NCBI GenBank assembly: GCA_031973355.1 | Contig: DALYDF010000001.1 | Location: 20,341 to 68,852, forward strand | Source of the DNA: Candidatus Magasanikiibacteriota bacterium | Lineage (GTDB): Bacteria > Patescibacteriota > Patescibacteriia > Magasanikbacterales > UBA922 | Direction of reading: 5' to 3' | DNA length: 48,512 nucleotides | In this document: piece after piece, positions 1 through 48,512 of the stretch | Position numbering within the stretch: the stretch's first letter is position 1 | Layout of the letters: the number at the start of each line of letters is the position of its first letter | Notes under the pieces: model-generated | What the model saw: the letters and a program-made list of their open reading frames with translations, nothing else | The model's database searches: none | What the model was told of the DNA's origin: nothing | Translations under genes and position numbers: made by a program

Positions 1-3000
1 CCAAGAAATCTTTTTTACCATTACCACAATAACCGGCTTCAGCCAAACCCGTACAGCCGGTCGAGTTTTCAGTTGGAGCATTACAGTGTCCATAAGTACC
101 ATTGAGGGCACCGTCATCGCAGGCCTCAGCCCCCTCAACGATACCATTTCCACATTGACCGACTGTCCCACAAGAACCATAACTCCAATTACATTGCGCA
201 GTACAGGTACGCGTCGCCTTTTGACCTGACATACATTGTACATCACCTACTGGTATAGCTTTACACGAATCAGGCCCTCTCACTTCTTTGGTTAACCGTG
301 TGTCAATTAAACATTTAACATTTTTCTTTTGATCAGCGGTAAGTTCATTGATAATTTTTTTAAAATCTTTCAGATCAATAAAATCATTATTATCCAAATC
401 CCAGTTTATGGTTGATTTTGATTCTGAATAATCTAACATGCTAATACGTACCGCAGTTGACCACTGTTCGTAGGTTTTAGGATCTAGACAATCAGCGTCG
501 TTTTGACAACTAAACACCGCAAATTCTTTATTTGAGGGTTGTCCCACCAACACACTAGGAATAGCAACGGACGAGGCACTTACATTACCACAAAACCTAC
601 CAGCAGTTAAACTGTGTAAGCGAAGATTTGGTTCATTTTTCACTTCAGTCAGTGGTTTATCATTATAGTACCCACACCGTGTGGCATCACTGTTACAATC
701 ACGAGGTGTTAACCAATTTGCACACTGTCTTTTTACTACGGTAGAGACCGAATAACCCACCTGTTCAACTGCTCCTGGCGGCTCACAGGCTTCACCATTA
801 TTAATAATTCCGTCACCACACTGACTTTTAAATGGATTATAGGCTACCCCCACACACCATCGCTCTGAACTGAACCGCTCTAAATTAATTTGTTTTTTAA
901 CAATATCATCTTGAGTAGTAAAATATTCAAACGGCGCGTGGAACTTATACGATTGTGTGGATGAAACAAATTCGTACTCGTATACACTGGCAAATCGTGG
1001 GCAATAATACGTAGTACTACTGGCACTCCAACAGGTTTCTTTATCTTCCGCATCACAACTAGTCCAGCGATTAAGCGGATCATTAGCTAAACCAGCCCCA
1101 ACCATAGTTTGTAAAGCCCCCCACGACTGCGCCCACCGCGATACCGTATATCCAGGCGCAAATGAGCCACTGGCCAATGAACCTTTGAAGTCAAAATTAT
1201 TTTTATTTTGGGCAAAATACCCATCAAGTAAATCTTGCGCTGTACTGACATCACTAACCCGTTTCCAATCACGTTGGAATTTAGTACGGGCATTTGAGCA
1301 GGTTCCGTTTGTACCTGGCAATTCTATACCATCGGCCGTACGACAATCAAAATCAGTTTGACAGCTTGATACGGTTACGGTTGATAAATAATTTGGGTTG
1401 GTTCTAATATTTCCAGCTGGAGTAACGCCATTACCACTAGCCAAACAATACCCATGGTCAGTGACATTAGTATTAAATTCCAAGGCCGCTAATATTTTTT
1501 CAAATACCTGGCGAGTTTCCGCCGCTGCGTTTGGATTAATACTAAACAAATAAACATTATTATATACAATATCATCATCAAAAGTAGCGGTTTCTCCACC
1601 GGTTACATTTAAGGCTTGAACATAGTAATTATTTCCATCAGTTAAAGCAGGGTACCCACCCACACTCGCTAATTTCATACTTCCTAATGAACCAAATTTT
1701 TTCGTATACCATTCTTGTAGTACACCTGAACTTTCAAAAATCTGCACCCCAATTACATCATCATTTTTGGGATTAAAGAACACACCTTTCTTGAGTAAGT
1801 CATTTGCTCCGGCAATACTATTTAACGAAGACAAGCTACCTTTTAAAACTGGCAAATCATCGGTCTTATCCCCTGGTTTTCCAGCATCAGCACAATAGCC
1901 GGTAGAAAAATTAAATTGATTATCTTTATATGGATATTGGGCGGCTTCTGGCCACGGATTATCACAATAAAAAGCGGTTAAATCAAATGTATCACTAAAG
2001 ACTAAATCTTTTTGGTTTTTTTCTAGACTACTATCTTCAATTACTTTGGCCTGAGCAATAGCCGTAATTTTTCCTGGTGCATTTTTGGAAATTACTTTCA
2101 AACGTTCAGCGGGATCGGTGGTCGCACCAGTAGTTTGTGGTTCAAAGGTAAAGACTGGGTTATTTGCGGGTACCCACGACCATGTCCACCGATATCCAAT
2201 CGTTGGCACAATATATTGATTCTTTTTAGTGGCAGCCACAGCTTGAAAAATGGTTGAGGTAGCTGGGGCTTGGAACAAATAACTATCCGGACTCACTTTA
2301 ACTGAATCAATTTTACAAATATCAGGTGCAGTTTTGAAAAACCAAACATCATTGCGATTAGCAGTATCAAACGCTTTGAGTGGTACACCACGAGTACTGA
2401 CAATTCCTCCCAATTGGGCAATGCCGTAAGTATCAGTAAATGGATAGGTGTTTGGAATAACAAATTTATTAAGAATTGCATTATCACCAATTAACATTAC
2501 TCCATACACAGCGGTCGGTTCCAATGGTTCACTAATACTAATTGAAGCAATTGTTTTTTTATTATTTTGCTGTGTGATAACCCGCGTTTTAACATCAGTA
2601 GCGATTGGTACCGTACACCAGGTTTTAAGCGCCGTAAATTCAGAACTATTTTTAACACTCGTGGCAATGGTTTCCGTGCCGAATAAATTACGCACCCACA
2701 TCAGTATTGATTGCCATAAACGAGCCCAGAAACCAGGTTTTTGTTGCAGAGCAAACGCTGAGACACTTTCATTTACCAACGGGGTAACGTTGTAACCGTT
2801 AACGGTTTTACAATCAAAATTTGCTTGACCAAAACCGCGTACAAAAAATACATTACCTTTGACTGAATCAGACCGAACCTCTTGGTTAAAGGTAACCTCT
2901 ACAAAAGTATTTCGACAGACTCCTTCGGTTTGACCAAAACCTGCCCCATCTTCAGGATACGCAGTTTCACGTTTTGGACGAGCTAAACAGCAAGATTGAG

Positions 3001-6000
3001 CATCAACTCCCAAGGTATTATCATTATTATTAGGACAATCATTATAGACTGGCACATCTTGCCATTTACTAAAACCAGTTCCTGGCATTGGAATATATTT
3101 TTTCTCGGTGTAAAATTCATTCAATTCACTATATCCACATTGTAAACGATAATCCGCTGTGCTGCTCACTACTTTATTTTCAGTGGTTACTGAAGCTTTG
3201 ATTGTAGTTTGTTGATAATCAGTATTGGCTACTAGAGCTCCCTCACCTACTGCTTCCACAATTTGGGTTGGACCAGAATTAGCACCCGTGGCTACTGGTA
3301 ATTCACAAGCCGGATTTTCCCCAGTCCCCTGTGTACCATCGCCACACACCGATGGTGCTGAATAGGAAGTTTTAGAACCCAATAACGTACATTTTGCGCT
3401 ACACCCTGCGGTACCTGCCTGACAGGGTTTTATATTATCCGGTAAACCACAAGCATTGATGAATAAACACTTATCACTACACTGGCTAGCCGCAACACCA
3501 CCAACCCCAACTTCACAATCTTCGTTGGCTTCCAATTCACCATTACCACACACACTAACGCTGTTCAAACAGCTGAGCGTTGTACCAAATTGCGCTTTAT
3601 TTTTTTGACACCAATAACTAGCCGTTGGTGAACCAGTCAATAAACATTGTTCTGTACAGCCAGCTTTAGTAGCCGGATCCTCACGATCACAACTTTCTCG
3701 ATCAGGCGTAACAATTCCATCACCACAAGTACCAACTGCTCCAGTACCCCCTTGTTTTGAACCGCGGAACAAACAAGTACTGGTACAATATGGGTTATCA
3801 GTTTTAACCGCATTATTTTGATTTCCCGGGTCACATTGTTCACCAGCTTTTGCTTCTACCTGTCCATTACCACACACATTTGCTCCGGCATTAGTAGCGC
3901 TAAAGGCTTTACTATTACCCGGACGCAGACACGACAAAGTACAGGTTCCTGACACACCATCAACACTAATCACTTCATCAGTCATTTTAATATCACAATC
4001 TTCACCGAGATCTTTTACTCCGTTTCCACACAATGGGCCAGCAGCTGACACTGAACCGGCCGCAAAAGTACTTCCCTTTTTTACACACGCATTCGTACAA
4101 TAATTAGGAATATTTGAATACGCGGCTGATTTTAAATTAGTGATTTTGGCGACACTACTATTAGCCACGCTCCAGGTGTAGGAATATCCCCATTTATTTA
4201 ACGCTTGACCAATTTTACTACACACATTTGGCGCACTATAGGGCACAACGGTAAACTTGTGTTGTTCACCAATTTCTTTAGCTAAGGCACTAATTGGCAC
4301 CACGCTCAATGAACTAACACTACATGGTTTACCATCATTTTTTGTTTTAAAAATCCATTCAAATGGTTGGAGGGATTTACCACGTACCACTGGATTTTGG
4401 CGCAACAAGGCTTTAATTGGTTCACCTGTACCAGGACCATTTAGTGACACCTTATAAAAAGTATTTGGCTCTAAATTTTTCGCACTTTCAGTAATTTGCA
4501 CGCGCATTGAAAGTAAATTTGAACCCACTTCGTCGATCGCAAATTTAGAAGTAACATCAATAGGATTTTCACAAAATTGGGAATCACATAAAAATACTTT
4601 TAATCCAGCCGCATACGTGCTTGGATCCATTTGACGATTAAAATCAGCGCGGATACTAGCGTTCACACAGGATTCCGCACAATTTGGTTCATAATAAGTA
4701 ACTACCGGATCAGCTAACTCCACATACAAGGTACTGGTTGGCGCAAACTTAACTGTACCTTGAAATTTTTCACCTTGAACCTTAAATTCTGGCAAGTCAT
4801 TACGGTAAATAAATTCATAAAACGTTGGACCGTTACTGTTGGCTGGCTGTGTTTCAAATACCAAAGAAGCTGGTGTATTTGGATTGGGAATAAGAATATT
4901 GTTTGCTGAAACTTCAGAAACCGGAGTAGTTAAGTTTACCCAAGTTAACTTACTGGTATTTTTATCCCAATATAAAGCGACATCGTATATTCCTTCATTG
5001 GTAGCTACTGGATAAAAACACACTTGTTTTCCCAGACTACCACTTGGTGGCACAAATGTTTTGAAACACATTTGACCACTGGTAAAAGTAATTCGATACC
5101 CGCCCTTAGTATTATTATTAGGTACCAAATTTGACACTAAGGTGTTATATGGGAACGGATCAGATTGAGCAAATTTAAGTCGTAAAGTAAATGAAGATTG
5201 CAATGAAAGTGGTGTAGTTAGTGAACTAGGTAATTCAATTCTCTGTTTTGGTGTATAACCGTTACTTGGCACAGTAATCCCGGCAACACTAAATACATTT
5301 AAACCAGTAATTTCAGCATAACTTGATATGGCATTATTAATAGTCGCTTCAGCTTTAATTGTTACCGACGGATTAGTTTGCGAACGCGCCGCCACCACTG
5401 CCCGACTATTTAAATATGGCAAACTACTGCTAGAGGCTTGTTTAGTAATTTTATGGGCAGTAGCAAATTCACTACCTGCTCCGGTTAACGTTGGTGACCA
5501 GGCCCAGGGATATTTATCAGCGTTAATTACTGAACATTCTTGATTACCCTTACCCCACAAATAGTAGAACACCGGTCGATCAGGTAATAATTCTGGTGGA
5601 TTTTGAGTTGGTAAAAATAAATCAGTGGAATCAAACGGAAAACTTGGATCTTGGATAATACCCACTTGACGCGCTGTATATTCCGGCGGGTTAATTCCAG
5701 CATCTACTAAAGTACATTGAGTACTGTCAGTTCTAAATGAAAAACAATATGCCGTACCAGTGCCACATGGTCGAGTAGCTAACAATGGCGCCGTCACTTC
5801 AATTTGTTTACCTAAAACATTAGTAAGTTTAATTGACTTAATGGTGGTAGCTAATTCAACCTGGTACCAAGTACTTACGGCTAACGCTGGTGGTTCCTGA
5901 CGAATAATTAATGTTTTACCACTATTTTGATATTCTAAAGTCAAAGATTGCGGTTCTTTTCTTGTCGTACAATCAATTTGACCACTGGCATTGGTAGCAC

Positions 6001-9000
6001 ATGCAAATAATTTTACTGAATTTGCCGTTAATGTTCCTGGTTGAATATCAGTGGTAAACCGAACTGCCACCGTACTGTTAACACACGCACTCGTATTAAC
6101 AAACGGAGTTCCTTTTACACGTGGTGTTGGTGATGGAAATGTGGTGGAATTACATTCTTCTACCACACTTGGTGCATTCGCAATAACACCAGTAGTAAAC
6201 CGCCACAAATAACCAGCCTCACGCGGTTCACCCATACAAGCCAAGCTATTTGGTTTCCACGTACCGGCTTCGGCACCTTTGTCACAACAGTGGTACCCAG
6301 GCAAAGTAGTTTTACTCCCGATACAACTATCAACCGTATAATTAACACTGTTACTTATTAAATCTGGGGTTGGACCAGTCACTTTAATTGGCCCTGAAGA
6401 CATTGAGGTCCCATCGGCCGCTACTGGCAAACGGGTCACTAAGTGATTTTTACTTAATTCAGTAACCAGTGCTCCAGCGGTATTATCATTTCCATAACCA
6501 TTTTTTTTCTCAGCACTGAGCCAGGTACTTAATTGTAATGGATCAGAATTTTTGCGCCAAAAATGCACTTTAGTTTGGGCATAAAAATTTGCCCCATACA
6601 CAATTAAACCGATACTACTATTTGGTAGTGGAGCCGGACCATGATTTGGTGAAATTTTACAAATACTTGGTCGTGGCGAACCAGGCACAATTTCAATAAA
6701 TTCTTGACCACTGGTTTGACTCGTATCAGTCACTACCGCTATATGTAATTTTTTAACCTGCCCCGCAGAAACTGCAAAATATTCATCGCCAGGAATGGCG
6801 GCAATTACCTGATTCGCACTCCACGTATTACCACACTGATTAGGAAAATCAGTGACACTTAATTGTTTACAACTAGAGTCAGGATTCTTACTGCCACAAG
6901 TAGCCGCTGCGCCAGGACCGCTCGCTACATATACAAAACCAGGAAACGAACCGAACCCACTTCCTTTAATCGTAATATAACTACCGACCGTAGTAGACGG
7001 TGGATCAATCGCTGTAATTTGTGGTAAAGATACTTTAACATCTGGATTTAAGACTTGAAATTGCACACCATTACTTATTTCACCACCTACCAAAGCATGC
7101 ACAGCTACATACCCAGCCTTAAAATTAGCTGGCACCCGAACATTAACAGCTAATTCTGTCCAAAATTTTTCTACAATTTCTGCAATTACCCCACCAGTCA
7201 AAGTATTATTCGTGGTATTTTTTGTAGCTCCAAAAGTAATTTTACTATCAGTATTTACCGTTCCCAATCCACTACCTTTAACAGTTACTCCTACTCCTGG
7301 AATAGCCGCGCCTTCACCTTCGCGTAACACGACTTTTTCACCTCCTAACGTTACTTCGGTATCAGCGGTCACCCCCACACTACATAAACCCGGACGTTTT
7401 ATTGTATTTACAGTAAATAAACCATCGCCACCTGGCAAACCACCTAACTCATTAATCGTGGTATCAAATTTATTATTACTGGTGGTTACCTTAATTACTG
7501 CTTTTTTACCCACCGCAATGTCAGGTACGGCCACAATAATCCAAAATTGTCGCCATGATTGTCCATTACCACAATTTACAATGGTCGCTGGAGTCCATTC
7601 ATTATTTTCGTAATCACCATTATTATTGGCATCAATTCCAAAGGCTACGGTACCAGCGGCATTACCAAAACTTTTACCAGTAATCGTAATCCAGTTACCC
7701 ACTGCCCCATCCATTCGATCTACATCAGTAATCACTGGTGCAGGGGCACACACTTTATTAACACACTGAAATCCCGTTGCACAATCACTGTCCACTTCAC
7801 ACTGATCGCCATCGCCACCAGAACAAGAACCACCTGAATCAACTCCAGTCTCATCACCATCTAAAATATTATTATCACAGTGTCCTGACTGGACTTTAAA
7901 AGCGGCACTCACTGTCTGAGTATTACCATCAATATCATTTCCTACCACGGTTACCGTATAATTTTGTCCAACTTCAAATCGATTATCCAATTTGGTGGTG
8001 TAGCTAAAATCAAAAGGTACTGAAGAACCATCCTGTGCTAATGGCGCAGTATATGAAGTAAGTATGGCTGAACTTCCACTTTTAGCCACTGAAATTTTTA
8101 CTAACCCATTTCCCCCGTATTTTTGAAGAGAGCGGTCATTGAGTGTTCCAGCGATCACCAAATTAGTATTCTGAGCAAAGGTTAATCCATTACCACTTTT
8201 ATTATTTAAGGTAATTGGACTAAAGACAGGGGCCGTTGTATCGGTCTGATCCTTTTCAACAATAAATGAAACACTGTTCGTATATTTTTTACCTCCACTT
8301 TTATGTTCAGTTTTTAATTTTTGATTTAATGAATCAACCAAGTCAGCTGACACTGTTACCGTATATGGATCAGAGCTACTAATTCTAAATGGGGAAACTG
8401 AGCCATTATTTAAATAATTAACTTCCAACACTCGATTATTTTCTACCAATGAAACCTTTACGGGTAAAGGACCGGCTCCATCTTTTCTTTGAACACTCAC
8501 GGCTTTGCTCACGTCGCTATCACCTTTGACCGGACGACTTAATAATACCCGGACCGTGATATTATCCATCCCCGTAGTTATGATGTCTTTATCCTGAGAA
8601 TACGAACCAGGCGTAATTGCTTTAACATAAAATTCTCGATCCTGACAAATATCATATTCTGGGTGCGCTGCACAAGTAGCGTCACACGCTTCTTTATTAT
8701 AATTTTCTGGTTCACACGCACCAGGACTGTTATCTGAATCCCCAAGTACACTCGTGTTACCACCGATAATTGCATCACCTAACTGCTTAAAGACAAACAA
8801 TACAATTGCCCAGGCAGACAATATAATTACCAAACCAATCGTCGCATTGATAATATATTTTTTACCTTCAGCAATCTTATCTTCACTGCCACCTGAGGTC
8901 ATGTACAAGAAACCACCGTACAAAATTAAGGCGACCGTAATTAAACCCAAAACACCAAGGGCAATATTAATAAATCGCGCGGCGATTTCACGAATATCAC

Positions 9001-9136
9001 CACTTCCTAAACCAATCGTATTATTTATTGGATTGATCCCAAACGTGTCAGTTTGGGCGAACGCCGCTTGTGCACCAAAAAACACCAACCCAGCCATGAT
9101 GAGGCCAGTTAAAAGTAGTGTGGTGCGTTTAAACAT
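1..9136 (-). CDS. Giant cell-surface protein; N-terminus in window, C-terminus beyond the left edge (>3045 codons). Signal peptide + T4SS-pilin-like (VirB2/TrbC-type) two-helix membrane module, IPT/Ig-like repeats, Cys-rich 'CGxG..E.CD' repeats, dockerin/EF-hand-like loop
   Basis: The ATG is 'cat' at 9134-9136, 5 nt after the stop (9142) of the upstream 751-aa gene. Hand translation of the minus strand from 9136 to 1 met no stop. The ORF track has no minus ORF in this frame: the six short minus ORFs here all end at coordinates = 0 mod 3, and this frame is 1 mod 3. That is expected when the stop lies outside the window. N-terminus: MFKRTTLLLTGLIMAGLVFFGAQAAFAQ...ALILYGGFLYMTSGGSEDKIAEGKKYIINATIGLVIILSAWAIV. 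Repeats include PVITDVDRMDGAVGNWITITGKSFG (IPT-like) and CGNGVKDLGEDCD / CGNGQVEAKAGEQCD / CGDGIVTPDRESCD / CGNGELEANEDCE. Confidence 0.85.
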   Translation of the reverse strand, partial: MFKRTTLLLTGLIMAGLVFFGAQAAFAQTDTFGINPINNTIGLGSGDIREIAARFINIALGVLGLITVALILYGGFLYMTSGGSEDKIAEGKKYIINATIGLVIILSAWAIVLFVFKQLGDAIIGGNTSVLGDSDNSPGACEPENYNKEACDATCAAHPEYDICQDREFYVKAITPGSYSQDKDIITTGMDNITVRVLLSRPVKGDSDVSKAVSVQRKDGAGPLPVKVSLVENNRVLEVNYLNNGSVSPFRISSSDPYTVTVSADLVDSLNQKLKTEHKSGGKKYTNSVSFIVEKDQTDTTAPVFSPITLNNKSGNGLTFAQNTNLVIAGTLNDRSLQKYGGNGLVKISVAKSGSSAILTSYTAPLAQDGSSVPFDFSYTTKLDNRFEVGQNYTVTVVGNDIDGNTQTVSAAFKVQSGHCDNNILDGDETGVDSGGSCSGGDGDQCEVDSDCATGFQCVNKVCAPAPVITDVDRMDGAVGNWITITGKSFGNAAGTVAFGIDANNNGDYENNEWTPATIVNCGNGQSWRQFWIIVAVPDIAVGKKAVIKVTTSNNKFDTTINELGGLPGGDGLFTVNTIKRPGLCSVGVTADTEVTLGGEKVVLREGEGAAIPGVGVTVKGSGLGTVNTDSKITFGATKNTTNNTLTGGVIAEIVEKFWTELAVNVRVPANFKAGYVAVHALVGGEISNGVQFQVLNPDVKVSLPQITAIDPPSTTVGSYITIKGSGFGSFPGFVYVASGPGAAATCGSKNPDSSCKQLSVTDFPNQCGNTWSANQVIAAIPGDEYFAVSAGQVKKLHIAVVTDTSQTSGQEFIEIVPGSPRPSICKISPNHGPAPLPNSSIGLIVYGANFYAQTKVHFWRKNSDPLQLSTWLSAEKKNGYGNDNTAGALVTELSKNHLVTRLPVAADGTSMSSGPIKVTGPTPDLISNSVNYTVDSCIGSKTTLPGYHCCDKGAEAGTWKPNSLACMGEPREAGYLWRFTTGVIANAPSVVEECNSTTFPSPTPRVKGTPFVNTSACVNSTVAVRFTTDIQPGTLTANSVKLFACATNASGQIDCTTRKEPQSLTLEYQNSGKTLIIRQEPPALAVSTWYQVELATTIKSIKLTNVLGKQIEVTAPLLATRPCGTGTAYCFSFRTDSTQCTLVDAGINPPEYTARQVGIIQDPSFPFDSTDLFLPTQNPPELLPDRPVFYYLWGKGNQECSVINADKYPWAWSPTLTGAGSEFATAHKITKQASSSSLPYLNSRAVVAARSQTNPSVTIKAEATINNAISSYAEITGLNVFSVAGITVPSNGYTPKQRIELPSSLTTPLSLQSSFTLRLKFAQSDPFPYNTLVSNLVPNNNTKGGYRITFTSGQMCFKTFVPPSGSLGKQVCFYPVATNEGIYDVALYWDKNTSKLTWVNLTTPVSEVSANNILIPNPNTPASLVFETQPANSNGPTFYEFIYRNDLPEFKVQGEKFQGTVKFAPTSTLYVELADPVVTYYEPNCAESCVNASIRADFNRQMDPSTYAAGLKVFLCDSQFCENPIDVTSKFAIDEVGSNLLSMRVQITESAKNLEPNTFYKVSLNGPGTGEPIKALLRQNPVVRGKSLQPFEWIFKTKNDGKPCSVSSLSVVPISALAKEIGEQHKFTVVPYSAPNVCSKIGQALNKWGYSYTWSVANSSVAKITNLKSAAYSNIPNYCTNACVKKGSTFAAGSVSAAGPLCGNGVKDLGEDCDIKMTDEVISVDGVSGTCTLSCLRPGNSKAFSATNAGANVCGNGQVEAKAGEQCDPGNQNNAVKTDNPYCTSTCLFRGSKQGGTGAVGTCGDGIVTPDRESCDREDPATKAGCTEQCLLTGSPTASYWCQKNKAQFGTTLSCLNSVSVCGNGELEANEDCEVGVGGVAASQCSDKCLFINACGLPDNIKPCQAGTAGCSAKCTLLGSKTSYSAPSVCGDGTQGTGENPACELPVATGANSGPTQIVEAVGEGALVANTDYQQTTIKASVTTENKVVSSTADYRLQCGYSELNEFYTEKKYIPMPGTGFSKWQDVPVYNDCPNNNDNTLGVDAQSCCLARPKRETAYPEDGAGFGQTEGVCRNTFVEVTFNQEVRSDSVKGNVFFVRGFGQANFDCKTVNGYNVTPLVNESVSAFALQQKPGFWARLWQSILMWVRNLFGTETIATSVKNSSEFTALKTWCTVPIATDVKTRVITQQNNKKTIASISISEPLEPTAVYGVMLIGDNAILNKFVIPNTYPFTDTYGIAQLGGIVSTRGVPLKAFDTANRNDVWFFKTAPDICKIDSVKVSPDSYLFQAPATSTIFQAVAATKKNQYIVPTIGYRWTWSWVPANNPVFTFEPQTTGATTDPAERLKVISKNAPGKITAIAQAKVIEDSSLEKNQKDLVFSDTFDLTAFYCDNPWPEAAQYPYKDNQFNFSTGYCADAGKPGDKTDDLPVLKGSLSSLNSIAGANDLLKKGVFFNPKNDDVIGVQIFESSGVLQEWYTKKFGSLGSMKLASVGGYPALTDGNNYYVQALNVTGGETATFDDDIVYNNVYLFSINPNAAAETRQVFEKILAALEFNTNVTDHGYCLASGNGVTPAGNIRTNPNYLSTVTVSSCQTDFDCRTADGIELPGTNGTCSNARTKFQRDWKRVSDVSTAQDLLDGYFAQNKNNFDFKGSLASGSFAPGYTVSRWAQSWGALQTMVGAGLANDPLNRWTSCDAEDKETCWSASSTTYYCPRFASVYEYEFVSSTQSYKFHAPFEYFTTQDDIVKKQINLERFSSERWCVGVAYNPFKSQCGDGIINNGEACEPPGAVEQVGYSVSTVVKRQCANWLTPRDCNSDATRCGYYNDKPLTEVKNEPNLRLHSLTAGRFCGNVSASSVAIPSVLVGQPSNKEFAVFSCQNDADCLDPKTYEQWSTAVRISMLDYSESKSTINWDLDNNDFIDLKDFKKIINELTADQKKNVKCLIDTRLTKEVRGPDSCKAIPVGDVQCMSGQKATRTCTAQCNWSYGSCGTVGQCGNGIVEGAEACDDGALNGTYGHCNAPTENSTGCTGLAEAGYCGNGKKDFL

Positions 9137-9141
9137 AAATA

Positions 9142-11397
9142 CTATTGATCTGATTGCAGGGCCGATGGACTTGCCTCTTTAACTTTTTGAAGGCAGGTTT
9201 TTAAATTTGGTTGTAAAGTATTTGGTTGTAAGCCAAATACACAACCAGTATCAGTGTCCGCATCGGCGGTAACCTTAACACAATTTTTATTAATTTCATC
9301 ACTACCATTTACACTATCAGTAAATTCGCACTTCAGATTTGGGTTATTTACTCCTGGTTCATTTACTGGACCACGACCCGGATACATACAATTTTGGTTG
9401 TCGCCTTTAACTGAACTGGAGACAAAGGTAAAATAATATAAATCTAACCCACCTGGACCAAATTCTCGCGGGTGCTGAATTTGCGCAAAAGTAGTTTTAT
9501 TTTCTGGAATTTCTCCCATTTGGAAATAATACGGAAAATCTTCCAATGGAACTTTATCTGCCCCTAATACATTTTGTGGATATTCAATAATTCCGGCACT
9601 GTTTGGAATGGTATTATACCACATTGCCTTACTGAAATAAATCTCCACAACTTCATTTCCTTTGACCCCTTCTGCCTCTACGTTAGGCTTAACTTGAGTG
9701 ATGTACGGAATCTCCCGGTCAATTTCATTTTTAACTTTAAAATTCCACAAATAATTGTCTGGATTGCTTTCTAATGGACCAATGGTTTTAATACTACCCG
9801 CAGGCAGTGGTGGTTTGTGAATCCAGGCCGAACCAGCCTCTCCACCTTTAGCCAAAACTCCATCTGCTTGATTATTTGGACCATTATCCAAGGCATTATC
9901 CGCCATATCCATTACCCCAGTATTTGGTTGAGACACAAAATTATTATCAGCGGGATTTTGTAAAAAGGCGGTCCGTACTAAGGTTGAGTAATTTTCCGTA
10001 CACACCGTATCGGTTGGTGCACAGGTGGTTGGCAAACAATACATTTTTTCACCACAACTATTTTGCCCACACTCTTCACTCGGCACAAATTCTATGGTGC
10101 GGTACCCATTAGAAATTCGCCATTCACCGGTAATATTTGGGTTATTGAAAATAATATTACTAAAATTACTGGCTGGTCCAGACACCCCTTGGGTGACCGA
10201 CGGATCAACCGGCTCATTAAAAGTAATTTGGATAATTTTATTACGCGCCATCACTTCACCTGCTTGTGGACGAGTAGACACAACTGACGGCGGAGTAAGA
10301 TCGACAGTGGTGCTGGCTTCAAAATTCCAACTATAAAATTTACTAATAAATTGTTGAGGGAAAATATCTGTACCGTCTAACCGTTTAATCCCGAAGGTAT
10401 TTTGGGTGCCACCCATTAATTTAACGGTGTACCAGGTATTAGCAGAATCACTACCTAAATATTGTAATGGTTTAAAGGTAAACACCGTGGCTTTTTTCTC
10501 GGCGTCATACACCGCAATCGCGGCGGCAGTAGACAATGTTTTTTGGGTACTCGTTGCCTGACTTTTTGGGAAAATTTGAATAGTATCAGTTCGTAACAAA
10601 TCACATTCAGTTTCTAAATTAAGACCTGGTGTACCATCAAAATCTAAACAATCACCATAGTACGGTAATGGCTGCCCATTGGTTGGACCGCTCGTAGACA
10701 AGGCACACACCTCACCAACATTAGTGTCAGGAATTCGCACTGGTATAGAACTACCATCTTTGGGCCAGCAAGTTTTATTAGTATTACTAATTAAACTACT
10801 TGGTAATATTGGCTCAGCAAACGTAACGGCGATTTTAGTATTACGAGCCACATTTACCTGGTTTGGGCGCGGATAGTGATCTTTAATTACTGACCCTAAA
10901 CCACCACTACCGATGTATGAAGCAAAAAATGGTTGTGGACCACCGTCATTTTGTCCATTATTTCCTTGGCCACCAAAAACATCATTAAGTGATTTGAAAA
11001 TAAATTGCACAATTGCAAAGGTGGACATAATAATTACCAGGCCCACCACGGCATTGGTTAACACTTTTTTTCCTTGTAATACCTTTTCTTCATTACCGGC
11101 CGAAGTCATGATCAAAAAACCACCATACAAAACTAAACCAAAAGCAATAATTCCCAACAAACCTAAGATAACGTTAATAATTCGGCCAGCCACGGTCCGA
11201 ATATCATCATTACCTAAAATAATCGTATCTTGAATTGGCTGAAGACCTAAAACATCTTGATTATCAGCTTGCGCGAGCACAGATACTGGGTTTAAAACCA
11301 GTGTAAAAAAAACAAAAATCATTGCCATTAATTTGACAACGATTTTTTCGTGAATTTTCTTAGCCAGAATCCGAGGAAGCATGAACCCGGGACTCAA
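9142..11397 (-). CDS. Large secreted/membrane-anchored protein (751 aa) with T4SS-pilin-like N-terminal module and Ig-like (SbsA/Big_5-type) domains
   Basis: ORF track. The hydrophobic N-terminus and the segment IINVILGLLGIIAFGLVLYGGFLIMTSAGNEEKVLQGKKVLTNAVVGLVIIMSTFAIVQF are paralogous to the N-terminus of the downstream giant ORF. Motifs 'VTFAEPILPSS' and 'ITFNEPVDPS' are typical of Big_5-like Ig domains. The start codon is uncertain (M1/M6/M24/M26). Confidence 0.8.
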   Translation of the reverse strand: MSPGFMLPRILAKKIHEKIVVKLMAMIFVFFTLVLNPVSVLAQADNQDVLGLQPIQDTIILGNDDIRTVAGRIINVILGLLGIIAFGLVLYGGFLIMTSAGNEEKVLQGKKVLTNAVVGLVIIMSTFAIVQFIFKSLNDVFGGQGNNGQNDGGPQPFFASYIGSGGLGSVIKDHYPRPNQVNVARNTKIAVTFAEPILPSSLISNTNKTCWPKDGSSIPVRIPDTNVGEVCALSTSGPTNGQPLPYYGDCLDFDGTPGLNLETECDLLRTDTIQIFPKSQATSTQKTLSTAAAIAVYDAEKKATVFTFKPLQYLGSDSANTWYTVKLMGGTQNTFGIKRLDGTDIFPQQFISKFYSWNFEASTTVDLTPPSVVSTRPQAGEVMARNKIIQITFNEPVDPSVTQGVSGPASNFSNIIFNNPNITGEWRISNGYRTIEFVPSEECGQNSCGEKMYCLPTTCAPTDTVCTENYSTLVRTAFLQNPADNNFVSQPNTGVMDMADNALDNGPNNQADGVLAKGGEAGSAWIHKPPLPAGSIKTIGPLESNPDNYLWNFKVKNEIDREIPYITQVKPNVEAEGVKGNEVVEIYFSKAMWYNTIPNSAGIIEYPQNVLGADKVPLEDFPYYFQMGEIPENKTTFAQIQHPREFGPGGLDLYYFTFVSSSVKGDNQNCMYPGRGPVNEPGVNNPNLKCEFTDSVNGSDEINKNCVKVTADADTDTGCVFGLQPNTLQPNLKTCLQKVKEASPSALQSDQ

Positions 11398-11414
11398 AAA
11401 TAAATTGACTAACC

Positions 11415-11861
11415 TTATGCGGCGATCTGTTTTAAGATTGCTGCGCGCACACGGTTGCCATCGGCCCGACCTTTGACCCGGTTCATTACCGCGCCAGTGG
11501 CCTTGCCGCTTTCCTTTTCAGTAAGTGCTCCCAATCCCGCTAGAACTTCAGCTACGACATTAGCCAGTTCAGCGTCACTTAACTGTTCAGGTAAAAAGCT
11601 TTGTAGCAATTTTATTTCGGTATTGGTTTTTTCAACTAAATCAACTCGAGCGGCCTTAGTAAAATCTACTAACGCATCGCTCAATTGTTTTACTTGTTTA
11701 GCAATTACAGTTTCCACTTCACTGTCAGTTAACACACTACCGCGATTAATCTCATCGTTTTTAATCGCTGAGAGCACTCCTTGAAGTGAATCAAGGGTAG
11801 TACTATCATGATTTTTACGAGCAGTTTCTCGGGCGGTTTTTAACGCAGTAAGTAATTCCAT
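11415..11861 (-). CDS. GatB/YqeY domain-containing protein
   Basis: ORF track (153 aa). Length and pattern are YqeY-like (ALKARE-type helix, VIAKQVKQ, GKATGAVM). The ATG at 11861 lies 1 nt after the rpsU stop. The ORF-track start at 11876 would overlap rpsU by 14 nt. Confidence 0.7.
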   Translation of the reverse strand: MELLTALKTARETARKNHDSTTLDSLQGVLSAIKNDEINRGSVLTDSEVETVIAKQVKQLSDALVDFTKAARVDLVEKTNTEIKLLQSFLPEQLSDAELANVVAEVLAGLGALTEKESGKATGAVMNRVKGRADGNRVRAAILKQIAA

Positions 11862-11862
11862 A

Positions 11863-12114
11863 TTATTTGGCAGCACGACGGTAAGCTTCTAAATCTTTTT
11901 TAGACATTTTACCAGTGTTTTTCAAATATTCCATTCTTCCTTTTTTCTCTAAGCGAGCCAAAGCTGATTGCCGACGAACGCGTTTAGTGCGTTTACCAGT
12001 AAATACTTGGCCTTTGCGAACTTCAAGAATCCGGCCTGAATCCTGCCAACTTTTTTTAGTACGGCGGAGAAAAGCGTCAAAAGATTCACCTTTTTTTCTT
12101 AATGTTTGTGACAC
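11863..12114 (-). CDS. rpsU: 30S ribosomal protein S21
   Basis: ORF-track frame. S21-like core GESFDAFLRRTKKSWQDSGRILEVRKGQVFTGKRTKRVRR. The GTG at 12114 is preceded by GGGAGGTG (SD) at proper spacing. The upstream part of the tracked ORF overlaps the promoter. Confidence 0.75.
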   Translation of the reverse strand: MSQTLRKKGESFDAFLRRTKKSWQDSGRILEVRKGQVFTGKRTKRVRRQSALARLEKKGRMEYLKNTGKMSKKDLEAYRRAAK

Positions 12115-12151
12115 AATGTTCACCTCCCGGTGACTTAAAAATAATACCCTA

Positions 12152-12180
12152 ATCTTAGCCGAAAAAACCACTTCTGTCAA
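12152..12180 (-). promoter_or_regulatory. sigma70-type promoter for rpsU operon
   Basis: Minus strand: TTGACA (12180-12175), 17 nt, TAAGAT (12157-12152), directly after the hisS stop. Confidence 0.55.
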
Positions 12181-12181
12181 A

Positions 12182-13576
12182 TTAGACAGCCAAGATCTTT
12201 AAAATAGCCGTTTTAAGCTTTTTTTGGTCCACAATTTCTTGGTTACCTGACTCCATATTGCGAATCAAAACCGTCCCATCCAAGACTTCTTTTTGACCCA
12301 AAATTAAAGTATGGGTTGTGTTATATTTATTAGCCAATTCCATTTGATTTTTCAAGGATGATTTGGCTAAATTATGTCGTACCACAATGCCATTTTGACG
12401 CAATTCTTCAATTAATTTTAGCGTTCGACGACGAGCCTGTTCACCTAACTGAGCAAAGAAAATAACCGGCTTACCATCATTTTTTACTTCTAATTTTTGT
12501 TCGTGTCGTTCTACTGCCGCAAATATTCGTTCCATACCCAAGGCAAACCCAGCGGCTGGCGTTGGTTGACCACCTAACTGTTCGATTAACAAATCATACC
12601 GACCGCCACCACCTAGAGCACTTTGGGCAGTTTCAGTGGTTGAATCTTCGTAAAATTCAAACACGGTGTGGGTGTAATAATCTAAACCACGCACCAAGGT
12701 TGGAGTTAATACATACGGAATTCCCAATTCATCCAAATACTCAAGCACACTCATAAAGAAAGCTTTGGAAGTGTCAGCCAACCAATCCACGATTTGCGGA
12801 GCTTCAGCGACCACACCCGCGCAACTTTCTACCTTACAATCTAAAATCCGTAACGGATTTTTAAGTAAGCGTTTCTTACAATCTTCACACAAATAGGCTC
12901 GTTTGCCGCGGAAATATCCAACTAATTCCACTAAATATTGTTCACGGTCTTGTGGTGTACCGAGTGAATTAATCCGCACGGTTACTTCCAATCCCAAATC
13001 GCGTAAAAAATTATACCCAACCGCAATTAATTCGGCGTCGATAACCGGAGCTGTTTCACCAATGGTTTCACAATCAAATTGGTGAAACTCACGATACCGA
13101 CCAGCTTGTGGACGATCATATCGAAATGCTGGACCAATACTCCACATTTTTACTGGCTGTGGTTGGTTATGCAACCCATGCATAATAAAAGCGCGGGCTA
13201 CTGAAGCCGTCATTTCTGGACGCAAACACAGTTTTCCACCATCACGGTCTTCAAACACATACATTTCTTTATCTACTACGTCTGTTCCCTTTCCCACTGC
13301 GCGTACGAACAAACTAGCCATTTCTACTACTGGTGTTTCAAAAAAATGAAAATCATACGCAGTCGCAATATCAGTAGCTTTACGCACCATTTTTAACCAC
13401 AAATCTCCTTGTGGTGGCAAAGTATCTTTCATGCCACGCACCAAGGCCAACTGACTGGCCAGTTTTTTATTTGTTTCTTCAGTGGCTACAACTTTTTTAA
13501 CCACAGCTGGTTTTACTTCCTTTGCTACTGGCTTACTGGCTGGAGCTTTTTTTTTAACTTCTTTTTTTGTAGACAT
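12182..13576 (-). CDS. hisS: Histidine--tRNA ligase with ~40-aa Lys-rich N-terminal extension
   Basis: Class II HisRS motifs: LRPEMTASVARA, FRYDRPQAGRYREFHQFDCE, GGGGRYD, GFALGMERI. The likely ATG at 13576 (MSTKKEVKKK...) is 10 nt after the lepB stop. The tracked ORF start at 13717 lies inside lepB. Confidence 0.9.
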   Translation of the reverse strand: MSTKKEVKKKAPASKPVAKEVKPAVVKKVVATEETNKKLASQLALVRGMKDTLPPQGDLWLKMVRKATDIATAYDFHFFETPVVEMASLFVRAVGKGTDVVDKEMYVFEDRDGGKLCLRPEMTASVARAFIMHGLHNQPQPVKMWSIGPAFRYDRPQAGRYREFHQFDCETIGETAPVIDAELIAVGYNFLRDLGLEVTVRINSLGTPQDREQYLVELVGYFRGKRAYLCEDCKKRLLKNPLRILDCKVESCAGVVAEAPQIVDWLADTSKAFFMSVLEYLDELGIPYVLTPTLVRGLDYYTHTVFEFYEDSTTETAQSALGGGGRYDLLIEQLGGQPTPAAGFALGMERIFAAVERHEQKLEVKNDGKPVIFFAQLGEQARRRTLKLIEELRQNGIVVRHNLAKSSLKNQMELANKYNTTHTLILGQKEVLDGTVLIRNMESGNQEIVDQKKLKTAILKILAV

Positions 13577-13586
13577 AATTAACAAA

Positions 13587-14195
13587 TTAATAGGTTGGAG
13601 AATTAAAGGTACCAATTCGGGAAATAGGCCAGCCACGTAACCAGACTCGACCAACCATATCGGCTCGATCGATCGCACCAAACCGACGCGAATCAAAACT
13701 AGCATCGCGATTATCACCCATCACAAAATATTGATTTTGCCCCAAAGTAATGGTTACCGTTCCTGGTGTTTCTTCTGTCAAATAAATTTCTGATAAAATC
13801 ATTCCTTGTGGGTTCGCTTCGTTATACACCACCACTTTATTACCATCTACTTTAATGCGTTCACCCGGTAACCCAATAATTCTTTTAAGAAAATAATCAT
13901 CAGTAGCACGATAATGGAAAACCACTACTTCCCCCCGCTGCGGCACACGAAACCGATAGGATAATTCATCAATAATCAAATAATCTCGTTCTTCAAAATT
14001 TGGCTCCATTGATTGACCTTTTACATAAAAAGGTTTAAATAGAAAATAACGAACCAAACCAATGGTAATTCCGGCTAATATGGCAATCTTAATTAATTCC
14101 AGCAAAAAACTGCCAGCTCGACTAATAAAACTAGCCCGATGCTCGGTTTGTACATTATCTAAAAGCTGATCAACCTCGGTTTCTTGGTTGTCCAT
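13587..14195 (-). CDS. lepB: Signal peptidase I
   Basis: ORF track. It has a TM helix plus the catalytic boxes GQSMEPN, KRIIGLPGE and GDNRDASFDSR. Confidence 0.9.
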   Translation of the reverse strand: MDNQETEVDQLLDNVQTEHRASFISRAGSFLLELIKIAILAGITIGLVRYFLFKPFYVKGQSMEPNFEERDYLIIDELSYRFRVPQRGEVVVFHYRATDDYFLKRIIGLPGERIKVDGNKVVVYNEANPQGMILSEIYLTEETPGTVTITLGQNQYFVMGDNRDASFDSRRFGAIDRADMVGRVWLRGWPISRIGTFNSPTY

Positions 14196-14213
14196 ATGAT
14201 ATAAATATGCTTC

Positions 14214-14243
14214 AGTATACTGTTTTTAGGGGGGTTTTGTCAA
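14214..14243 (-). promoter_or_regulatory. sigma70-type promoter for lepB-hisS
   Basis: Minus strand: TTGACA (14243-14238), 18 nt, TATACT (14219-14214), about 20 nt upstream of the lepB ATG. Confidence 0.55.
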
Positions 14244-14293
14244 CCTTTGGCTCTTTTTAGATAGCAAATACGATTGATTAAATTATGAATAAT

Positions 14294-14318
14294 AAAACCC
14301 GCCTTATCAGCGAGTTTT
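14294..14318 (-). terminator. Intrinsic terminator after the 859-aa gene
   Basis: Minus strand AAAACUCGC-UGAUAAG-GCGGGUUUU, a 9-bp stem including one G.U pair, running into a U-tract. Confidence 0.65.
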
Positions 14319-14339
14319 ATTATTCAAATGTATGATTCT

Positions 14340-16919
14340 TTAACGAACCATCATTAAATCATCAATTCCTTCACTAATTGGGGTAGACCCGTAGTCAATG
14401 TCCACTTTGTAAATCAAATCTGGAGATTGGAATCCAAAATAAACAATACTCGATTCAGAAACAGTCCGTTTGGCTGTAGTTATCACTTTCCCAAAAGGGC
14501 CATACACGGTGATGTTTGCTTCTACTTTTTGACCATATAAATTTGCTGGCCCAACCAAGTAAAAGCCCATAGCCTTAACCGGAGTATTAAAGCCTAGATA
14601 CAACGGATCATTAGAACTATTTTTTGGAGAAGTAGCATTATTACTAATGGAATAAGCACCAGACGAAGTTTTGGCACCACCACGATTATAATCATTTACA
14701 TAAATCGCTTTACCGTTGTTTGACCAAATTGTTACTCCGTACAAAGAAACATATTTAGTAATCACTTCACCAACAGTATCTTCAAAATCAACTGTCTTAG
14801 GTTGTAATGCTTTAAGATCAGTGAGGGAAATTTCACCTGTTGTGGTGATTGTTGGGTTTGGTGGCGTTACTACTATTGGAGCTTTGAACAAAAAGTAACG
14901 ATAATCTGACCATGCGCCTTTCACATATTCATTTGTCGCGCTATCAAGGAAAACAGGGCGAGCGCGCAAACGATATGATTTACCATCAGCAAAAGGTCCG
15001 ATCGTGGTATTTACATAGCCATTTTCACTTTGGGATAAATTTATCTGACTCGTATTACTCCAATTCCCAGCTTGGCAATCAAAACAATCTACTGTTAATT
15101 CATAATGTTTTGAATTTGGAACTGTGGTAAATTTAACCGATACCGTTGTTTCATTATTTACAAACACCTGATTAGCACTTGGCATCACCACGCTTGGCGC
15201 TGTGCTTAAGTAGGGGTTTACAGTTGCCTTAGCTGGAATCTTGATGTGAATCGCAATTACATCATCAACTTCCACAGGCATATTCGGCACGCGTGAAACA
15301 CCATCATTGTTTCGCACATAAGCCAAGACAGTTACATACTTACCACGATAATAATCCGTTACGTTAAACGTAGCACCATTACTAAAAGCAGAGAAACTAA
15401 GATTTGAAACTAAATTTTTAGCCAAATTTTCATCAAAATTACTGGAACCTGTATTGGAATTTACCCAAATATAACCATACGTGTAATTTGCTGAAGGAGC
15501 CTTAACTGAACGATTAACCCGCAAGGTGAATTGATTGATACCACTTGGAATATCAATTAGTTGTTTAGCGGCATAACCTTTTAAGCGCAGGTATCCTGAA
15601 TTGGCATATCCAAGCAATTCATTATTTGTGTTATACAAACTGAGCGTATCAATAATATGAGAACTATCAGGAACCACCGTGGTATTTTTACCTGGCACAT
15701 ACACACGCATAACCGCAATATCATCAACTTCAGTAGCCATGCCTGGTACCGATGAAATACCATCATTATTACGCACAAAAGCGTACACCATCAACCAACG
15801 ATCTCCGCTATCACCATACAATTCATCAGTAATATCATATCGAGTCGCTTGAGGAGAACTACTGAAAGTTAAATTAGAGGTAATTTCACTAGTAAGTGCC
15901 TTATTAAATTCTGGTTTTTCTTTCTTCATGTCGACAGCAAAAGAATAGGAAAAATTTCCTGAACTTTTTGTGGTTATTGCATAACGCAAACCACTTTGAC
16001 CTTTTGGCAAAGCCACTTCATCTGGATACCATGGAAAAGATCCATCAGATCCATAACTAATGTCAGTTTTAGCATTTACATTTCCTGTTTGAGGGTTAGA
16101 AACACTAAACAATGAAATCAAATCAGTTCCAGAAACACCAGGCGTGATTGGATTAACTGGAGACACAGGAGCAACGGGCACCTCAGGCACGGCACCTACA
16201 CCACCTAATTGGGTTGGATCAGCCAAAATTTCTGCTACAGTAGTAGTCTCAGTACTAAGTGGTACATTTTCCAGCATAGACTGTCTAATACCCTGCACAT
16301 CTTTATTCAAAAAAGTAGGTATAGAACCAAGAACTTTTTTCAACTTACCCTCAGATACGAAATACACTTGAGGATTATCTTCAATAACAACTAACTGTCC
16401 ATTAACTGATTTAATATTTTCAACATCTGAACCAATTTTTAAATTAGAATCAAAGGCATCAGATAATAAACGAATTTTAGTTGGCCAATTATTTCCAAAT
16501 AAAACTACAGCAGTACTTTCATTTGTAATACGGTGTTTAGTATTATTTGGACCAACCGCATAAACTGTTGGAGAAACAGCTGTTTTAACTAATCGTGAAC
16601 CTGGTCGATAATTTACGCCACCACCAGTTGGATATTCATCCACACAAATCGGATCAATAGTAACAATTCCAGAATAATCACTATACCAAGTACTATATAC
16701 TTCACTATTAGGAAAATACATTCGTTTGTGATCTTTGTTGACGATATACACCGCCGGGTAATTCGCAACCTTAAAACGAGTACCGGCACTTAATTCTGCA
16801 CAATTAGTGGCCTGAACTAAAGATGGTACCCAAACCGACAAACTCAAACTAGACACCAATACCCCTCCCACAGTGACTGCAGAAAAAAATTGACGAGTTT
16901 TTTTAAAAAAAACACTCAT
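14340..16919 (-). CDS. Secreted hypothetical protein (859 aa) with internally duplicated beta-rich module
   Basis: ORF track. Signal peptide: MSVFFKKTRQFFSAVTVGGVLVSSLSLSVWVPSLVQA. Two paralogous segments: YAFVRNNDGISSVPGMATEVDDIAVMRVYVPGK and AYVRNNDGVSRVPNMPVEVDDVIAIHIKIPAK. Confidence 0.8.
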   Translation of the reverse strand: MSVFFKKTRQFFSAVTVGGVLVSSLSLSVWVPSLVQATNCAELSAGTRFKVANYPAVYIVNKDHKRMYFPNSEVYSTWYSDYSGIVTIDPICVDEYPTGGGVNYRPGSRLVKTAVSPTVYAVGPNNTKHRITNESTAVVLFGNNWPTKIRLLSDAFDSNLKIGSDVENIKSVNGQLVVIEDNPQVYFVSEGKLKKVLGSIPTFLNKDVQGIRQSMLENVPLSTETTTVAEILADPTQLGGVGAVPEVPVAPVSPVNPITPGVSGTDLISLFSVSNPQTGNVNAKTDISYGSDGSFPWYPDEVALPKGQSGLRYAITTKSSGNFSYSFAVDMKKEKPEFNKALTSEITSNLTFSSSPQATRYDITDELYGDSGDRWLMVYAFVRNNDGISSVPGMATEVDDIAVMRVYVPGKNTTVVPDSSHIIDTLSLYNTNNELLGYANSGYLRLKGYAAKQLIDIPSGINQFTLRVNRSVKAPSANYTYGYIWVNSNTGSSNFDENLAKNLVSNLSFSAFSNGATFNVTDYYRGKYVTVLAYVRNNDGVSRVPNMPVEVDDVIAIHIKIPAKATVNPYLSTAPSVVMPSANQVFVNNETTVSVKFTTVPNSKHYELTVDCFDCQAGNWSNTSQINLSQSENGYVNTTIGPFADGKSYRLRARPVFLDSATNEYVKGAWSDYRYFLFKAPIVVTPPNPTITTTGEISLTDLKALQPKTVDFEDTVGEVITKYVSLYGVTIWSNNGKAIYVNDYNRGGAKTSSGAYSISNNATSPKNSSNDPLYLGFNTPVKAMGFYLVGPANLYGQKVEANITVYGPFGKVITTAKRTVSESSIVYFGFQSPDLIYKVDIDYGSTPISEGIDDLMMVR

Positions 16920-17013
16920 ACCTTAATAAATTAACTACTTAAATACGTAGTGAATTTATTATACTCTCTCTTTAAATAATTAACACCCCCCCCTGTGTAC
17001 AGGTACAATTTAG

Positions 17014-17043
17014 CACAAAAAAACAACCCTTTTCAGGATTGTT
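17014..17043 (-). terminator. Intrinsic terminator after tRNA-Val/tRNA-Ile
   Basis: Minus strand AACAAUCC-UGAAAA-GGGUUGUU followed by UUUUUUU. Confidence 0.65.
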
Positions 17044-17066
17044 TTTTAAATCGTACCAATTCGGTG

Positions 17067-17140
17067 TGGGCGTGGATGGAGTCGAACCATCGACCTTTAC
17101 ATTATCAGTGTAACGCTCTAACCAACTGAGCTACACGCCC
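17067..17140 (-). tRNA. tRNA-Ile (anticodon GAT)
   Basis: Minus strand GGGCGTGTAGCTCAGTTGGTTAGAGCGTTACACTGATAATGTAAAGGTCGATGGTTCGACTCCATCCACGCCCA. It folds as a canonical cloverleaf with anticodon loop CTGATAA. CCA is not encoded. Confidence 0.92.
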
Positions 17141-17169
17141 TTTTAAAGTTCTATACACTAAAACTTTAG

Positions 17170-17243
17170 TGGACCAAAGAGGATTCGAACCTCTGACCTT
17201 CACAATGTCAATGTGACGCTCTAACCAACTGAGCTATTGGTCC
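17170..17243 (-). tRNA. tRNA-Val (anticodon GAC)
   Basis: Minus strand GGACCAATAGCTCAGTTGGTTAGAGCGTCACATTGACATTGTGAAGGTCAGAGGTTCGAATCCTCTTTGGTCCA. It folds as a canonical cloverleaf with anticodon loop TTGACAT. CCA is not encoded. Confidence 0.92.
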
Positions 17244-17282
17244 ATGCCCTGCCCAAACCCTTGAGCTGGGCAAGAAAGAAAA

Positions 17283-17666
17283 CTAGATGTCTAAACCACC
17301 AATGTCATCAAGCGCACTAGTATCAACATCAGCCATATTAGTTGGGGCTGGAGCGGTACCTGGTTGAGTAGTTTGTGGGCGATCTTCACGAGCAAACCGA
17401 GGACCACGGCCACCTTCTGGTTCATTAATTTTCAAATTAACTGAAGCATTATTTTTCGCACCAACAACGCGGAGCAAAGTACGAATTGCGCGCACAGTTT
17501 GACCTTGACGGCCAATTACATAACCAATATCAGTAGCTGCTACATCCAAAGTAATCAATACACCTCGTTCATCAACCGTCCGAGTAGCTTTTACGGCATC
17601 TGGATTATTGACAATCGACTTAACGATCATTTCTAAAAACTGTTGGTCTTGTTGCATTTCTGCCAT
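17283..17666 (-). CDS. KH-domain RNA-binding protein (YlqC/UPF0109-like) with disordered C-terminal tail
   Basis: ORF track. It has a KH GxxG motif (IGRQGQTVRAIRTLL) and the typical position next to rpsP. Confidence 0.8.
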   Translation of the reverse strand: MAEMQQDQQFLEMIVKSIVNNPDAVKATRTVDERGVLITLDVAATDIGYVIGRQGQTVRAIRTLLRVVGAKNNASVNLKINEPEGGRGPRFAREDRPQTTQPGTAPAPTNMADVDTSALDDIGGLDI

Positions 17667-17762
17667 ACACTTACTTTAAACAATGAGTAATTCGTGGAGC
17701 GGGCTCTAAACTTTAGCCGCTCCAGCGTCATAAGAATAGCAGAGCTGAGGGTTTAAGTCAAG

Positions 17763-17789
17763 AAAAAAAGCCCAGTCACGGGCTTTTTT
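17763..17789 (-). terminator. Hairpin/U-tract between rpsP and KH gene (terminator or attenuator)
   Basis: AAAAAAAGCCC-AGTCAC-GGGCTTTTTT; the hairpin is symmetric and flanked by A and T runs. Confidence 0.55.
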
Positions 17790-17810
17790 ATATTCACAGA
17801 TTGTGGACAA

Positions 17811-24511: not shown

Positions 24512-26005
24512 ATGGAAGTAACTCAAAATCCGACGATTGAAAGTTTATTAGAAAAAATTAAACTGTACGCCAAAGATGCGGACTTAGATTTAGTGCGCTT
24601 GGCTTTTGATTTTGCTGACGAAGCGCACCGTGGTCAAACTCGAAAATCTGGTGAACCCTATATTATTCACCCGCTTTCAGCCGCGCATTATTTAGCTGAT
24701 TCAAAAATTGATCCGACAATTGTCGCCGCAACCTTACTTCACGACGTTCCAGAAGACACATCTGTTACCCTAGAAGATATTGAAAAAAACTTTGGCGCCG
24801 ATATTGCCGGCATGGTGCGCGGCATTACTAAATTAGGAAAATTAAAATATCGCGGCGTGGAACGCTATTTGGAAAATTTGCGCAAAATGTTTATTGCCAT
24901 GGCCGAAGATGTTCGTGTCATGATTATTAAATTTGCGGATCGCATTCACAATCTCAGTACCCTTGAACATTTACCACCGCAAAAACGCTACCGGATTGCT
25001 TTGGAATCTTTAGAAATTTATGCGCCAATTGCCAATCGATTAGGCATGGATGATATGAAAGGTGAATTGGAAGATTTGTCTTTTCAATATGTGTACCCCA
25101 AAGATTTTTTGCGCGTAAAAGCTATTCGTGATGAACGCTTGTCAGGTAAGCAAGAATATTTTGAACGCATTATTACCAAAGCCAAGCATGAATTAAGTAA
25201 AGCTGGATTACAATCATTTACCGTGTACGGTCGTACCAAACGGCTCTATAGTTTATACCAGAAATTAGTCCGCAAAAATAATGAAATTGCCAAAGTCTAT
25301 GATACCTTTGCGATTCGCATCATTGTACCAAGCGTAGGCGATTGTTATGCCACCCTGGGTATTTTACATACCACCTGGCGACCACTCAAAGGCCGGATTA
25401 AAGATTATATTTCTCAACCAAAACCCAATGGCTACCAGTCATTACACACCACGGTGTTTGGCGATGATGGTGAAGTAATTGAATTTCAAATTCGCACCCA
25501 AATCATGCACGATGAAGCCGAATATGGTGTGGCCGCGCACTGGCATTACGATGAATTTGGTTCTAAATTACCAAAACGCGAAATTAAATGGGCCCAAGAA
25601 TTAGCAGAAATTCAAAAAGACATTTTAACTAAATTGTCTGACTTAGAGGAGATGAAAGTAGACTTTTTGCAAAGCCGCATTTTTGTTTTTACACCTAAAG
25701 GCGATGTGATTGATTTACCCGAAGGGGCGACACCAGTAGATTTTGCCTATCACATTCACACCAAAGTCGGTGATAAATGTAACGGCGTGTTGGTTAATGA
25801 TAAAATGGATAAACTCGACACCGAATTACACAATGGCGATGTGGTGGAAATTATTACTGATAAAAATCGTAAAGGGCCAAATCCAGATTGGGCGCAATTT
25901 GTAAAAACTCACACCGCCAAAATGCATATTCGCGATGCCCTCAAAAATCAACGCGGCCTCAATATTGGGCAATTCTTCAAATCAGTGTTGCCAGGAAAAA
26001 AATAA
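24512..26005 (+). CDS. rel: RelA/SpoT-homolog (p)ppGpp synthetase/hydrolase, truncated after the TGS domain (497 aa)
   Basis: HD domain (HRGQTRKSGEPYIIHP, LHDVPEDT), synthetase core (RTKRLYSLYQK, FAIRIIV, YQSLHTTV) and TGS (FVFTPKGDVIDLPEGATPVDFAYHIH). The protein ends about 60 aa after TGS. Confidence 0.88.
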   Translation: MEVTQNPTIESLLEKIKLYAKDADLDLVRLAFDFADEAHRGQTRKSGEPYIIHPLSAAHYLADSKIDPTIVAATLLHDVPEDTSVTLEDIEKNFGADIAGMVRGITKLGKLKYRGVERYLENLRKMFIAMAEDVRVMIIKFADRIHNLSTLEHLPPQKRYRIALESLEIYAPIANRLGMDDMKGELEDLSFQYVYPKDFLRVKAIRDERLSGKQEYFERIITKAKHELSKAGLQSFTVYGRTKRLYSLYQKLVRKNNEIAKVYDTFAIRIIVPSVGDCYATLGILHTTWRPLKGRIKDYISQPKPNGYQSLHTTVFGDDGEVIEFQIRTQIMHDEAEYGVAAHWHYDEFGSKLPKREIKWAQELAEIQKDILTKLSDLEEMKVDFLQSRIFVFTPKGDVIDLPEGATPVDFAYHIHTKVGDKCNGVLVNDKMDKLDTELHNGDVVEIITDKNRKGPNPDWAQFVKTHTAKMHIRDALKNQRGLNIGQFFKSVLPGKK

Positions 26006-26022
26006 TGTATATTAAAAAATCC

Positions 26023-26049
26023 CCAGCTCTGGGGATTTTTATATTACTC
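26023..26049. terminator. Bidirectional terminator between rel (+) and parB (-)
   Basis: AAAAAATCCCCA-GCTC-TGGGGATTTTTA, a 7-bp stem flanked by A and T runs. Confidence 0.7.
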
Positions 26050-26895
26050 ACAAATCTCATCTACAATCCTTCGTAACTCTTCGCGACTAGTAAACTGTAA
26101 CTCAATCGCCCCATGATCACCACGCAATCGGATAGTAGCTTTGGCGCCTAATTTTTGACTAATTTGATTTTCCAAGGCCATCACATTTGGGTCGCGACGC
26201 ACCGAACCTTTGCGTGATTCAGGCCCTTTGGCCGCTACTGCGGCCTCAACATCGCGCACCGTACCCCCGTCATTTAGCATGCCATTAAATACATCCAATT
26301 GCTCTTTGGTACTTTTTAAACTTAATAACGCACGCGCCTTACCAGCTGATAATCGCCCGTCCATTAATGCTCGTTGAATTTCTTCGGGTAATTCTAATAA
26401 CCGCACCGTATTCGCTACTACTGGTCGACTCTTCCCCACTTGGTCAGCCACTTCTTGTTGCGTTAAATTAAATTCATCAATTAATCGTTTAAACGCAAAC
26501 GCTTCTTCCAGCGCATTCAAATTTTGGCGTTGAATATTTTCAATCAAGGCTAATTCTAATTTTTCTTGTTCAGAAGCAATTTTTACCAATGCAGGAATCG
26601 TAGCCAAACCCGCAATCTGTGAAGCCCGAAACCGGCGTTCACCGGCAATCAATTCATATCCCCCATCAGTTCGCTCAGTTACGGTAATTGGCTGCATGAT
26701 GCCATGCTTTTTAATACTGGCCACTAAATCTTCCAAATCTTGGTGGTCAAAAACCCGGCGAGGTTGTTCTGGATTAGGAATAATTTCTGAAAGCGGAATT
26801 TGCCAAACACGATCAGTCTTATTCGGCGCTGAAGATTCGCCCATAATTTTACGGGCGTTAGGGATTAGCGAATCAAGTCCTTTACCAAGTGCCAT
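26044..26895 (-). CDS. parB: Chromosome partitioning protein ParB
   Basis: ParB boxes IPNPEQPRR, GIMQPITV and LIAGERRFRAS, plus the HTH LTQQEVADQVGKSRPVVANTVRLL. Confidence 0.92.
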   Translation of the reverse strand: MALGKGLDSLIPNARKIMGESSAPNKTDRVWQIPLSEIIPNPEQPRRVFDHQDLEDLVASIKKHGIMQPITVTERTDGGYELIAGERRFRASQIAGLATIPALVKIASEQEKLELALIENIQRQNLNALEEAFAFKRLIDEFNLTQQEVADQVGKSRPVVANTVRLLELPEEIQRALMDGRLSAGKARALLSLKSTKEQLDVFNGMLNDGGTVRDVEAAVAAKGPESRKGSVRRDPNVMALENQISQKLGAKATIRLRGDHGAIELQFTSREELRRIVDEICE

Positions 26896-26924
26896 ACAAT
26901 TATTTACAAAACAAATTAGGAAAA

Positions 26925-27698
26925 TTAGGTAGCAATTCCGTGTTTATCCGCAATTTCGCGCACCAACCGATTATATGCGGTGGCACCTTTACCGCTTGGT
27001 TCATAATGAAAAATTGATTGACCAAAACTAGGAGCTTCGGCCAAACGAACCGTGCGCGGAATTACTGAACGGAAAATATTATTTGGGAAATATTTATATA
27101 ATTCACCCATCACTTCTTCGGCCAAGCGGGTGCGCTTATCATACATCGTTAATACGGCTCCCAAAATTGCTAAATCGGGTTTCACATGCGTTTTAACTAA
27201 TTGAATTGTTTCTAACAATTGCCCTAATCCTTCTAACGCGTAATATTCAGCCTGAACAGGGATTAATAATTCATCAGCCGCCACCAAACTGTTAATCGTT
27301 AATAATCCCAACGATGGTGGACAATCAATTACCACATAATCATAAGCATGGTGCACTTCTGCTAATAAATCCGCCAATCTAAATTCACGACGATCAACGG
27401 TTACTAATTCAACATTGGCCCCAGCCAAATGTGGTGTAGCCGGAGCTACTCGCAAACCAGGGTGAGACGTATTCATCACAATATCGTGCAATCGCTTTTG
27501 CTGGGATAAGGCCTCGTAAATTCCGTGCTGCACCCGCTCTTTGGTCAATCCTAAACCACTCGAGGCATTGGCCTGAGGATCCATGTCCACTAATAACACA
27601 TTCTTACCGAGCTCAGCCAAACCAGCGGCAATATTAATAGCGGTGGTGGTTTTTCCCACCCCGCCTTTTTGGTTGACCACAGAGATGATTTTGGTCAT
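26925..27698 (-). CDS. parA: Chromosome partitioning ATPase ParA/Soj
   Basis: Deviant Walker A NQKGGVGKTTTAINIA and a typical ParA length of 257 aa; it sits upstream of parB. Confidence 0.92.
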   Translation of the reverse strand: MTKIISVVNQKGGVGKTTTAINIAAGLAELGKNVLLVDMDPQANASSGLGLTKERVQHGIYEALSQQKRLHDIVMNTSHPGLRVAPATPHLAGANVELVTVDRREFRLADLLAEVHHAYDYVVIDCPPSLGLLTINSLVAADELLIPVQAEYYALEGLGQLLETIQLVKTHVKPDLAILGAVLTMYDKRTRLAEEVMGELYKYFPNNIFRSVIPRTVRLAEAPSFGQSIFHYEPSGKGATAYNRLVREIADKHGIAT

Positions 27699-27706
27699 AT
27701 GGGGAA

Positions 27707-27735
27707 ATTATAGCACGCGCGGTTGACAAGGACAA
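27707..27735 (-). promoter_or_regulatory. Extended -10 promoter for parAB
   Basis: Minus strand: TTGTCC (27735-27730), 17 nt, TGcTATAAT (-10 hexamer 27712-27707). It is back-to-back with, and overlaps, the tRNA-Leu promoter. Confidence 0.5.
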
Positions 27736-27751
27736 ATCCCTGTGGCATAAT
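27723..27751 (+). promoter_or_regulatory. Consensus extended -10 promoter for tRNA-Leu
   Basis: TTGACA (27723-27728), 17 nt ending in TGg, CATAAT (27746-27751), about 18 nt before the tRNA 5' end. Confidence 0.65.
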
Positions 27752-27769
27752 TTTGGGGCAAAAAGACAA

Positions 27770-27853
27770 GCCGTGATGGCGGAACTGGTAGACGCAACGG
27801 ACTCAAAATCCGTCGACCGCAAGGTCATGAGAGTTCGATTCTCTCTCGCGGCA
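27770..27853 (+). tRNA. tRNA-Leu (anticodon CAA), class II with long variable arm
   Basis: GCCGTGATGGCGGAACTGGTAGACGCAACGGACTCAAAATCCGTCGACCGCAAGGTCATGAGAGTTCGATTCTCTCTCGCGGCA. The anticodon loop is CTCAAAA. CCA is not encoded. Confidence 0.9.
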
Positions 27854-27854
27854 C

Positions 27855-27884
27855 AAAAAATCTCCTTACTAAGGAGATTTTTTA
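27855..27884. terminator. Bidirectional terminator between tRNA-Leu (+) and ATP-grasp gene (-)
   Basis: AAAAAA-TCTCCTT-ACT-AAGGAGA-TTTTTTATTTT. Confidence 0.7.
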
Positions 27885-27886
27885 TT

Positions 27887-28897
27887 TTATTCCATTGCTT
27901 TTAACACTTCCAAATACATATCTTCCACAATTTTCTGTTGTTTTTTACCAGTCAATACATAGTGATCCAAGCCGGGAGCCGAATTAATTTCTATGACCCA
28001 ATATTTTCCAGGCGCTTTAGTAATATCATCGGCAACCATCAAATCAACTCCGCAAAGTCTTAAGCCCATGTCTTTGGTTATCTTAATGGCCAGTTTTTTA
28101 AAGTCCGGGTGCATCTTGTCAGTAACATCAATTGAATCACCACCCGTGGAAAGATTAGCATTATCTAATAAATAGACAATTTGATTTTTAGTGAGCACTG
28201 ATCGTAAAGTTAGATTATCATGCTTTAATTTTTGCCCAATCCGTGGGTCAGTAATTTTAAGTAAAGTATCACGACTCGCTGCTTCAAAAGTTTTTTGTTT
28301 GCGTTTTAAAAGTTGTAAAATTGTTGAGCGCCCATCTCCTGTCACATTTAACGGTACGCGCTGATAGGCGGAAATAATTTTATTATCCAAAACCACAACA
28401 CGATAATCTTTTCCCACCACCGGCCGCTGAACCAAAGCAACTTTATCGCGCGTAAAAATAAAATTAAGTGCTGTATATAATTCTTTTTTATTAAAAACTT
28501 TAGTCACGCACACACCCTGACTACCACTATTTGGTTTTACAATCACCGGAAACCCGAGTTTCTGCGCGTATTTGTACGCTGCACTAATGTTTTGGTTTGA
28601 ACCAATTGCTTCCGCCCACCACTTGGCAAAAAAAGCCTGTCCCTCAATAATTGGATACCCTAATTTTTTTAGAAAAAAATGCGCATAATCTTTGTCTTTA
28701 GCAATTTCCGATGCACCCATCGTGTTAATATCAAGCGTAGAATAACGAAAATAGCGCTTGCGGCCACTTTTATACATAATTTGCCCAACAATTCCCCACT
28801 GTGGTTCAATCACTACTCGAGCACCAATTTTAGGTGCTAATTTTTTTAACATTTTATTTAATAGTGGCTGTGGTCCTGTTTTTTTTCGGTGACGCAT
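27887..28897 (-). CDS. ATP-grasp family ligase (cyanophycin-synthetase-N-terminal / RimK / Ddl-like fold)
   Basis: ATP-grasp signatures FPVIVKPNSGSQGVCV, ALVQRPVVGKDYRVVVLD and WVIEINSAPGLDHY. The ATG at 28897 (MRHRKKTG...) is 1 nt after the stop of the carboxypeptidase gene. The tracked start at 28966 overlaps that gene. Confidence 0.75.
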   Translation of the reverse strand: MRHRKKTGPQPLLNKMLKKLAPKIGARVVIEPQWGIVGQIMYKSGRKRYFRYSTLDINTMGASEIAKDKDYAHFFLKKLGYPIIEGQAFFAKWWAEAIGSNQNISAAYKYAQKLGFPVIVKPNSGSQGVCVTKVFNKKELYTALNFIFTRDKVALVQRPVVGKDYRVVVLDNKIISAYQRVPLNVTGDGRSTILQLLKRKQKTFEAASRDTLLKITDPRIGQKLKHDNLTLRSVLTKNQIVYLLDNANLSTGGDSIDVTDKMHPDFKKLAIKITKDMGLRLCGVDLMVADDITKAPGKYWVIEINSAPGLDHYVLTGKKQQKIVEDMYLEVLKAME

Positions 28898-28898
28898 A

Positions 28899-29927
28899 TT
28901 ATTTCCACGTAAAATTTTGATAAGCCCATTCTGCCGCCCGGCGCGCTTCGGTAAAACGAGCATCAATACTATCTGCGCCTAAAACTACGACTACCACCCG
29001 ATGCGTTGAGGATACGGTTTCAGCCGCAAAATTATATCCAGATTCAGGAATATAACCAGTTTTTCCACCTACTAATTCTAAGCCAAAATTAGCAATGGTA
29101 CCGGATAATAACCAATCCGTTGTTTTAATTTGTTTCCGATACTGTCCAGAAACAGCGGCCAAATCATAGGTAGTGGCGCGCACAGCCTTTAAAATAGCGG
29201 GTTTACGCAAGGCTTCCGCCAAGAGCACTGCGATATCCGCTGCGGTCGAACGATTGCGCGGATCTAATCCAGTTGGTTCGCTTACTTTTGTTCCGGTCAT
29301 TCCCAATTCTAAGGCTTTTTGATTCATGCGCTGCACAAATTCCTCTCGGCTCAAACCAGTCGCATCTACCAATGAAACCACCGCTCGATTTGAAGAAGAA
29401 ATTAAGGCAGCGTTCCACAAATCTTCAACCCGATATACGGCTCCAGCGGCCACATCATTATCAGGTTCACCATCAATCGCCGCACTCGTAGTCGAAGCAA
29501 AATTAAGGGGAACATCCAACAAAACCAAGGCTGATAGTAATTTAGTCACACTGGCCATTGGCCAGGAATCATAGGCTCCTTTACCATATAACATTTGCCC
29601 GGTTACACTATCACGCACCACAATATGACGACCAGAAAAATCGCGCGGATCCAATAATTTAGCACTTGGATTAAACACTGGTTTCAGTGGCGGGGTCACC
29701 AACACGGTGGCCACGGGTTTTTGCGTACGCAAATCTTTTACTTCACTAATTTTTTCTCCAATTACTCCTGCAAAATCACTCCACGCTGCGGCCATATTTT
29801 GTTTACTCAAAATAATCCCCACTTGAACTACCCCACTCACCAATAAAATTAATCCAAAAAAAATCGCACCAGCAATTAACGGGCGACGACCAGTAAAACT
29901 TAAATTTTCCCAAGCATTATGCGGCAT
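28899..29927 (-). CDS. D-alanyl-D-alanine carboxypeptidase (peptidase S11, low-MW PBP), membrane-anchored
   Basis: SxxK (ASVTKL), SxN (SSSN) and KTG (GGKTGY) boxes, with an N-terminal TM helix. Confidence 0.85.
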   Translation of the reverse strand: MPHNAWENLSFTGRRPLIAGAIFFGLILLVSGVVQVGIILSKQNMAAAWSDFAGVIGEKISEVKDLRTQKPVATVLVTPPLKPVFNPSAKLLDPRDFSGRHIVVRDSVTGQMLYGKGAYDSWPMASVTKLLSALVLLDVPLNFASTTSAAIDGEPDNDVAAGAVYRVEDLWNAALISSSNRAVVSLVDATGLSREEFVQRMNQKALELGMTGTKVSEPTGLDPRNRSTAADIAVLLAEALRKPAILKAVRATTYDLAAVSGQYRKQIKTTDWLLSGTIANFGLELVGGKTGYIPESGYNFAAETVSSTHRVVVVVLGADSIDARFTEARRAAEWAYQNFTWK

Positions 29928-30471
29928 GAATTTCTACAGTAGTTTCTGGTGACAAAGCGGAAGCAAGGTGTGGATGTTCACGCAAAGTTTCATAATCAGG
30001 CAATTCAGCACTACTAGCAATTCCTAATTGACGCAGAGCGGTAGCTGAAATTCGATACGCGGTCATTAACGCATCCACTGAAGTATCCTCTTCTACTAAC
30101 CCGCGCACGGCCAAATTGCGTAAAATAATTGCACAATTTACCCCCCGAATCGCTTCAATTTCTGGGCGGGTAATTGGACCTTGATAGGCCACTACCGTGA
30201 GTGTTTCCAACTGAGCACGAGTCAATTCACCCATTAATTCTTGTTTAGTAAAATCTTCAAGAATTTCAGCATTGGCTGGATTAGTAACCATTTGTACATC
30301 GGCTCCGGTATCAATAATATGAATACCTGAAGCCGGATCATTATATTGATCTTTTAATTGAGCAATCGCCGTTTCCAAAACCTCTGATTCAATCGCCAAT
30401 GATTTACTCAACTCTTTGCGCGACAACGGTTTACTGGCAATAAATAACACGGATTCTAATTGTGATTTCAT
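29917..30471 (-). CDS. scpB: Segregation and condensation protein B
   Basis: LESVLFIASKPLSRKEL..., winged-helix repeats and the position after scpA with a 4-nt overlap. Confidence 0.88.
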   Translation of the reverse strand: MKSQLESVLFIASKPLSRKELSKSLAIESEVLETAIAQLKDQYNDPASGIHIIDTGADVQMVTNPANAEILEDFTKQELMGELTRAQLETLTVVAYQGPITRPEIEAIRGVNCAIILRNLAVRGLVEEDTSVDALMTAYRISATALRQLGIASSAELPDYETLREHPHLASALSPETTVEIHAA

Positions 30472-31163
30472 ACGCTTTTGTTGATTATTATATCACCAAA
30501 TTGTTCATCTTGGTTAATATTCACAATTCTTTGTTTAGCTAATTCTAAAATTGCCAAAAAACTAACAATAATTTCCGTACGATTCCCCCGCTCAGACATT
30601 GAATCCAATAAATTATATGAACTTTGGGTGTTAAGTAAATTGCGTAAATGTTCAATTTTTTCTTTGAGTGACACGCGCGCGTCAATTTTAGTTTGGGGTA
30701 ATGGTTTAGGTGGTTTTAATTTGTGCACCAATTTCGCCATGCATTCCGCCAATGTTTGCAGAGAAACATTAGTTGGTAACCCTTCGGGAATAATAATTTC
30801 TACTGGATGATTGCGAAAATATCCATGGGCTTTTTCTAACCAACGACGATTGAGATCACGACTAACTTTAACAAAATGTTGGTACAACCGTAATTGGTCA
30901 GCCAAACTTGGACCCTCATCTTCAATCGGCGCGAACATTGGCAATAACGCGCGCGATTTCAGGTACAACAAGCGCGCCGCAACAATCAAAAAATCGGCCA
31001 CTTCATCCCCTGCCCGATCATCTTCAGGCATGGCTTGCAGGTATTGCAAAAATTGATCAGTCACTTCACTAATCGCCACTTCGGAAATATCTTTTTTCTT
31101 ATCTTCAATTAATGACAAAAGAAGATCGAGTGGGCCATTAAATTCTTTTGTCGTGAAATCCAT
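30468..31163 (-). CDS. scpA: Segregation and condensation protein A (kleisin)
   Basis: FNGPLDLLLSLIEDKKKDISEVAISEVTDQFLQYL is a typical ScpA N-terminus. Confidence 0.88.
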   Translation of the reverse strand: MDFTTKEFNGPLDLLLSLIEDKKKDISEVAISEVTDQFLQYLQAMPEDDRAGDEVADFLIVAARLLYLKSRALLPMFAPIEDEGPSLADQLRLYQHFVKVSRDLNRRWLEKAHGYFRNHPVEIIIPEGLPTNVSLQTLAECMAKLVHKLKPPKPLPQTKIDARVSLKEKIEHLRNLLNTQSSYNLLDSMSERGNRTEIIVSFLAILELAKQRIVNINQDEQFGDIIINKSV

Positions 31164-31357
31164 AGATACTTGGACTGAGGGAGGCCAGGAAAATTATTTT
31201 TTACGAAACGATGTTGGCGAGTTTGCGTGAGAAAGTGATTCGTAATTAAGTAGGCAAACTCGCACAAGTGAGCGAGTCACGAACGTGCGAGCGAGCGGTC
31301 GTGAGTGAAATAATATTTTTTCTGATCTTCCGATACAGACCTCTATTTTTTCAATAA

Positions 31358-33115
31358 TTAATCCGCCAACTTAATATGCAATTCTTTCAGTTGTTTATCA
31401 TCCACCACACTTGGACTACCCATCATTGGTTCTTCAGCCCGTTGATTTTTTGGGAACGGAATTACGGCGCGAATATTTTTTTCACCTAAGAATAACATAA
31501 GTAAGCGATCAATACCTGGCGCAAAACCACAGTGAGGTGGAGCACCGTATTCAAAGGCGTCAATCATGTGACCAAATTTTTTATTGACTTGTTCACGCGT
31601 GTAACCGGCAATCTCAAAGGCGCGATACATAACTTCAGGATCTTTGTTGCGAACTGCACCACTGGAAAGTTCCAAACCATTAGCAATAATATCGTATTGG
31701 TCAGCGTTAATTGTAAGTGGATCTTGTGTATTCAACGCTTCCAAACCACCTTGTGGCATTGAGAATGGATTATGTCCAAAATCAATTTTATTATCAGTAT
31801 CGCTCCACTCAAACATTGGGAAATCCACTACCCAGGCCCAGGCAATCATGTTAGGATCAGCGAGATTTAATTTTTCCGCACACAAAGCCCGCACCGCACC
31901 CAGCGCTTTGGACGCAACCAACGGTTCATCAACCACAAAGAAAAGAATACTGCCAGCCTCAACATTCAAAGTATTTTTCAAAGTTTCTAATTCTTCTGGT
32001 TTAAAAAATTTCGCAATTGTTCCTTCAAATTCACCAGTATATTTTAACCACGCCAAACCTTTGGCTTTATTCCGTTTGGCGAGTTCAGTAAATTCTTCAT
32101 CAATTTGTTTACGAGTAAAGTCAGCGCCTTTTGGTACGGTAATTACCCGCACCGCCTTCGCATCAGCAAATACACTAAAGCCAGTGGTTTTTGCCCAATC
32201 ACTGACATCAACAATTTTCAAATCATAGCGCAAATCTGGACGATCTGAACCATACGTATCCATTACATATTTGTAGGGAATCCGGGGAAATGGTTTTTGT
32301 TGGACTTTTTTACCAGCTACTTTTTCCGTAAGTTCAATAAACAATGGTTCCATTAATTCAAAAAATTCATCACGTTTTAAGAAGCTTGTCTCAACATCTA
32401 ACTGATAAAACTCACCCGGACTACGATCAGCCCGCGGATCTTCGTCACGCATACACGGCGCCACTTGATAATAACGGTCCATTCCACCCACCATTAACAG
32501 CTGCTTATATTGTTGGGGGGCTTGTGGCAACGCGTAAAATTTTCCTGGGTGAATCCGACTTGGCACCAAAAAATCCCGCGCCCCTTCGGGTGAAGACACG
32601 GTTAAAATTGGCGTAGAAATTTCAATAAAATCACGACTATCCATGAAGTTCCGAATGAACTGAATCATTTTATGGCGGAACAAAATATTCTTTTTCAAAT
32701 GCTCACGACGTAATTCCAGATATCGATATTTCAAGCGCAATTCTTCATCTTCTTCTTCTTTATGCGCATCAAAAATTTCAAACGGTAGAGTTTTAGCTTT
32801 ACTTAACACTTCCAATTCCACGGCTTGAATTTCAATTGCTCCAGTATTCATTTCTTTATTCACGGTTTTTTCCGCGCGCAAGACCACTGTGCCGGTTACT
32901 TTAATTACATATTCGTATTTCAATTCATCGGCCAGCGTAAAGTTTTTAACCGTATCAGGATTAAATACCACTTGGGTTAAACCATAACGATCACGCAAAT
33001 CAACAAAAATCAAACCACCGAGATTACGGCGCTTATGGACCCAGCCAGAAAGAGTGACAGTTTTACCAGTATGTTCAGAGCGGAGTTCGCCGCAGGTGTG
33101 AGTTCGGTAGGACAT
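31358..33115 (-). CDS. aspS: Aspartate--tRNA ligase (possibly non-discriminating)
   Basis: OB-fold N-terminus (GWVHKRRNLGGLIFVDLRDRYG), motif 2 (CMRDEDPRADRSPGEFYQLDVE) and motif 3 (GFAPGIDRLLMLF). The ATG at 33115 (MSYRTHTCGELR) is preferred over the tracked start at 33142. Confidence 0.9.
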   Translation of the reverse strand: MSYRTHTCGELRSEHTGKTVTLSGWVHKRRNLGGLIFVDLRDRYGLTQVVFNPDTVKNFTLADELKYEYVIKVTGTVVLRAEKTVNKEMNTGAIEIQAVELEVLSKAKTLPFEIFDAHKEEEDEELRLKYRYLELRREHLKKNILFRHKMIQFIRNFMDSRDFIEISTPILTVSSPEGARDFLVPSRIHPGKFYALPQAPQQYKQLLMVGGMDRYYQVAPCMRDEDPRADRSPGEFYQLDVETSFLKRDEFFELMEPLFIELTEKVAGKKVQQKPFPRIPYKYVMDTYGSDRPDLRYDLKIVDVSDWAKTTGFSVFADAKAVRVITVPKGADFTRKQIDEEFTELAKRNKAKGLAWLKYTGEFEGTIAKFFKPEELETLKNTLNVEAGSILFFVVDEPLVASKALGAVRALCAEKLNLADPNMIAWAWVVDFPMFEWSDTDNKIDFGHNPFSMPQGGLEALNTQDPLTINADQYDIIANGLELSSGAVRNKDPEVMYRAFEIAGYTREQVNKKFGHMIDAFEYGAPPHCGFAPGIDRLLMLFLGEKNIRAVIPFPKNQRAEEPMMGSPSVVDDKQLKELHIKLAD

Positions 33116-33359
33116 AAAATTAAACTTATTAAGCTGTCCCAATTTTAGCTAGTTTAAGGGAATTTTGCAACCCTTACGGCTGAATTTTGGCTAATAAACA
33201 CCCTTTCTTACGAAAATTTCGCAAAATTTGGCTAAGTTTAGACGAATTATACACAATAAAACTTGACAAAACCTAAAAAATAGTATCTACTCCCTTTGGA
33301 AAGTAATTTGTTCTTTATATTTTAGGTGAGGCAATACAAAGCAGAGATTTTCAAGAAGG

Positions 33360-34075
33360 TTGTTGTACCTGTCCCGGGGTTAAAAGTAAGGCTAATATTT
33401 GGCTTTAGTTTTGACCCCGCAATGGACAGCGGGACAAAAGGGGGTTGCCCATGGCGACTCGGGTGCTTATGGCGATCTTCGCCATGATGTTGCTCACGGC
33501 TTGCAATCAGGCCGTTCCCTCTTCCGCTTCGGAAGGCACCGTTTCAGCCAACGGTGATGTGTCCAACTCGGGGAAGGCTGATTCCCCGAACAACATGGGG
33601 TCTGAAGACTCCTCCGATGGCAGCGTCTCCGACGGTGTCGACGGAGAATCCGACGGCACCACTGACCCCACTGACGGCACCGTTGCCGCTGATGGGACTG
33701 ACCTTCCGCCCCTCGACCCCTGCGTCAACGTCCAATTCCTGCCCGAGTACTACACACTCAGCGGCAGCCGAGTCACCTTCGACCTCGAACCGTTTGGCAG
33801 CACCTGCCAGATCACCGTTCGTGGCGGTGGTGGATCGTTCGACGAACGAACGATTTTGGACATCGACTTCCCGCTCTTTGATACACGCGATGAAGTAGTA
33901 GACTTCGAGATCGTGTGTCTCGAGCACCGTGCTGATGGTGTCCCGAAGACTGTGCGCATGCGGCTCTACTACGCGGACACCCCTGAGATGTACAGCGAAC
34001 TCATGATCTACGAGCCCACCCCTTCGGGTTGATGGCTCGTGACAACCTGTCGCCTGCCTCACCCATCCCTAAAAC
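33360..34075. other. Second compositional island (about 58-59% G+C in sampled blocks) in an AT-rich spacer
   Basis: Hand counts: 58/100 G+C in 33451-33550 and 59/100 in 33551-33650, against 18/60 in 33241-33300. GGTGAGGCA (33325-33333) is the reverse complement of TGCCTCACC (34055-34063). Confidence 0.7.
33451..34032 (+). CDS. Putative lipoprotein (193 aa from ATG) with Asp/Ser/Gly-rich linker, encoded by the G+C-rich island
   Basis: ORF track, whose TTG at 33445 is read as M. The ATG at 33451 is preceded by AAAGGGGG (SD) at 6 nt. Signal peptide with lipobox: MATRVLMAIFAMMLLTAC. G/C-ending codons dominate in this frame. The four other overlapping ORFs in the track are typical high-GC shadows. 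Confidence 0.7.
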   Translation: MATRVLMAIFAMMLLTACNQAVPSSASEGTVSANGDVSNSGKADSPNNMGSEDSSDGSVSDGVDGESDGTTDPTDGTVAADGTDLPPLDPCVNVQFLPEYYTLSGSRVTFDLEPFGSTCQITVRGGGGSFDERTILDIDFPLFDTRDEVVDFEIVCLEHRADGVPKTVRMRLYYADTPEMYSELMIYEPTPSG

Positions 34076-34102
34076 TTATTTGTTTAAGTAATTTTTAGAG
34101 AA

Positions 34103-34130
34103 TAAAAAATGACCTTAAAGGTCATTTTTT
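34103..34130. terminator. Bidirectional terminator shared by the lipoprotein gene (+) and the giant gene (-)
   Basis: AAAAAATGACC-TTAAA-GGTCATTTTTT. Confidence 0.65.
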
Positions 34131-34149
34131 ATTTATTACTATTTCTTAG

Positions 34150-37100
34150 TTATGGGGTGACTACGATATATCCTTTATAAGGTATAAACGCATCTTTATA
34201 TTTAGGATTATTTTGCTGCTCATTACATTGCTGACCGAAACCAGCACCTTTTTTATTTTCATAACACCCGTCAGTCAAATCAGTTTTACTATCTTTATTC
34301 CAGTCAGTACATTTCCCAGTACACCAACCCCAGTTATCCATCACCTGCACCATTGGTTTAAAGATACACACAAACTTAGTATTATCTTTATTATAGTTAA
34401 GACTCTTTAAATACGCCCAAATTTTTGCGCCTTCGCCCGCTGGCAATGGGTTGCCACCACTTATATTAGAATTTTGTTCAAAATCATAAACAAAACTTTC
34501 TTTATTGGTTTTATCCAACTCACCACACGAATAACTATGGGTAAATTCAAAGTAATCTGGCGTACAAGCCCGAGCCGCATTACCAAAAGCAAACCCATCT
34601 ACAGTACAAGTGCCACCGTTTGGACAATCTTGGTTTGATTTACAGGTTAATTGTGGATTGGTGCTACATTGTTTGAGTGCCGTGCTTTGAGCTGATTCTT
34701 CTGATGGTGACATACAATACGGCTTGCGATTTTTGTAATCACCGTACCGACTTTCATTGGTTACCGTAGAATTATCCCCCCAATCAATCATAATTCGTTT
34801 GATAGGCATGCGGTTATGATCTGCAAAGGCAAAGAAATTAGTTATTGCTGTTAAACTATTTTCTTTTACAATCACACCATAATTGCCATCCTGCTTACTG
34901 TCTTCGTCAGGAGTAGCATTTTGACGGTTAACCGTAAAAGCATTCATTTCTTTTGGTGCACAGTTTTGCGCATTATTTTTTGTACCGGTGAAGCAACGGC
35001 TGACATCCAAAGAATAAATTTGCGGCACAATTAAATTATCACGGTATTCGCCTGAGACATCTTCCCCATCTTGGTCTATGTCCCAATTACCATTAACCGC
35101 ATTATTGAACGAAGTTTGTTTATAGCTTTTTACAAAAATATTAGTAAGTAATCTACTGCCCGTCATTGGTGGAAGATTACTTGCCTGTGTCACACTCGCC
35201 GGTTCCACATCATCATAATCATTCTTTAATTGTCCTTGGTATTCAATCGATGAATACTTACAACGAGAAATAAAATAGTTTGTGATTGTCCCAAAATATG
35301 GCTCACCGTATATCCGTCCATAATTAATGGTACCATTAGTATCCAAGAAATCTAAATTATTTTTACAACTGGTAAACATACCCTGCTCATCAGGTTGCAA
35401 GAAAATATATTGCCGTAATCTATTTTCCCAACCCGAACCAAACTGCATATACAGGCCAGCGTCTAGTAAAGTGGAACCATATGGTCGATATATCTTACCC
35501 AAAGGATATGGACGTGGGAAATTAGTTTCCTTTGTATAGAACCAGGTCCGGTTAGTCCAGGCCTTGTTTTTATTTATGTCTTGCGTTGCATCATATACTT
35601 GAGTAAATTGAACGCAACGTGGTAATAATTCAATTATTTCTGCCAAATAAATTGATACAAATTTATTATTTTCATGATTATCAAGTATCGCACCCATATT
35701 GACTCCATTCTGAGCAAAAATACTTGCACGTTTCACATCACCAATTTTTTTACCATCAGCACCATACACCGTATAGATATTAACCGCTGACCGGTGATTA
35801 GGATCTTTAGCATACCATTCATCTATTTTAGCCAAAGAAACAACGGTTGAGATATCGTTAATCGGATCAGCGCTCATGAAATCAGTAATCAAATTTTTGG
35901 AAAAATCTTTAAAATTTGGAATATCCAGACCGCTATCTGAATCCATAAACGCAAACGAACCGATTAATACTTTGCCCGTATCCGGACCAGACTCAACCGT
36001 TACTCTAAAACCAATCGTTGCTAAATTAAATTGACCTGCATTTACATACACACTTCCTGTAGTGTCGGCCGTTGTGTTATTTTCAATAATTTTACTATCC
36101 AAGGCATACGAATAGCTCATCGTACCAGCACTTTCCTTTGTTTTAACTGACTTACGTAAAAATTCATTATTAATGGTCATCATGTATGGGTTTGCCCCTG
36201 GTGATAAAATTGGGCCAAAGTGCTGCACACCAATTTCTGGTTCCAAAATAGTTAGCGGCAATCTGAAATTTGCCCCGTATGGGCCAGTTCCAAATTGGGT
36301 TGACTGACTTACTAATTCTGCCAAATAATCAAAACCGTATTTCTTTGGGCTTAAATAATAATGGTATGGTAGCGCCGAAGTAAAAGTAACCACAGCATTT
36401 GGTACATTAAATCCTTTTTCTGCACTGTCAGGCGTTCCAAAACTTAAATAAACTTTAGGGTGGTTATTAAACACATACGCATCACCCCGCCAGGCAAATG
36501 CCTGCATAGTAGAGTACTGTAATTTTCTAAATTCATCGTCAGACACTTCACGCGCATTGGTGGCTGGTTTGTGATTAATTTTATACCCCGCCAAAGCATA
36601 GGCATTATCCCAATTTAACCACTTATTGAATGTGTAAGGCACTACAGTAAGATTATCTCTTGCCGCACTCGCATTAAAACCATTAGCAGGAACAATTGAA
36701 ATAAGTTGGTCTTTGTCATAAGCCCCCGTCCAATTAGCTGAAGCTTCGGTACAATAGACCTGTCCACCAAACGCGGTTTGGTTATTGGCGGTTTTAGTGG
36801 CCCCATCAATAGCTGGATAGTACCCAGCTTCACTAAACCGGTTAAAGCTGTCGTAGTTAGTGGCGGCGGTATCCACTGGTAACCAGGTTAAGCAAGCATA
36901 TTCATTGCGTGCCCGGTTAATTGGGCGACTGTAATCGTACTCCAAACAGAATCCACGCAAACCAATTTGTGTTTGAATATCTTTAATTTGACTACACACA
37001 CCAGCCGAAATTACGCTACCATCTTTGGTAACCGTACAATCCAAATCTGCCGCACAGGTTTGACCATCACGATCACCACCCGAACAGACCCCGGCCGGAT

Positions 37101-40100
37101 AGCGTTGATCAGGAAATTGATAATAATCAACGGTTCCACTCTTATAGGTAACTTTTTGATATTCACACGAACATTCCCCACTTTGACAGATATTTGCCCC
37201 TTCTAAACCGGACAATTTAGCCGTATATTCATACCGCGTTGGTCCGCCAGTATAGGCTGATTTAATTGTGTTAGTTTGGGTTCCAATTGTTGAAGCAAAT
37301 GGCGCAGTTTTTTCTGGATAGGCTTTACAAATACCACCCTCCAAAAATTTAGCCATGGAGTCAGCATTTTTACCCTCACTACCAGGGAAAGCACCTGAGA
37401 TTGGTAAAATACATTTTTTCTGATAACAACGACCAGCGTTACTTGGTCCACATGCCGCCCATTCAGTAGCACAAGCATTGGCTGATGCTTGGTTAGTAGT
37501 GTTCACATATCGATAACCCAAATACGCAATTGGGTTATCTTCAAACACCAAAGAAACCATGTTACTAACTTGAAATTTATTAAACAATGAGTAGCCTGAA
37601 TAATCTTCCCCAAACCAAGAAACATCACGCTTAGTGTAAGCCGCTTCGTTTAACAAAGCCACTGATTCGGCAGTATCTTCACTCCAGTCTTCACAAGTCT
37701 CACCGGTTATAGTCGAGCGGCAGGCTTTGTATTGGGTACAAATGGTGCGCTCTTTACCATTTTGGTCAGTCACGCGAGTTTTATCTTTACATGATAACCA
37801 CTCACTACACGAACGATCACGGGAAACTTTTAACAAAATATTCGCATCAAATGGTTTAACCGTGGTATTTGGTTCAGTTGGATTATATTTAGCTTGTGTG
37901 GTATTTAAACCATCACTTACTTTGTATGTTTCCAAGGCATTAAAAATCTTATTTGGATTATTGGTAACATTAAATAAGGCACAGCCATTTTTTAAATTTA
38001 CTTTTCCATCACAATCCCCAGCCGTATTTTGTAAGCGTTGATCTAAAATTACATTATATGGTTTACCTCCCGGATATTCTGGTGAAGTATCAATTGGGTC
38101 AACAATTTCCATACATTGGTTATATTGATCTGGACAACGACCAACTGAACCATTGTACTGTGGTGATTTATTAGACCAAATTCCATACGAACCGCCAGCA
38201 ACGGCAAAATTACTATAACATGGTAGGGCACCAATATTTTGACAGGTGCCGGCATTTACCACTGCACAATCAGCGTCTTGTTTACACGACAACGCCGCAT
38301 TGCCAGAACAACTTCCCATTCCTTCTTGGAACCACCCACTAACGTTAGTCTGACCAACCTTAATTGCCTCTTTGTATGAACAAATTGGCGCACCGGCAGT
38401 TACTGGATCTTTAAAGTATGAAATAGTATTACCTGATTTAAATTCACCACACCCAACTTGATCACTGGAGCAGAGTATCTGACTATAATTATCAGGATTA
38501 TTTTTAACAAAGGTTTCAGAATAGATATATCCGGCAGATGGATTACCTGGCACTTTTAATTCTTGTAAAGCAATTTTTTGACAGCCTAAATATTGCGCAG
38601 AATCACTTGGGTTAGCTTGGTTACAGGCATAGGTTTTGCGATTAGCCAAATACATTGGTTCAGCCGCCGCCGTATCAGCCGGCACCACAATAGTTGAAGC
38701 CGCAAAGTACCCGCCATCTTTTAACCATTCCAAGGTATTTTCCGGAGCAGTTGCGTTAGTTGGCGTAATGTTAGCTGGTAACACGGTCTTTTTTACATAA
38801 CAGAATGTTTCACCGGCAGGAATCTGACAAGTACCTAAATCAGTGGTGTTATTTACCACAATTTTACACTCTTGATTTTGTGTACCCTTACATTTCAAGT
38901 TATACGCTGTTGCCTGAATTTCATTGATGGTATTTTGGGTATCTACAAACGCAGTACAGCCGACTGCTTCTGGACGACAGAGCCGATCAAACCCAGTTGC
39001 CGGTACTTTGGCTCCTAAACTATCGGTGTAGGCGCGACAACCCAAGGCACCGCCTGGTAAGCCATCTTTAGGGTCAGCATCACAAGCCAGTGGGGCATCA
39101 GCCAAAACTACTGATCCGTCAGGAGCGGTTACGGCTTGTTTCCAAGAATTTTTAATTAACGGAATTTTACCAGTAATTCGAATGACTTTAAAATTATCTA
39201 TAAAATAATTGTAAGGTGCCGGTGTACCATTCACTGCGGTACGAGTAAAGCGCAGAGCAATTTTATCTGTGCCTACTCCAGTAAACTGTACCGGACCCAA
39301 ACGATACGCTTGCCAGGTAGAACTAATTGGCACTTTTACACTTTGACCCGTACTTGGACTAACGGTAAAGCTGCCGGCACTTTGACCAGTGGTTACATTA
39401 TAAAATTCGATTTCTAAATTAACTTGCGCACCCCGACTCCAAAATTCGAGTTCGTATGACTTATTTGCTTCCAAGCTATTATCAACAAAATTGTAATCAG
39501 TCACAGCAGCAGAAATTTCTAACGAATTTTGACTACCAATTAATGATTCTGGTCTGATATTTGTGCCCGCTCCCCACCCTTGCTTGGCAGTTACTAACCC
39601 ATCAACTCCATTACCTGGTTCAAATTTTTGATCAACAAAAGCCAGAGTATTATTGGCATCTTTACCAGTATATGCCCGACAATTATTGGCCGCTGCCGGA
39701 CAACTTTTATCATCACCAGCTACCGAAGTAGTCCAGTACACACAAGCACCATTTTGGTAAATACCACCGTTGTAACATAATTCACAACTATTATTTGCCC
39801 ACCGACCACCTTTGGCCGTACAAGCACTTTCTTGACCCAAACTAGTTAAGTACGTATCTTGGCGCAAGAAACTGTCAGTTTTTCGTAATGGATGACAAGC
39901 GGCCGATACATTCACTACTTTATCAATCATTCGGTAAAATACCGCTTCAGTGTCATCATACAAGGCCACACAACCTGGTTTAGCCGTATTAATTCCGTAT
40001 GGATTCGTTACTGCAGCATCATAGGCAGTTTTATTACATTCAGCAGACAAGGTTTGCATTACTGCCGGATCAAAATCAGCGTAGGCTGGTGAACCAGCGG

Positions 40101-42741
40101 GGAATGAAGCACTTAATGTTCCACCGCCGATGGCCGCAATAAAGCTGGCCGCATACCGATCACTTTGATTATCACTGACTGGTCGCAGGGTGTGGGTACG
40201 TAACACATATCCTTCATTAGCTTTTCCTTCCCACGAATAAAAAGTTTTTTGATTGGTCGCAGTCGGTCGTTCACAATACGCAATATCTGAATAATATTCT
40301 AAGGTTTCACCGCCGCTACTAGCCGCATCAATATTAGTGAATTCACTACAACCTTCGTGTACCAAAGAACATTTTTTGGCTGATTCAGTTGGAGGAATAA
40401 AATGAAGAGGGAAAACTTCTGGTTCAAAGGCACCACGGTCTTCTGGTTGCTCTTGTTTAAATGTATCATATCCCACACAACTAGCCGCACACCGATTGGT
40501 GCCAACAATTCCGTAGACTTTGTCAGTACTGTTATCAGGAGTGTACGCTTCACAACCAACGTCATTTTTGGTACACGCTGGGGCAAACGGAGCACATAAT
40601 TGCGCCTCTGGTCTCTTACTCAGTGAAGTAATTTCACCAGCGGTTTGTGGCCAGCGAGTCGCTCCACTTACCCCTGGATTGGCTACTAAATAACAAGCCG
40701 AGAATAAACTACTTGGTGCTTTTTTAAGATAAGTTGTTTCCCCTCGATTACCATCACTATCTACCTTTACTAACGCACTACAACCTTCGGCTGATGATGG
40801 ACAGGTTTCCTTCTTAATTGATTCATTAAAATAAATAGTTGGTTTTTTACCCAAAGCTTCTTGATTATAATCAGTTAACAGTGGATCTGTTTCCCATCCA
40901 CCACCAGGCAATGGTTCAACACTATATTTCTGACAACCAACTGACTGGGCATTACATTGACCGGTTTGCAAGGTTCTCGATAAATACGAGACTTTTGTAT
41001 TATCACGATTATTAGTATAAGTAGAGCACGTGTTAAATTGTTGCGGACAACTTGAACCACCAAAACGCCAGGTATTTTTTTCGCGTAAACAATATCCGTA
41101 ACCACCAATACACCGACCGCGATCATCTTCAAGTAAACAAGTAGACACATCCACACATTCTAAACGGCGCTCAGCATTATCACTAGCTAACAAACGAGGT
41201 CCAAACACCTTAGCTTCACAGCGAGGTTCTGGTAACCGTATAATCCACTCTGGATCAATTAAGTGACAGAATGGGTGTTGGGCATCAGACTGACCACTCG
41301 CATTACAATCATAATACCCTTTAACCACTGCTTCTAACGTATAATTTTGAATACTATCCGGATCAACTTTACTGGCCGCAATTTCAAAACCAAGGGGTAA
41401 CACGCGGGCTTTGCGCAATTTCTGAATATTGGAAAAACAATAATATCCATTATTAAAACATTTTTTCGGATCACTATTAAATTCATGCTGTGGTGGAATC
41501 AATGACCACTTGGCATGTAAAAAATTATTTTTTGGATCCATCGCTTCACGGATAGTTAACGGCTTACCCGTACTCGCTTGTTTCACTGCTAACACTAATC
41601 CGGGATCAGCCACACAGTTATTTAAACCTGGATTTTCCACATTAGAACAATCACTAAATTCTTCCATTAACGGATAGGTAGTTAGCTGTTGAGTAGGGAC
41701 AGTGGTAAACAAGAAACCAAACGCGTTTTGAGCGGCCGCCCGATTATTATTAATTACCCCAGCATATTCGCTAAATATCGACGCTGCGCCAGGTGCCGAG
41801 GCACTATCATCGGCTTCAAAAAAACCATTAAATACTTTGTCTGTTAATTGAGATACAAAGGTGTTTAAAAATACCCCTGCTGCGGCCGGAATTACCTGCC
41901 ACAATCCTGCACCATAAATACCCGCCACCTGTTGTGAAGTTAATTGTTGTTGTTTGCTTCCGGTTAAGGCTTTAGTTTCTTCGGCAATTACCTGTGATGG
42001 GGTTTTAATTTTGCCCGAAATTAAATCGGTTACAGCTTTAAAACCACCACCTTCTAAACGGTCAGTACTGGCCCCTGCTTGAGCGTTAGCATTAATCCGA
42101 TCAACCTTACTAACCATCCCTAAAGCCACCCCCATGTCTGATTGATCTACTTTTAATGACTTAGCAAACATTTGGGAAGCAAAGTCACCAGCTTTTTCAT
42201 CAAAATTTTCAAAACCATTTTCCCAACTAGTTCTAAAATCATTCCAGCGACAGGTAGGTTGTGGACCACCAGCCAAACTCGGGTCTTCGTACATTTTACG
42301 CAAACTCACTTGCAAGAAAATTTGAAATTTAATATCTGGAGGTTTACACAAATTTAAACCAAATGGAGCACCAAATTGCTCAATTGCCGTGGCCGCACTA
42401 TCCAAAGCTACATTTTTAAAATAGGCCTCACCACCTTCTTGAAAAACTAATGGTTTTTGACCAACCGCTGAACTAGCCAACCAACTCGCACTATCATATG
42501 CCAATTTTTGCATGAAATAGGAAAAACCATTTACCAAAGAACCTAAGGAACTGGCTAACAAACCTTCTAACACGGCGTCATTACTCCATTTTCCGCTCAA
42601 AGCGGCCACCACATCTGGTGCACCAACAATCGCTTTGGTTTGAGTCGGTACCAAAGCCACCAAAAGCTGAATACTAATGATCATTGAGAGACCAAGTCCC
42701 ACCAACCATTTCTTTGCTTTTTTTGACGGCGAGATATGCAT
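34150..42741 (-). CDS. Giant Cys-rich secreted/anchored surface protein (2863 aa)
   Basis: ORF track. N-terminal signal/anchor: KKWLVGLGLSMIISIQLLVALVPTQTKA. Cysteines are scattered along the entire length, and an internal jelly-roll/CBM-like segment is present. The ATG at 42741 is 1 nt after the stop of the upstream gene. Confidence 0.9.
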   Translation of the reverse strand: MHISPSKKAKKWLVGLGLSMIISIQLLVALVPTQTKAIVGAPDVVAALSGKWSNDAVLEGLLASSLGSLVNGFSYFMQKLAYDSASWLASSAVGQKPLVFQEGGEAYFKNVALDSAATAIEQFGAPFGLNLCKPPDIKFQIFLQVSLRKMYEDPSLAGGPQPTCRWNDFRTSWENGFENFDEKAGDFASQMFAKSLKVDQSDMGVALGMVSKVDRINANAQAGASTDRLEGGGFKAVTDLISGKIKTPSQVIAEETKALTGSKQQQLTSQQVAGIYGAGLWQVIPAAAGVFLNTFVSQLTDKVFNGFFEADDSASAPGAASIFSEYAGVINNNRAAAQNAFGFLFTTVPTQQLTTYPLMEEFSDCSNVENPGLNNCVADPGLVLAVKQASTGKPLTIREAMDPKNNFLHAKWSLIPPQHEFNSDPKKCFNNGYYCFSNIQKLRKARVLPLGFEIAASKVDPDSIQNYTLEAVVKGYYDCNASGQSDAQHPFCHLIDPEWIIRLPEPRCEAKVFGPRLLASDNAERRLECVDVSTCLLEDDRGRCIGGYGYCLREKNTWRFGGSSCPQQFNTCSTYTNNRDNTKVSYLSRTLQTGQCNAQSVGCQKYSVEPLPGGGWETDPLLTDYNQEALGKKPTIYFNESIKKETCPSSAEGCSALVKVDSDGNRGETTYLKKAPSSLFSACYLVANPGVSGATRWPQTAGEITSLSKRPEAQLCAPFAPACTKNDVGCEAYTPDNSTDKVYGIVGTNRCAASCVGYDTFKQEQPEDRGAFEPEVFPLHFIPPTESAKKCSLVHEGCSEFTNIDAASSGGETLEYYSDIAYCERPTATNQKTFYSWEGKANEGYVLRTHTLRPVSDNQSDRYAASFIAAIGGGTLSASFPAGSPAYADFDPAVMQTLSAECNKTAYDAAVTNPYGINTAKPGCVALYDDTEAVFYRMIDKVVNVSAACHPLRKTDSFLRQDTYLTSLGQESACTAKGGRWANNSCELCYNGGIYQNGACVYWTTSVAGDDKSCPAAANNCRAYTGKDANNTLAFVDQKFEPGNGVDGLVTAKQGWGAGTNIRPESLIGSQNSLEISAAVTDYNFVDNSLEANKSYELEFWSRGAQVNLEIEFYNVTTGQSAGSFTVSPSTGQSVKVPISSTWQAYRLGPVQFTGVGTDKIALRFTRTAVNGTPAPYNYFIDNFKVIRITGKIPLIKNSWKQAVTAPDGSVVLADAPLACDADPKDGLPGGALGCRAYTDSLGAKVPATGFDRLCRPEAVGCTAFVDTQNTINEIQATAYNLKCKGTQNQECKIVVNNTTDLGTCQIPAGETFCYVKKTVLPANITPTNATAPENTLEWLKDGGYFAASTIVVPADTAAAEPMYLANRKTYACNQANPSDSAQYLGCQKIALQELKVPGNPSAGYIYSETFVKNNPDNYSQILCSSDQVGCGEFKSGNTISYFKDPVTAGAPICSYKEAIKVGQTNVSGWFQEGMGSCSGNAALSCKQDADCAVVNAGTCQNIGALPCYSNFAVAGGSYGIWSNKSPQYNGSVGRCPDQYNQCMEIVDPIDTSPEYPGGKPYNVILDQRLQNTAGDCDGKVNLKNGCALFNVTNNPNKIFNALETYKVSDGLNTTQAKYNPTEPNTTVKPFDANILLKVSRDRSCSEWLSCKDKTRVTDQNGKERTICTQYKACRSTITGETCEDWSEDTAESVALLNEAAYTKRDVSWFGEDYSGYSLFNKFQVSNMVSLVFEDNPIAYLGYRYVNTTNQASANACATEWAACGPSNAGRCYQKKCILPISGAFPGSEGKNADSMAKFLEGGICKAYPEKTAPFASTIGTQTNTIKSAYTGGPTRYEYTAKLSGLEGANICQSGECSCEYQKVTYKSGTVDYYQFPDQRYPAGVCSGGDRDGQTCAADLDCTVTKDGSVISAGVCSQIKDIQTQIGLRGFCLEYDYSRPINRARNEYACLTWLPVDTAATNYDSFNRFSEAGYYPAIDGATKTANNQTAFGGQVYCTEASANWTGAYDKDQLISIVPANGFNASAARDNLTVVPYTFNKWLNWDNAYALAGYKINHKPATNAREVSDDEFRKLQYSTMQAFAWRGDAYVFNNHPKVYLSFGTPDSAEKGFNVPNAVVTFTSALPYHYYLSPKKYGFDYLAELVSQSTQFGTGPYGANFRLPLTILEPEIGVQHFGPILSPGANPYMMTINNEFLRKSVKTKESAGTMSYSYALDSKIIENNTTADTTGSVYVNAGQFNLATIGFRVTVESGPDTGKVLIGSFAFMDSDSGLDIPNFKDFSKNLITDFMSADPINDISTVVSLAKIDEWYAKDPNHRSAVNIYTVYGADGKKIGDVKRASIFAQNGVNMGAILDNHENNKFVSIYLAEIIELLPRCVQFTQVYDATQDINKNKAWTNRTWFYTKETNFPRPYPLGKIYRPYGSTLLDAGLYMQFGSGWENRLRQYIFLQPDEQGMFTSCKNNLDFLDTNGTINYGRIYGEPYFGTITNYFISRCKYSSIEYQGQLKNDYDDVEPASVTQASNLPPMTGSRLLTNIFVKSYKQTSFNNAVNGNWDIDQDGEDVSGEYRDNLIVPQIYSLDVSRCFTGTKNNAQNCAPKEMNAFTVNRQNATPDEDSKQDGNYGVIVKENSLTAITNFFAFADHNRMPIKRIMIDWGDNSTVTNESRYGDYKNRKPYCMSPSEESAQSTALKQCSTNPQLTCKSNQDCPNGGTCTVDGFAFGNAARACTPDYFEFTHSYSCGELDKTNKESFVYDFEQNSNISGGNPLPAGEGAKIWAYLKSLNYNKDNTKFVCIFKPMVQVMDNWGWCTGKCTDWNKDSKTDLTDGCYENKKGAGFGQQCNEQQNNPKYKDAFIPYKGYIVVTP

Positions 42742-42742
42742 A

Positions 42743-43423
42743 TTAGCGAATGGTGGTAGTTACGGTTGAAGTGGTGGTCGCACTCAAAGCAGATTCAGGA
42801 TTGTTTAATAATTTTTGGGCCATTTCTTGCAAAGTCTTATCATCGATTTTACTCAACACCTCTGGATCAATTTTACCAGTACTTAAAATTACATTGCGTA
42901 ATTGTTCAGGATTATTAATTAATGCTTCTAATTCAGCGGTCGCATTTGGGTCAGCCGCACTTGCTTGGCCACTAAAATTAAGAATGTCTGAAGGGGTTGC
43001 GGTTTGATTTAATAATGGTGAAGATAGACTAGAAGTAGCGGTTACCCCTGCGCTATCTGCCCCTGCACAAACCATGTCAGTTGGACACAATGGATCAGTT
43101 CCTTTTTCAATTTCAATTTTATCCATCACCCCATCGGAGTCACTGTCAGGTAAATACGGACTCGTTTCGTATTGTTGTAATTCTTCAAAATCAGTTAACC
43201 CATCTCGATCCGTATCAATATTTTTTAATCGCTCTTCATCATTATTTGTTAAAGAAGCAAAGGGATTAGTATCAGCTTTCTTAACTACGAATCGTCCGTA
43301 GATAGTATTTCGCAATTGCAATCCTCCTAAACCGACCGTAAGTATAGCAAAAATAAGCATAAAGATAAAACCAATCTTTTGCTCACGAGAAAATCCGGAG
43401 AGACTGCGTTGATTCGGCAACAT
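42743..43423 (-). CDS. Membrane-anchored protein with thrombospondin-type-3-like Ca-binding repeats
   Basis: The ATG at 43423 (MLPNQRSLSGFSREQKIGFIFMLIFAILTVGLGGL) is preferred, because the tracked start at 43456 is a TTG. Repeats: DTDRDGLTDFEE and DSDSDGVMDKIE. Confidence 0.75.
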   Translation of the reverse strand: MLPNQRSLSGFSREQKIGFIFMLIFAILTVGLGGLQLRNTIYGRFVVKKADTNPFASLTNNDEERLKNIDTDRDGLTDFEELQQYETSPYLPDSDSDGVMDKIEIEKGTDPLCPTDMVCAGADSAGVTATSSLSSPLLNQTATPSDILNFSGQASAADPNATAELEALINNPEQLRNVILSTGKIDPEVLSKIDDKTLQEMAQKLLNNPESALSATTTSTVTTTIR

Positions 43424-43446
43424 GGCCTGAAAATTAGATTGTTGGC

Positions 43447-43475
43447 AGTATACCAAAAAAGAGCCGTAGGCTCAA
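43447..43475 (-). promoter_or_regulatory. Extended -10 promoter for the TSP3-protein/giant-gene pair, embedded in the rsmA terminator
   Basis: Minus strand: TTGAGC (43475-43470), 17 nt ending in TGg, TATACT (43452-43447). Confidence 0.55.
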
Positions 43476-43481
43476 TTTTTT
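43455..43481 (-). terminator. Intrinsic terminator after rsmA
   Basis: Minus strand AAAAAAUUGAGCC-UAC-GGCUCUUUUUU. Confidence 0.65.
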
Positions 43482-43501
43482 AGTTAGTAACAGTGGATAG
43501 T

Positions 43502-44356
43502 TTAAAAAAGTTCGCGATACAACGCTTCCCACTGAACCAAAGTCAGTGACTCAGCGCGCGCGTTTTCCGAAATTGTGGCTGCCACAAACGCTTGTTTAAG
43601 GATTTCTGGATTAATTTTTAATTGAACAGCAATATTACTCAACATTTTTTTGCGTTTATGGGCAAAGGCCGCGTGCACCATGCTCATAAATTGGGCCGCC
43701 TGTGGTCGCTGTTTAATATTCGTTATTGCAATCACCGCTGAGTCAACATTAGGACTTGGCCAAAATGAACCGCGCGAAACTACGGTTACAAACCGTGGAT
43801 CACCAAAATAATGCGCCAGTACCGTTAAACTACTGGCGTCAGAGACACTAGTATACTTAGTTTTTTCACCTAATGGGGCAGTAATTCGATCGGCTACTTC
43901 TTGTTGTACCATCACCACAATTTTTTCTGGTAATGGGTCAAGTTCAAAAAAAGTTCGAAAAGCGCGCGCCGTAATTTGATACGGTAAATTCGCAACAATC
44001 TTATAATGAGACAATGTTTTTACGTGTTGCGGCAATTCTTTAAGCGCATTCCCCCACACCAGTGACACATTTTTATAATCCAGTGCTTGCCCCAACCAAT
44101 AATCTTTTAATTGTTGCTCAATTTCAAAACTAATTACCGTGTGCGCATTTTCCGCCAAGGCCAAGGTAAGTACACCAAACCCCGGACCAATTTCTACCAC
44201 CGTATCCGTAGGTGAAATTTCCGCGGCTCGCAACATTTCTCGAATTGGCCGTTCAGAAATTAAATAATTTTGACCATATTGTTTAGTAGGTTCAAACCCG
44301 GCTTGCACGCACAATTCTTTAAGGTGAGCCGGTTTAAACAAATCAGAATACGCCAT
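43502..44356 (-). CDS. rsmA: 16S rRNA (adenine1518/1519-N6)-dimethyltransferase
   Basis: GQNYL, SAM motif VVEIGPGFGVLT and VANLPYQIT. Confidence 0.9.
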   Translation of the reverse strand: MAYSDLFKPAHLKELCVQAGFEPTKQYGQNYLISERPIREMLRAAEISPTDTVVEIGPGFGVLTLALAENAHTVISFEIEQQLKDYWLGQALDYKNVSLVWGNALKELPQHVKTLSHYKIVANLPYQITARAFRTFFELDPLPEKIVVMVQQEVADRITAPLGEKTKYTSVSDASSLTVLAHYFGDPRFVTVVSRGSFWPSPNVDSAVIAITNIKQRPQAAQFMSMVHAAFAHKRKKMLSNIAVQLKINPEILKQAFVAATISENARAESLTLVQWEALYRELF

Positions 44357-44360
44357 ACTA

Positions 44361-45473
44361 TTATTTTTTTAAGCCACTACTAGTGTAATTATTGCTGGCA
44401 TTCCACAATAACCACCCACCATTTGGGTGTTTTTCAACCGCATCAATTTGCGCGCGAATTTTGGCGGCGTCATACCGCGCACCCATATGAAAAGCCTGTA
44501 ACCACGGCCGTACTTCTGCCCGGGTAGTGCTGGTAAAATACCCAATTCCTTTTTTCATGCCATTGGCAATTACTGCTCCGGGATTAGCCGCTGGATTTTC
44601 TAAGTTTAAATATCCTTTTGGATAATGTGAGGGATACATCATTGGTGAAATATAATCCACCGTATTTACACCATCAATTAAGCGCTGGCCAATTGACATC
44701 CCATCATGCCGCTCCATTACAAAGCCGAAAAAATCTAAGGAAATATACGCCGGTTCTGCTGCTAATTCTGTAGAAAGATACTGATAAAATTCCGCCATAT
44801 TTTGGTGACGTTTGGCAGTGGAAGTGGCAAAAACTGCCTGACTCAAATTACCATCAGTCGGAAAGCGCACATAATCAAAATTAATTTCATCAAATCCCAA
44901 ACCAATTGCTTCTTTGGCTAAATCAACATTATATTCCCACACTGTTCGGTTAGTGGGATCAACCCAGGCTAATCCCAAATTATCACGCCACAGGCCGCCG
45001 CGCTTATCTTTAATAGCTAAATCTGGTCGTGATTTGGCCAAGGCTGGATCTTGAAAAACAGTCTGACGAGCAATTACATAAATATTTTTAGCGTGTAATT
45101 GTTGTAATAAAGCTGGCACATCGGTAATTATTGGTTGACTTGTTTTTAAAGTAACCGACAGCGGCACGCTACTGGCGTATAACACTTTACCCGTATAATC
45201 TTTGGTATCAATCACCACAGCATTTAATTCTGTACTATCAATTAAGGCGATCATGGCTGCTAATTTTTTCGGATTAGCCGCGGATTGAGCCGTTAAATAA
45301 ATTCCCTTAGCTTTTTGTCGCGCCGGTTTTTCTTTAATTTTTACCGTCGTCGTAGTTGATTCAATTGGTTGTGACGCAACCGGTTGATCGGTTTGTGATT
45401 GCACCGCTACCACTACAAAAAAAATACTTATTACCAACACCGCAAGTGCCCCTGACATTCGAATCCTATTCAT
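44361..45473 (-). CDS. Putative glycoside-hydrolase-like TIM-barrel protein (GHL/DUF4015-type), membrane-anchored
   Basis: N-terminal TM helix. The pattern KGIYLT...LNAVVIDTKDYTG...WVDP...GFDEINFDYVRFP is, from memory, typical of that family. Confidence 0.65.
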   Translation of the reverse strand: MNRIRMSGALAVLVISIFFVVVAVQSQTDQPVASQPIESTTTTVKIKEKPARQKAKGIYLTAQSAANPKKLAAMIALIDSTELNAVVIDTKDYTGKVLYASSVPLSVTLKTSQPIITDVPALLQQLHAKNIYVIARQTVFQDPALAKSRPDLAIKDKRGGLWRDNLGLAWVDPTNRTVWEYNVDLAKEAIGLGFDEINFDYVRFPTDGNLSQAVFATSTAKRHQNMAEFYQYLSTELAAEPAYISLDFFGFVMERHDGMSIGQRLIDGVNTVDYISPMMYPSHYPKGYLNLENPAANPGAVIANGMKKGIGYFTSTTRAEVRPWLQAFHMGARYDAAKIRAQIDAVEKHPNGGWLLWNASNNYTSSGLKK

Positions 45474-45478
45474 ACTAC

Positions 45479-46087
45479 TTATAATTGAGGAATAATGGCA
45501 CCGGCTCGTAACACCTCGAAACCAGTTGGCTTTAATTTAATAATTGTCGAGGCAGGCACCACTGGCAAATCACCAACACTTATTACTAAATCCGGTTTAC
45601 TGGTGCGGTTAGAAAAAGTGGTAATAATGTTCACACCTGAAAATAGGGCGGGTTCACCGGCCAGATTGGCAGAAGTAGATACCAAGGGTACTTGTAAGGC
45701 GTGCGCTAATGCTCGCGCCACAGGATTACTGGTTACTCTAAACGCTAAGTATCCATCAGCACTCACAATCTTGTCAGCCAAAGCCGTGTTTGTTTGGGCT
45801 GGCACCACTACGGTTAAAGGGCCGGGCCAATATTTTTTATTAATTGCAGTCAATCGCTCATCCCAAATAATATAGGGTTTAATATCCTCAAGATCAGCCA
45901 CGACCACTAACATAGTTTTATGTATGTCGCGTTCTTTGATGGTAAAAATTTTATCTACCGCTGTTTGGTTCGTAGCGTCACAACCCAATCCATAACTAGT
46001 TTCGGTTGGGTACACCAAAATACTCCCCTGTTTTAATTCTTGGACTATTTTTTCCGCGTTAAATTCTGATTCAGAAATAATTCTCAC
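45479..46087 (-). CDS. tsaC: L-threonylcarbamoyladenylate synthase (YrdC/Sua5 family)
   Basis: YPTETSYGLGCDA, VSTSANLAGEP and a length of 202 aa. The GTG start overlaps the upstream stop (GTGA). Confidence 0.85.
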   Translation of the reverse strand: MRIISESEFNAEKIVQELKQGSILVYPTETSYGLGCDATNQTAVDKIFTIKERDIHKTMLVVVADLEDIKPYIIWDERLTAINKKYWPGPLTVVVPAQTNTALADKIVSADGYLAFRVTSNPVARALAHALQVPLVSTSANLAGEPALFSGVNIITTFSNRTSKPDLVISVGDLPVVPASTIIKLKPTGFEVLRAGAIIPQL

Positions 46088-46941
46088 ACGCGTAATTTTT
46101 TAAGAAAATTAAAAATTTTATACTGCACGGGCTTGATTGGTATTTCAAATGCCTGACCAAACGCAACCACTTGTCCACCAAAACCCAATTTAAATCGAGT
46201 CACGCCCGACAACGGATGATTAGTAACATCTGGCGGTGCAATTCCCCAAAAATCATACACGGTACAACCTTTTTTTTGCGCGCGCGTAATGGCTGACCAC
46301 TGCAAAAGATACGGGGCCATTACTTCCCGGTGCTCATTACTGGAAGCACCATGTAAGTAGGTATAGGTTTGCTCGTATTCTATAAAAATCGCACTGGCAA
46401 TTGGCTGCTCCGCTAAATATATCGTTCCTTGCTCAATCAGTGGATTCGCAATCATGTTTTGATAATACTCGGTTGAATGCGCACCAAATTTATCGCGACT
46501 ACTAGTTTCATTCATTAATGAAATAAATACCGCCGGATTTTTTTCCCAAGAAATCGTTAAGTTCTTTTTTTCTGCTAACCGAATATTGTATCGAGTTTTA
46601 GGGTGCATGGCCGTCAATAAGGCCTCAGCCGGTTGAGTAATATCTAAAATCAGGGTGTGGTGCGGTTGACGATTGTTGACCACTCGAGCCCCGGCCGGGA
46701 GAGTGGTTGGTACCTGAGGCTCACACCGAATAAAAATAATCCCCTGTTTTTGGGCTTCGATTCTTAATAATTCTAAGTCCACTTCAGTATAATGCGGGAC
46801 ATACCAAAAAGAACCCACTGGACTGGAATATTCTAAAACCTGACACTGAGCCACGATTTTAGCGCTACCCCCAACACTGGCTTGAAATGTGCCCCATTGG
46901 GCTGATTGTAGAAAGCTTTTTTGCATAGACCCAAATAGCAT
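46084..46941 (-). CDS. FemAB-family aminoacyl-tRNA-dependent peptidoglycan peptidyltransferase (FemX-like)
   Basis: LQSAQWGTFQ..., YLHGASS and APYLLQWSAITRAQKKGCTVYDFWG are typical of FemAB/lipid II:aminoacyl transferases. It is short (285 aa), a single-domain form. Confidence 0.75.
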   Translation of the reverse strand: MLFGSMQKSFLQSAQWGTFQASVGGSAKIVAQCQVLEYSSPVGSFWYVPHYTEVDLELLRIEAQKQGIIFIRCEPQVPTTLPAGARVVNNRQPHHTLILDITQPAEALLTAMHPKTRYNIRLAEKKNLTISWEKNPAVFISLMNETSSRDKFGAHSTEYYQNMIANPLIEQGTIYLAEQPIASAIFIEYEQTYTYLHGASSNEHREVMAPYLLQWSAITRAQKKGCTVYDFWGIAPPDVTNHPLSGVTRFKLGFGGQVVAFGQAFEIPIKPVQYKIFNFLKKLRV

Positions 46942-46972
46942 ACCGCAAAGCCAGGTTTTAGGCTATCCCCAC

Positions 46973-47001
46973 TTGATTTTTTCCGTAGTGTTCGGTATAC
47001 T
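46973..47001 (+). promoter_or_regulatory. sigma70-type promoter for rpmF-nusB-rnc
   Basis: TTGATT (46973-46978), 17 nt, TATACT (46996-47001). Confidence 0.55.
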
Positions 47002-47035
47002 ATCTAAGAATTTTATTTATTTCTTAAGCCATTTT

Positions 47036-47269
47036 ATGGGTTTACCAGCAAAAAAACGGACCAATCGGTCAAAACGCGATCGCGCCTCACACTTTGCCTT
47101 AAAAAAAGTTACTGTTCAAGTTGATGCAGAAGGTAACGCTCACTTACCACACCGCGCTTCTAAAGCCGGATTGTACCGTGGTAAAGCTCTAAAAACCACC
47201 AAAACAGCCGCTCCAGTTGCTAAAACTACCAAGCGCGCACCGGCTAAAAAGAAAAAGGCCGCCAAATAA
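47036..47269 (+). CDS. rpmF: 50S ribosomal protein L32 (Cys-less, with Lys/Ala-rich C-terminal tail)
   Basis: The ATG at 47036 gives MGLPAKKRTNRSKRDRASHFAL, the L32 N-terminal signature. The upstream part of the tracked ORF overlaps the promoter and the femX start. Confidence 0.8.
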   Translation: MGLPAKKRTNRSKRDRASHFALKKVTVQVDAEGNAHLPHRASKAGLYRGKALKTTKTAAPVAKTTKRAPAKKKKAAK

Positions 47270-47275
47270 TCTTGT

Positions 47276-47734
47276 ATGTCCAAGCGTCACTTGGCTCGGT
47301 CAGTCATTATGCAATCCCTCTATCAATGGGATTTCAAAGGTCGCCCTTCGGCGGCTATGCCGGCAATTATCGAACAAGTGATGGCAGAATTTGGCGCCGG
47401 GATTGAAGAAACCACGGGGTATATTCAAGACACCATTAATGGAGTAATTGACCACTTAGCGGAAATTGACGCTTTGGTTGATACCTATGCACCAAATTGG
47501 AAATTGACTGATATGTCGATTGTTGATCGTAATATTTTACGACTTGGGGTATTTGAACTTAAAATGGTAAGTCAAATTCCACCCAAAGTAGCCATTAATG
47601 AAGCAATTGAGCTAGCCAAAAGTTATGGTGGCCCATCTTCAGGAAAATTTGTGAATGGAATCTTGGGCGCAATGTACGCTGATATGCCCAAAACTACTGA
47701 ATCAGCCGTACCACCTACTCCCCCTACTCCCTAA
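47276..47734 (+). CDS. nusB: Transcription antitermination factor NusB
   Basis: [26 protein letters not shown] and [21 protein letters not shown]. Confidence 0.9.
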
Positions 47735-47736
47735 AT

Positions 47737-48498
47737 ATGCCCATTGAAAGTTACCAAGAAAAAGATTTCAAATCACTTGAAGAAAAAATCGGCGTCACTT
47801 TTAAGAATCCGGATTTTTTAGTTCAAGCTTTGGTACATCGTTCTTTTTTGAACGAAAATCGTAATTTTCCTTTGGCGCATAATGAACGCTTGGAATTTTT
47901 AGGCGACGCCGTCTTAGAATTAATTGTCACTGAATTTTTATTTCAAAATTATCTTAACCCCGAAGGTGAATTAACCAACTGGCGCGCTGCCTTGGTTAAT
48001 GCCAATATGTGTGCAGTAGTAGCGGAAGATATTGGTTTAGAACCATATTTGTTTTTAAGTAACGGCGAATCAAAAGATGCTAATACTAAAGCCCGTGGGT
48101 ATATTTTAGCCAATGCTTTGGAAGCAGTGATTGGTGCGATTTATTTAGACCAAGGTTGGGACTTAGCCAAACAATTTGTTATTCGTTGGATAATTTCTAA
48201 ACTACCTGAAGTATTGGAATTAGGATTATGGATGGATCCAAAATCTCGGTTCCAAGAATCAGCTCAAGAAATTGTTGGTGTAACTCCTACCTATAAAGTC
48301 ATGAAAGAAGATGGCCCTGATCATGAAAAGAATTTTGTGGTTGGTGTATTTTTAGGCAAAGAAAAAATTGCTGAAGGTCTGGGGACTAGTAAACAAGAAG
48401 CTCAAACCGATGCTGCCGAAGCTGCCCTACGCATCAAAGGCTGGAAAGGTCCAAAGATTGCCATTATTGGACGAGGTGAAAACGACCCACTTGGCTAG
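47737..48498 (+). CDS. rnc: Ribonuclease III
   Basis: The RNase III signature NERLEFLGDAVLE plus a C-terminal dsRBD (KSRFQE...PDHEKNFVVGV...AALR). Confidence 0.92.
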   Translation: MPIESYQEKDFKSLEEKIGVTFKNPDFLVQALVHRSFLNENRNFPLAHNERLEFLGDAVLELIVTEFLFQNYLNPEGELTNWRAALVNANMCAVVAEDIGLEPYLFLSNGESKDANTKARGYILANALEAVIGAIYLDQGWDLAKQFVIRWIISKLPEVLELGLWMDPKSRFQESAQEIVGVTPTYKVMKEDGPDHEKNFVVGVFLGKEKIAEGLGTSKQEAQTDAAEAALRIKGWKGPKIAIIGRGENDPLG

Positions 48499-48512
48499 AC
48501 ATTTCTTACAAT

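What the first reader, a model, noticed from the sequence alone, without database searches (positions are those of the whole stretch)
1..9136. A >9.1-kb open reading frame fills the region where the ORF track shows only scraps
The track lists only 60-140-aa ORFs in 1-9140, so the region could be mistaken for non-coding or recoded DNA. Reading the minus strand from the ATG at 9136 gives an uninterrupted frame to position 1, more than 3045 codons, with the C-terminus outside the window. The product is mosaic. It starts with a membrane hairpin, followed by Ig-like modules and several IPT-like modules (about 7700-6400). A block of Cys-rich repeats of the form C-G-[ND]-G-x(5-8)-E-x-C-[DE] lies at about 4040-3300 and again at 830-1. 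I recognise these as the Myxococcales-type cysteine-rich repeat (from memory). A dockerin/EF-hand-like loop, DLDNNDFIDLKDFKKI, lies at about 330-412. Giant adhesin-like proteins are plausible host-attachment factors for episymbiotic small-genome bacteria.
Basis: partly seen in the sequence, partly recalled or inferred. Interest (0 to 1): 0.6.

Follow-up and report, generated by a model that had tools for sequence, protein, structure and literature searches.

The report
Giant surface protein with pilin head
The "empty" 9 kb is most of a 3772-residue cell-surface protein of an ultra-small (CPR) bacterium; it starts with the small membrane hairpin normally found in conjugation-type pilins and is a conserved core gene of its bacterial class, so it is a good but untested candidate for how these host-dependent cells touch other cells.

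Summary
Window 2..9136 (-) is one stop-free frame of 3045 codons starting at ATG 9136. The ORF track missed it because it omits frames that run off the window.

The 100-N gap at the window's left edge is an assembly artefact. The 55 nt on each side are identical and in frame. Merging gives a complete 3772-aa gene (about 415 kDa, 136 Cys), colinear with four orthologues.

Architecture, N to C:
- a signal peptide and a VirB2-like T4SS pilin hairpin (PF18895)
- Ig-like, IPT/TIG and SbsA/Big_5 domains
- two blocks of TIGR02232 Cys-rich repeats
- a family-defining alpha/beta domain with no known relative
- a variable all-beta C-terminal domain

The dockerin/EF-hand reading is not supported.

The pilin head is the most conserved part of the protein and is 56% identical to a 203-aa pilin of this genome's 10-gene pilin array. 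The genome also has a VirB4/PrgI T4SS core.

The alpha/beta domain marks 1072 protein clusters. It occurs in 140/151 genomes of the order and 102/121 of the class, in conserved synteny with TSP3-repeat genes.

Most likely it is a pilin-hairpin-anchored extracellular fibre for cell contact. Incorporation into a T4SS pilus is possible but unproven. No paper I could search describes such fusions.

The parts
2..9136 (-). First 3045 codons of the giant gene. The complete gene is 3772 codons and continues left of the window to the stop at C1:18003-18005, after removal of a spurious 100-N gap with a 55-nt overlap.
   Evidence: Colinear with orthologues.
9053..9136 (-). Signal peptide, aa 1-28 (MFKRTTLLLTGLIMAGLVFFGAQAAFA|Q). 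The A-x-A cleavage site is inferred.
   Evidence: Hydrophobic segment at aa 4-27 in the Kyte-Doolittle scan. The sequence was read directly. No SignalP was run, so cleavage is an inference.
8795..8998 (-). VirB2-like T4SS pilin hairpin (PF18895), aa 47-114. The two hydrophobic helices are at aa 50-81 and 93-124, joined by the loop MTSGGSEDKIAEGKK.
   Evidence: PF18895 at 39.1-46.5 bits against a cut-off of 26.6. TM scan. It is 56% identical to small pilin C35:3020-3631 and 54% to the neighbour's head. It is the most conserved window of the family.
7877..8629 (-). Ig-like beta-rich modules, aa ~170-420. Only weak HYR and Big_3_3 similarity.
   Evidence: HYR E = 0.014. Big_3_3 E = 0.26. Both are below threshold, so the boundaries are approximate.
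6317..7738 (-). IPT/TIG module region, aa ~467-940.
   Evidence: PF01833, 2 stretches, E = 5.9e-10. PDB 8co1 IPT/TIG protein aligned to aa 585-694.
5825..6094 (-). SbsA/Big_5 Ig-like domain, aa 1015-1104.
   Evidence: PF13205 at 42.2 bits for the whole protein against a cut-off of 23.6. Tile hit.
4439..4708 (-). Second Big_5-like Ig domain, aa ~1477-1566.
   Evidence: PF13205 tile hit, E = 7.7e-4, 20.6 bits, below the cut-off on its own.
3257..4069 (-). Cys-rich acidic repeat block 1, aa ~1690-1960. Strict units at aa 1703, 1755, 1804 and 1863.
   Evidence: TIGR02232 at 27.8 bits against a cut-off of 20.8, 3 stretches. Regex count.
1985..2989 (-). Tandem Ig-like beta-sandwiches (S-layer/SbsC-like), aa 2050-2384. 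They include an inserted conserved Trp-rich amphipathic helix, GFWARLWQSILMWVRNLF, at aa 2135-2152 (window 2681-2734).
   Evidence: AF2 model with pLDDT 80. Foldseek best matches are SbsC 2ra1 (E = 1.6e-6), 4uj6, SbsB, GspB, invasin and cadherins. The viral library also returned only Ig-like hits.
812..1984 (-). Family-defining alpha/beta domain, aa 2385-2775. It has no Pfam, NCBIfam or PDB relative.
   Evidence: High pLDDT in the AF2 model. None of the top-50 Foldseek hits covers it. No Pfam or NCBIfam family covers it. 1072 representative clusters. Present in 140/151 genomes of the order and 102/121 of the class.
2..820 (-). Start of Cys-rich repeat block 2, from aa 2773. It continues beyond the window to aa ~3400. 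It contains the non-conserved EF-hand-like loop at window 353-400.
   Evidence: TIGR02232 at 25.8 bits (window part) and 26.5 bits (post-gap part) against a cut-off of 20.8. DUF4215 at 25.7 bits against 27. EF-hand_6 at E = 0.14 only. The loop is not conserved.
9142..11397 (-). Upstream, translationally coupled 751-aa gene with its own PF18895 pilin head plus Big_5 domains. Only 5 nt separate its stop from the giant's ATG.
   Evidence: Pfam. Heads are 53% identical over 110 aa, E = 5e-30. Junction sequence. Present in L001, L002 and L008 but absent at this locus in three distant class members.

Best explanation
The region encodes a complete, intact 3772-residue (about 415 kDa) cell-surface protein of a Magasanikbacteria-type CPR bacterium.

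Proposed mechanism, with shown and inferred steps marked:
1. A Sec signal peptide is followed by a VirB2-like two-helix pilin hairpin. The hairpin inserts in the cytoplasmic membrane with both ends outside and the basic loop inside. The domain identity is shown; the topology is inferred from VirB2 biology and the positive-inside rule.
2. The remaining ~3640 residues are therefore extracellular. They form a chain of roughly 30 modules: Ig-like, IPT/TIG and SbsA-type Ig domains, disulfide-rich acidic repeats, a conserved alpha/beta domain, and a fast-evolving double beta-sandwich at the far end. Domain identities are shown. A length on the order of 100 nm is inferred.
3. The fibre projects beyond the envelope and makes contact with another cell or surface. 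The variable C-terminal domain and/or the conserved alpha/beta domain would act as the binding parts. This step is inferred.
4. The pilin head is not a passive anchor. It is the most conserved part of the protein and a close paralogue of the genome's small array pilins. It probably interacts with the same partners as those pilins: other pilins and the VirB4/PrgI/VirB6-type T4SS. This step is inferred.

The gene is a conserved, mostly one-per-genome core gene of its class. It sits between yqeY and genes for TSP3-repeat (Ca2+-binding) membrane proteins, which may be its assembly or docking partners. This last point is inferred from synteny only.
For: - Intact ORF, with the gap resolved.
- PF18895 head above cut-off.
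- Only three hydrophobic segments, all N-terminal, and no C-terminal anchor.
- Head is 56% identical to a 203-aa array pilin, and the tails after the hairpin form a continuum from 0 to 3642 aa.
- Head is the most conserved 50-aa window of 63.
- The extracellular nature of the rest fits 136 Cys in TIGR02232 repeats, TIG and Big_5 domains, and S-layer/adhesin-type Ig folds.
- A DsbA-like oxidoreductase is present in the genome.
- A T4SS core (VirB4-like ATPase plus PrgI) is present on C8.
- A 10-gene pilin array is on C35.
- Distribution: 30 close clusters; 1072 representative clusters; 140/151 genomes of the order; 102/121 of the class. Head and alpha/beta domain lie in the same frame in at least 13 other genomes.
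- Conserved synteny S26-hisS-yqeY-giant-TSP3-TSP3.
- Literature: the Patescibacteria T4SS and its VirB2-like pilins are essential for epibiotic growth, and no PrgB-type adhesin has been found (PMC10633639, PMC12102498, PMC12857230).
Against: - There is no expression, localisation or binding data.
- No recognisable lectin or adhesin tip domain was found. The C-terminal domain matches only a protein of unknown function (2qng, E = 2.4e-4). The alpha/beta domain matches nothing.
- The gene is near-universal and syntenic with housekeeping genes. That fits a structural envelope role as well as, or better than, host-specific adhesion.
- The gene is not next to the T4SS genes in this fragmented assembly (C1 against C8).
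- The head profile gives no sequence link to any solved VirB2/TraA pilin. The giant's own head does not hit classical PF04956.
- High conservation of a TM hairpin can partly reflect its restricted hydrophobic alphabet.
Confidence: 0.6

Rival explanations
1. It is a true modular pilin. The VirB2-like head is extracted from the membrane by the T4SS (VirB4/PrgI/VirB6-like) and built into a pilus made mostly of the small array pilins, at the tip, at the base, or sparsely along it. The 3640-aa tail would then be displayed as the pilus adhesin, filling the VirB5/PrgB role that has not been found in Patescibacteria.
For: - The head is a full PF18895 domain and is closer to one small pilin (56%) than the small pilins are to each other (18-47%).
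- The head is the most conserved segment.
- Tail lengths form a continuum.
- A T4SS core and a pilin array are present.
- PMC12102498 reports no PrgB-like adhesin. PMC12857230 notes that these T4SSs may build pili.
- From my own knowledge, C-terminal extensions of F-pilin are displayed on the pilus exterior (Rondot et al. 1998, not re-read here).
Against: - No pilus of this type has been imaged.
- A 400-kDa tail cannot sit on every subunit of a VirB2-type helix.
- The gene is not in the T4SS cluster here.
- There is no sequence link to solved pilins.
- Nothing computed here distinguishes a pilus subunit from a membrane-resident hairpin.
Confidence: 0.25
2. It is a structural envelope protein: an S-layer-like or spacer/scaffold component that every cell of the class needs. 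It would have nothing specifically to do with binding a host.
For: - It is a near-universal gene, mostly one per genome, in fixed synteny with housekeeping genes.
- The best structural matches of the Ig domains are S-layer proteins SbsC, SbsB, Sap and EA1.
- Big_5 is the SbsA-type Ig domain.
Against: - At 415 kDa and with a single membrane hairpin it is unlike known lattice-forming S-layer proteins.
- No SLH or other wall-binding domain was found.
- The C-terminal third evolves fast (18-37% identity against about 50-60% in the conserved parts), as expected for a part that faces a changing partner.
Confidence: 0.12
3. The frame is an assembly artefact or a decaying pseudogene.
For: - The gene is split by a 100-N scaffold gap in a repeat-rich region.
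- A few relatives show in-frame stops inside the homologous domain: G337, G258, G199, G256 and G320.
Against: - There are no stops in 3772 codons.
- The 55-nt overlap is exact and in frame.
- Four orthologues of 3763-4207 aa (frames as listed by the tools) are colinear end to end.
- Hundreds of intact homologues exist.
Confidence: 0.02

Closest known systems
Small VirB2-like pilins of the Patescibacteria T4SS (Pfam PF18895 T4SS_pilin; the essential pilin array of Ca. Southlakia epibionticum; PMC10633639, PMC12102498)
   Same: - The N-terminal module is the same: signal peptide, two hydrophobic helices, and a short charged loop with the motif ...YGGFxxMTxxGxxxK...
- It scores above the PF18895 cut-off.
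- It is 56% identical to a 203-aa pilin of the same genome.
- This genome also has the array (10 genes on C35) and a VirB4/PrgI core.
   Different: - Those pilins are about 120-300 aa and often lie beside virB4.
- This protein carries a 3642-aa extracellular tail and lies in a housekeeping neighbourhood.
- It is conserved as an orthologue across a class rather than varying as an array.
Modular ('bulky') type IV pilins such as Streptococcus sanguinis PilB/PilC (PMC8179133)
   Same: The concept is the same: a pilin polymerisation or anchor module fused to a functional adhesive domain.
   Different: - The pilin superfamily is unrelated (type IV pilin/T2SS class against VirB2/T4SS class).
- The cargo there is one domain of a few hundred residues, not about 30 modules.
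Giant non-fimbrial adhesins (SiiE, LapA/MpIBP RTX adhesins, Embp/Ebh, Mobiluncus 7651-aa adhesin; PMC6272769, PMC5550230, PMC9302970, PMC10619420)
   Same: It has a very long chain of Ig-like modules ending in distinct terminal domains, and a presumed reach-out-and-bind function.
   Different: - It shows none of their export or anchoring signatures: no hit to an RTX-repeat (T1SS-type) family, and no LPXTG/sortase signal.
- Anchoring is by an N-terminal pilin hairpin.
- The ectodomain is a mosaic of non-identical modules rather than a repeat array.
- It is rich in disulfide repeats.
Cys-rich acidic repeat proteins (TIGR02232 myxo_disulf_rpt / Pfam DUF4215)
   Same: Nine strict C-G-[ND]-G-x-E-x-C-[DE] units are present, and TIGR02232 scores above its cut-off in three segments.
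   Different: The repeats make up only about a quarter of the protein. Their function is unknown in every system, and they are here combined with a pilin head.
Geobacillus S-layer proteins SbsC/SbsB (PDB 2ra1, 4uj6, 4aq1)
   Same: They are the best structural matches for the tandem Ig domains at aa 2050-2384 (Foldseek E = 1.6e-6 to 1e-5).
   Different: The resemblance is at the level of generic Ig-like domains (TM scores 0.1-0.2 over the whole model). No SLH or SCWP-binding domain is present, and there is no evidence of lattice formation.

Membership tests
Pfam PF18895 T4SS_pilin (VirB2-like pilins of Patescibacteria) | Profile match above the curated cut-off (26.6 bits) | tested here: met
   39.1 bits, 46.2 bits, 41.2 bits, and 46.5 bits on the isolated head.
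Pfam PF18895 T4SS_pilin (VirB2-like pilins of Patescibacteria) | Signal peptide followed by a two-helix hydrophobic hairpin with a short polar loop | tested here: met
   The Kyte-Doolittle scan gives segments at aa 4-27, 50-81 and 93-124 only. The head aligns with 12 paralogous heads.
Pfam PF18895 T4SS_pilin (VirB2-like pilins of Patescibacteria) | Small protein (about 100-300 aa) consisting essentially of the hairpin | tested here: not met
   The protein is 3772 aa, with 3642 aa after the hairpin.
Pfam PF18895 T4SS_pilin (VirB2-like pilins of Patescibacteria) | Encoded in or near the virB4 T4SS cluster (true for about 58% of cases in PMC12102498) | tested here: not met
   VirB4-like and PrgI genes are on contig C8, while the giant is on C1 between yqeY and TSP3 genes. 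The assembly is fragmented, so the distance between them is unknown.
Pfam PF18895 T4SS_pilin (VirB2-like pilins of Patescibacteria) | Polymerises into a T4SS-dependent pilus | not testable with these tools
   This needs imaging or biochemistry. It has not been shown even for the small pilins.
Classical TrbC/VirB2 pilins (Pfam PF04956) | Profile match | tested here: inconclusive
   The giant's own head gives no PF04956 hit at E <= 1. Three of 12 paralogous heads hit it (best E = 3e-4). The head profile finds no solved VirB2/TraA structure.
TIGR02232 myxo_disulf_rpt (Cys-rich acidic repeat) | Profile match above the curated cut-off (20.8 bits) | tested here: met
   27.8 bits (window 3200-4150), 25.8 bits (window 2-901) and 26.5 bits (post-gap 745 aa).
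Pfam PF13948 DUF4215 | Gathering score of 27 bits | tested here: not met
   Best score is 25.7 bits, E = 1.4e-5. This is a sub-threshold match to a related repeat model.
IPT/TIG (PF01833) and Big_5 (PF13205) Ig-like domains | Profile matches above cut-offs | tested here: met
   TIG at 39.4 bits against 20.9. Big_5 at 42.2 bits against 23.6.
Dockerin type I / EF-hand Ca-binding loop | Profile match and conservation of the D-x-D-x-N/D loop | tested here: not met
   No Dockerin_1 hit; EF-hand_6 at E = 0.14, 12.4 bits against 25. The segment is absent in L001 and the motif is not kept in G267 or G251.
T1SS RTX giant adhesins (LapA/SiiE/MpIBP type) | C-terminal RTX repeats or a T1SS signal | tested here: not met
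   No RTX/HemolysinCabind hit at E <= 1 in any segment. Export is by an N-terminal signal peptide.
Sortase-anchored (LPXTG) surface proteins | C-terminal LPXTG motif, hydrophobic stretch and basic tail | tested here: not met
   The C-terminus reads ...KFCKLKKHLPGDVYGSCL. There is no hydrophobic segment outside aa 4-124.
S-layer proteins (SbsC/SbsB type) | SLH or SCWP-binding domain plus self-assembling Ig-like domains | tested here: not met
   The Ig-like domains resemble SbsC/SbsB, but no SLH or wall-binding family was found. Self-assembly is not testable here.

The most novel reading that the evidence does not exclude
In this CPR class the VirB2-type pilin hairpin has become a general handle for surface display, and this giant is the missing adhesin of the essential Patescibacteria T4SS. 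Its head would co-assemble with the small array pilins at the T4SS. The machine would then carry a ~100-nm, disulfide-stiffened fibre whose conserved alpha/beta domain and variable tip engage the host envelope. The co-syntenic TSP3-repeat membrane proteins would act as Ca2+-dependent docking or assembly partners. These would be the first modular conjugative-type pilins.
Probability: 0.25. Interest if true: 0.8.

Novelty: new variant of a known kind. Interest (0 to 1): 0.58.

Why it matters
Patescibacteria/CPR make up a large share of bacterial diversity and live attached to other cells. Their T4SS and its VirB2-like pilins are essential for that lifestyle in the one system tested (PMC10633639). 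What the system does, and what it uses to touch the host, is unknown, and no adhesin has been identified (PMC12102498).

A giant surface protein that carries the same pilin module, is among the largest genes of a ~0.9-Mb genome, and is kept in conserved synteny in most sampled members of a whole class is an obvious candidate for that contact function.

It offers concrete handles for experiments:
- a conserved alpha/beta domain and a variable tip domain that can be expressed and tested for binding
- a head whose topology and co-assembly with small pilins can be assayed

There is also a practical point. Scaffold gaps and ORF listings that drop open-ended frames hide genes like this one, so they are under-annotated. 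NCBI names relatives only 'LamG-like jellyroll fold domain-containing protein'.

Tried and rejected
- **Global MAFFT alignments for the C-terminal model.** Aligning the C-terminal fragments to full-length homologues (A2, A3) scattered the fragment over the Cys repeats. I discarded them and used an alignment of locally cut C-termini instead (A4).
- **Fold searches for the conserved alpha/beta domain.** PDB and viral Foldseek searches of the 801-aa model returned only Ig-like matches. No match to this domain appeared among the top 50, i.e. none better than E ~ 4e-3.
- **PDB sequence searches.**
  - The whole window part gave only one weak IPT/TIG hit.
  - The head profile gave only chance-level hits.
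- **VirB4 search.** PF03135 (CagE_TrbE_VirB) found no VirB4 in this genome. The FATA-type ATPase was found with PF19044 and PF12846 instead.
- **Dockerin/EF-hand reading.** Rejected.
- **Recoding or non-coding reading of the region.** Rejected, because the frame is open under table 11.
- **Second giant gene.** The gene at window 34150-42741 has no pilin head or shared domains detectable by Pfam or NCBIfam, so I treated it as a separate system.
- **Local phmmer screen.** A single-sequence phmmer run with the alpha/beta domain missed the giants of L009 and L011, although genome search had found them. I relied on the latter.
Full report
**1. The observation**

With open-ended frames allowed, the ORF lister reports 2..9136 (-), 3045 aa, ATG start, no stop before the window ends. 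Direct translation shows no stop. Composition is even across the window (about 0.39-0.42 G+C in this region). There is no sign of foreign or non-coding DNA.

**2. The gene is complete**

- The window is C1:20341-68852 of a 923-kb, 56-contig genome, 91% complete.
- Directly left of the window lie 100 N (C1:20241-20340).
- The 55 nt before the gap are identical to window 1-55. That is the signature of two k=55 assembly contigs joined with a placeholder gap.
- The reading frames agree. On both sides the protein reads CTGLAEAGYCGNGKKDFL.
- Merging gives a 3772-aa ORF ending at C1:18003-18005, with 136 Cys and about 415 kDa.
- Two relatives from other genomes have giants of 4207 aa (L001) and 3809 aa (L002). 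Two same-genus relatives have open frames of 3763 aa (G267) and 4000 aa (G251). All four align colinearly across the junction with no missing block.

**3. Anatomy**

| Residues | Feature | Evidence |
|---|---|---|
| 1-28 | Signal peptide ending AFA\|Q | |
| 47-114 | PF18895 T4SS_pilin; helices at 50-81 and 93-124; loop MTSGGSEDKIAEGKK | |
| ~170-420 | Weakly Ig-like | |
| ~467-940 | IPT/TIG modules | |
| 1015-1104, ~1477-1566 | Big_5 (SbsA-type Ig) | |
| ~1690-1960 | Cys-rich block 1 | |
| 2050-2384 | Tandem Ig sandwiches with an inserted conserved Trp-rich helix (aa 2135-2152) | |
| 2385-2775 | Alpha/beta domain, no known relative | |
| 2773-~3400 | Cys-rich block 2 | |
| ~3400-3772 | All-beta C-terminal domain | |

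- No other hydrophobic segment exists in the protein beyond the three at the N-terminus, and there is no LPXTG motif.
- Both Cys blocks and the post-gap part score above the TIGR02232 cut-off. Pfam DUF4215 is just below its cut-off.
- The AF2 model of aa 2050-2850 is confident (pLDDT 80, pTM 0.75).
- Its best PDB matches are S-layer proteins SbsC/SbsB and adhesins such as GspB, invasin, cadherins and LigA. All of these are matches to the Ig domains.
- The viral library gave the same result. The alpha/beta domain therefore has no structural match among the top hits.
- The C-terminal 396 aa fold as two beta sandwiches (pLDDT 71, pTM 0.78). The best match is a Streptomyces protein of unknown function (2qng, E = 2.4e-4).
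- The loop DLDNNDFIDLKDFKKI gives only EF-hand_6 at E = 0.14. It lies in a segment absent from L001 and is not conserved in same-genus orthologues.

**4. The head is a real member of the pilin family**

- The genome holds 13 PF18895 domains: the giant, its 751-aa upstream neighbour, a 530-aa protein on C13, and ten small genes in tandem on C35.
- The giant's head is 56% identical to a 203-aa array pilin and 54% to the neighbour's head. The array pilins are 18-47% identical to each other.
- The tails after helix 2 form a continuum: 0, 5, 7, 8, 10, 11, 22, 59, 89, 160, 340, 604 and 3642 aa.
- All 12 heads tested hit PF18895, and 3 of them also touch classical TrbC/VirB2 (best E = 3e-4).
- A profile of the heads finds no solved pilin.
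- Across 28 full-length homologues, aa 51-100 is the most conserved of 63 windows (0.69 against a mean of 0.52), and aa 101-150 ranks third.
- The genome also encodes the FATA-like T4SS core described for Patescibacteria: a 621-aa VirB4-type ATPase (P-loop_TraG E = 1e-29, AAA_10, TraC_F_IV) beside PrgI/VirB3 on C8.

**5. Distribution**

- The word-indexed search found 30 clusters of 2018-5016 aa, 25 of them carrying PF18895. Where named, they are from Ca. Magasanikbacteria.
- The exhaustive search with the alpha/beta domain found 1072 representative clusters, 831 of them at E <= 1e-10. Almost all are 3000-5300 aa, with the domain at a similar position.
- In whole genomes the domain occurs in 140/151 genomes of the order (80/84 genera). 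97 of these have a single match. It lies mostly in frames of 2000-5300 aa.
- It occurs in 102/121 genomes sampled across the class (98/113 genera).
- PF18895 itself is in 201/201 class genomes. 26 of the 150 best matches lie in frames longer than 1000 aa.
- In at least 13 genomes the head and the alpha/beta domain share one frame.

**6. Neighbourhood**

- In this genome and in L002 the order is: signal peptidase S26, HisRS, YqeY, the 751-aa pilin-headed gene, the giant, then TSP3-repeat membrane proteins.
- The partial loci L001, L007 and L008 show the parts of this order that they cover.
- Three distant class members (G032, G118, G115) keep S26-HisRS-YqeY-giant-TSP3-TSP3 but lack the 751-aa gene. 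The medium partner is therefore a later, lineage-specific addition whose head is a duplicate.
- The 751-aa gene's stop is 5 nt from the giant's ATG.

**7. Interpretation**

What is shown:
- an intact, conserved, exported giant protein with a VirB2-like head
- an ectodomain of Ig-type modules, disulfide repeats and two uncharacterised domains

What is inferred:
- the N-out/C-out topology
- an extended fibre on the order of 100 nm
- a contact function
- interaction of the head with the pilin/T4SS system

The literature I could search describes the Patescibacteria T4SS, its essential small pilins and the absence of a known adhesin (PMC10633639, PMC12102498, PMC12857230). It does not describe pilin-headed giants.

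Earlier notes of this scan report the same design in many other genomes. I treat them as leads. The parts I re-tested agree with them.

I rank a pilin-hairpin-anchored contact fibre first (0.6). True incorporation into a T4SS pilus is second (0.25), a purely structural envelope role third (0.12), and an artefact or pseudogene last (0.02).

**8. Verdict**

It is a new variant of a known kind: a VirB2-like pilin module carrying a giant adhesin-like ectodomain. It is not unique to this window, but as far as I could find it is undescribed in the literature.

Noticed in passing
window 1-55 and C1:20186-20340 (left of the window): The 100-N scaffold gap is spurious. The two flanks share an exact 55-nt overlap, typical of a k=55 assembly-graph break in repeat-rich DNA. 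Annotation pipelines would call two partial genes here.
   Followed up: yes
C1:14955-17973 (left of the window; L005:956-3974, minus strand): Three consecutive genes (351, 290 and 357 aa) for signal-peptide or TM proteins lie directly downstream of the giant. Two of them match the bacterial TSP3 Ca-binding repeat family (PF18884; one above its cut-off, one below), and the third has a TSP3-like acidic motif but no Pfam hit. TSP3-repeat genes in this position are syntenic across the class. The partner of the second giant (window 42743-43456) also carries TSP3_bac.
   Followed up: partly
window 2681-2734 (-), aa 2135-2152: A conserved Trp-rich amphipathic helix, GFWARLWQSILMWVRNLF (family consensus GFWxxxWxxIKxFFxxL), is inserted in an Ig-like domain of an extracellular protein. 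AF2 confidence is low there. It might be a membrane-active or partner-binding element.
   Followed up: no
genome contig C35:1700-7446 (+) (L004): A tandem array of ten small PF18895 pilin genes (132-285 aa), only 18-47% identical to each other, some with Cys/Gly-rich N- or C-terminal extensions.
   Followed up: partly
genome contig C8:4845-15944 (-) (L003): A T4SS core cluster: a VirB4-like ATPase (621 aa) and PrgI/VirB3 (158 aa), with several unannotated membrane-protein-sized ORFs and a 1400-aa ORF with no family match upstream.
   Followed up: partly
genome contig C13:13502-15848 (-) (L006): A 530-aa PF18895-headed protein lies directly downstream of a DsbA-like thioredoxin gene (PF13462, E = 3e-20). 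This oxidoreductase is a plausible source of the disulfides that the Cys-rich surface proteins need.
   Followed up: partly
L002 (CAYYQC010000001.1): A record labelled 'uncultured Gammaproteobacteria bacterium' carries the fully syntenic CPR locus (S26-HisRS-YqeY-751 aa-giant-TSP3). The taxonomic label of that MAG is probably wrong.
   Followed up: no
window 14340-16919 (-): An 859-aa ORF with no Pfam or NCBIfam family lies between the signal peptidase gene and the ribosomal protein S16 gene.
   Followed up: no
relatives G337, G258, G199, G256, G320: In a few genomes of the order the homologous region contains one to three in-frame stop codons. These could be occasional pseudogenes, sequencing errors or local recoding.
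   Followed up: no

Follow-up and report, generated by a model that had tools for sequence, protein, structure and literature searches.

The genes and their products

The window, which is the whole 48.5-kb stretch of DNA that was analysed, comes from an uncultured ultra-small cell of Candidatus Magasanikbacteria (Patescibacteria, class ABY1). It carries two adjacent minus-strand genes, here termed M and G, each of which encodes a small hairpin of conjugative-pilin type and a very large, probably outward-facing adhesin-like part. Gene M (9142..11382, minus strand) encodes a 746-aa protein in which a signal peptide and a T4SS_pilin hairpin are joined by a flexible linker to an Ig-like (Big_5) ectodomain. 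This is the database form (P0016), with an ATG at 11382; the mechanical ORF begins at a TTG, spans 9142-11397 and has 751 codons (751 aa). The stop codon lies at 9142-9144. Gene G, the giant (1..9136, minus strand), has its ATG at 9136 and is open to base 1 over at least 3045 codons; its left end is cut by the window edge, and the window holds the first 3045 codons only. The original prediction placed the two genes 5 nt apart, and 9137..9141 (minus strand) do indeed separate the stop codon of M from the ATG of G, a spacing that would be compatible with co-transcription or translational coupling. The peptides it quoted for the giant and for the 751-aa protein are likewise exact translations. 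In relatives the gap is 3 nt (L001) or 66-117 nt (L002 and L003). A six-frame HMM search of the window recovered only the M and G copies of the hairpin module. The upstream neighbours (11415..14195, minus strand), assigned with Pfam, are lepB (signal peptidase I, S26), hisS, an rpsU-like gene and yqeY; they form the genomic context of the pair, with lepB encoding a general signal peptidase.

The signal peptide of M (aa 1-39; 11266..11382, minus strand) opens with a K-rich n-region, continues as a hydrophobic core and ends in A-Q-A. AlphaFold2 models this leader as a helix (8-29) followed by a disordered stretch, and hydropathy gives a segment at 10-40. The A-Q at the end of the signal peptide is kept across the family, and cleavage is predicted after A39. 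The pilin module follows (aa 43-137; 10972..11256, minus strand), with a pre-helix segment, a helix at 61-92, the loop SAGNE and a second helix at 98-136. The ectodomain (aa 150-746; 9145..10935, minus strand) is beta-rich, with tandem Ig-like domains and 10 invariant Cys. The full protein matches Pfam PF18895 and PF13205 (Big_5), and its AlphaFold2 model has a pLDDT of 89.3 and a pTM of 0.80, rising above a pLDDT of 90 in the ectodomain, for which Foldseek returned the BIg domains of LdtMt2, protocadherins and, weakly, the S-layer protein SbsC. Orthologues of M are 660-770 aa in length.

In G, a signal peptide (aa 1-27; 9056..9136, minus strand) with an A-F-A end was delimited from sequence and from the hydropathy of orthologues, with cleavage predicted before Q28. 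The pilin module (aa 30-125; 8762..9049, minus strand) comprises a helix at about 48-79, the loop SGGSE and a helix at about 85-124; AlphaFold2 folds it as a hairpin of helices 19-50 and 56-95 (module numbering) with a pLDDT of about 90. The ectodomain (aa 126 to at least 3045; 2..8761, minus strand) contains Big_5 and TIG Ig-like domains (Pfam) and repeated Cys-rich CG[DN]G...C[DE] units, and no further hydrophobic segment was found in the part within the window. Full-length orthologues reach 3.3-5.3 kaa, and two of them, P0273 (3762 aa, 138 Cys) and P0143 (3693 aa), are colinear with the window part over 85-100%. LamG, VWA, DUF4215, FG-GAP and fn3 domains occur in addition in orthologues of G, and these adhesin-type domains, together with Big_5 and TIG, support a reading of the proteins as surface adhesins. 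By hydropathy, P0273 has no C-terminal anchor, and full-length giants have three hydrophobic segments only, all N-terminal, namely the signal peptide, TM1 and TM2. The hairpin is the sole hydrophobic anchor in both M and G, in keeping with the anchoring role first proposed for it. It occupies the first 3-17% of the protein (746-aa M, 3.7-kaa G) and is fused to 0.6 kaa of ectodomain in M and at least 2.9 kaa in G.

Likeness, conservation and concerted evolution of the two hairpins

The original prediction held that the two N-termini align without gaps over their core. BLASTP aligned them with 57/114 identities (50%, E 6e-36) and gaps confined to the linker after helix 2. The Smith-Waterman score of 283 compares with 32.5 +/- 5.9 for full shuffles (z=42.7) and 42.6 +/- 9.5 (z=25.3) for layout-preserving shuffles, that is, within the pre-helix, TM1, loop and TM2 segments. 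Therefore, generic transmembrane composition is ruled out as the source of the match. Both N-termini also score above the gathering threshold (26.6 bits) of PF18895, T4SS_pilin, at 43.8 bits for G and 39.1 bits for M, as do the full-length proteins (39.1 and 34.8 bits), so that the family assignment first proposed holds. The layout proposed with it, of signal peptide, helix, polar G-x-E-x-K loop and helix, was recovered by AlphaFold2 and hydropathy; the loops read SGGSEDK in G and SAGNEEK in M, and the models show a confident helical hairpin, then a floppy linker and the Ig-like ectodomain. Natural concatemers also exist in which 2-8 hairpins follow one signal peptide, which suggests that hairpins tolerate a side-by-side arrangement.

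Across Magasanikbacteria and relatives (class ABY1), at least 571 species-level genomes carry M and G as a conserved cassette, of which our reading of the literature yielded no account. Of 79 species-level loci, about 70 have, after M and on its strand, a giant ORF headed by a second module, and the fusion of this module to giant ORFs is thus widespread among related genomes. The pair lies nearly always in the housekeeping cluster lepB-hisS-rpsU-yqeY-M-G, the order and strand of the first four genes being kept in 65-73 of 82 related loci, and ybeY-dgkA-ftsA-ftsZ are found downstream of the giant. Therefore, the pair is core and vertically inherited.

In both proteins, conservation is highest in the hairpin. 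In the M family it reaches 3.2-3.35 bits against 1.2-3.0 elsewhere, save for one ectodomain window of 3.25 bits; in the G family, for which the profile covers the first 1300 aa, the values are 3.07 and 2.70 bits against 0.8-2.4 elsewhere. The polar loop and invariant G/M/T/N positions are conserved across hundreds of genomes.

Moreover, sequence comparison shows that the two hairpins evolve in concert. Module identity between M and G within a genome is 0.56, compared with 0.46 (M-G), 0.46 (M-M) and 0.49 (G-G) across genomes, and the closer module is a protein's own partner in 73/75 genomes. Cross-genome M-G identity is higher with closer relatedness. The effect is present in the pre-helix, TM1 and loop, the segments over which it was computed. 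At the DNA level, conversion tracts of 83-97% nucleotide identity occur in L071 and L082, and shared codons are in excess (0.462 vs 0.376, in 65/75 genomes, p=4e-12). In three genomes a small pilin gene separates M from G, and these gave no concerted signal; no class-diagnostic residues distinguish M from G modules.

Gene conversion between adjacent repeats can be neutral, and concerted evolution alone is thus no proof of interaction. The hairpins could then be passive pilin-derived membrane anchors of two independent proteins, alike through neutral conversion of neighbouring repeats. Conversion tracts and shared codons do point to a process acting on DNA, the lack of class-diagnostic residues is in line with it, and loss of the signal where a gene intervenes is as expected if conversion needs proximity. 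However, a passive transmembrane anchor usually ranks with the least conserved segments of its protein, the reverse of what both families display, and the strictly fixed order of M and G, side by side in about 70/79 loci, points to a functional couple. We regard this reading as quite unlikely. The suggestion that the hairpin is a module dedicated to surface giants gains in part, since it fits both the conservation of this segment and the concerted evolution of the two copies; a role of the module in export, also put forward, is hypothetical.

Relation to known pilins and secretion systems

The stand-alone VirB2-like pilins of Patescibacteria (PF18895) share family, phylum and layout with the window modules, with a signal peptide and two hydrophobic helices round a short G-x-E-x-K-type loop, at 40-59% identity. 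Pilins of this kind measure about 90-165 aa and often form tandem arrays, and in 1135/1948 VirB4-containing assemblies with pilins they are close to virB4 (PMC10633639, PMC12102498); such arrays were surveyed by Quinonero-Coronel et al. 2025 (PMC12102498), and an essential one is part of the T4SS locus of Southlakia epibionticum (PMC10633639). In contrast, the M and G modules are fused, sit in a housekeeping cluster and form a fixed two-gene cassette, and neither protein has the small, stand-alone form of about 70-150 aa that is typical of a conjugative pilin subunit.

With Agrobacterium VirB2, RP4 TrbC and F TraA, the proteins share a leader of signal peptidase I type, a predicted mature N-terminus beginning with Q after A-x-A, and two hydrophobic helices with a short basic loop between them. 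However, the VirB2/TrbC kinship put forward originally gained no clear support. The window modules had no match to PF04956 at E<=1 (some relatives of M and G match it besides PF18895), hhalign placed them in register with Agrobacterium VirB2 at a probability of only 3.7%, a profile search of PDB sequences found nothing, and Foldseek on the hairpin was uninformative (best E-value 1.4). Moreover, the classical proteins (PF04956; pili 8cue, 8exh) are small, stand alone and are encoded in T4SS operons. A further link is to NF045849, the Mbov_0395 family of pilin-like conjugal transfer proteins, in which a mycoplasma ICE protein has a comparable hairpin in a monoderm conjugation system. M and G score 32.8 and 31.9 bits (E-values 4e-8 and 8e-8) in local matches across the whole 80-position model, below the equivalog cut-off of 40, and the mycoplasma protein is small; these profile matches mark the domain as homologous but do not make M and G equivalogs. 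NCBI gives the NF045849 name to at least one M-family protein (P0128).

In design, a precedent is that of the modular type IV pilins, among them PilB and PilC (Streptococcus sanguinis) and CofB, in which VWA, lectin or Ig-like modules are grafted onto a pilin; CPR lineages, too, are reported to have such proteins commonly (Raynaud et al. 2021, PMC8179133). M and G likewise carry a small pilin module at the N-terminus, from which a short flexible linker leads to grafted non-pilin, adhesive modules (Pfam, AlphaFold2). However, type IV pilins carry a class III signal peptide cut by the PilD prepilin peptidase and a single N-terminal helix, and belong to an unrelated pilin superfamily; the match is therefore an analogy, without membership of a type IV pilin family. 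M and G have a Sec-type leader ending in AQA or AFA and a two-helix hairpin, and no type IV pilin family was listed for them in Pfam or NCBIfam, on which grounds we rejected that identity. Their ectodomains are up to ten times larger than those of modular type IV pilins, and a filament is only hypothetical.

In a rival reading, for which these modular type IV pilins offer a precedent, M and G are true modular conjugative-type pilins, whose hairpins a VirB4-dependent T4SS would extract from the membrane and build into a VirB2-like pilus. They would then probably lie at the pilus tip or base or be rare subunits, and the pilus would present giant adhesins. Such a T4SS structure would parallel both modular type IV pilins and the FimH-type pairing of a pilin domain with an adhesin domain. 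Family membership, the significant though sub-threshold NF045849 matches and the presence of stand-alone pilins among the nearest relatives of the module all favour this, and a hairpin more conserved than its ectodomain is expected if an assembly machine recognises it; strong hairpin conservation would fit T4SS recognition equally well. Both pilin termini face outward in solved conjugative pili, and a C-terminal fusion would therefore be exposed. Incorporation is conceivable because VirB4 occurs elsewhere in related genomes, being listed for 7/7 pair-bearing Magasanikbacteria genomes present in Table S1 of PMC12102498, and a cultivated Saccharibacterium cannot do without its VirB2-like pilins (PMC10633639). 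Against this, no T4SS genes were found by Pfam in the 48.5-kb window or beside the pair in the ~7-10 kb flanks of the related loci examined, where the identified neighbours are housekeeping genes. Moreover, a five-start helical pilus would, for steric reasons, hardly accommodate a 90-aa subunit that carries a 3.6-kaa appendage, except at its ends. VirB2 and TrbC pilins are C-terminally processed or cyclised, which the fusion in M and G precludes, and the literature that we found reports no pilus of any Patescibacteria T4SS as yet. On balance we consider assembly into a pilus unlikely.

A proposed role at the cell surface

The linker after helix 2 is of low complexity and poorly conserved. In M (aa 138-148) it has a pLDDT below 50, and in G (aa 129-168) its conservation is 0.85 bits. 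A protease could cut here, which would make M and G precursors and the hairpin a transient export carrier, with the giant ectodomain released to a surface layer or the medium, or a mature small pilin set free. RP4 TrbC is known to be trimmed at its C-terminus, and the structural matches of the M ectodomain include an S-layer protein. However, the linker shows no conserved cleavage motif and the pair has no dedicated protease gene linked to it, lepB being general and its synteny extending to hisS and rpsU. This reading is pure inference and we judge it very improbable.

Sulfolobales possess a two-component, membrane-anchored surface layer made of SlaA and SlaB. By analogy only, the M-G pair resembles it in having adjacent, probably co-transcribed core-genome genes for two envelope proteins rich in Ig-like domains, one much larger than the other, with anchoring in a single membrane. 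In contrast to SlaA/SlaB, there is no sequence kinship, both M and G are anchored, and the only hint of a lattice is the weak SbsC match.

We favour, with roughly even confidence, the hypothesis that M and G are Sec-exported giant surface adhesins in which a co-opted VirB2-like pilin module serves both as an anchor and in a specific interaction, which is probably hairpin-hairpin packing. Following Sec export, signal peptidase I would remove the leader at an AxA-type site, and a single VirB2-like T4SS_pilin hairpin would keep the mature protein in the cytoplasmic membrane. The short N-terminus would lie outside, helix 1 would run inward, the K-rich loop would be cytoplasmic and helix 2 would return outward. 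From there the ectodomain, rich in Ig-like domains and Cys (0.6 kaa in M, ~3.6 kaa in G), would extend beyond the cell on a flexible linker rich in G, N and S. The hairpin is probably more than a passive anchor, its likeness in M and G being maintained by recurrent gene conversion or co-evolution. Hairpins may pack laterally, M with G and possibly with free pilins, re-using the side-by-side packing of conjugative pilins, or may dock on one shared partner. M and G would thus be co-transcribed cell-surface proteins of the Magasanikbacteria cell, whose ectodomains may function as an adhesin or as a scaffold of the envelope, probably in contacting a host cell.

A pilin hairpin shared by two adjacent surface-protein genes

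Gene M occupies an ORF of 751 codons read from a TTG on the reverse strand (9142–11397), and the public form of its product (P0016) has 746 aa from the ATG at 11382. The M stop codon is separated by 5 nt from the ATG (9136) of gene G, which encodes the giant protein on the same strand and is still open at the left end of the window after at least 3045 codons. The two peptides compared in the original prediction are exact translations of the M and G N-termini, and the paralogy proposed for them holds: 57/114 residues are identical (50%; BLAST E 6e-36) and gaps are confined to the linker past the second helix. The local alignment score was 283, against 32.5 ± 5.9 for full shuffles (z = 42.7) and 42.6 ± 9.5 when shuffling was confined within the pre-helix, TM1, loop and TM2 segments (z = 25.3). 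The similarity thus survives both types of the shuffling check that had been named beforehand, and z-scores of this size make it homology and not transmembrane composition; composition-adjusted BLAST statistics likewise exclude generic transmembrane composition as the cause. A six-frame HMM search found no third copy of the module in the window.

The N-terminal module of both proteins belongs to PF18895 (T4SS_pilin), scoring 43.8 bits in G and 39.1 bits in M against a gathering threshold of 26.6. The NCBIfam Mbov_0395 family NF045849, a mycoplasma ICE pilin-like conjugal transfer protein, gave sub-threshold scores of 32.8 bits for M and 31.9 bits for G (cut-off 40) with significant E-values of 4e-8 and 8e-8, respectively. 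The label ‘VirB2/TrbC-type’ is supported as far as PF18895 membership is concerned, whereas a direct VirB2/TrbC relationship found no clear support. The window modules had no match at E<=1 to PF04956, the family of classical VirB2/TrbC conjugative pilins. Some M and G relatives do co-match PF04956. A search of PDB sequences with the module family profile was empty, and hhalign against Agrobacterium VirB2 (sequence checked against PDB entry 8cue) gave a weak alignment in register at 3.7% probability. When the hairpin was compared with PDB structures by Foldseek, all matches were non-specific helical hairpins (E >1). The simplicity of a two-helix hairpin puts it beyond the reach of these structure and profile tools. 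In functional terms, M and G lack two hallmarks of conjugative pilins, since neither is a small stand-alone protein and neither is linked to a T4SS.

AlphaFold2 applied to the module with 16 relatives recovered the anticipated hairpin topology, with two long helices joined by the 5-residue loop SGGSE (pLDDT ~90). The full-length M model (116 orthologues; pLDDT 89.3, pTM 0.80) comprises a signal-peptide helix (aa 8–29) followed by a disordered stretch, the hairpin (aa 61–92 and 98–136), a floppy linker (aa 138–148) and a compact, beta-rich ectodomain (aa 150–746). Foldseek matches of this ectodomain were to tandem Ig-like proteins (the BIg domains of LdtMt2, the S-layer protein SbsC and protocadherins; E 3e-6 to 1e-3), with low TM-scores, as multi-domain rods would give. 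Full-length giant orthologues, which stand in for the truncated window protein, contain just three hydrophobic segments, corresponding to the signal peptide, TM1 and TM2, and by this analysis lack a C-terminal anchor; one giant orthologue (P0273) carries 138 cysteines. M and G would both adopt an N-out, C-out topology with a cytoplasmic lysine-rich loop, and therefore all sequence beyond helix 2 would be extracellular.

Relatives and genomic context of the cassette

A word-index search with the module alone yielded 15 small stand-alone pilins (89–165 aa, 30–59% identity) and missed the fusion proteins, which were recovered by an exhaustive profile search. The latter identified 43,757 representative proteins at E<=1e-3, counted as PF18895 clusters at 50% identity. 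Among the best 150 of these were 34 giants of 2.0–5.3 kaa with the module at residues ~35–130, so the fusion of this module to giant ORFs does recur in related genomes. The window giant is colinear with all 34, mostly over 85–100% of its 3045 residues. The remainder of the best 150 comprised 51 proteins with 2–8 tandem modules, 35 of 600–999 aa, 16 single-module proteins of 200–599 aa, 12 stand-alone proteins of <200 aa and 2 of 1,000–1,999 aa. The tandem hairpin proteins (P0136, P0137–P0141 and ~45 others) all come from outside the window. In P0136 (606 aa), seven hairpins follow in frame behind a single N-terminal signal peptide, which would make 14 TM helices; this arrangement led us to reject stop-codon read-through as its origin. 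P0136 thus has the look of a genuine covalent ‘poly-pilin’, a type of protein for which we found no earlier account.

Full-length homologues of M number 290, mainly from Candidatus Magasanikbacteria. Nearly all of the top 120 span 628–769 aa (the exceptions are a 549-aa partial and a protein of 1078 aa), and only one lacks the combination of PF18895 with Big_5. These proteins appear in databases as ‘pilin’, ‘Ig-like domain-containing protein’ or ‘Mbov_0395 family pilin-like conjugal transfer protein’; such fused proteins are thus already deposited, loosely named. G has 113 homologues of 1.9–4.8 kaa from Magasanik-, Uhr-, Komeili- and Falkowbacteria, 109 of them with PF18895, alongside combinations of Big_5, TIG, LamG, VWA, DUF4215 Cys-rich repeats, FG-GAP and fn3. 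Such a domain set is typical of adhesins.

With one genome scanned per species, at least 571 genomes contained an M relative. In ~70 of the best 79 loci, M is directly followed by a same-strand ORF that opens with a second pilin module and meets no stop codon as far as the retrieved DNA extends (>2,400 aa). Upstream, lepB (signal peptidase I), hisS, rpsU and yqeY keep the same order and strand in 65–73 of 82 loci, whilst a TSP3-repeat protein, two unknown genes, ybeY, dgkA, ftsA and ftsZ lie 3′ of a complete giant. The remaining window genes are housekeeping (SMC, ScpAB, ParAB, AspRS, RelA, KsgA, NusB, RNase III) and no T4SS genes occur in its 48.5 kb. Given this synteny and these housekeeping neighbours, the pair is best described as a core, vertically inherited cassette outside any T4SS locus or mobile element. 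A scan for promoters and terminators around the pair gave matches no better than shuffles. lepB is three genes upstream of M in 69/82 loci (order lepB-hisS-rpsU-yqeY-M-G; window span 11415–14195, reverse strand). This linkage could be meaningful, as pilin-type precursors are signal peptidase I substrates, yet it is inseparable from plain operon conservation.

A look for T4SS genes elsewhere in the genome had been proposed, and VirB4 is listed for all seven pair-bearing Magasanikbacteria genomes that we could match to these loci (PMC12102498, Table S1); in one of the seven, the VirB4/TrsD genes are far from the VirB2-type matches. This co-occurrence leaves room for the main rival explanation, by which M and G would be true modular pilins inserted by a T4SS into a VirB2-like filament, with the modular type IV pilins (PMC8179133) as their analogue. 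The housekeeping context, the size of the appendages and the blocked C-terminus all speak against it, and we regard it as unlikely, albeit worth keeping in view.

Several neighbouring arrangements were also observed. On another Patescibacteria contig (L083, 7994–20399), which was examined as a locus of the closest stand-alone pilins, an array of seven small T4SS_pilin genes directly precedes three genes for large surface proteins (1058 aa, 1278 aa and at least 2847 aa; Ig-like or cadherin-like matches), and no VirB4 occurs within 10 kb. This is an unfused version of the pilin-plus-giant association. The window holds a second giant ORF (34150–42741, reverse strand; 2863 aa) that has an N-terminal hydrophobic segment and no pilin module, Pfam or NCBIfam match. 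Immediately before it is a 237-aa TSP3-repeat (calcium-binding) membrane protein (42743–43456, reverse strand), and in L085, another locus of this kind, a TSP3-repeat protein (19327–20250) directly follows the pilin-anchored giant; giants of this lineage may thus regularly have TSP3 proteins as partners. Between lepB and khpA, a secreted, signal-peptide-bearing protein of 859 aa (14340–16919, reverse strand), likewise without a pilin module, Pfam or NCBIfam match, is kept at that position in only 1/82 related loci. Lastly, many MAGs with this clearly Patescibacteria-type locus bear the public title ‘uncultured Gammaproteobacteria bacterium’ (L006, L009, L012, L015, L016, L020, L024 and others), and one is titled ‘Candidatus Udaeobacter sp.’ (L045); these titles are probably taxonomic mislabels of the assemblies.

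Conservation and concerted evolution of the two modules

Within the M family the hairpin core (aa 76–125) is the most conserved part, at 3.2–3.35 bits per column and 62–69% identity to the window protein; other regions reach 1.2–3.0 bits, save for an ectodomain window (aa 426–450) at 3.25 bits. In the G family, the module scores 3.07 and 2.70 bits against 0.8–2.4 over the next 1,200 residues.

Across 75 genomes, identity between the M and G modules of one genome was 0.563, compared with between-genome values of 0.456 for M–G, 0.457 for M–M orthologues and 0.486 for G–G orthologues. A module was closer to its own partner than to the average foreign partner in 73/75 genomes, and no column of the alignment separated M modules from G modules. 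Moreover, between-genome M–G identity climbs from 0.46 to 0.59 with genome relatedness and so approaches the value seen within genomes. Such relatedness-dependent identity would not arise from an ancient duplication followed by independent evolution. The within-genome excess was seen alike in the three segments computed (extracellular pre-helix, TM1 and loop); because it extends to the pre-helix and loop, composition bias of TM helices is not its cause. It was absent from three Uhrbacteria-like loci, L050, L057 and L076. These also carry a stand-alone pilin gene of 125–142 aa between M and G (at 8938, 8893 and 8794, respectively).

At the nucleotide level, L071 contains a sharply bounded M–G tract of ~270 nt with 83–97% identity and L082 one of ~120 nt with 87–97%, whilst the window modules share 63–70% and show no recent tract. 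Aligned identical residues used the same codon at a frequency of 0.462, against 0.376 for identical residues that the two modules share at non-aligned positions, an excess found in 65/75 genomes (Wilcoxon p = 4e-12). This same-codon excess across genomes points to recurrent gene conversion homogenising the two anchors. Such conversion might be neutral and the anchors purely passive. The degree of hairpin conservation is not expected of passive anchors, however, and we consider this explanation rather improbable.

Proposed function and relation to known work

The best-supported reading, to which we give about an even chance, is that M and G are Sec-exported surface proteins that display adhesive ectodomains on a co-opted pilin hairpin. 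Both proteins would be exported by Sec and then processed by signal peptidase. The hairpin, which is very unlikely to be a cleavable carrier, would hold each of them in the cell's single membrane, with the Ig-like, Cys-rich ectodomains displayed at the cell surface. On this reading the hairpin also has a specific function of its own: those of M and G would pack laterally against one another, against free pilins or against a partner common to both. We infer this further function from the extreme hairpin conservation, the fixed adjacency of M and G, the concerted evolution of their modules and the existence of natural concatemers of 2–8 hairpins behind a single signal peptide.

VirB2-like pilins mark off the essential Patescibacteria T4SS from other monoderm systems, and reviews infer conjugative pili (PMC12857230, PMC12102498). 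Small VirB2-like pilins and pilin arrays have already been reported in Patescibacteria as putative pilus subunits (PMC10633639, PMC12102498, PMC12857230), and PF18895 is the top-abundance Pfam domain in freshwater-specific structure clusters. The literature searched, including a giant-gene survey, makes no mention of module–giant fusions, the M–G cassette or concerted evolution, an absence that is not proof. For GCA_000990355.1, the genome of L014, three ‘VirB2’ matches by the T_virB2 profile and no PF18895 entry are recorded (PMC12102498, Table S3). The L014 M and G modules score 116–121 bits against the module HMM built here. Either that survey overlooked or filtered out the fused proteins, or the GenBank record lacks their annotation; both are conceivable.

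A bolder proposal, which we hold to be unlikely, is that the hairpin is a working pilin module, with the Patescibacteria T4SS or a self-assembling lipid-hairpin stalk of M, G and free pilins building a filament that bears megadalton adhesins. If true, M and G would be the first ‘modular conjugative pilins’, and PF18895 would be a general surface-display system with which ultra-small episymbionts seize their hosts, beyond its role in conjugation-pilus subunits.

At this locus, far from T4SS genes, the VirB2-like hairpin also forms the conserved N-terminus of giant surface proteins encoded by a core cassette of two genes. Some genome-wide ‘VirB2’ counts based on PF18895 thus probably include proteins that are not pilus subunits. 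This second use of PF18895, in surface display and perhaps adhesin co-assembly, may explain part of its very large expansion in the CPR. Moreover, the concerted evolution of the two anchors is a clean signal pointing to a testable interaction, and the pair itself supplies concrete candidates for the apparatus with which members of an uncultured class attach to their hosts.

What the first reader, a model, noticed from the sequence alone, without database searches (positions are those of the whole stretch)
34150..43423. Second 'small membrane partner + giant' module: TSP3-repeat protein translationally coupled to a 2863-aa cysteine-rich surface protein
A 226-aa protein has one TM helix and thrombospondin-type-3-like Ca-binding loops (DTDRDGLTDFEE, DSDSDGVMDKIE). 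It ends 1 nt before the ATG of the 2863-aa ORF. The pair has its own extended -10 promoter and a terminator at 34103-34130. The giant has an N-terminal anchor and cysteines spread over its whole length. Many occur in C-x(2-12)-C spacings, with motifs such as CSGECSCEY and CTGKCTDW. This implies a heavily disulfide-bonded extracellular protein. Apart from one CBM-like segment I recognise no domains. The arrangement mirrors the 751-aa/giant pair at 1-11397 (5-nt gap). Smaller-anchored-protein-then-giant therefore looks like a reusable two-gene design in this genome.
Basis: partly seen in the sequence, partly recalled or inferred. Interest (0 to 1): 0.65.

Follow-up and report, generated by a model that had tools for sequence, protein, structure and literature searches.

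The report
Conserved giant disulfide-rich exoprotein with partner
A two-gene operon found in at least 392 species genomes, mostly of the ultra-small Magasanikbacteria, encodes a 309-kDa secreted protein with about 96 conserved cysteines, one sugar-binding domain and a fast-evolving module, always preceded by a small calcium-binding membrane protein; it is probably a cell-surface attachment device, but no one has described it.

Summary
A 226-aa single-pass membrane protein with two TSP3-type Ca-binding loops ends 1 nt before a 2863-aa ORF.

The giant belongs to a large uncharacterised family. Relatives occur in 392 GTDB species genomes, one locus per assembly among the 80 kept, mostly Ca. Magasanikbacteria. 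A profile of residues 38-1040 matches 1,555 clusters at 50% identity. A partner homologue lies directly upstream in 77 of 77 testable loci.

Of its 96 cysteines, 91 are kept in at least 90% of 114 homologues. Residues 1-2000 are almost free of indels. Residues 2001-2560 diverge much faster: 37% identity against 89% for the N-terminal domain in the closest relative.

The only recognisable fold is a CBM4/9/16-like jelly roll at about 1031-1190.

- The "N-terminal anchor" is a conserved cleavable signal peptide ([AVTS]-x-A before residue 38).
- The "mirror" pair at 1-11397 is an unrelated tandem of VirB2-like pilin-domain genes, so there is no reusable two-gene design.

Best reading: a secreted, disulfide-stapled, glycan-binding surface protein held or assembled by its Ca-binding partner. 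The function is inferred, not shown. It is a new variant of patescibacterial giant surface proteins.

The parts
43447..43475 (-). Promoter-like site TTGAGC-17 nt-TGgTATACT (extended -10). It overlaps a small hairpin at 43461-43473 that follows ksgA.
   Evidence: Consensus scan, and sequence. The position fits the ATG at 43423 as the start and excludes the TTG at 43456. Not tested experimentally.
42743..43423 (-). Partner gene: a 226-aa acidic single-pass membrane protein (24 kDa; ectodomain pI about 4).
   Evidence: A homologue lies directly upstream of the giant in 77 of 77 testable loci.
43316..43372 (-). Partner transmembrane helix (aa about 18-36) with conserved flanks EQKxGF and LQxRNTIYxPF.
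   Evidence: Family alignment of 72 partners.
43088..43228 (-). Two TSP3/EF-hand-like Ca-binding loops (aa 70-81 and 93-104), ending just before the conserved Cys pair CPxxxxC (aa 113-119).
   Evidence: Pfam PF18884 above its cut-off. The consensus IDTDxDGLNDYEEL...LPDTDSDG..DK.EI..GTDPLCPEG..C is conserved family-wide.
42806..42916 (-). Partner C-terminal conserved motif of about 35 aa, DPxxLRxxLLxTGxxxxxxLxxIxDxxLxxM. It is duplicated in one relative (L063).
   Evidence: Function unknown. It is proposed here, by inference only, as a docking element.
34150..42741 (-). Giant gene: 2863 aa, with a mature protein of about 309 kDa and pI 5.15.
42631..42741 (-). Sec signal peptide (aa 1-37): a Lys-rich n-region, a 19-aa hydrophobic core, and a T-K-A cleavage site.
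   Evidence: The -3/-1 rule is conserved in 115/115 and 111/115 homologues.
41692..42630 (-). N-terminal Cys-poor domain (aa 38-350), predicted helical. It is the most conserved part between close relatives (89% to P0001).
   Evidence: The AF2 model has low confidence here, and there is no Pfam or PDB match.
39652..41691 (-). Cys-rich block I (aa 351-1030): 35 Cys, including six copies of the hairpin motif C-x5-[GNT]-C-x-x-[YFL] and the most conserved family motif YC[YF][SA]NIQKL.
   Evidence: The AF2 model is confident only for about aa 357-507, 677-737 and 797-1012, and Foldseek found no PDB match.
39172..39651 (-). CBM4/9/16-like beta-jelly-roll domain (aa about 1031-1190), free of cysteine.
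   Evidence: PF02018 hits 12 of 24 family members, best E 1.3e-5. Block-mean pLDDT runs about 70-95 over this domain. Foldseek matches CBM4-2, CBM16, CBM61 and a porphyran-binding CBM with E 1e-6 to 1e-4 and TM 0.5-0.65 over about 150 columns.
36742..39171 (-). Cys-rich block II (aa 1191-2000): 42 Cys, mostly beta-hairpin modules.
   Evidence: No PDB match beyond the CBM.
35062..36741 (-). Hypervariable, indel-rich, Cys-poor module (aa 2001-2560).
   Evidence: Occupancy and identity collapse here. Identity to the closest relative is 37%, against 67-89% elsewhere in the first 2000 residues.
34153..35061 (-). Conserved C-terminal Cys-rich domain (aa 2561-2863) with the motifs FFAFADxNRMPIxRVxVDWGDG and DNWGWC and the C-terminal end GxIIVxP.
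   Evidence: No Pfam or PDB match.
34100..34134 (.). Palindromic A/T-rich hairpin with T-runs on both strands, 16 nt after the giant's stop. A likely bidirectional intrinsic terminator.

Best explanation
Shown:
- The locus is a two-gene operon found, one locus per assembly among the 80 loci kept, in genomes labelled mostly Ca. Magasanikbacteria (Patescibacteria).
- Gene 1 encodes a small acidic single-pass membrane protein whose extracytoplasmic part carries two TSP3/EF-hand-type Ca2+-binding loops.
- Gene 2 starts 1 nt later. It encodes a Sec-exported giant whose signal peptide has a conserved signal-peptidase-I site.
- The giant carries one CBM4/9-like jelly roll and a distal module of about 560 aa that evolves several times faster than the rest.

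Inferred:
- After cleavage the 309-kDa mature protein has no membrane anchor of its own.
- It folds outside the cell into an elongated chain of small beta-rich modules stapled by about 48 disulfides.
- The giant is retained or assembled at the cell surface by Ca2+-dependent docking to the partner, produced in step with it through translational coupling.
- The conserved disulfide-rich part acts as a rigid stalk. It presents a glycan-binding domain and a variable recognition module to a host cell wall or another polysaccharide surface.

In short, this would be a core attachment or recognition device of these episymbiotic ultra-small bacteria.
For: Operon and coupling:
- The gap is 1 nt.
- A partner homologue is directly upstream in 77 of 77 testable loci.
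- The gap is 30 nt or less, or the genes overlap, in 64 of 72 measured loci.
- The synteny Sua5-DUF4015-KsgA-partner-giant is conserved, with KsgA found in 68 loci.

Family size and constraint:
- 165 hits, and the complete proteins among those listed run 2,500-3,350 aa at 31-71% identity.
- Relatives occur in 392 GTDB species genomes, and the 80 loci kept come from 80 different assemblies.
- 1,555 clusters at 50% identity match a profile of aa 38-1040.
- Substitutions against an independent assembly are 27 synonymous and 4 non-synonymous.

Export:
- The [AVTS]-x-A site is conserved.
- There is a single hydrophobic segment.
- A signal peptidase I gene lies in the window.

Disulfides:
- 91 of 96 Cys are kept in at least 90% of 114 homologues, although mean identity is only about 40%.
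- Cysteine counts are even in 97 of 115 sequences, p 3e-14.
- C-x6-C hairpins are enriched.

Glycan binding.

Variable module.

Ca-binding partner.

Context in the literature: very large patescibacterial proteins are preferentially surface-targeted and are thought to mediate host adhesion (PMC13059738; PMC11809585).
Against: - No direct evidence shows that partner and giant bind each other. No complex model could be run.
- Partner topology (C-terminus outside) is inferred from the Ca-binding loops and the Cys pair. Positive charges flank both sides of the TM helix.
- No Dsb- or VKOR-type oxidoreductase lies in the window, and the rest of the genome was not available.
- The CBM call rests on fold and on family members. 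The window protein itself does not reach Pfam significance.
- About 85% of the giant has no recognisable fold, and about a third of the two modelled tiles has pLDDT below 50.
- Full-length conservation, an almost indel-free 2000 aa and housekeeping synteny are unusual for an adhesin. They fit a core structural role equally well.
Confidence: 0.5

Rival explanations
1. The giant is a core envelope scaffold, for example an S-layer-like or cell-wall-associated lattice protein. The Ca-binding partner is its membrane tether, and host recognition is secondary or absent.
For: - One locus per assembly among the 80 loci kept, embedded among housekeeping genes.
- 2000 aa almost free of indels, under strong purifying selection.
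- Ca2+ dependence is common in S-layer assembly (established knowledge).
- The CBM could bind the cell's own wall glycan.
Against: - No SLH or other known S-layer anchoring domain.
- Known S-layer proteins are rarely cysteine-rich (own knowledge).
- A 560-aa hypervariable module points to an external, changing ligand.
- No abundance data.
Confidence: 0.22
2. The giant is released from the cell as a toxin or lytic effector that acts on host cells. The jelly roll is its receptor-binding domain, as in Vip3 or binary-toxin B components. The partner acts as a secretion or maturation helper.
For: - The signal peptide is cleavable and there is no anchor.
- Foldseek hits include Vip3 and CDTb and phage tail-fibre proteins.
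- The Cys-poor helical N-terminal domain gave weak ClyA- and YaxAB-like matches.
Against: - The toxin matches are local to the CBM-like jelly roll (TM about 0.1, rmsd about 20 A).
- The helical matches are non-significant (E at least 0.59) and come from a low-confidence model.
- No protease, glycosidase or pore-forming domain was detected.
- Toxins are rarely universal, single-locus and syntenic.
Confidence: 0.1
3. One reading: 'small anchored protein followed by a giant' is a reusable modular two-gene design, used at least twice in this genome.
For: Both pairs are co-directional with gaps of 1-5 nt, and both giants have about 3.3% Cys.
Against: - No homology between the giants or between the small proteins.
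- Pair 1 is a tandem of T4SS_pilin-domain proteins, a known VirB2-like pilin array type.
- The 76 partner homologues found are all small proteins of 145-280 aa.
- Every partner homologue found in the 83 loci lies next to this giant family.
Confidence: 0.05
4. The cysteines are metal ligands (Zn or Fe-S), or the ORF is an over-called or non-functional reading frame.
For: - Cys-rich motifs such as C-x2-C-x-C occur.
- Many Patescibacteria are thought to live in anoxic habitats, where disulfide formation needs explaining (own knowledge).
Against: - A conserved Sec signal peptide.
- Even cysteine counts.
- No His or Cys cluster patterns typical of metal sites.
- The ORF is intact in more than 100 genomes, and substitutions are 27 synonymous to 4 non-synonymous.
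Confidence: 0.03

Closest known systems
Giant surface-targeted (adhesin-like) proteins of Patescibacteria/CPR (for example those discussed in PMC11809585 and PMC13059738)
   Same: Very large, Sec-targeted, extracytoplasmic, and encoded in an ultra-small episymbiont-type genome. Presumed to mediate contact with a host surface.
   Different: The published examples are built from known adhesion domains (FhaB, FN3 and others). In P. danicum they have no full-length homologues, which suggests rapid evolution. This protein is conserved end to end in hundreds of species and has no known adhesion domain, no DNA or protein repeats, about 96 conserved cysteines and a dedicated partner gene.
CBM4 / CBM9 / CBM16 / CBM22-type carbohydrate-binding jelly rolls (Pfam PF02018 CBM_4_9)
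   Same: Residues about 1031-1190 model confidently as a beta-jelly roll. They superpose on CBM4-2, CBM16, CBM61 and a porphyran-binding CBM. PF02018 hits half of the family members tested.
   Different: The window protein itself does not reach Pfam significance. Ligand-binding residues were not examined. The module is not attached to any glycoside hydrolase.
Bacterial TSP3-repeat Ca-binding proteins (Pfam PF18884; for example Myxococcus CglD and MtsD) and eukaryotic thrombospondin type-3 repeats
   Same: The partner has two D-x-D-x-D-G-x-x-D-x-x-E loops that pass the PF18884 cut-off. CglD and MtsD are surface adhesion or cohesion proteins that use the same repeat (named by NCBIfam).
   Different: Scores against the CglD and MtsD models are 22-23 bits, against cut-offs of 400-800. 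Only the repeat is shared. The partner is a 226-aa single-pass protein with no VWA or other domain.
Cohesin-dockerin anchoring of cellulosomal proteins (mechanistic analogy only)
   Same: A pair of Ca-binding loop-helix segments on one protein could dock a large secreted CBM-bearing protein to the cell surface.
   Different: No Pfam dockerin or cohesin hit at E up to 1. The interaction is untested.
VirB2-like (T4SS_pilin) gene arrays of Patescibacteria (PMC12102498)
   Same: This is what the 'mirror' pair at 1-11397 resembles: tandem genes that each begin with a PF18895 pilin domain.
   Different: Neither the giant at 34150-42741 nor its partner has a pilin domain, so the finding is not part of that system.

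Membership tests
Bacterial TSP3 repeat proteins (Pfam PF18884) | At least one repeat scoring above the Pfam gathering threshold. | tested here: met
   The partner scores 26.8 bits against a cut-off of 25, E 4.5e-6, with two stretches. PF18884 is also precomputed on many partner homologues.
CBM_4_9 carbohydrate-binding modules (Pfam PF02018) | Sequence match to PF02018. | tested here: inconclusive
   The window protein has no hit at E up to 1. Twelve of 24 family members hit, best E 1.3e-5. Four of the 120 listed homologues carry a precomputed PF02018 hit.
CBM_4_9 carbohydrate-binding modules (Pfam PF02018) | Beta-jelly-roll fold superposable on solved CBM4/16/22-type modules. | tested here: met
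   AF2 block-mean pLDDT is about 70-95 for aa 1031-1190. Foldseek gives E 2.5e-6 to 1e-4 and target TM 0.5-0.65.
CBM_4_9 carbohydrate-binding modules (Pfam PF02018) | Demonstrated glycan binding. | not testable with these tools
   Needs glycan arrays or ITC with the recombinant domain.
VirB2-like pilin-domain giant proteins (T4SS_pilin PF18895), the family of the 'mirror' pair | An N-terminal T4SS_pilin or TrbC domain. | tested here: not met
   PF18895 hits both proteins at 1-11397 and neither the giant nor its partner. BLASTP between the two giants gives E 0.92.
Sortase-anchored (LPXTG) surface proteins | A C-terminal LPXTG motif followed by a hydrophobic segment and a charged tail. | tested here: not met
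   No C-terminal LPXTG motif. The C-terminus is the conserved ...GxIIVxP, and there is no second hydrophobic segment.
RTX / T1SS giant adhesins (LapA/SiiE type) | GGxGxD nonapeptide repeats and a C-terminal T1SS signal, no Sec signal, and tandem Ig-like repeats. | tested here: not met
   No GGxGxD motif. A Sec signal peptide is present. No tandem repeats at DNA or protein level.
S-layer proteins with SLH anchoring | SLH or other known S-layer anchoring domains. | tested here: not met
   No such Pfam hit in the window proteins or in the tiles aa 38-2010 and 2560-2863 of family members.
Dockerin-cohesin systems | Pfam Dockerin_1 on one partner and Cohesin on the other. | tested here: not met
   Neither family appears at E up to 1. 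The resemblance is functional analogy only.
DGR-diversified surface proteins | A template/variable repeat pair and a reverse transcriptase nearby. | tested here: not met
   No DNA repeat of 40 nt or more involves the giant. No RT domain among the window ORFs scanned.

The most novel reading that the evidence does not exclude
The pair is the structural core of a previously unrecognised, lineage-defining extracellular organelle of Magasanikbacteria. A Ca2+-docked, roughly 48-disulfide 'matrix-like' stalk built from novel folds carries a glycan-binding domain and a rapidly diversifying recognition head that sets host specificity. This would imply that these Patescibacteria run a substantial extracytoplasmic oxidative-folding system that has not been described.
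Probability: 0.25. Interest if true: 0.8.

Novelty: new variant of a known kind. Interest (0 to 1): 0.58.

Why it matters
How ultra-small Patescibacteria recognise and hold on to their hosts is largely unknown. Most candidate adhesins evolve too fast to compare between genomes. This locus offers the opposite.

- It is a single, syntenic locus per assembly among the 80 kept, so it can be aligned across hundreds of species.
- It has a rigid conserved scaffold, one identifiable glycan-binding domain and one clearly delimited hypervariable module.
- That makes host-specificity hypotheses directly testable. One could correlate variable-module clades with co-occurring hosts, or express the CBM and the variable module.
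- It flags a need for disulfide-forming machinery in this lineage.
- It supplies about 2,400 residues of conserved sequence with no match in Pfam, NCBIfam or the PDB.

Tried and rejected
- **Pfam and NCBIfam on the giant.** No family was found. The only hit was a non-significant GldM_3rd match inside the CBM-like segment.
- **Per-member Pfam scans of three tiles.** Only CBM_4_9 recurs.
- **Profile searches against PDB sequences.** The whole family and the C-terminal domain both gave nothing, even at E 1-10.
- **AF2 of aa 38-1040 with 24 sequences.** Mean pLDDT was 53.8, and Foldseek against the PDB gave nothing below E 0.59. The F-BAR, ClyA and YaxAB-like rows come from low-confidence helices and were rejected.
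- **Deeper alignments for AF2.** A 42-row mixed alignment was used instead.
- **Foldseek hits to Vip3, CDTb and phage tail fibres.** These are local jelly-roll matches (TM about 0.1) and were not taken as homology to toxins or phage fibres.
- **Internal domain repeats.** hhalign of the two halves gives only 30% probability, reflecting the short C-x5-G-C motif. There are no DNA tandem repeats and no DGR-like repeats.
- **Homology between the two 'pairs'.** None.
- **Literature.** Six full-text searches, including locus tags of annotated homologues, found no description of this family.
- **My first motif description.** I first wrote the hairpin motif as C-x4-G-C. That was off by one, and the correct form is C-x5-[GNT]-C-x-x-[YFL].
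Full report
**1. What is in the sequence**

On the minus strand, an ORF of 226 aa (42743-43423, ATG) is followed after a single nucleotide (cgcTAAtATG) by an ORF of 2863 aa (34150-42741).

A sigma-70-like site with an extended -10 (TTGAGC-17-TGgTATACT, 43475-43447) precedes the small gene. A 16-pair A/T-rich palindromic hairpin (34100-34134) follows the giant's stop. Both are consensus matches in the right places. Region-wide, such matches are not more frequent than in shuffles, so they are plausible and not proven.

The small protein has four recognisable parts:
- One hydrophobic helix (aa about 18-36).
- Two Ca-binding loops (aa 70-81 and 93-104) that pass the Pfam TSP3_bac cut-off (26.8 bits against 25).
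- A Cys pair (C113 and C119).
- A conserved C-terminal motif of about 35 aa.

The giant has 96 cysteines.

The ORF is not an assembly artefact. An independent ENA contig is 99.5% identical over 8,212 nt with no indel. In the giant, 27 of its 31 substitutions are synonymous.

**2. The giant belongs to a large, tightly constrained, unnamed family**

A word-indexed search returned 165 relatives. Among the 120 listed, the complete proteins run 2,500-3,350 aa at 31-71% identity. Wherever a source names them, the name is 'hypothetical protein', mostly in Ca. Magasanikbacteria.

A scan of one genome per GTDB species found relatives in 392 genomes. The 80 loci kept come from 80 different assemblies, so the gene looks single-locus there. 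A profile of residues 38-1040 matches 1,555 clusters at 50% identity, 1,222 of them below 1e-30. All of the top 150 hits align from near their own N-terminus, and most are 2,500-3,300 aa long.

In an alignment of 114 full-length homologues:
- 91 of the 96 cysteines are kept in at least 90% of sequences.
- Residues 1-2000 have almost no indels.
- Residues 2001-2560 lose occupancy and identity.
- Residues 2561-2863 are conserved again.

Against the closest relative, identity is 89% in aa 38-350, 80% in 351-1030, 76% in 1031-1190 and 67% in 1191-2000. It falls to 37%, with 19% gaps, in 2001-2560. That region is a hypervariable module inside an otherwise rigid protein.

Cysteines cluster in three blocks: 35 in 351-1030, 42 in 1191-2000 and 14 in 2561-2863. 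They are nearly absent elsewhere.

Cysteine counts are even in 97 of 115 family members (p 3e-14). C-x6-C spacings occur 14 times, against 4.4+-2.0 in shuffles. Eight of them fit a recurring hairpin motif C-x5-[GNT]-C-x-x-[YFL]. Short spacings in general are no more frequent than the cysteine density predicts. These data support a disulfide-stapled extracytoplasmic protein.

**3. Export and anchoring**

The only strongly hydrophobic segment is aa 13-31. It is followed by a site that obeys the -3/-1 rule across the family. Position 35 is A, V, T or S in 115 of 115 sequences, and position 37 is Ala in 111 of 115. Ala37 is also invariant in the 29-sequence alignment.

This is a cleavable Sec signal peptide, not an anchor. 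A signal peptidase I gene lies in the window. The mature protein is about 309 kDa with pI 5.15. It has no LPXTG motif, no RTX repeats, no SLH domain and no second hydrophobic segment. Its extreme C-terminus (GxIIVxP) is conserved.

**4. Recognisable domains**

Pfam, NCBIfam and PDB-sequence profile searches find nothing for the giant as a whole or for its C-terminal domain.

Per-member Pfam scans show CBM_4_9 (PF02018) in 12 of 24 homologues for the tile 1030-2010 (best E 1.3e-5).

The AF2 model of that tile (42 rows, mean pLDDT 69) is mostly beta. Residues 1031-1190 form a confident jelly roll. Foldseek matches it to CBM4-2, CBM16, CBM61 and a porphyran-binding CBM, with E 1e-6 to 1e-4 and target TM 0.5-0.65. 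In the viral library it matches CBM-CenC-bearing phage tail-fibre proteins.

Matches to Vip3, CDTb and tail fibres are local to this domain. The rest of the tile has no structural neighbour.

The tile 38-1040 gave a weak model (pLDDT 53.8). It shows a low-confidence helical N-terminal domain and a few confident but unmatched segments.

There are no tandem or dispersed DNA repeats and only a marginal internal profile match. The protein is therefore not a repeat-expanded adhesin.

**5. The partner is co-inherited**

In 83 related loci, a partner homologue lies directly upstream on the same strand in all 77 that contain upstream DNA. E-values run from 1e-27 to 1e-85.

The stop-to-ATG distance is 1-30 nt in 61 of 72 measured loci. 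Three more overlap, two of them as ATGA.

KsgA precedes the partner in 68 loci. The block Sua5-(DUF4015)-KsgA-partner-giant recurs even where the giants are only 31% identical.

The partner's TM helix with its flanks, both Ca loops, the CPEGxxC pair and the C-terminal motif are conserved. The linker between them is not.

All 76 partner homologues found are small proteins of 145-280 aa. Only the TSP3 repeat is shared with CglD and MtsD of Myxococcus, at 22-23 bits against cut-offs of 400-800.

**6. The 'mirror' pair**

Both the 751-aa protein and the partial giant at 1-11397 begin with a T4SS_pilin (PF18895) domain followed by Big_5 domains. The two giants are unrelated (E 0.92).

Tandem VirB2-like pilin genes are a described feature of Patescibacteria (PMC12102498). 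The two pairs therefore share only close spacing and size asymmetry. 'Reusable two-gene design' is not supported.

**7. How it most likely works**

Shown:
- A conserved operon.
- Sec export through a conserved cleavage site.
- About 96 conserved cysteines with even counts.
- One CBM-like jelly roll.
- One hypervariable module.
- A Ca-loop-bearing membrane partner.

Inferred:
- The partner sits with its C-terminus outside, binds Ca2+ and docks the anchorless giant at the cell surface. The 1-nt junction keeps the two in step.
- The disulfide-rich 2000-aa part is a rigid stalk. The CBM-like domain and the variable module contact a polysaccharide-bearing target, most plausibly the host envelope.

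This fits the general view that very large patescibacterial proteins are surface-targeted adhesion factors (PMC13059738 and PMC11809585).

It also differs sharply from those examples, which use known adhesion domains and, in P. danicum, lack full-length homologues. I put about 0.5 on this reading. The main rival, at about 0.2, is a core envelope scaffold. The locus's wide presence, its synteny with housekeeping genes and its indel-free conservation fit that rival well. A released toxin or effector gets about 0.1.

**8. Comparison and novelty**

The locus is not a member of any named family beyond the partner's TSP3 repeat and a CBM4/9-type fold. It fails tested features of pilin-led giants, LPXTG proteins, RTX adhesins, SLH S-layer proteins, dockerin-cohesin systems and DGR targets (see the membership table).

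Six full-text literature searches found no description of it.

I rate it a new variant of a known kind, namely giant surface proteins of ultra-small episymbionts. Its unusual features are full-length conservation across hundreds of species, a dense conserved disulfide framework made of unmatched folds, a delimited hypervariable module and an obligate Ca-binding partner.

**9. Limits**

- No interaction test, expression data or whole-genome search for disulfide oxidoreductases was possible.
- Structure models cover 38-2010 only, and about a third of that is low-confidence.
- MAG labels in the public records are unreliable. Many loci are titled 'uncultured Gammaproteobacteria' although they share this synteny and family.

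Noticed in passing
window 33400-34070 (ORF 33445-34032, + strand): A GC-rich island of about 650 bp (56-63% GC against about 41% for the window) sits between the giant's terminator and aspS. It encodes a 195-aa protein that starts with a lipoprotein signal and lipobox (MATRVLMAIFAMMLLTAC). It has no Pfam family and no counterpart in 83 related loci. It may be a foreign insertion or a horizontal transfer.
   Followed up: partly
window 1-11397 (- strand): The 751-aa protein (9142-11397) and the partial giant of more than 3046 aa (2-9139) both begin with a T4SS_pilin (PF18895) domain followed by Big_5 Ig-like domains. The giant also has TIG. This looks like a VirB2-like pilin gene array of the kind reported for Patescibacteria (PMC12102498). 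The giant also has 3.25% Cys.
   Followed up: partly
window 14340-16919 (- strand): An 859-aa ORF next to the signal peptidase I gene has no Pfam or NCBIfam family. It contains an internal 63-nt direct repeat pair (15261-15323 and 15720-15782, 75% identical), which suggests an internally duplicated protein of unknown function.
   Followed up: no
window 43461-43473 and 43447-43475: The small G+C-rich hairpin plus T-run that follows ksgA overlaps the -35 and spacer of the partner's promoter-like site. Termination of ksgA transcription and initiation of the partner-giant operon would therefore share the same 30 nt.
   Followed up: no
related loci L004, L006, L008, L009, L012 and many others: Many public MAG records that carry this Magasanikbacteria-type locus and synteny are titled 'uncultured Gammaproteobacteria bacterium', and one is titled 'Candidatus Udaeobacter sp.'. 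These titles look like placeholder or wrong taxonomic labels.
   Followed up: no
locus L063 7081-7893 (partner homologue): In this relative the partner's C-terminal DPxxLRxxLLxTG...IDDxxLxxM motif is duplicated in tandem. This suggests it is an autonomous module of about 35 aa.
   Followed up: no
loci L002/L003/L049 and other loci of the shorter-giant subgroup (2,500-2,700 aa): The divergent subgroup with giants of about 2,550 aa (31-33% identity) keeps the partner and KsgA. In L002 and L003 an MFS transporter gene is inserted between DUF4015 and ksgA, and a different set of unannotated genes (111, 1046 and 337 aa) lies downstream.
   Followed up: no
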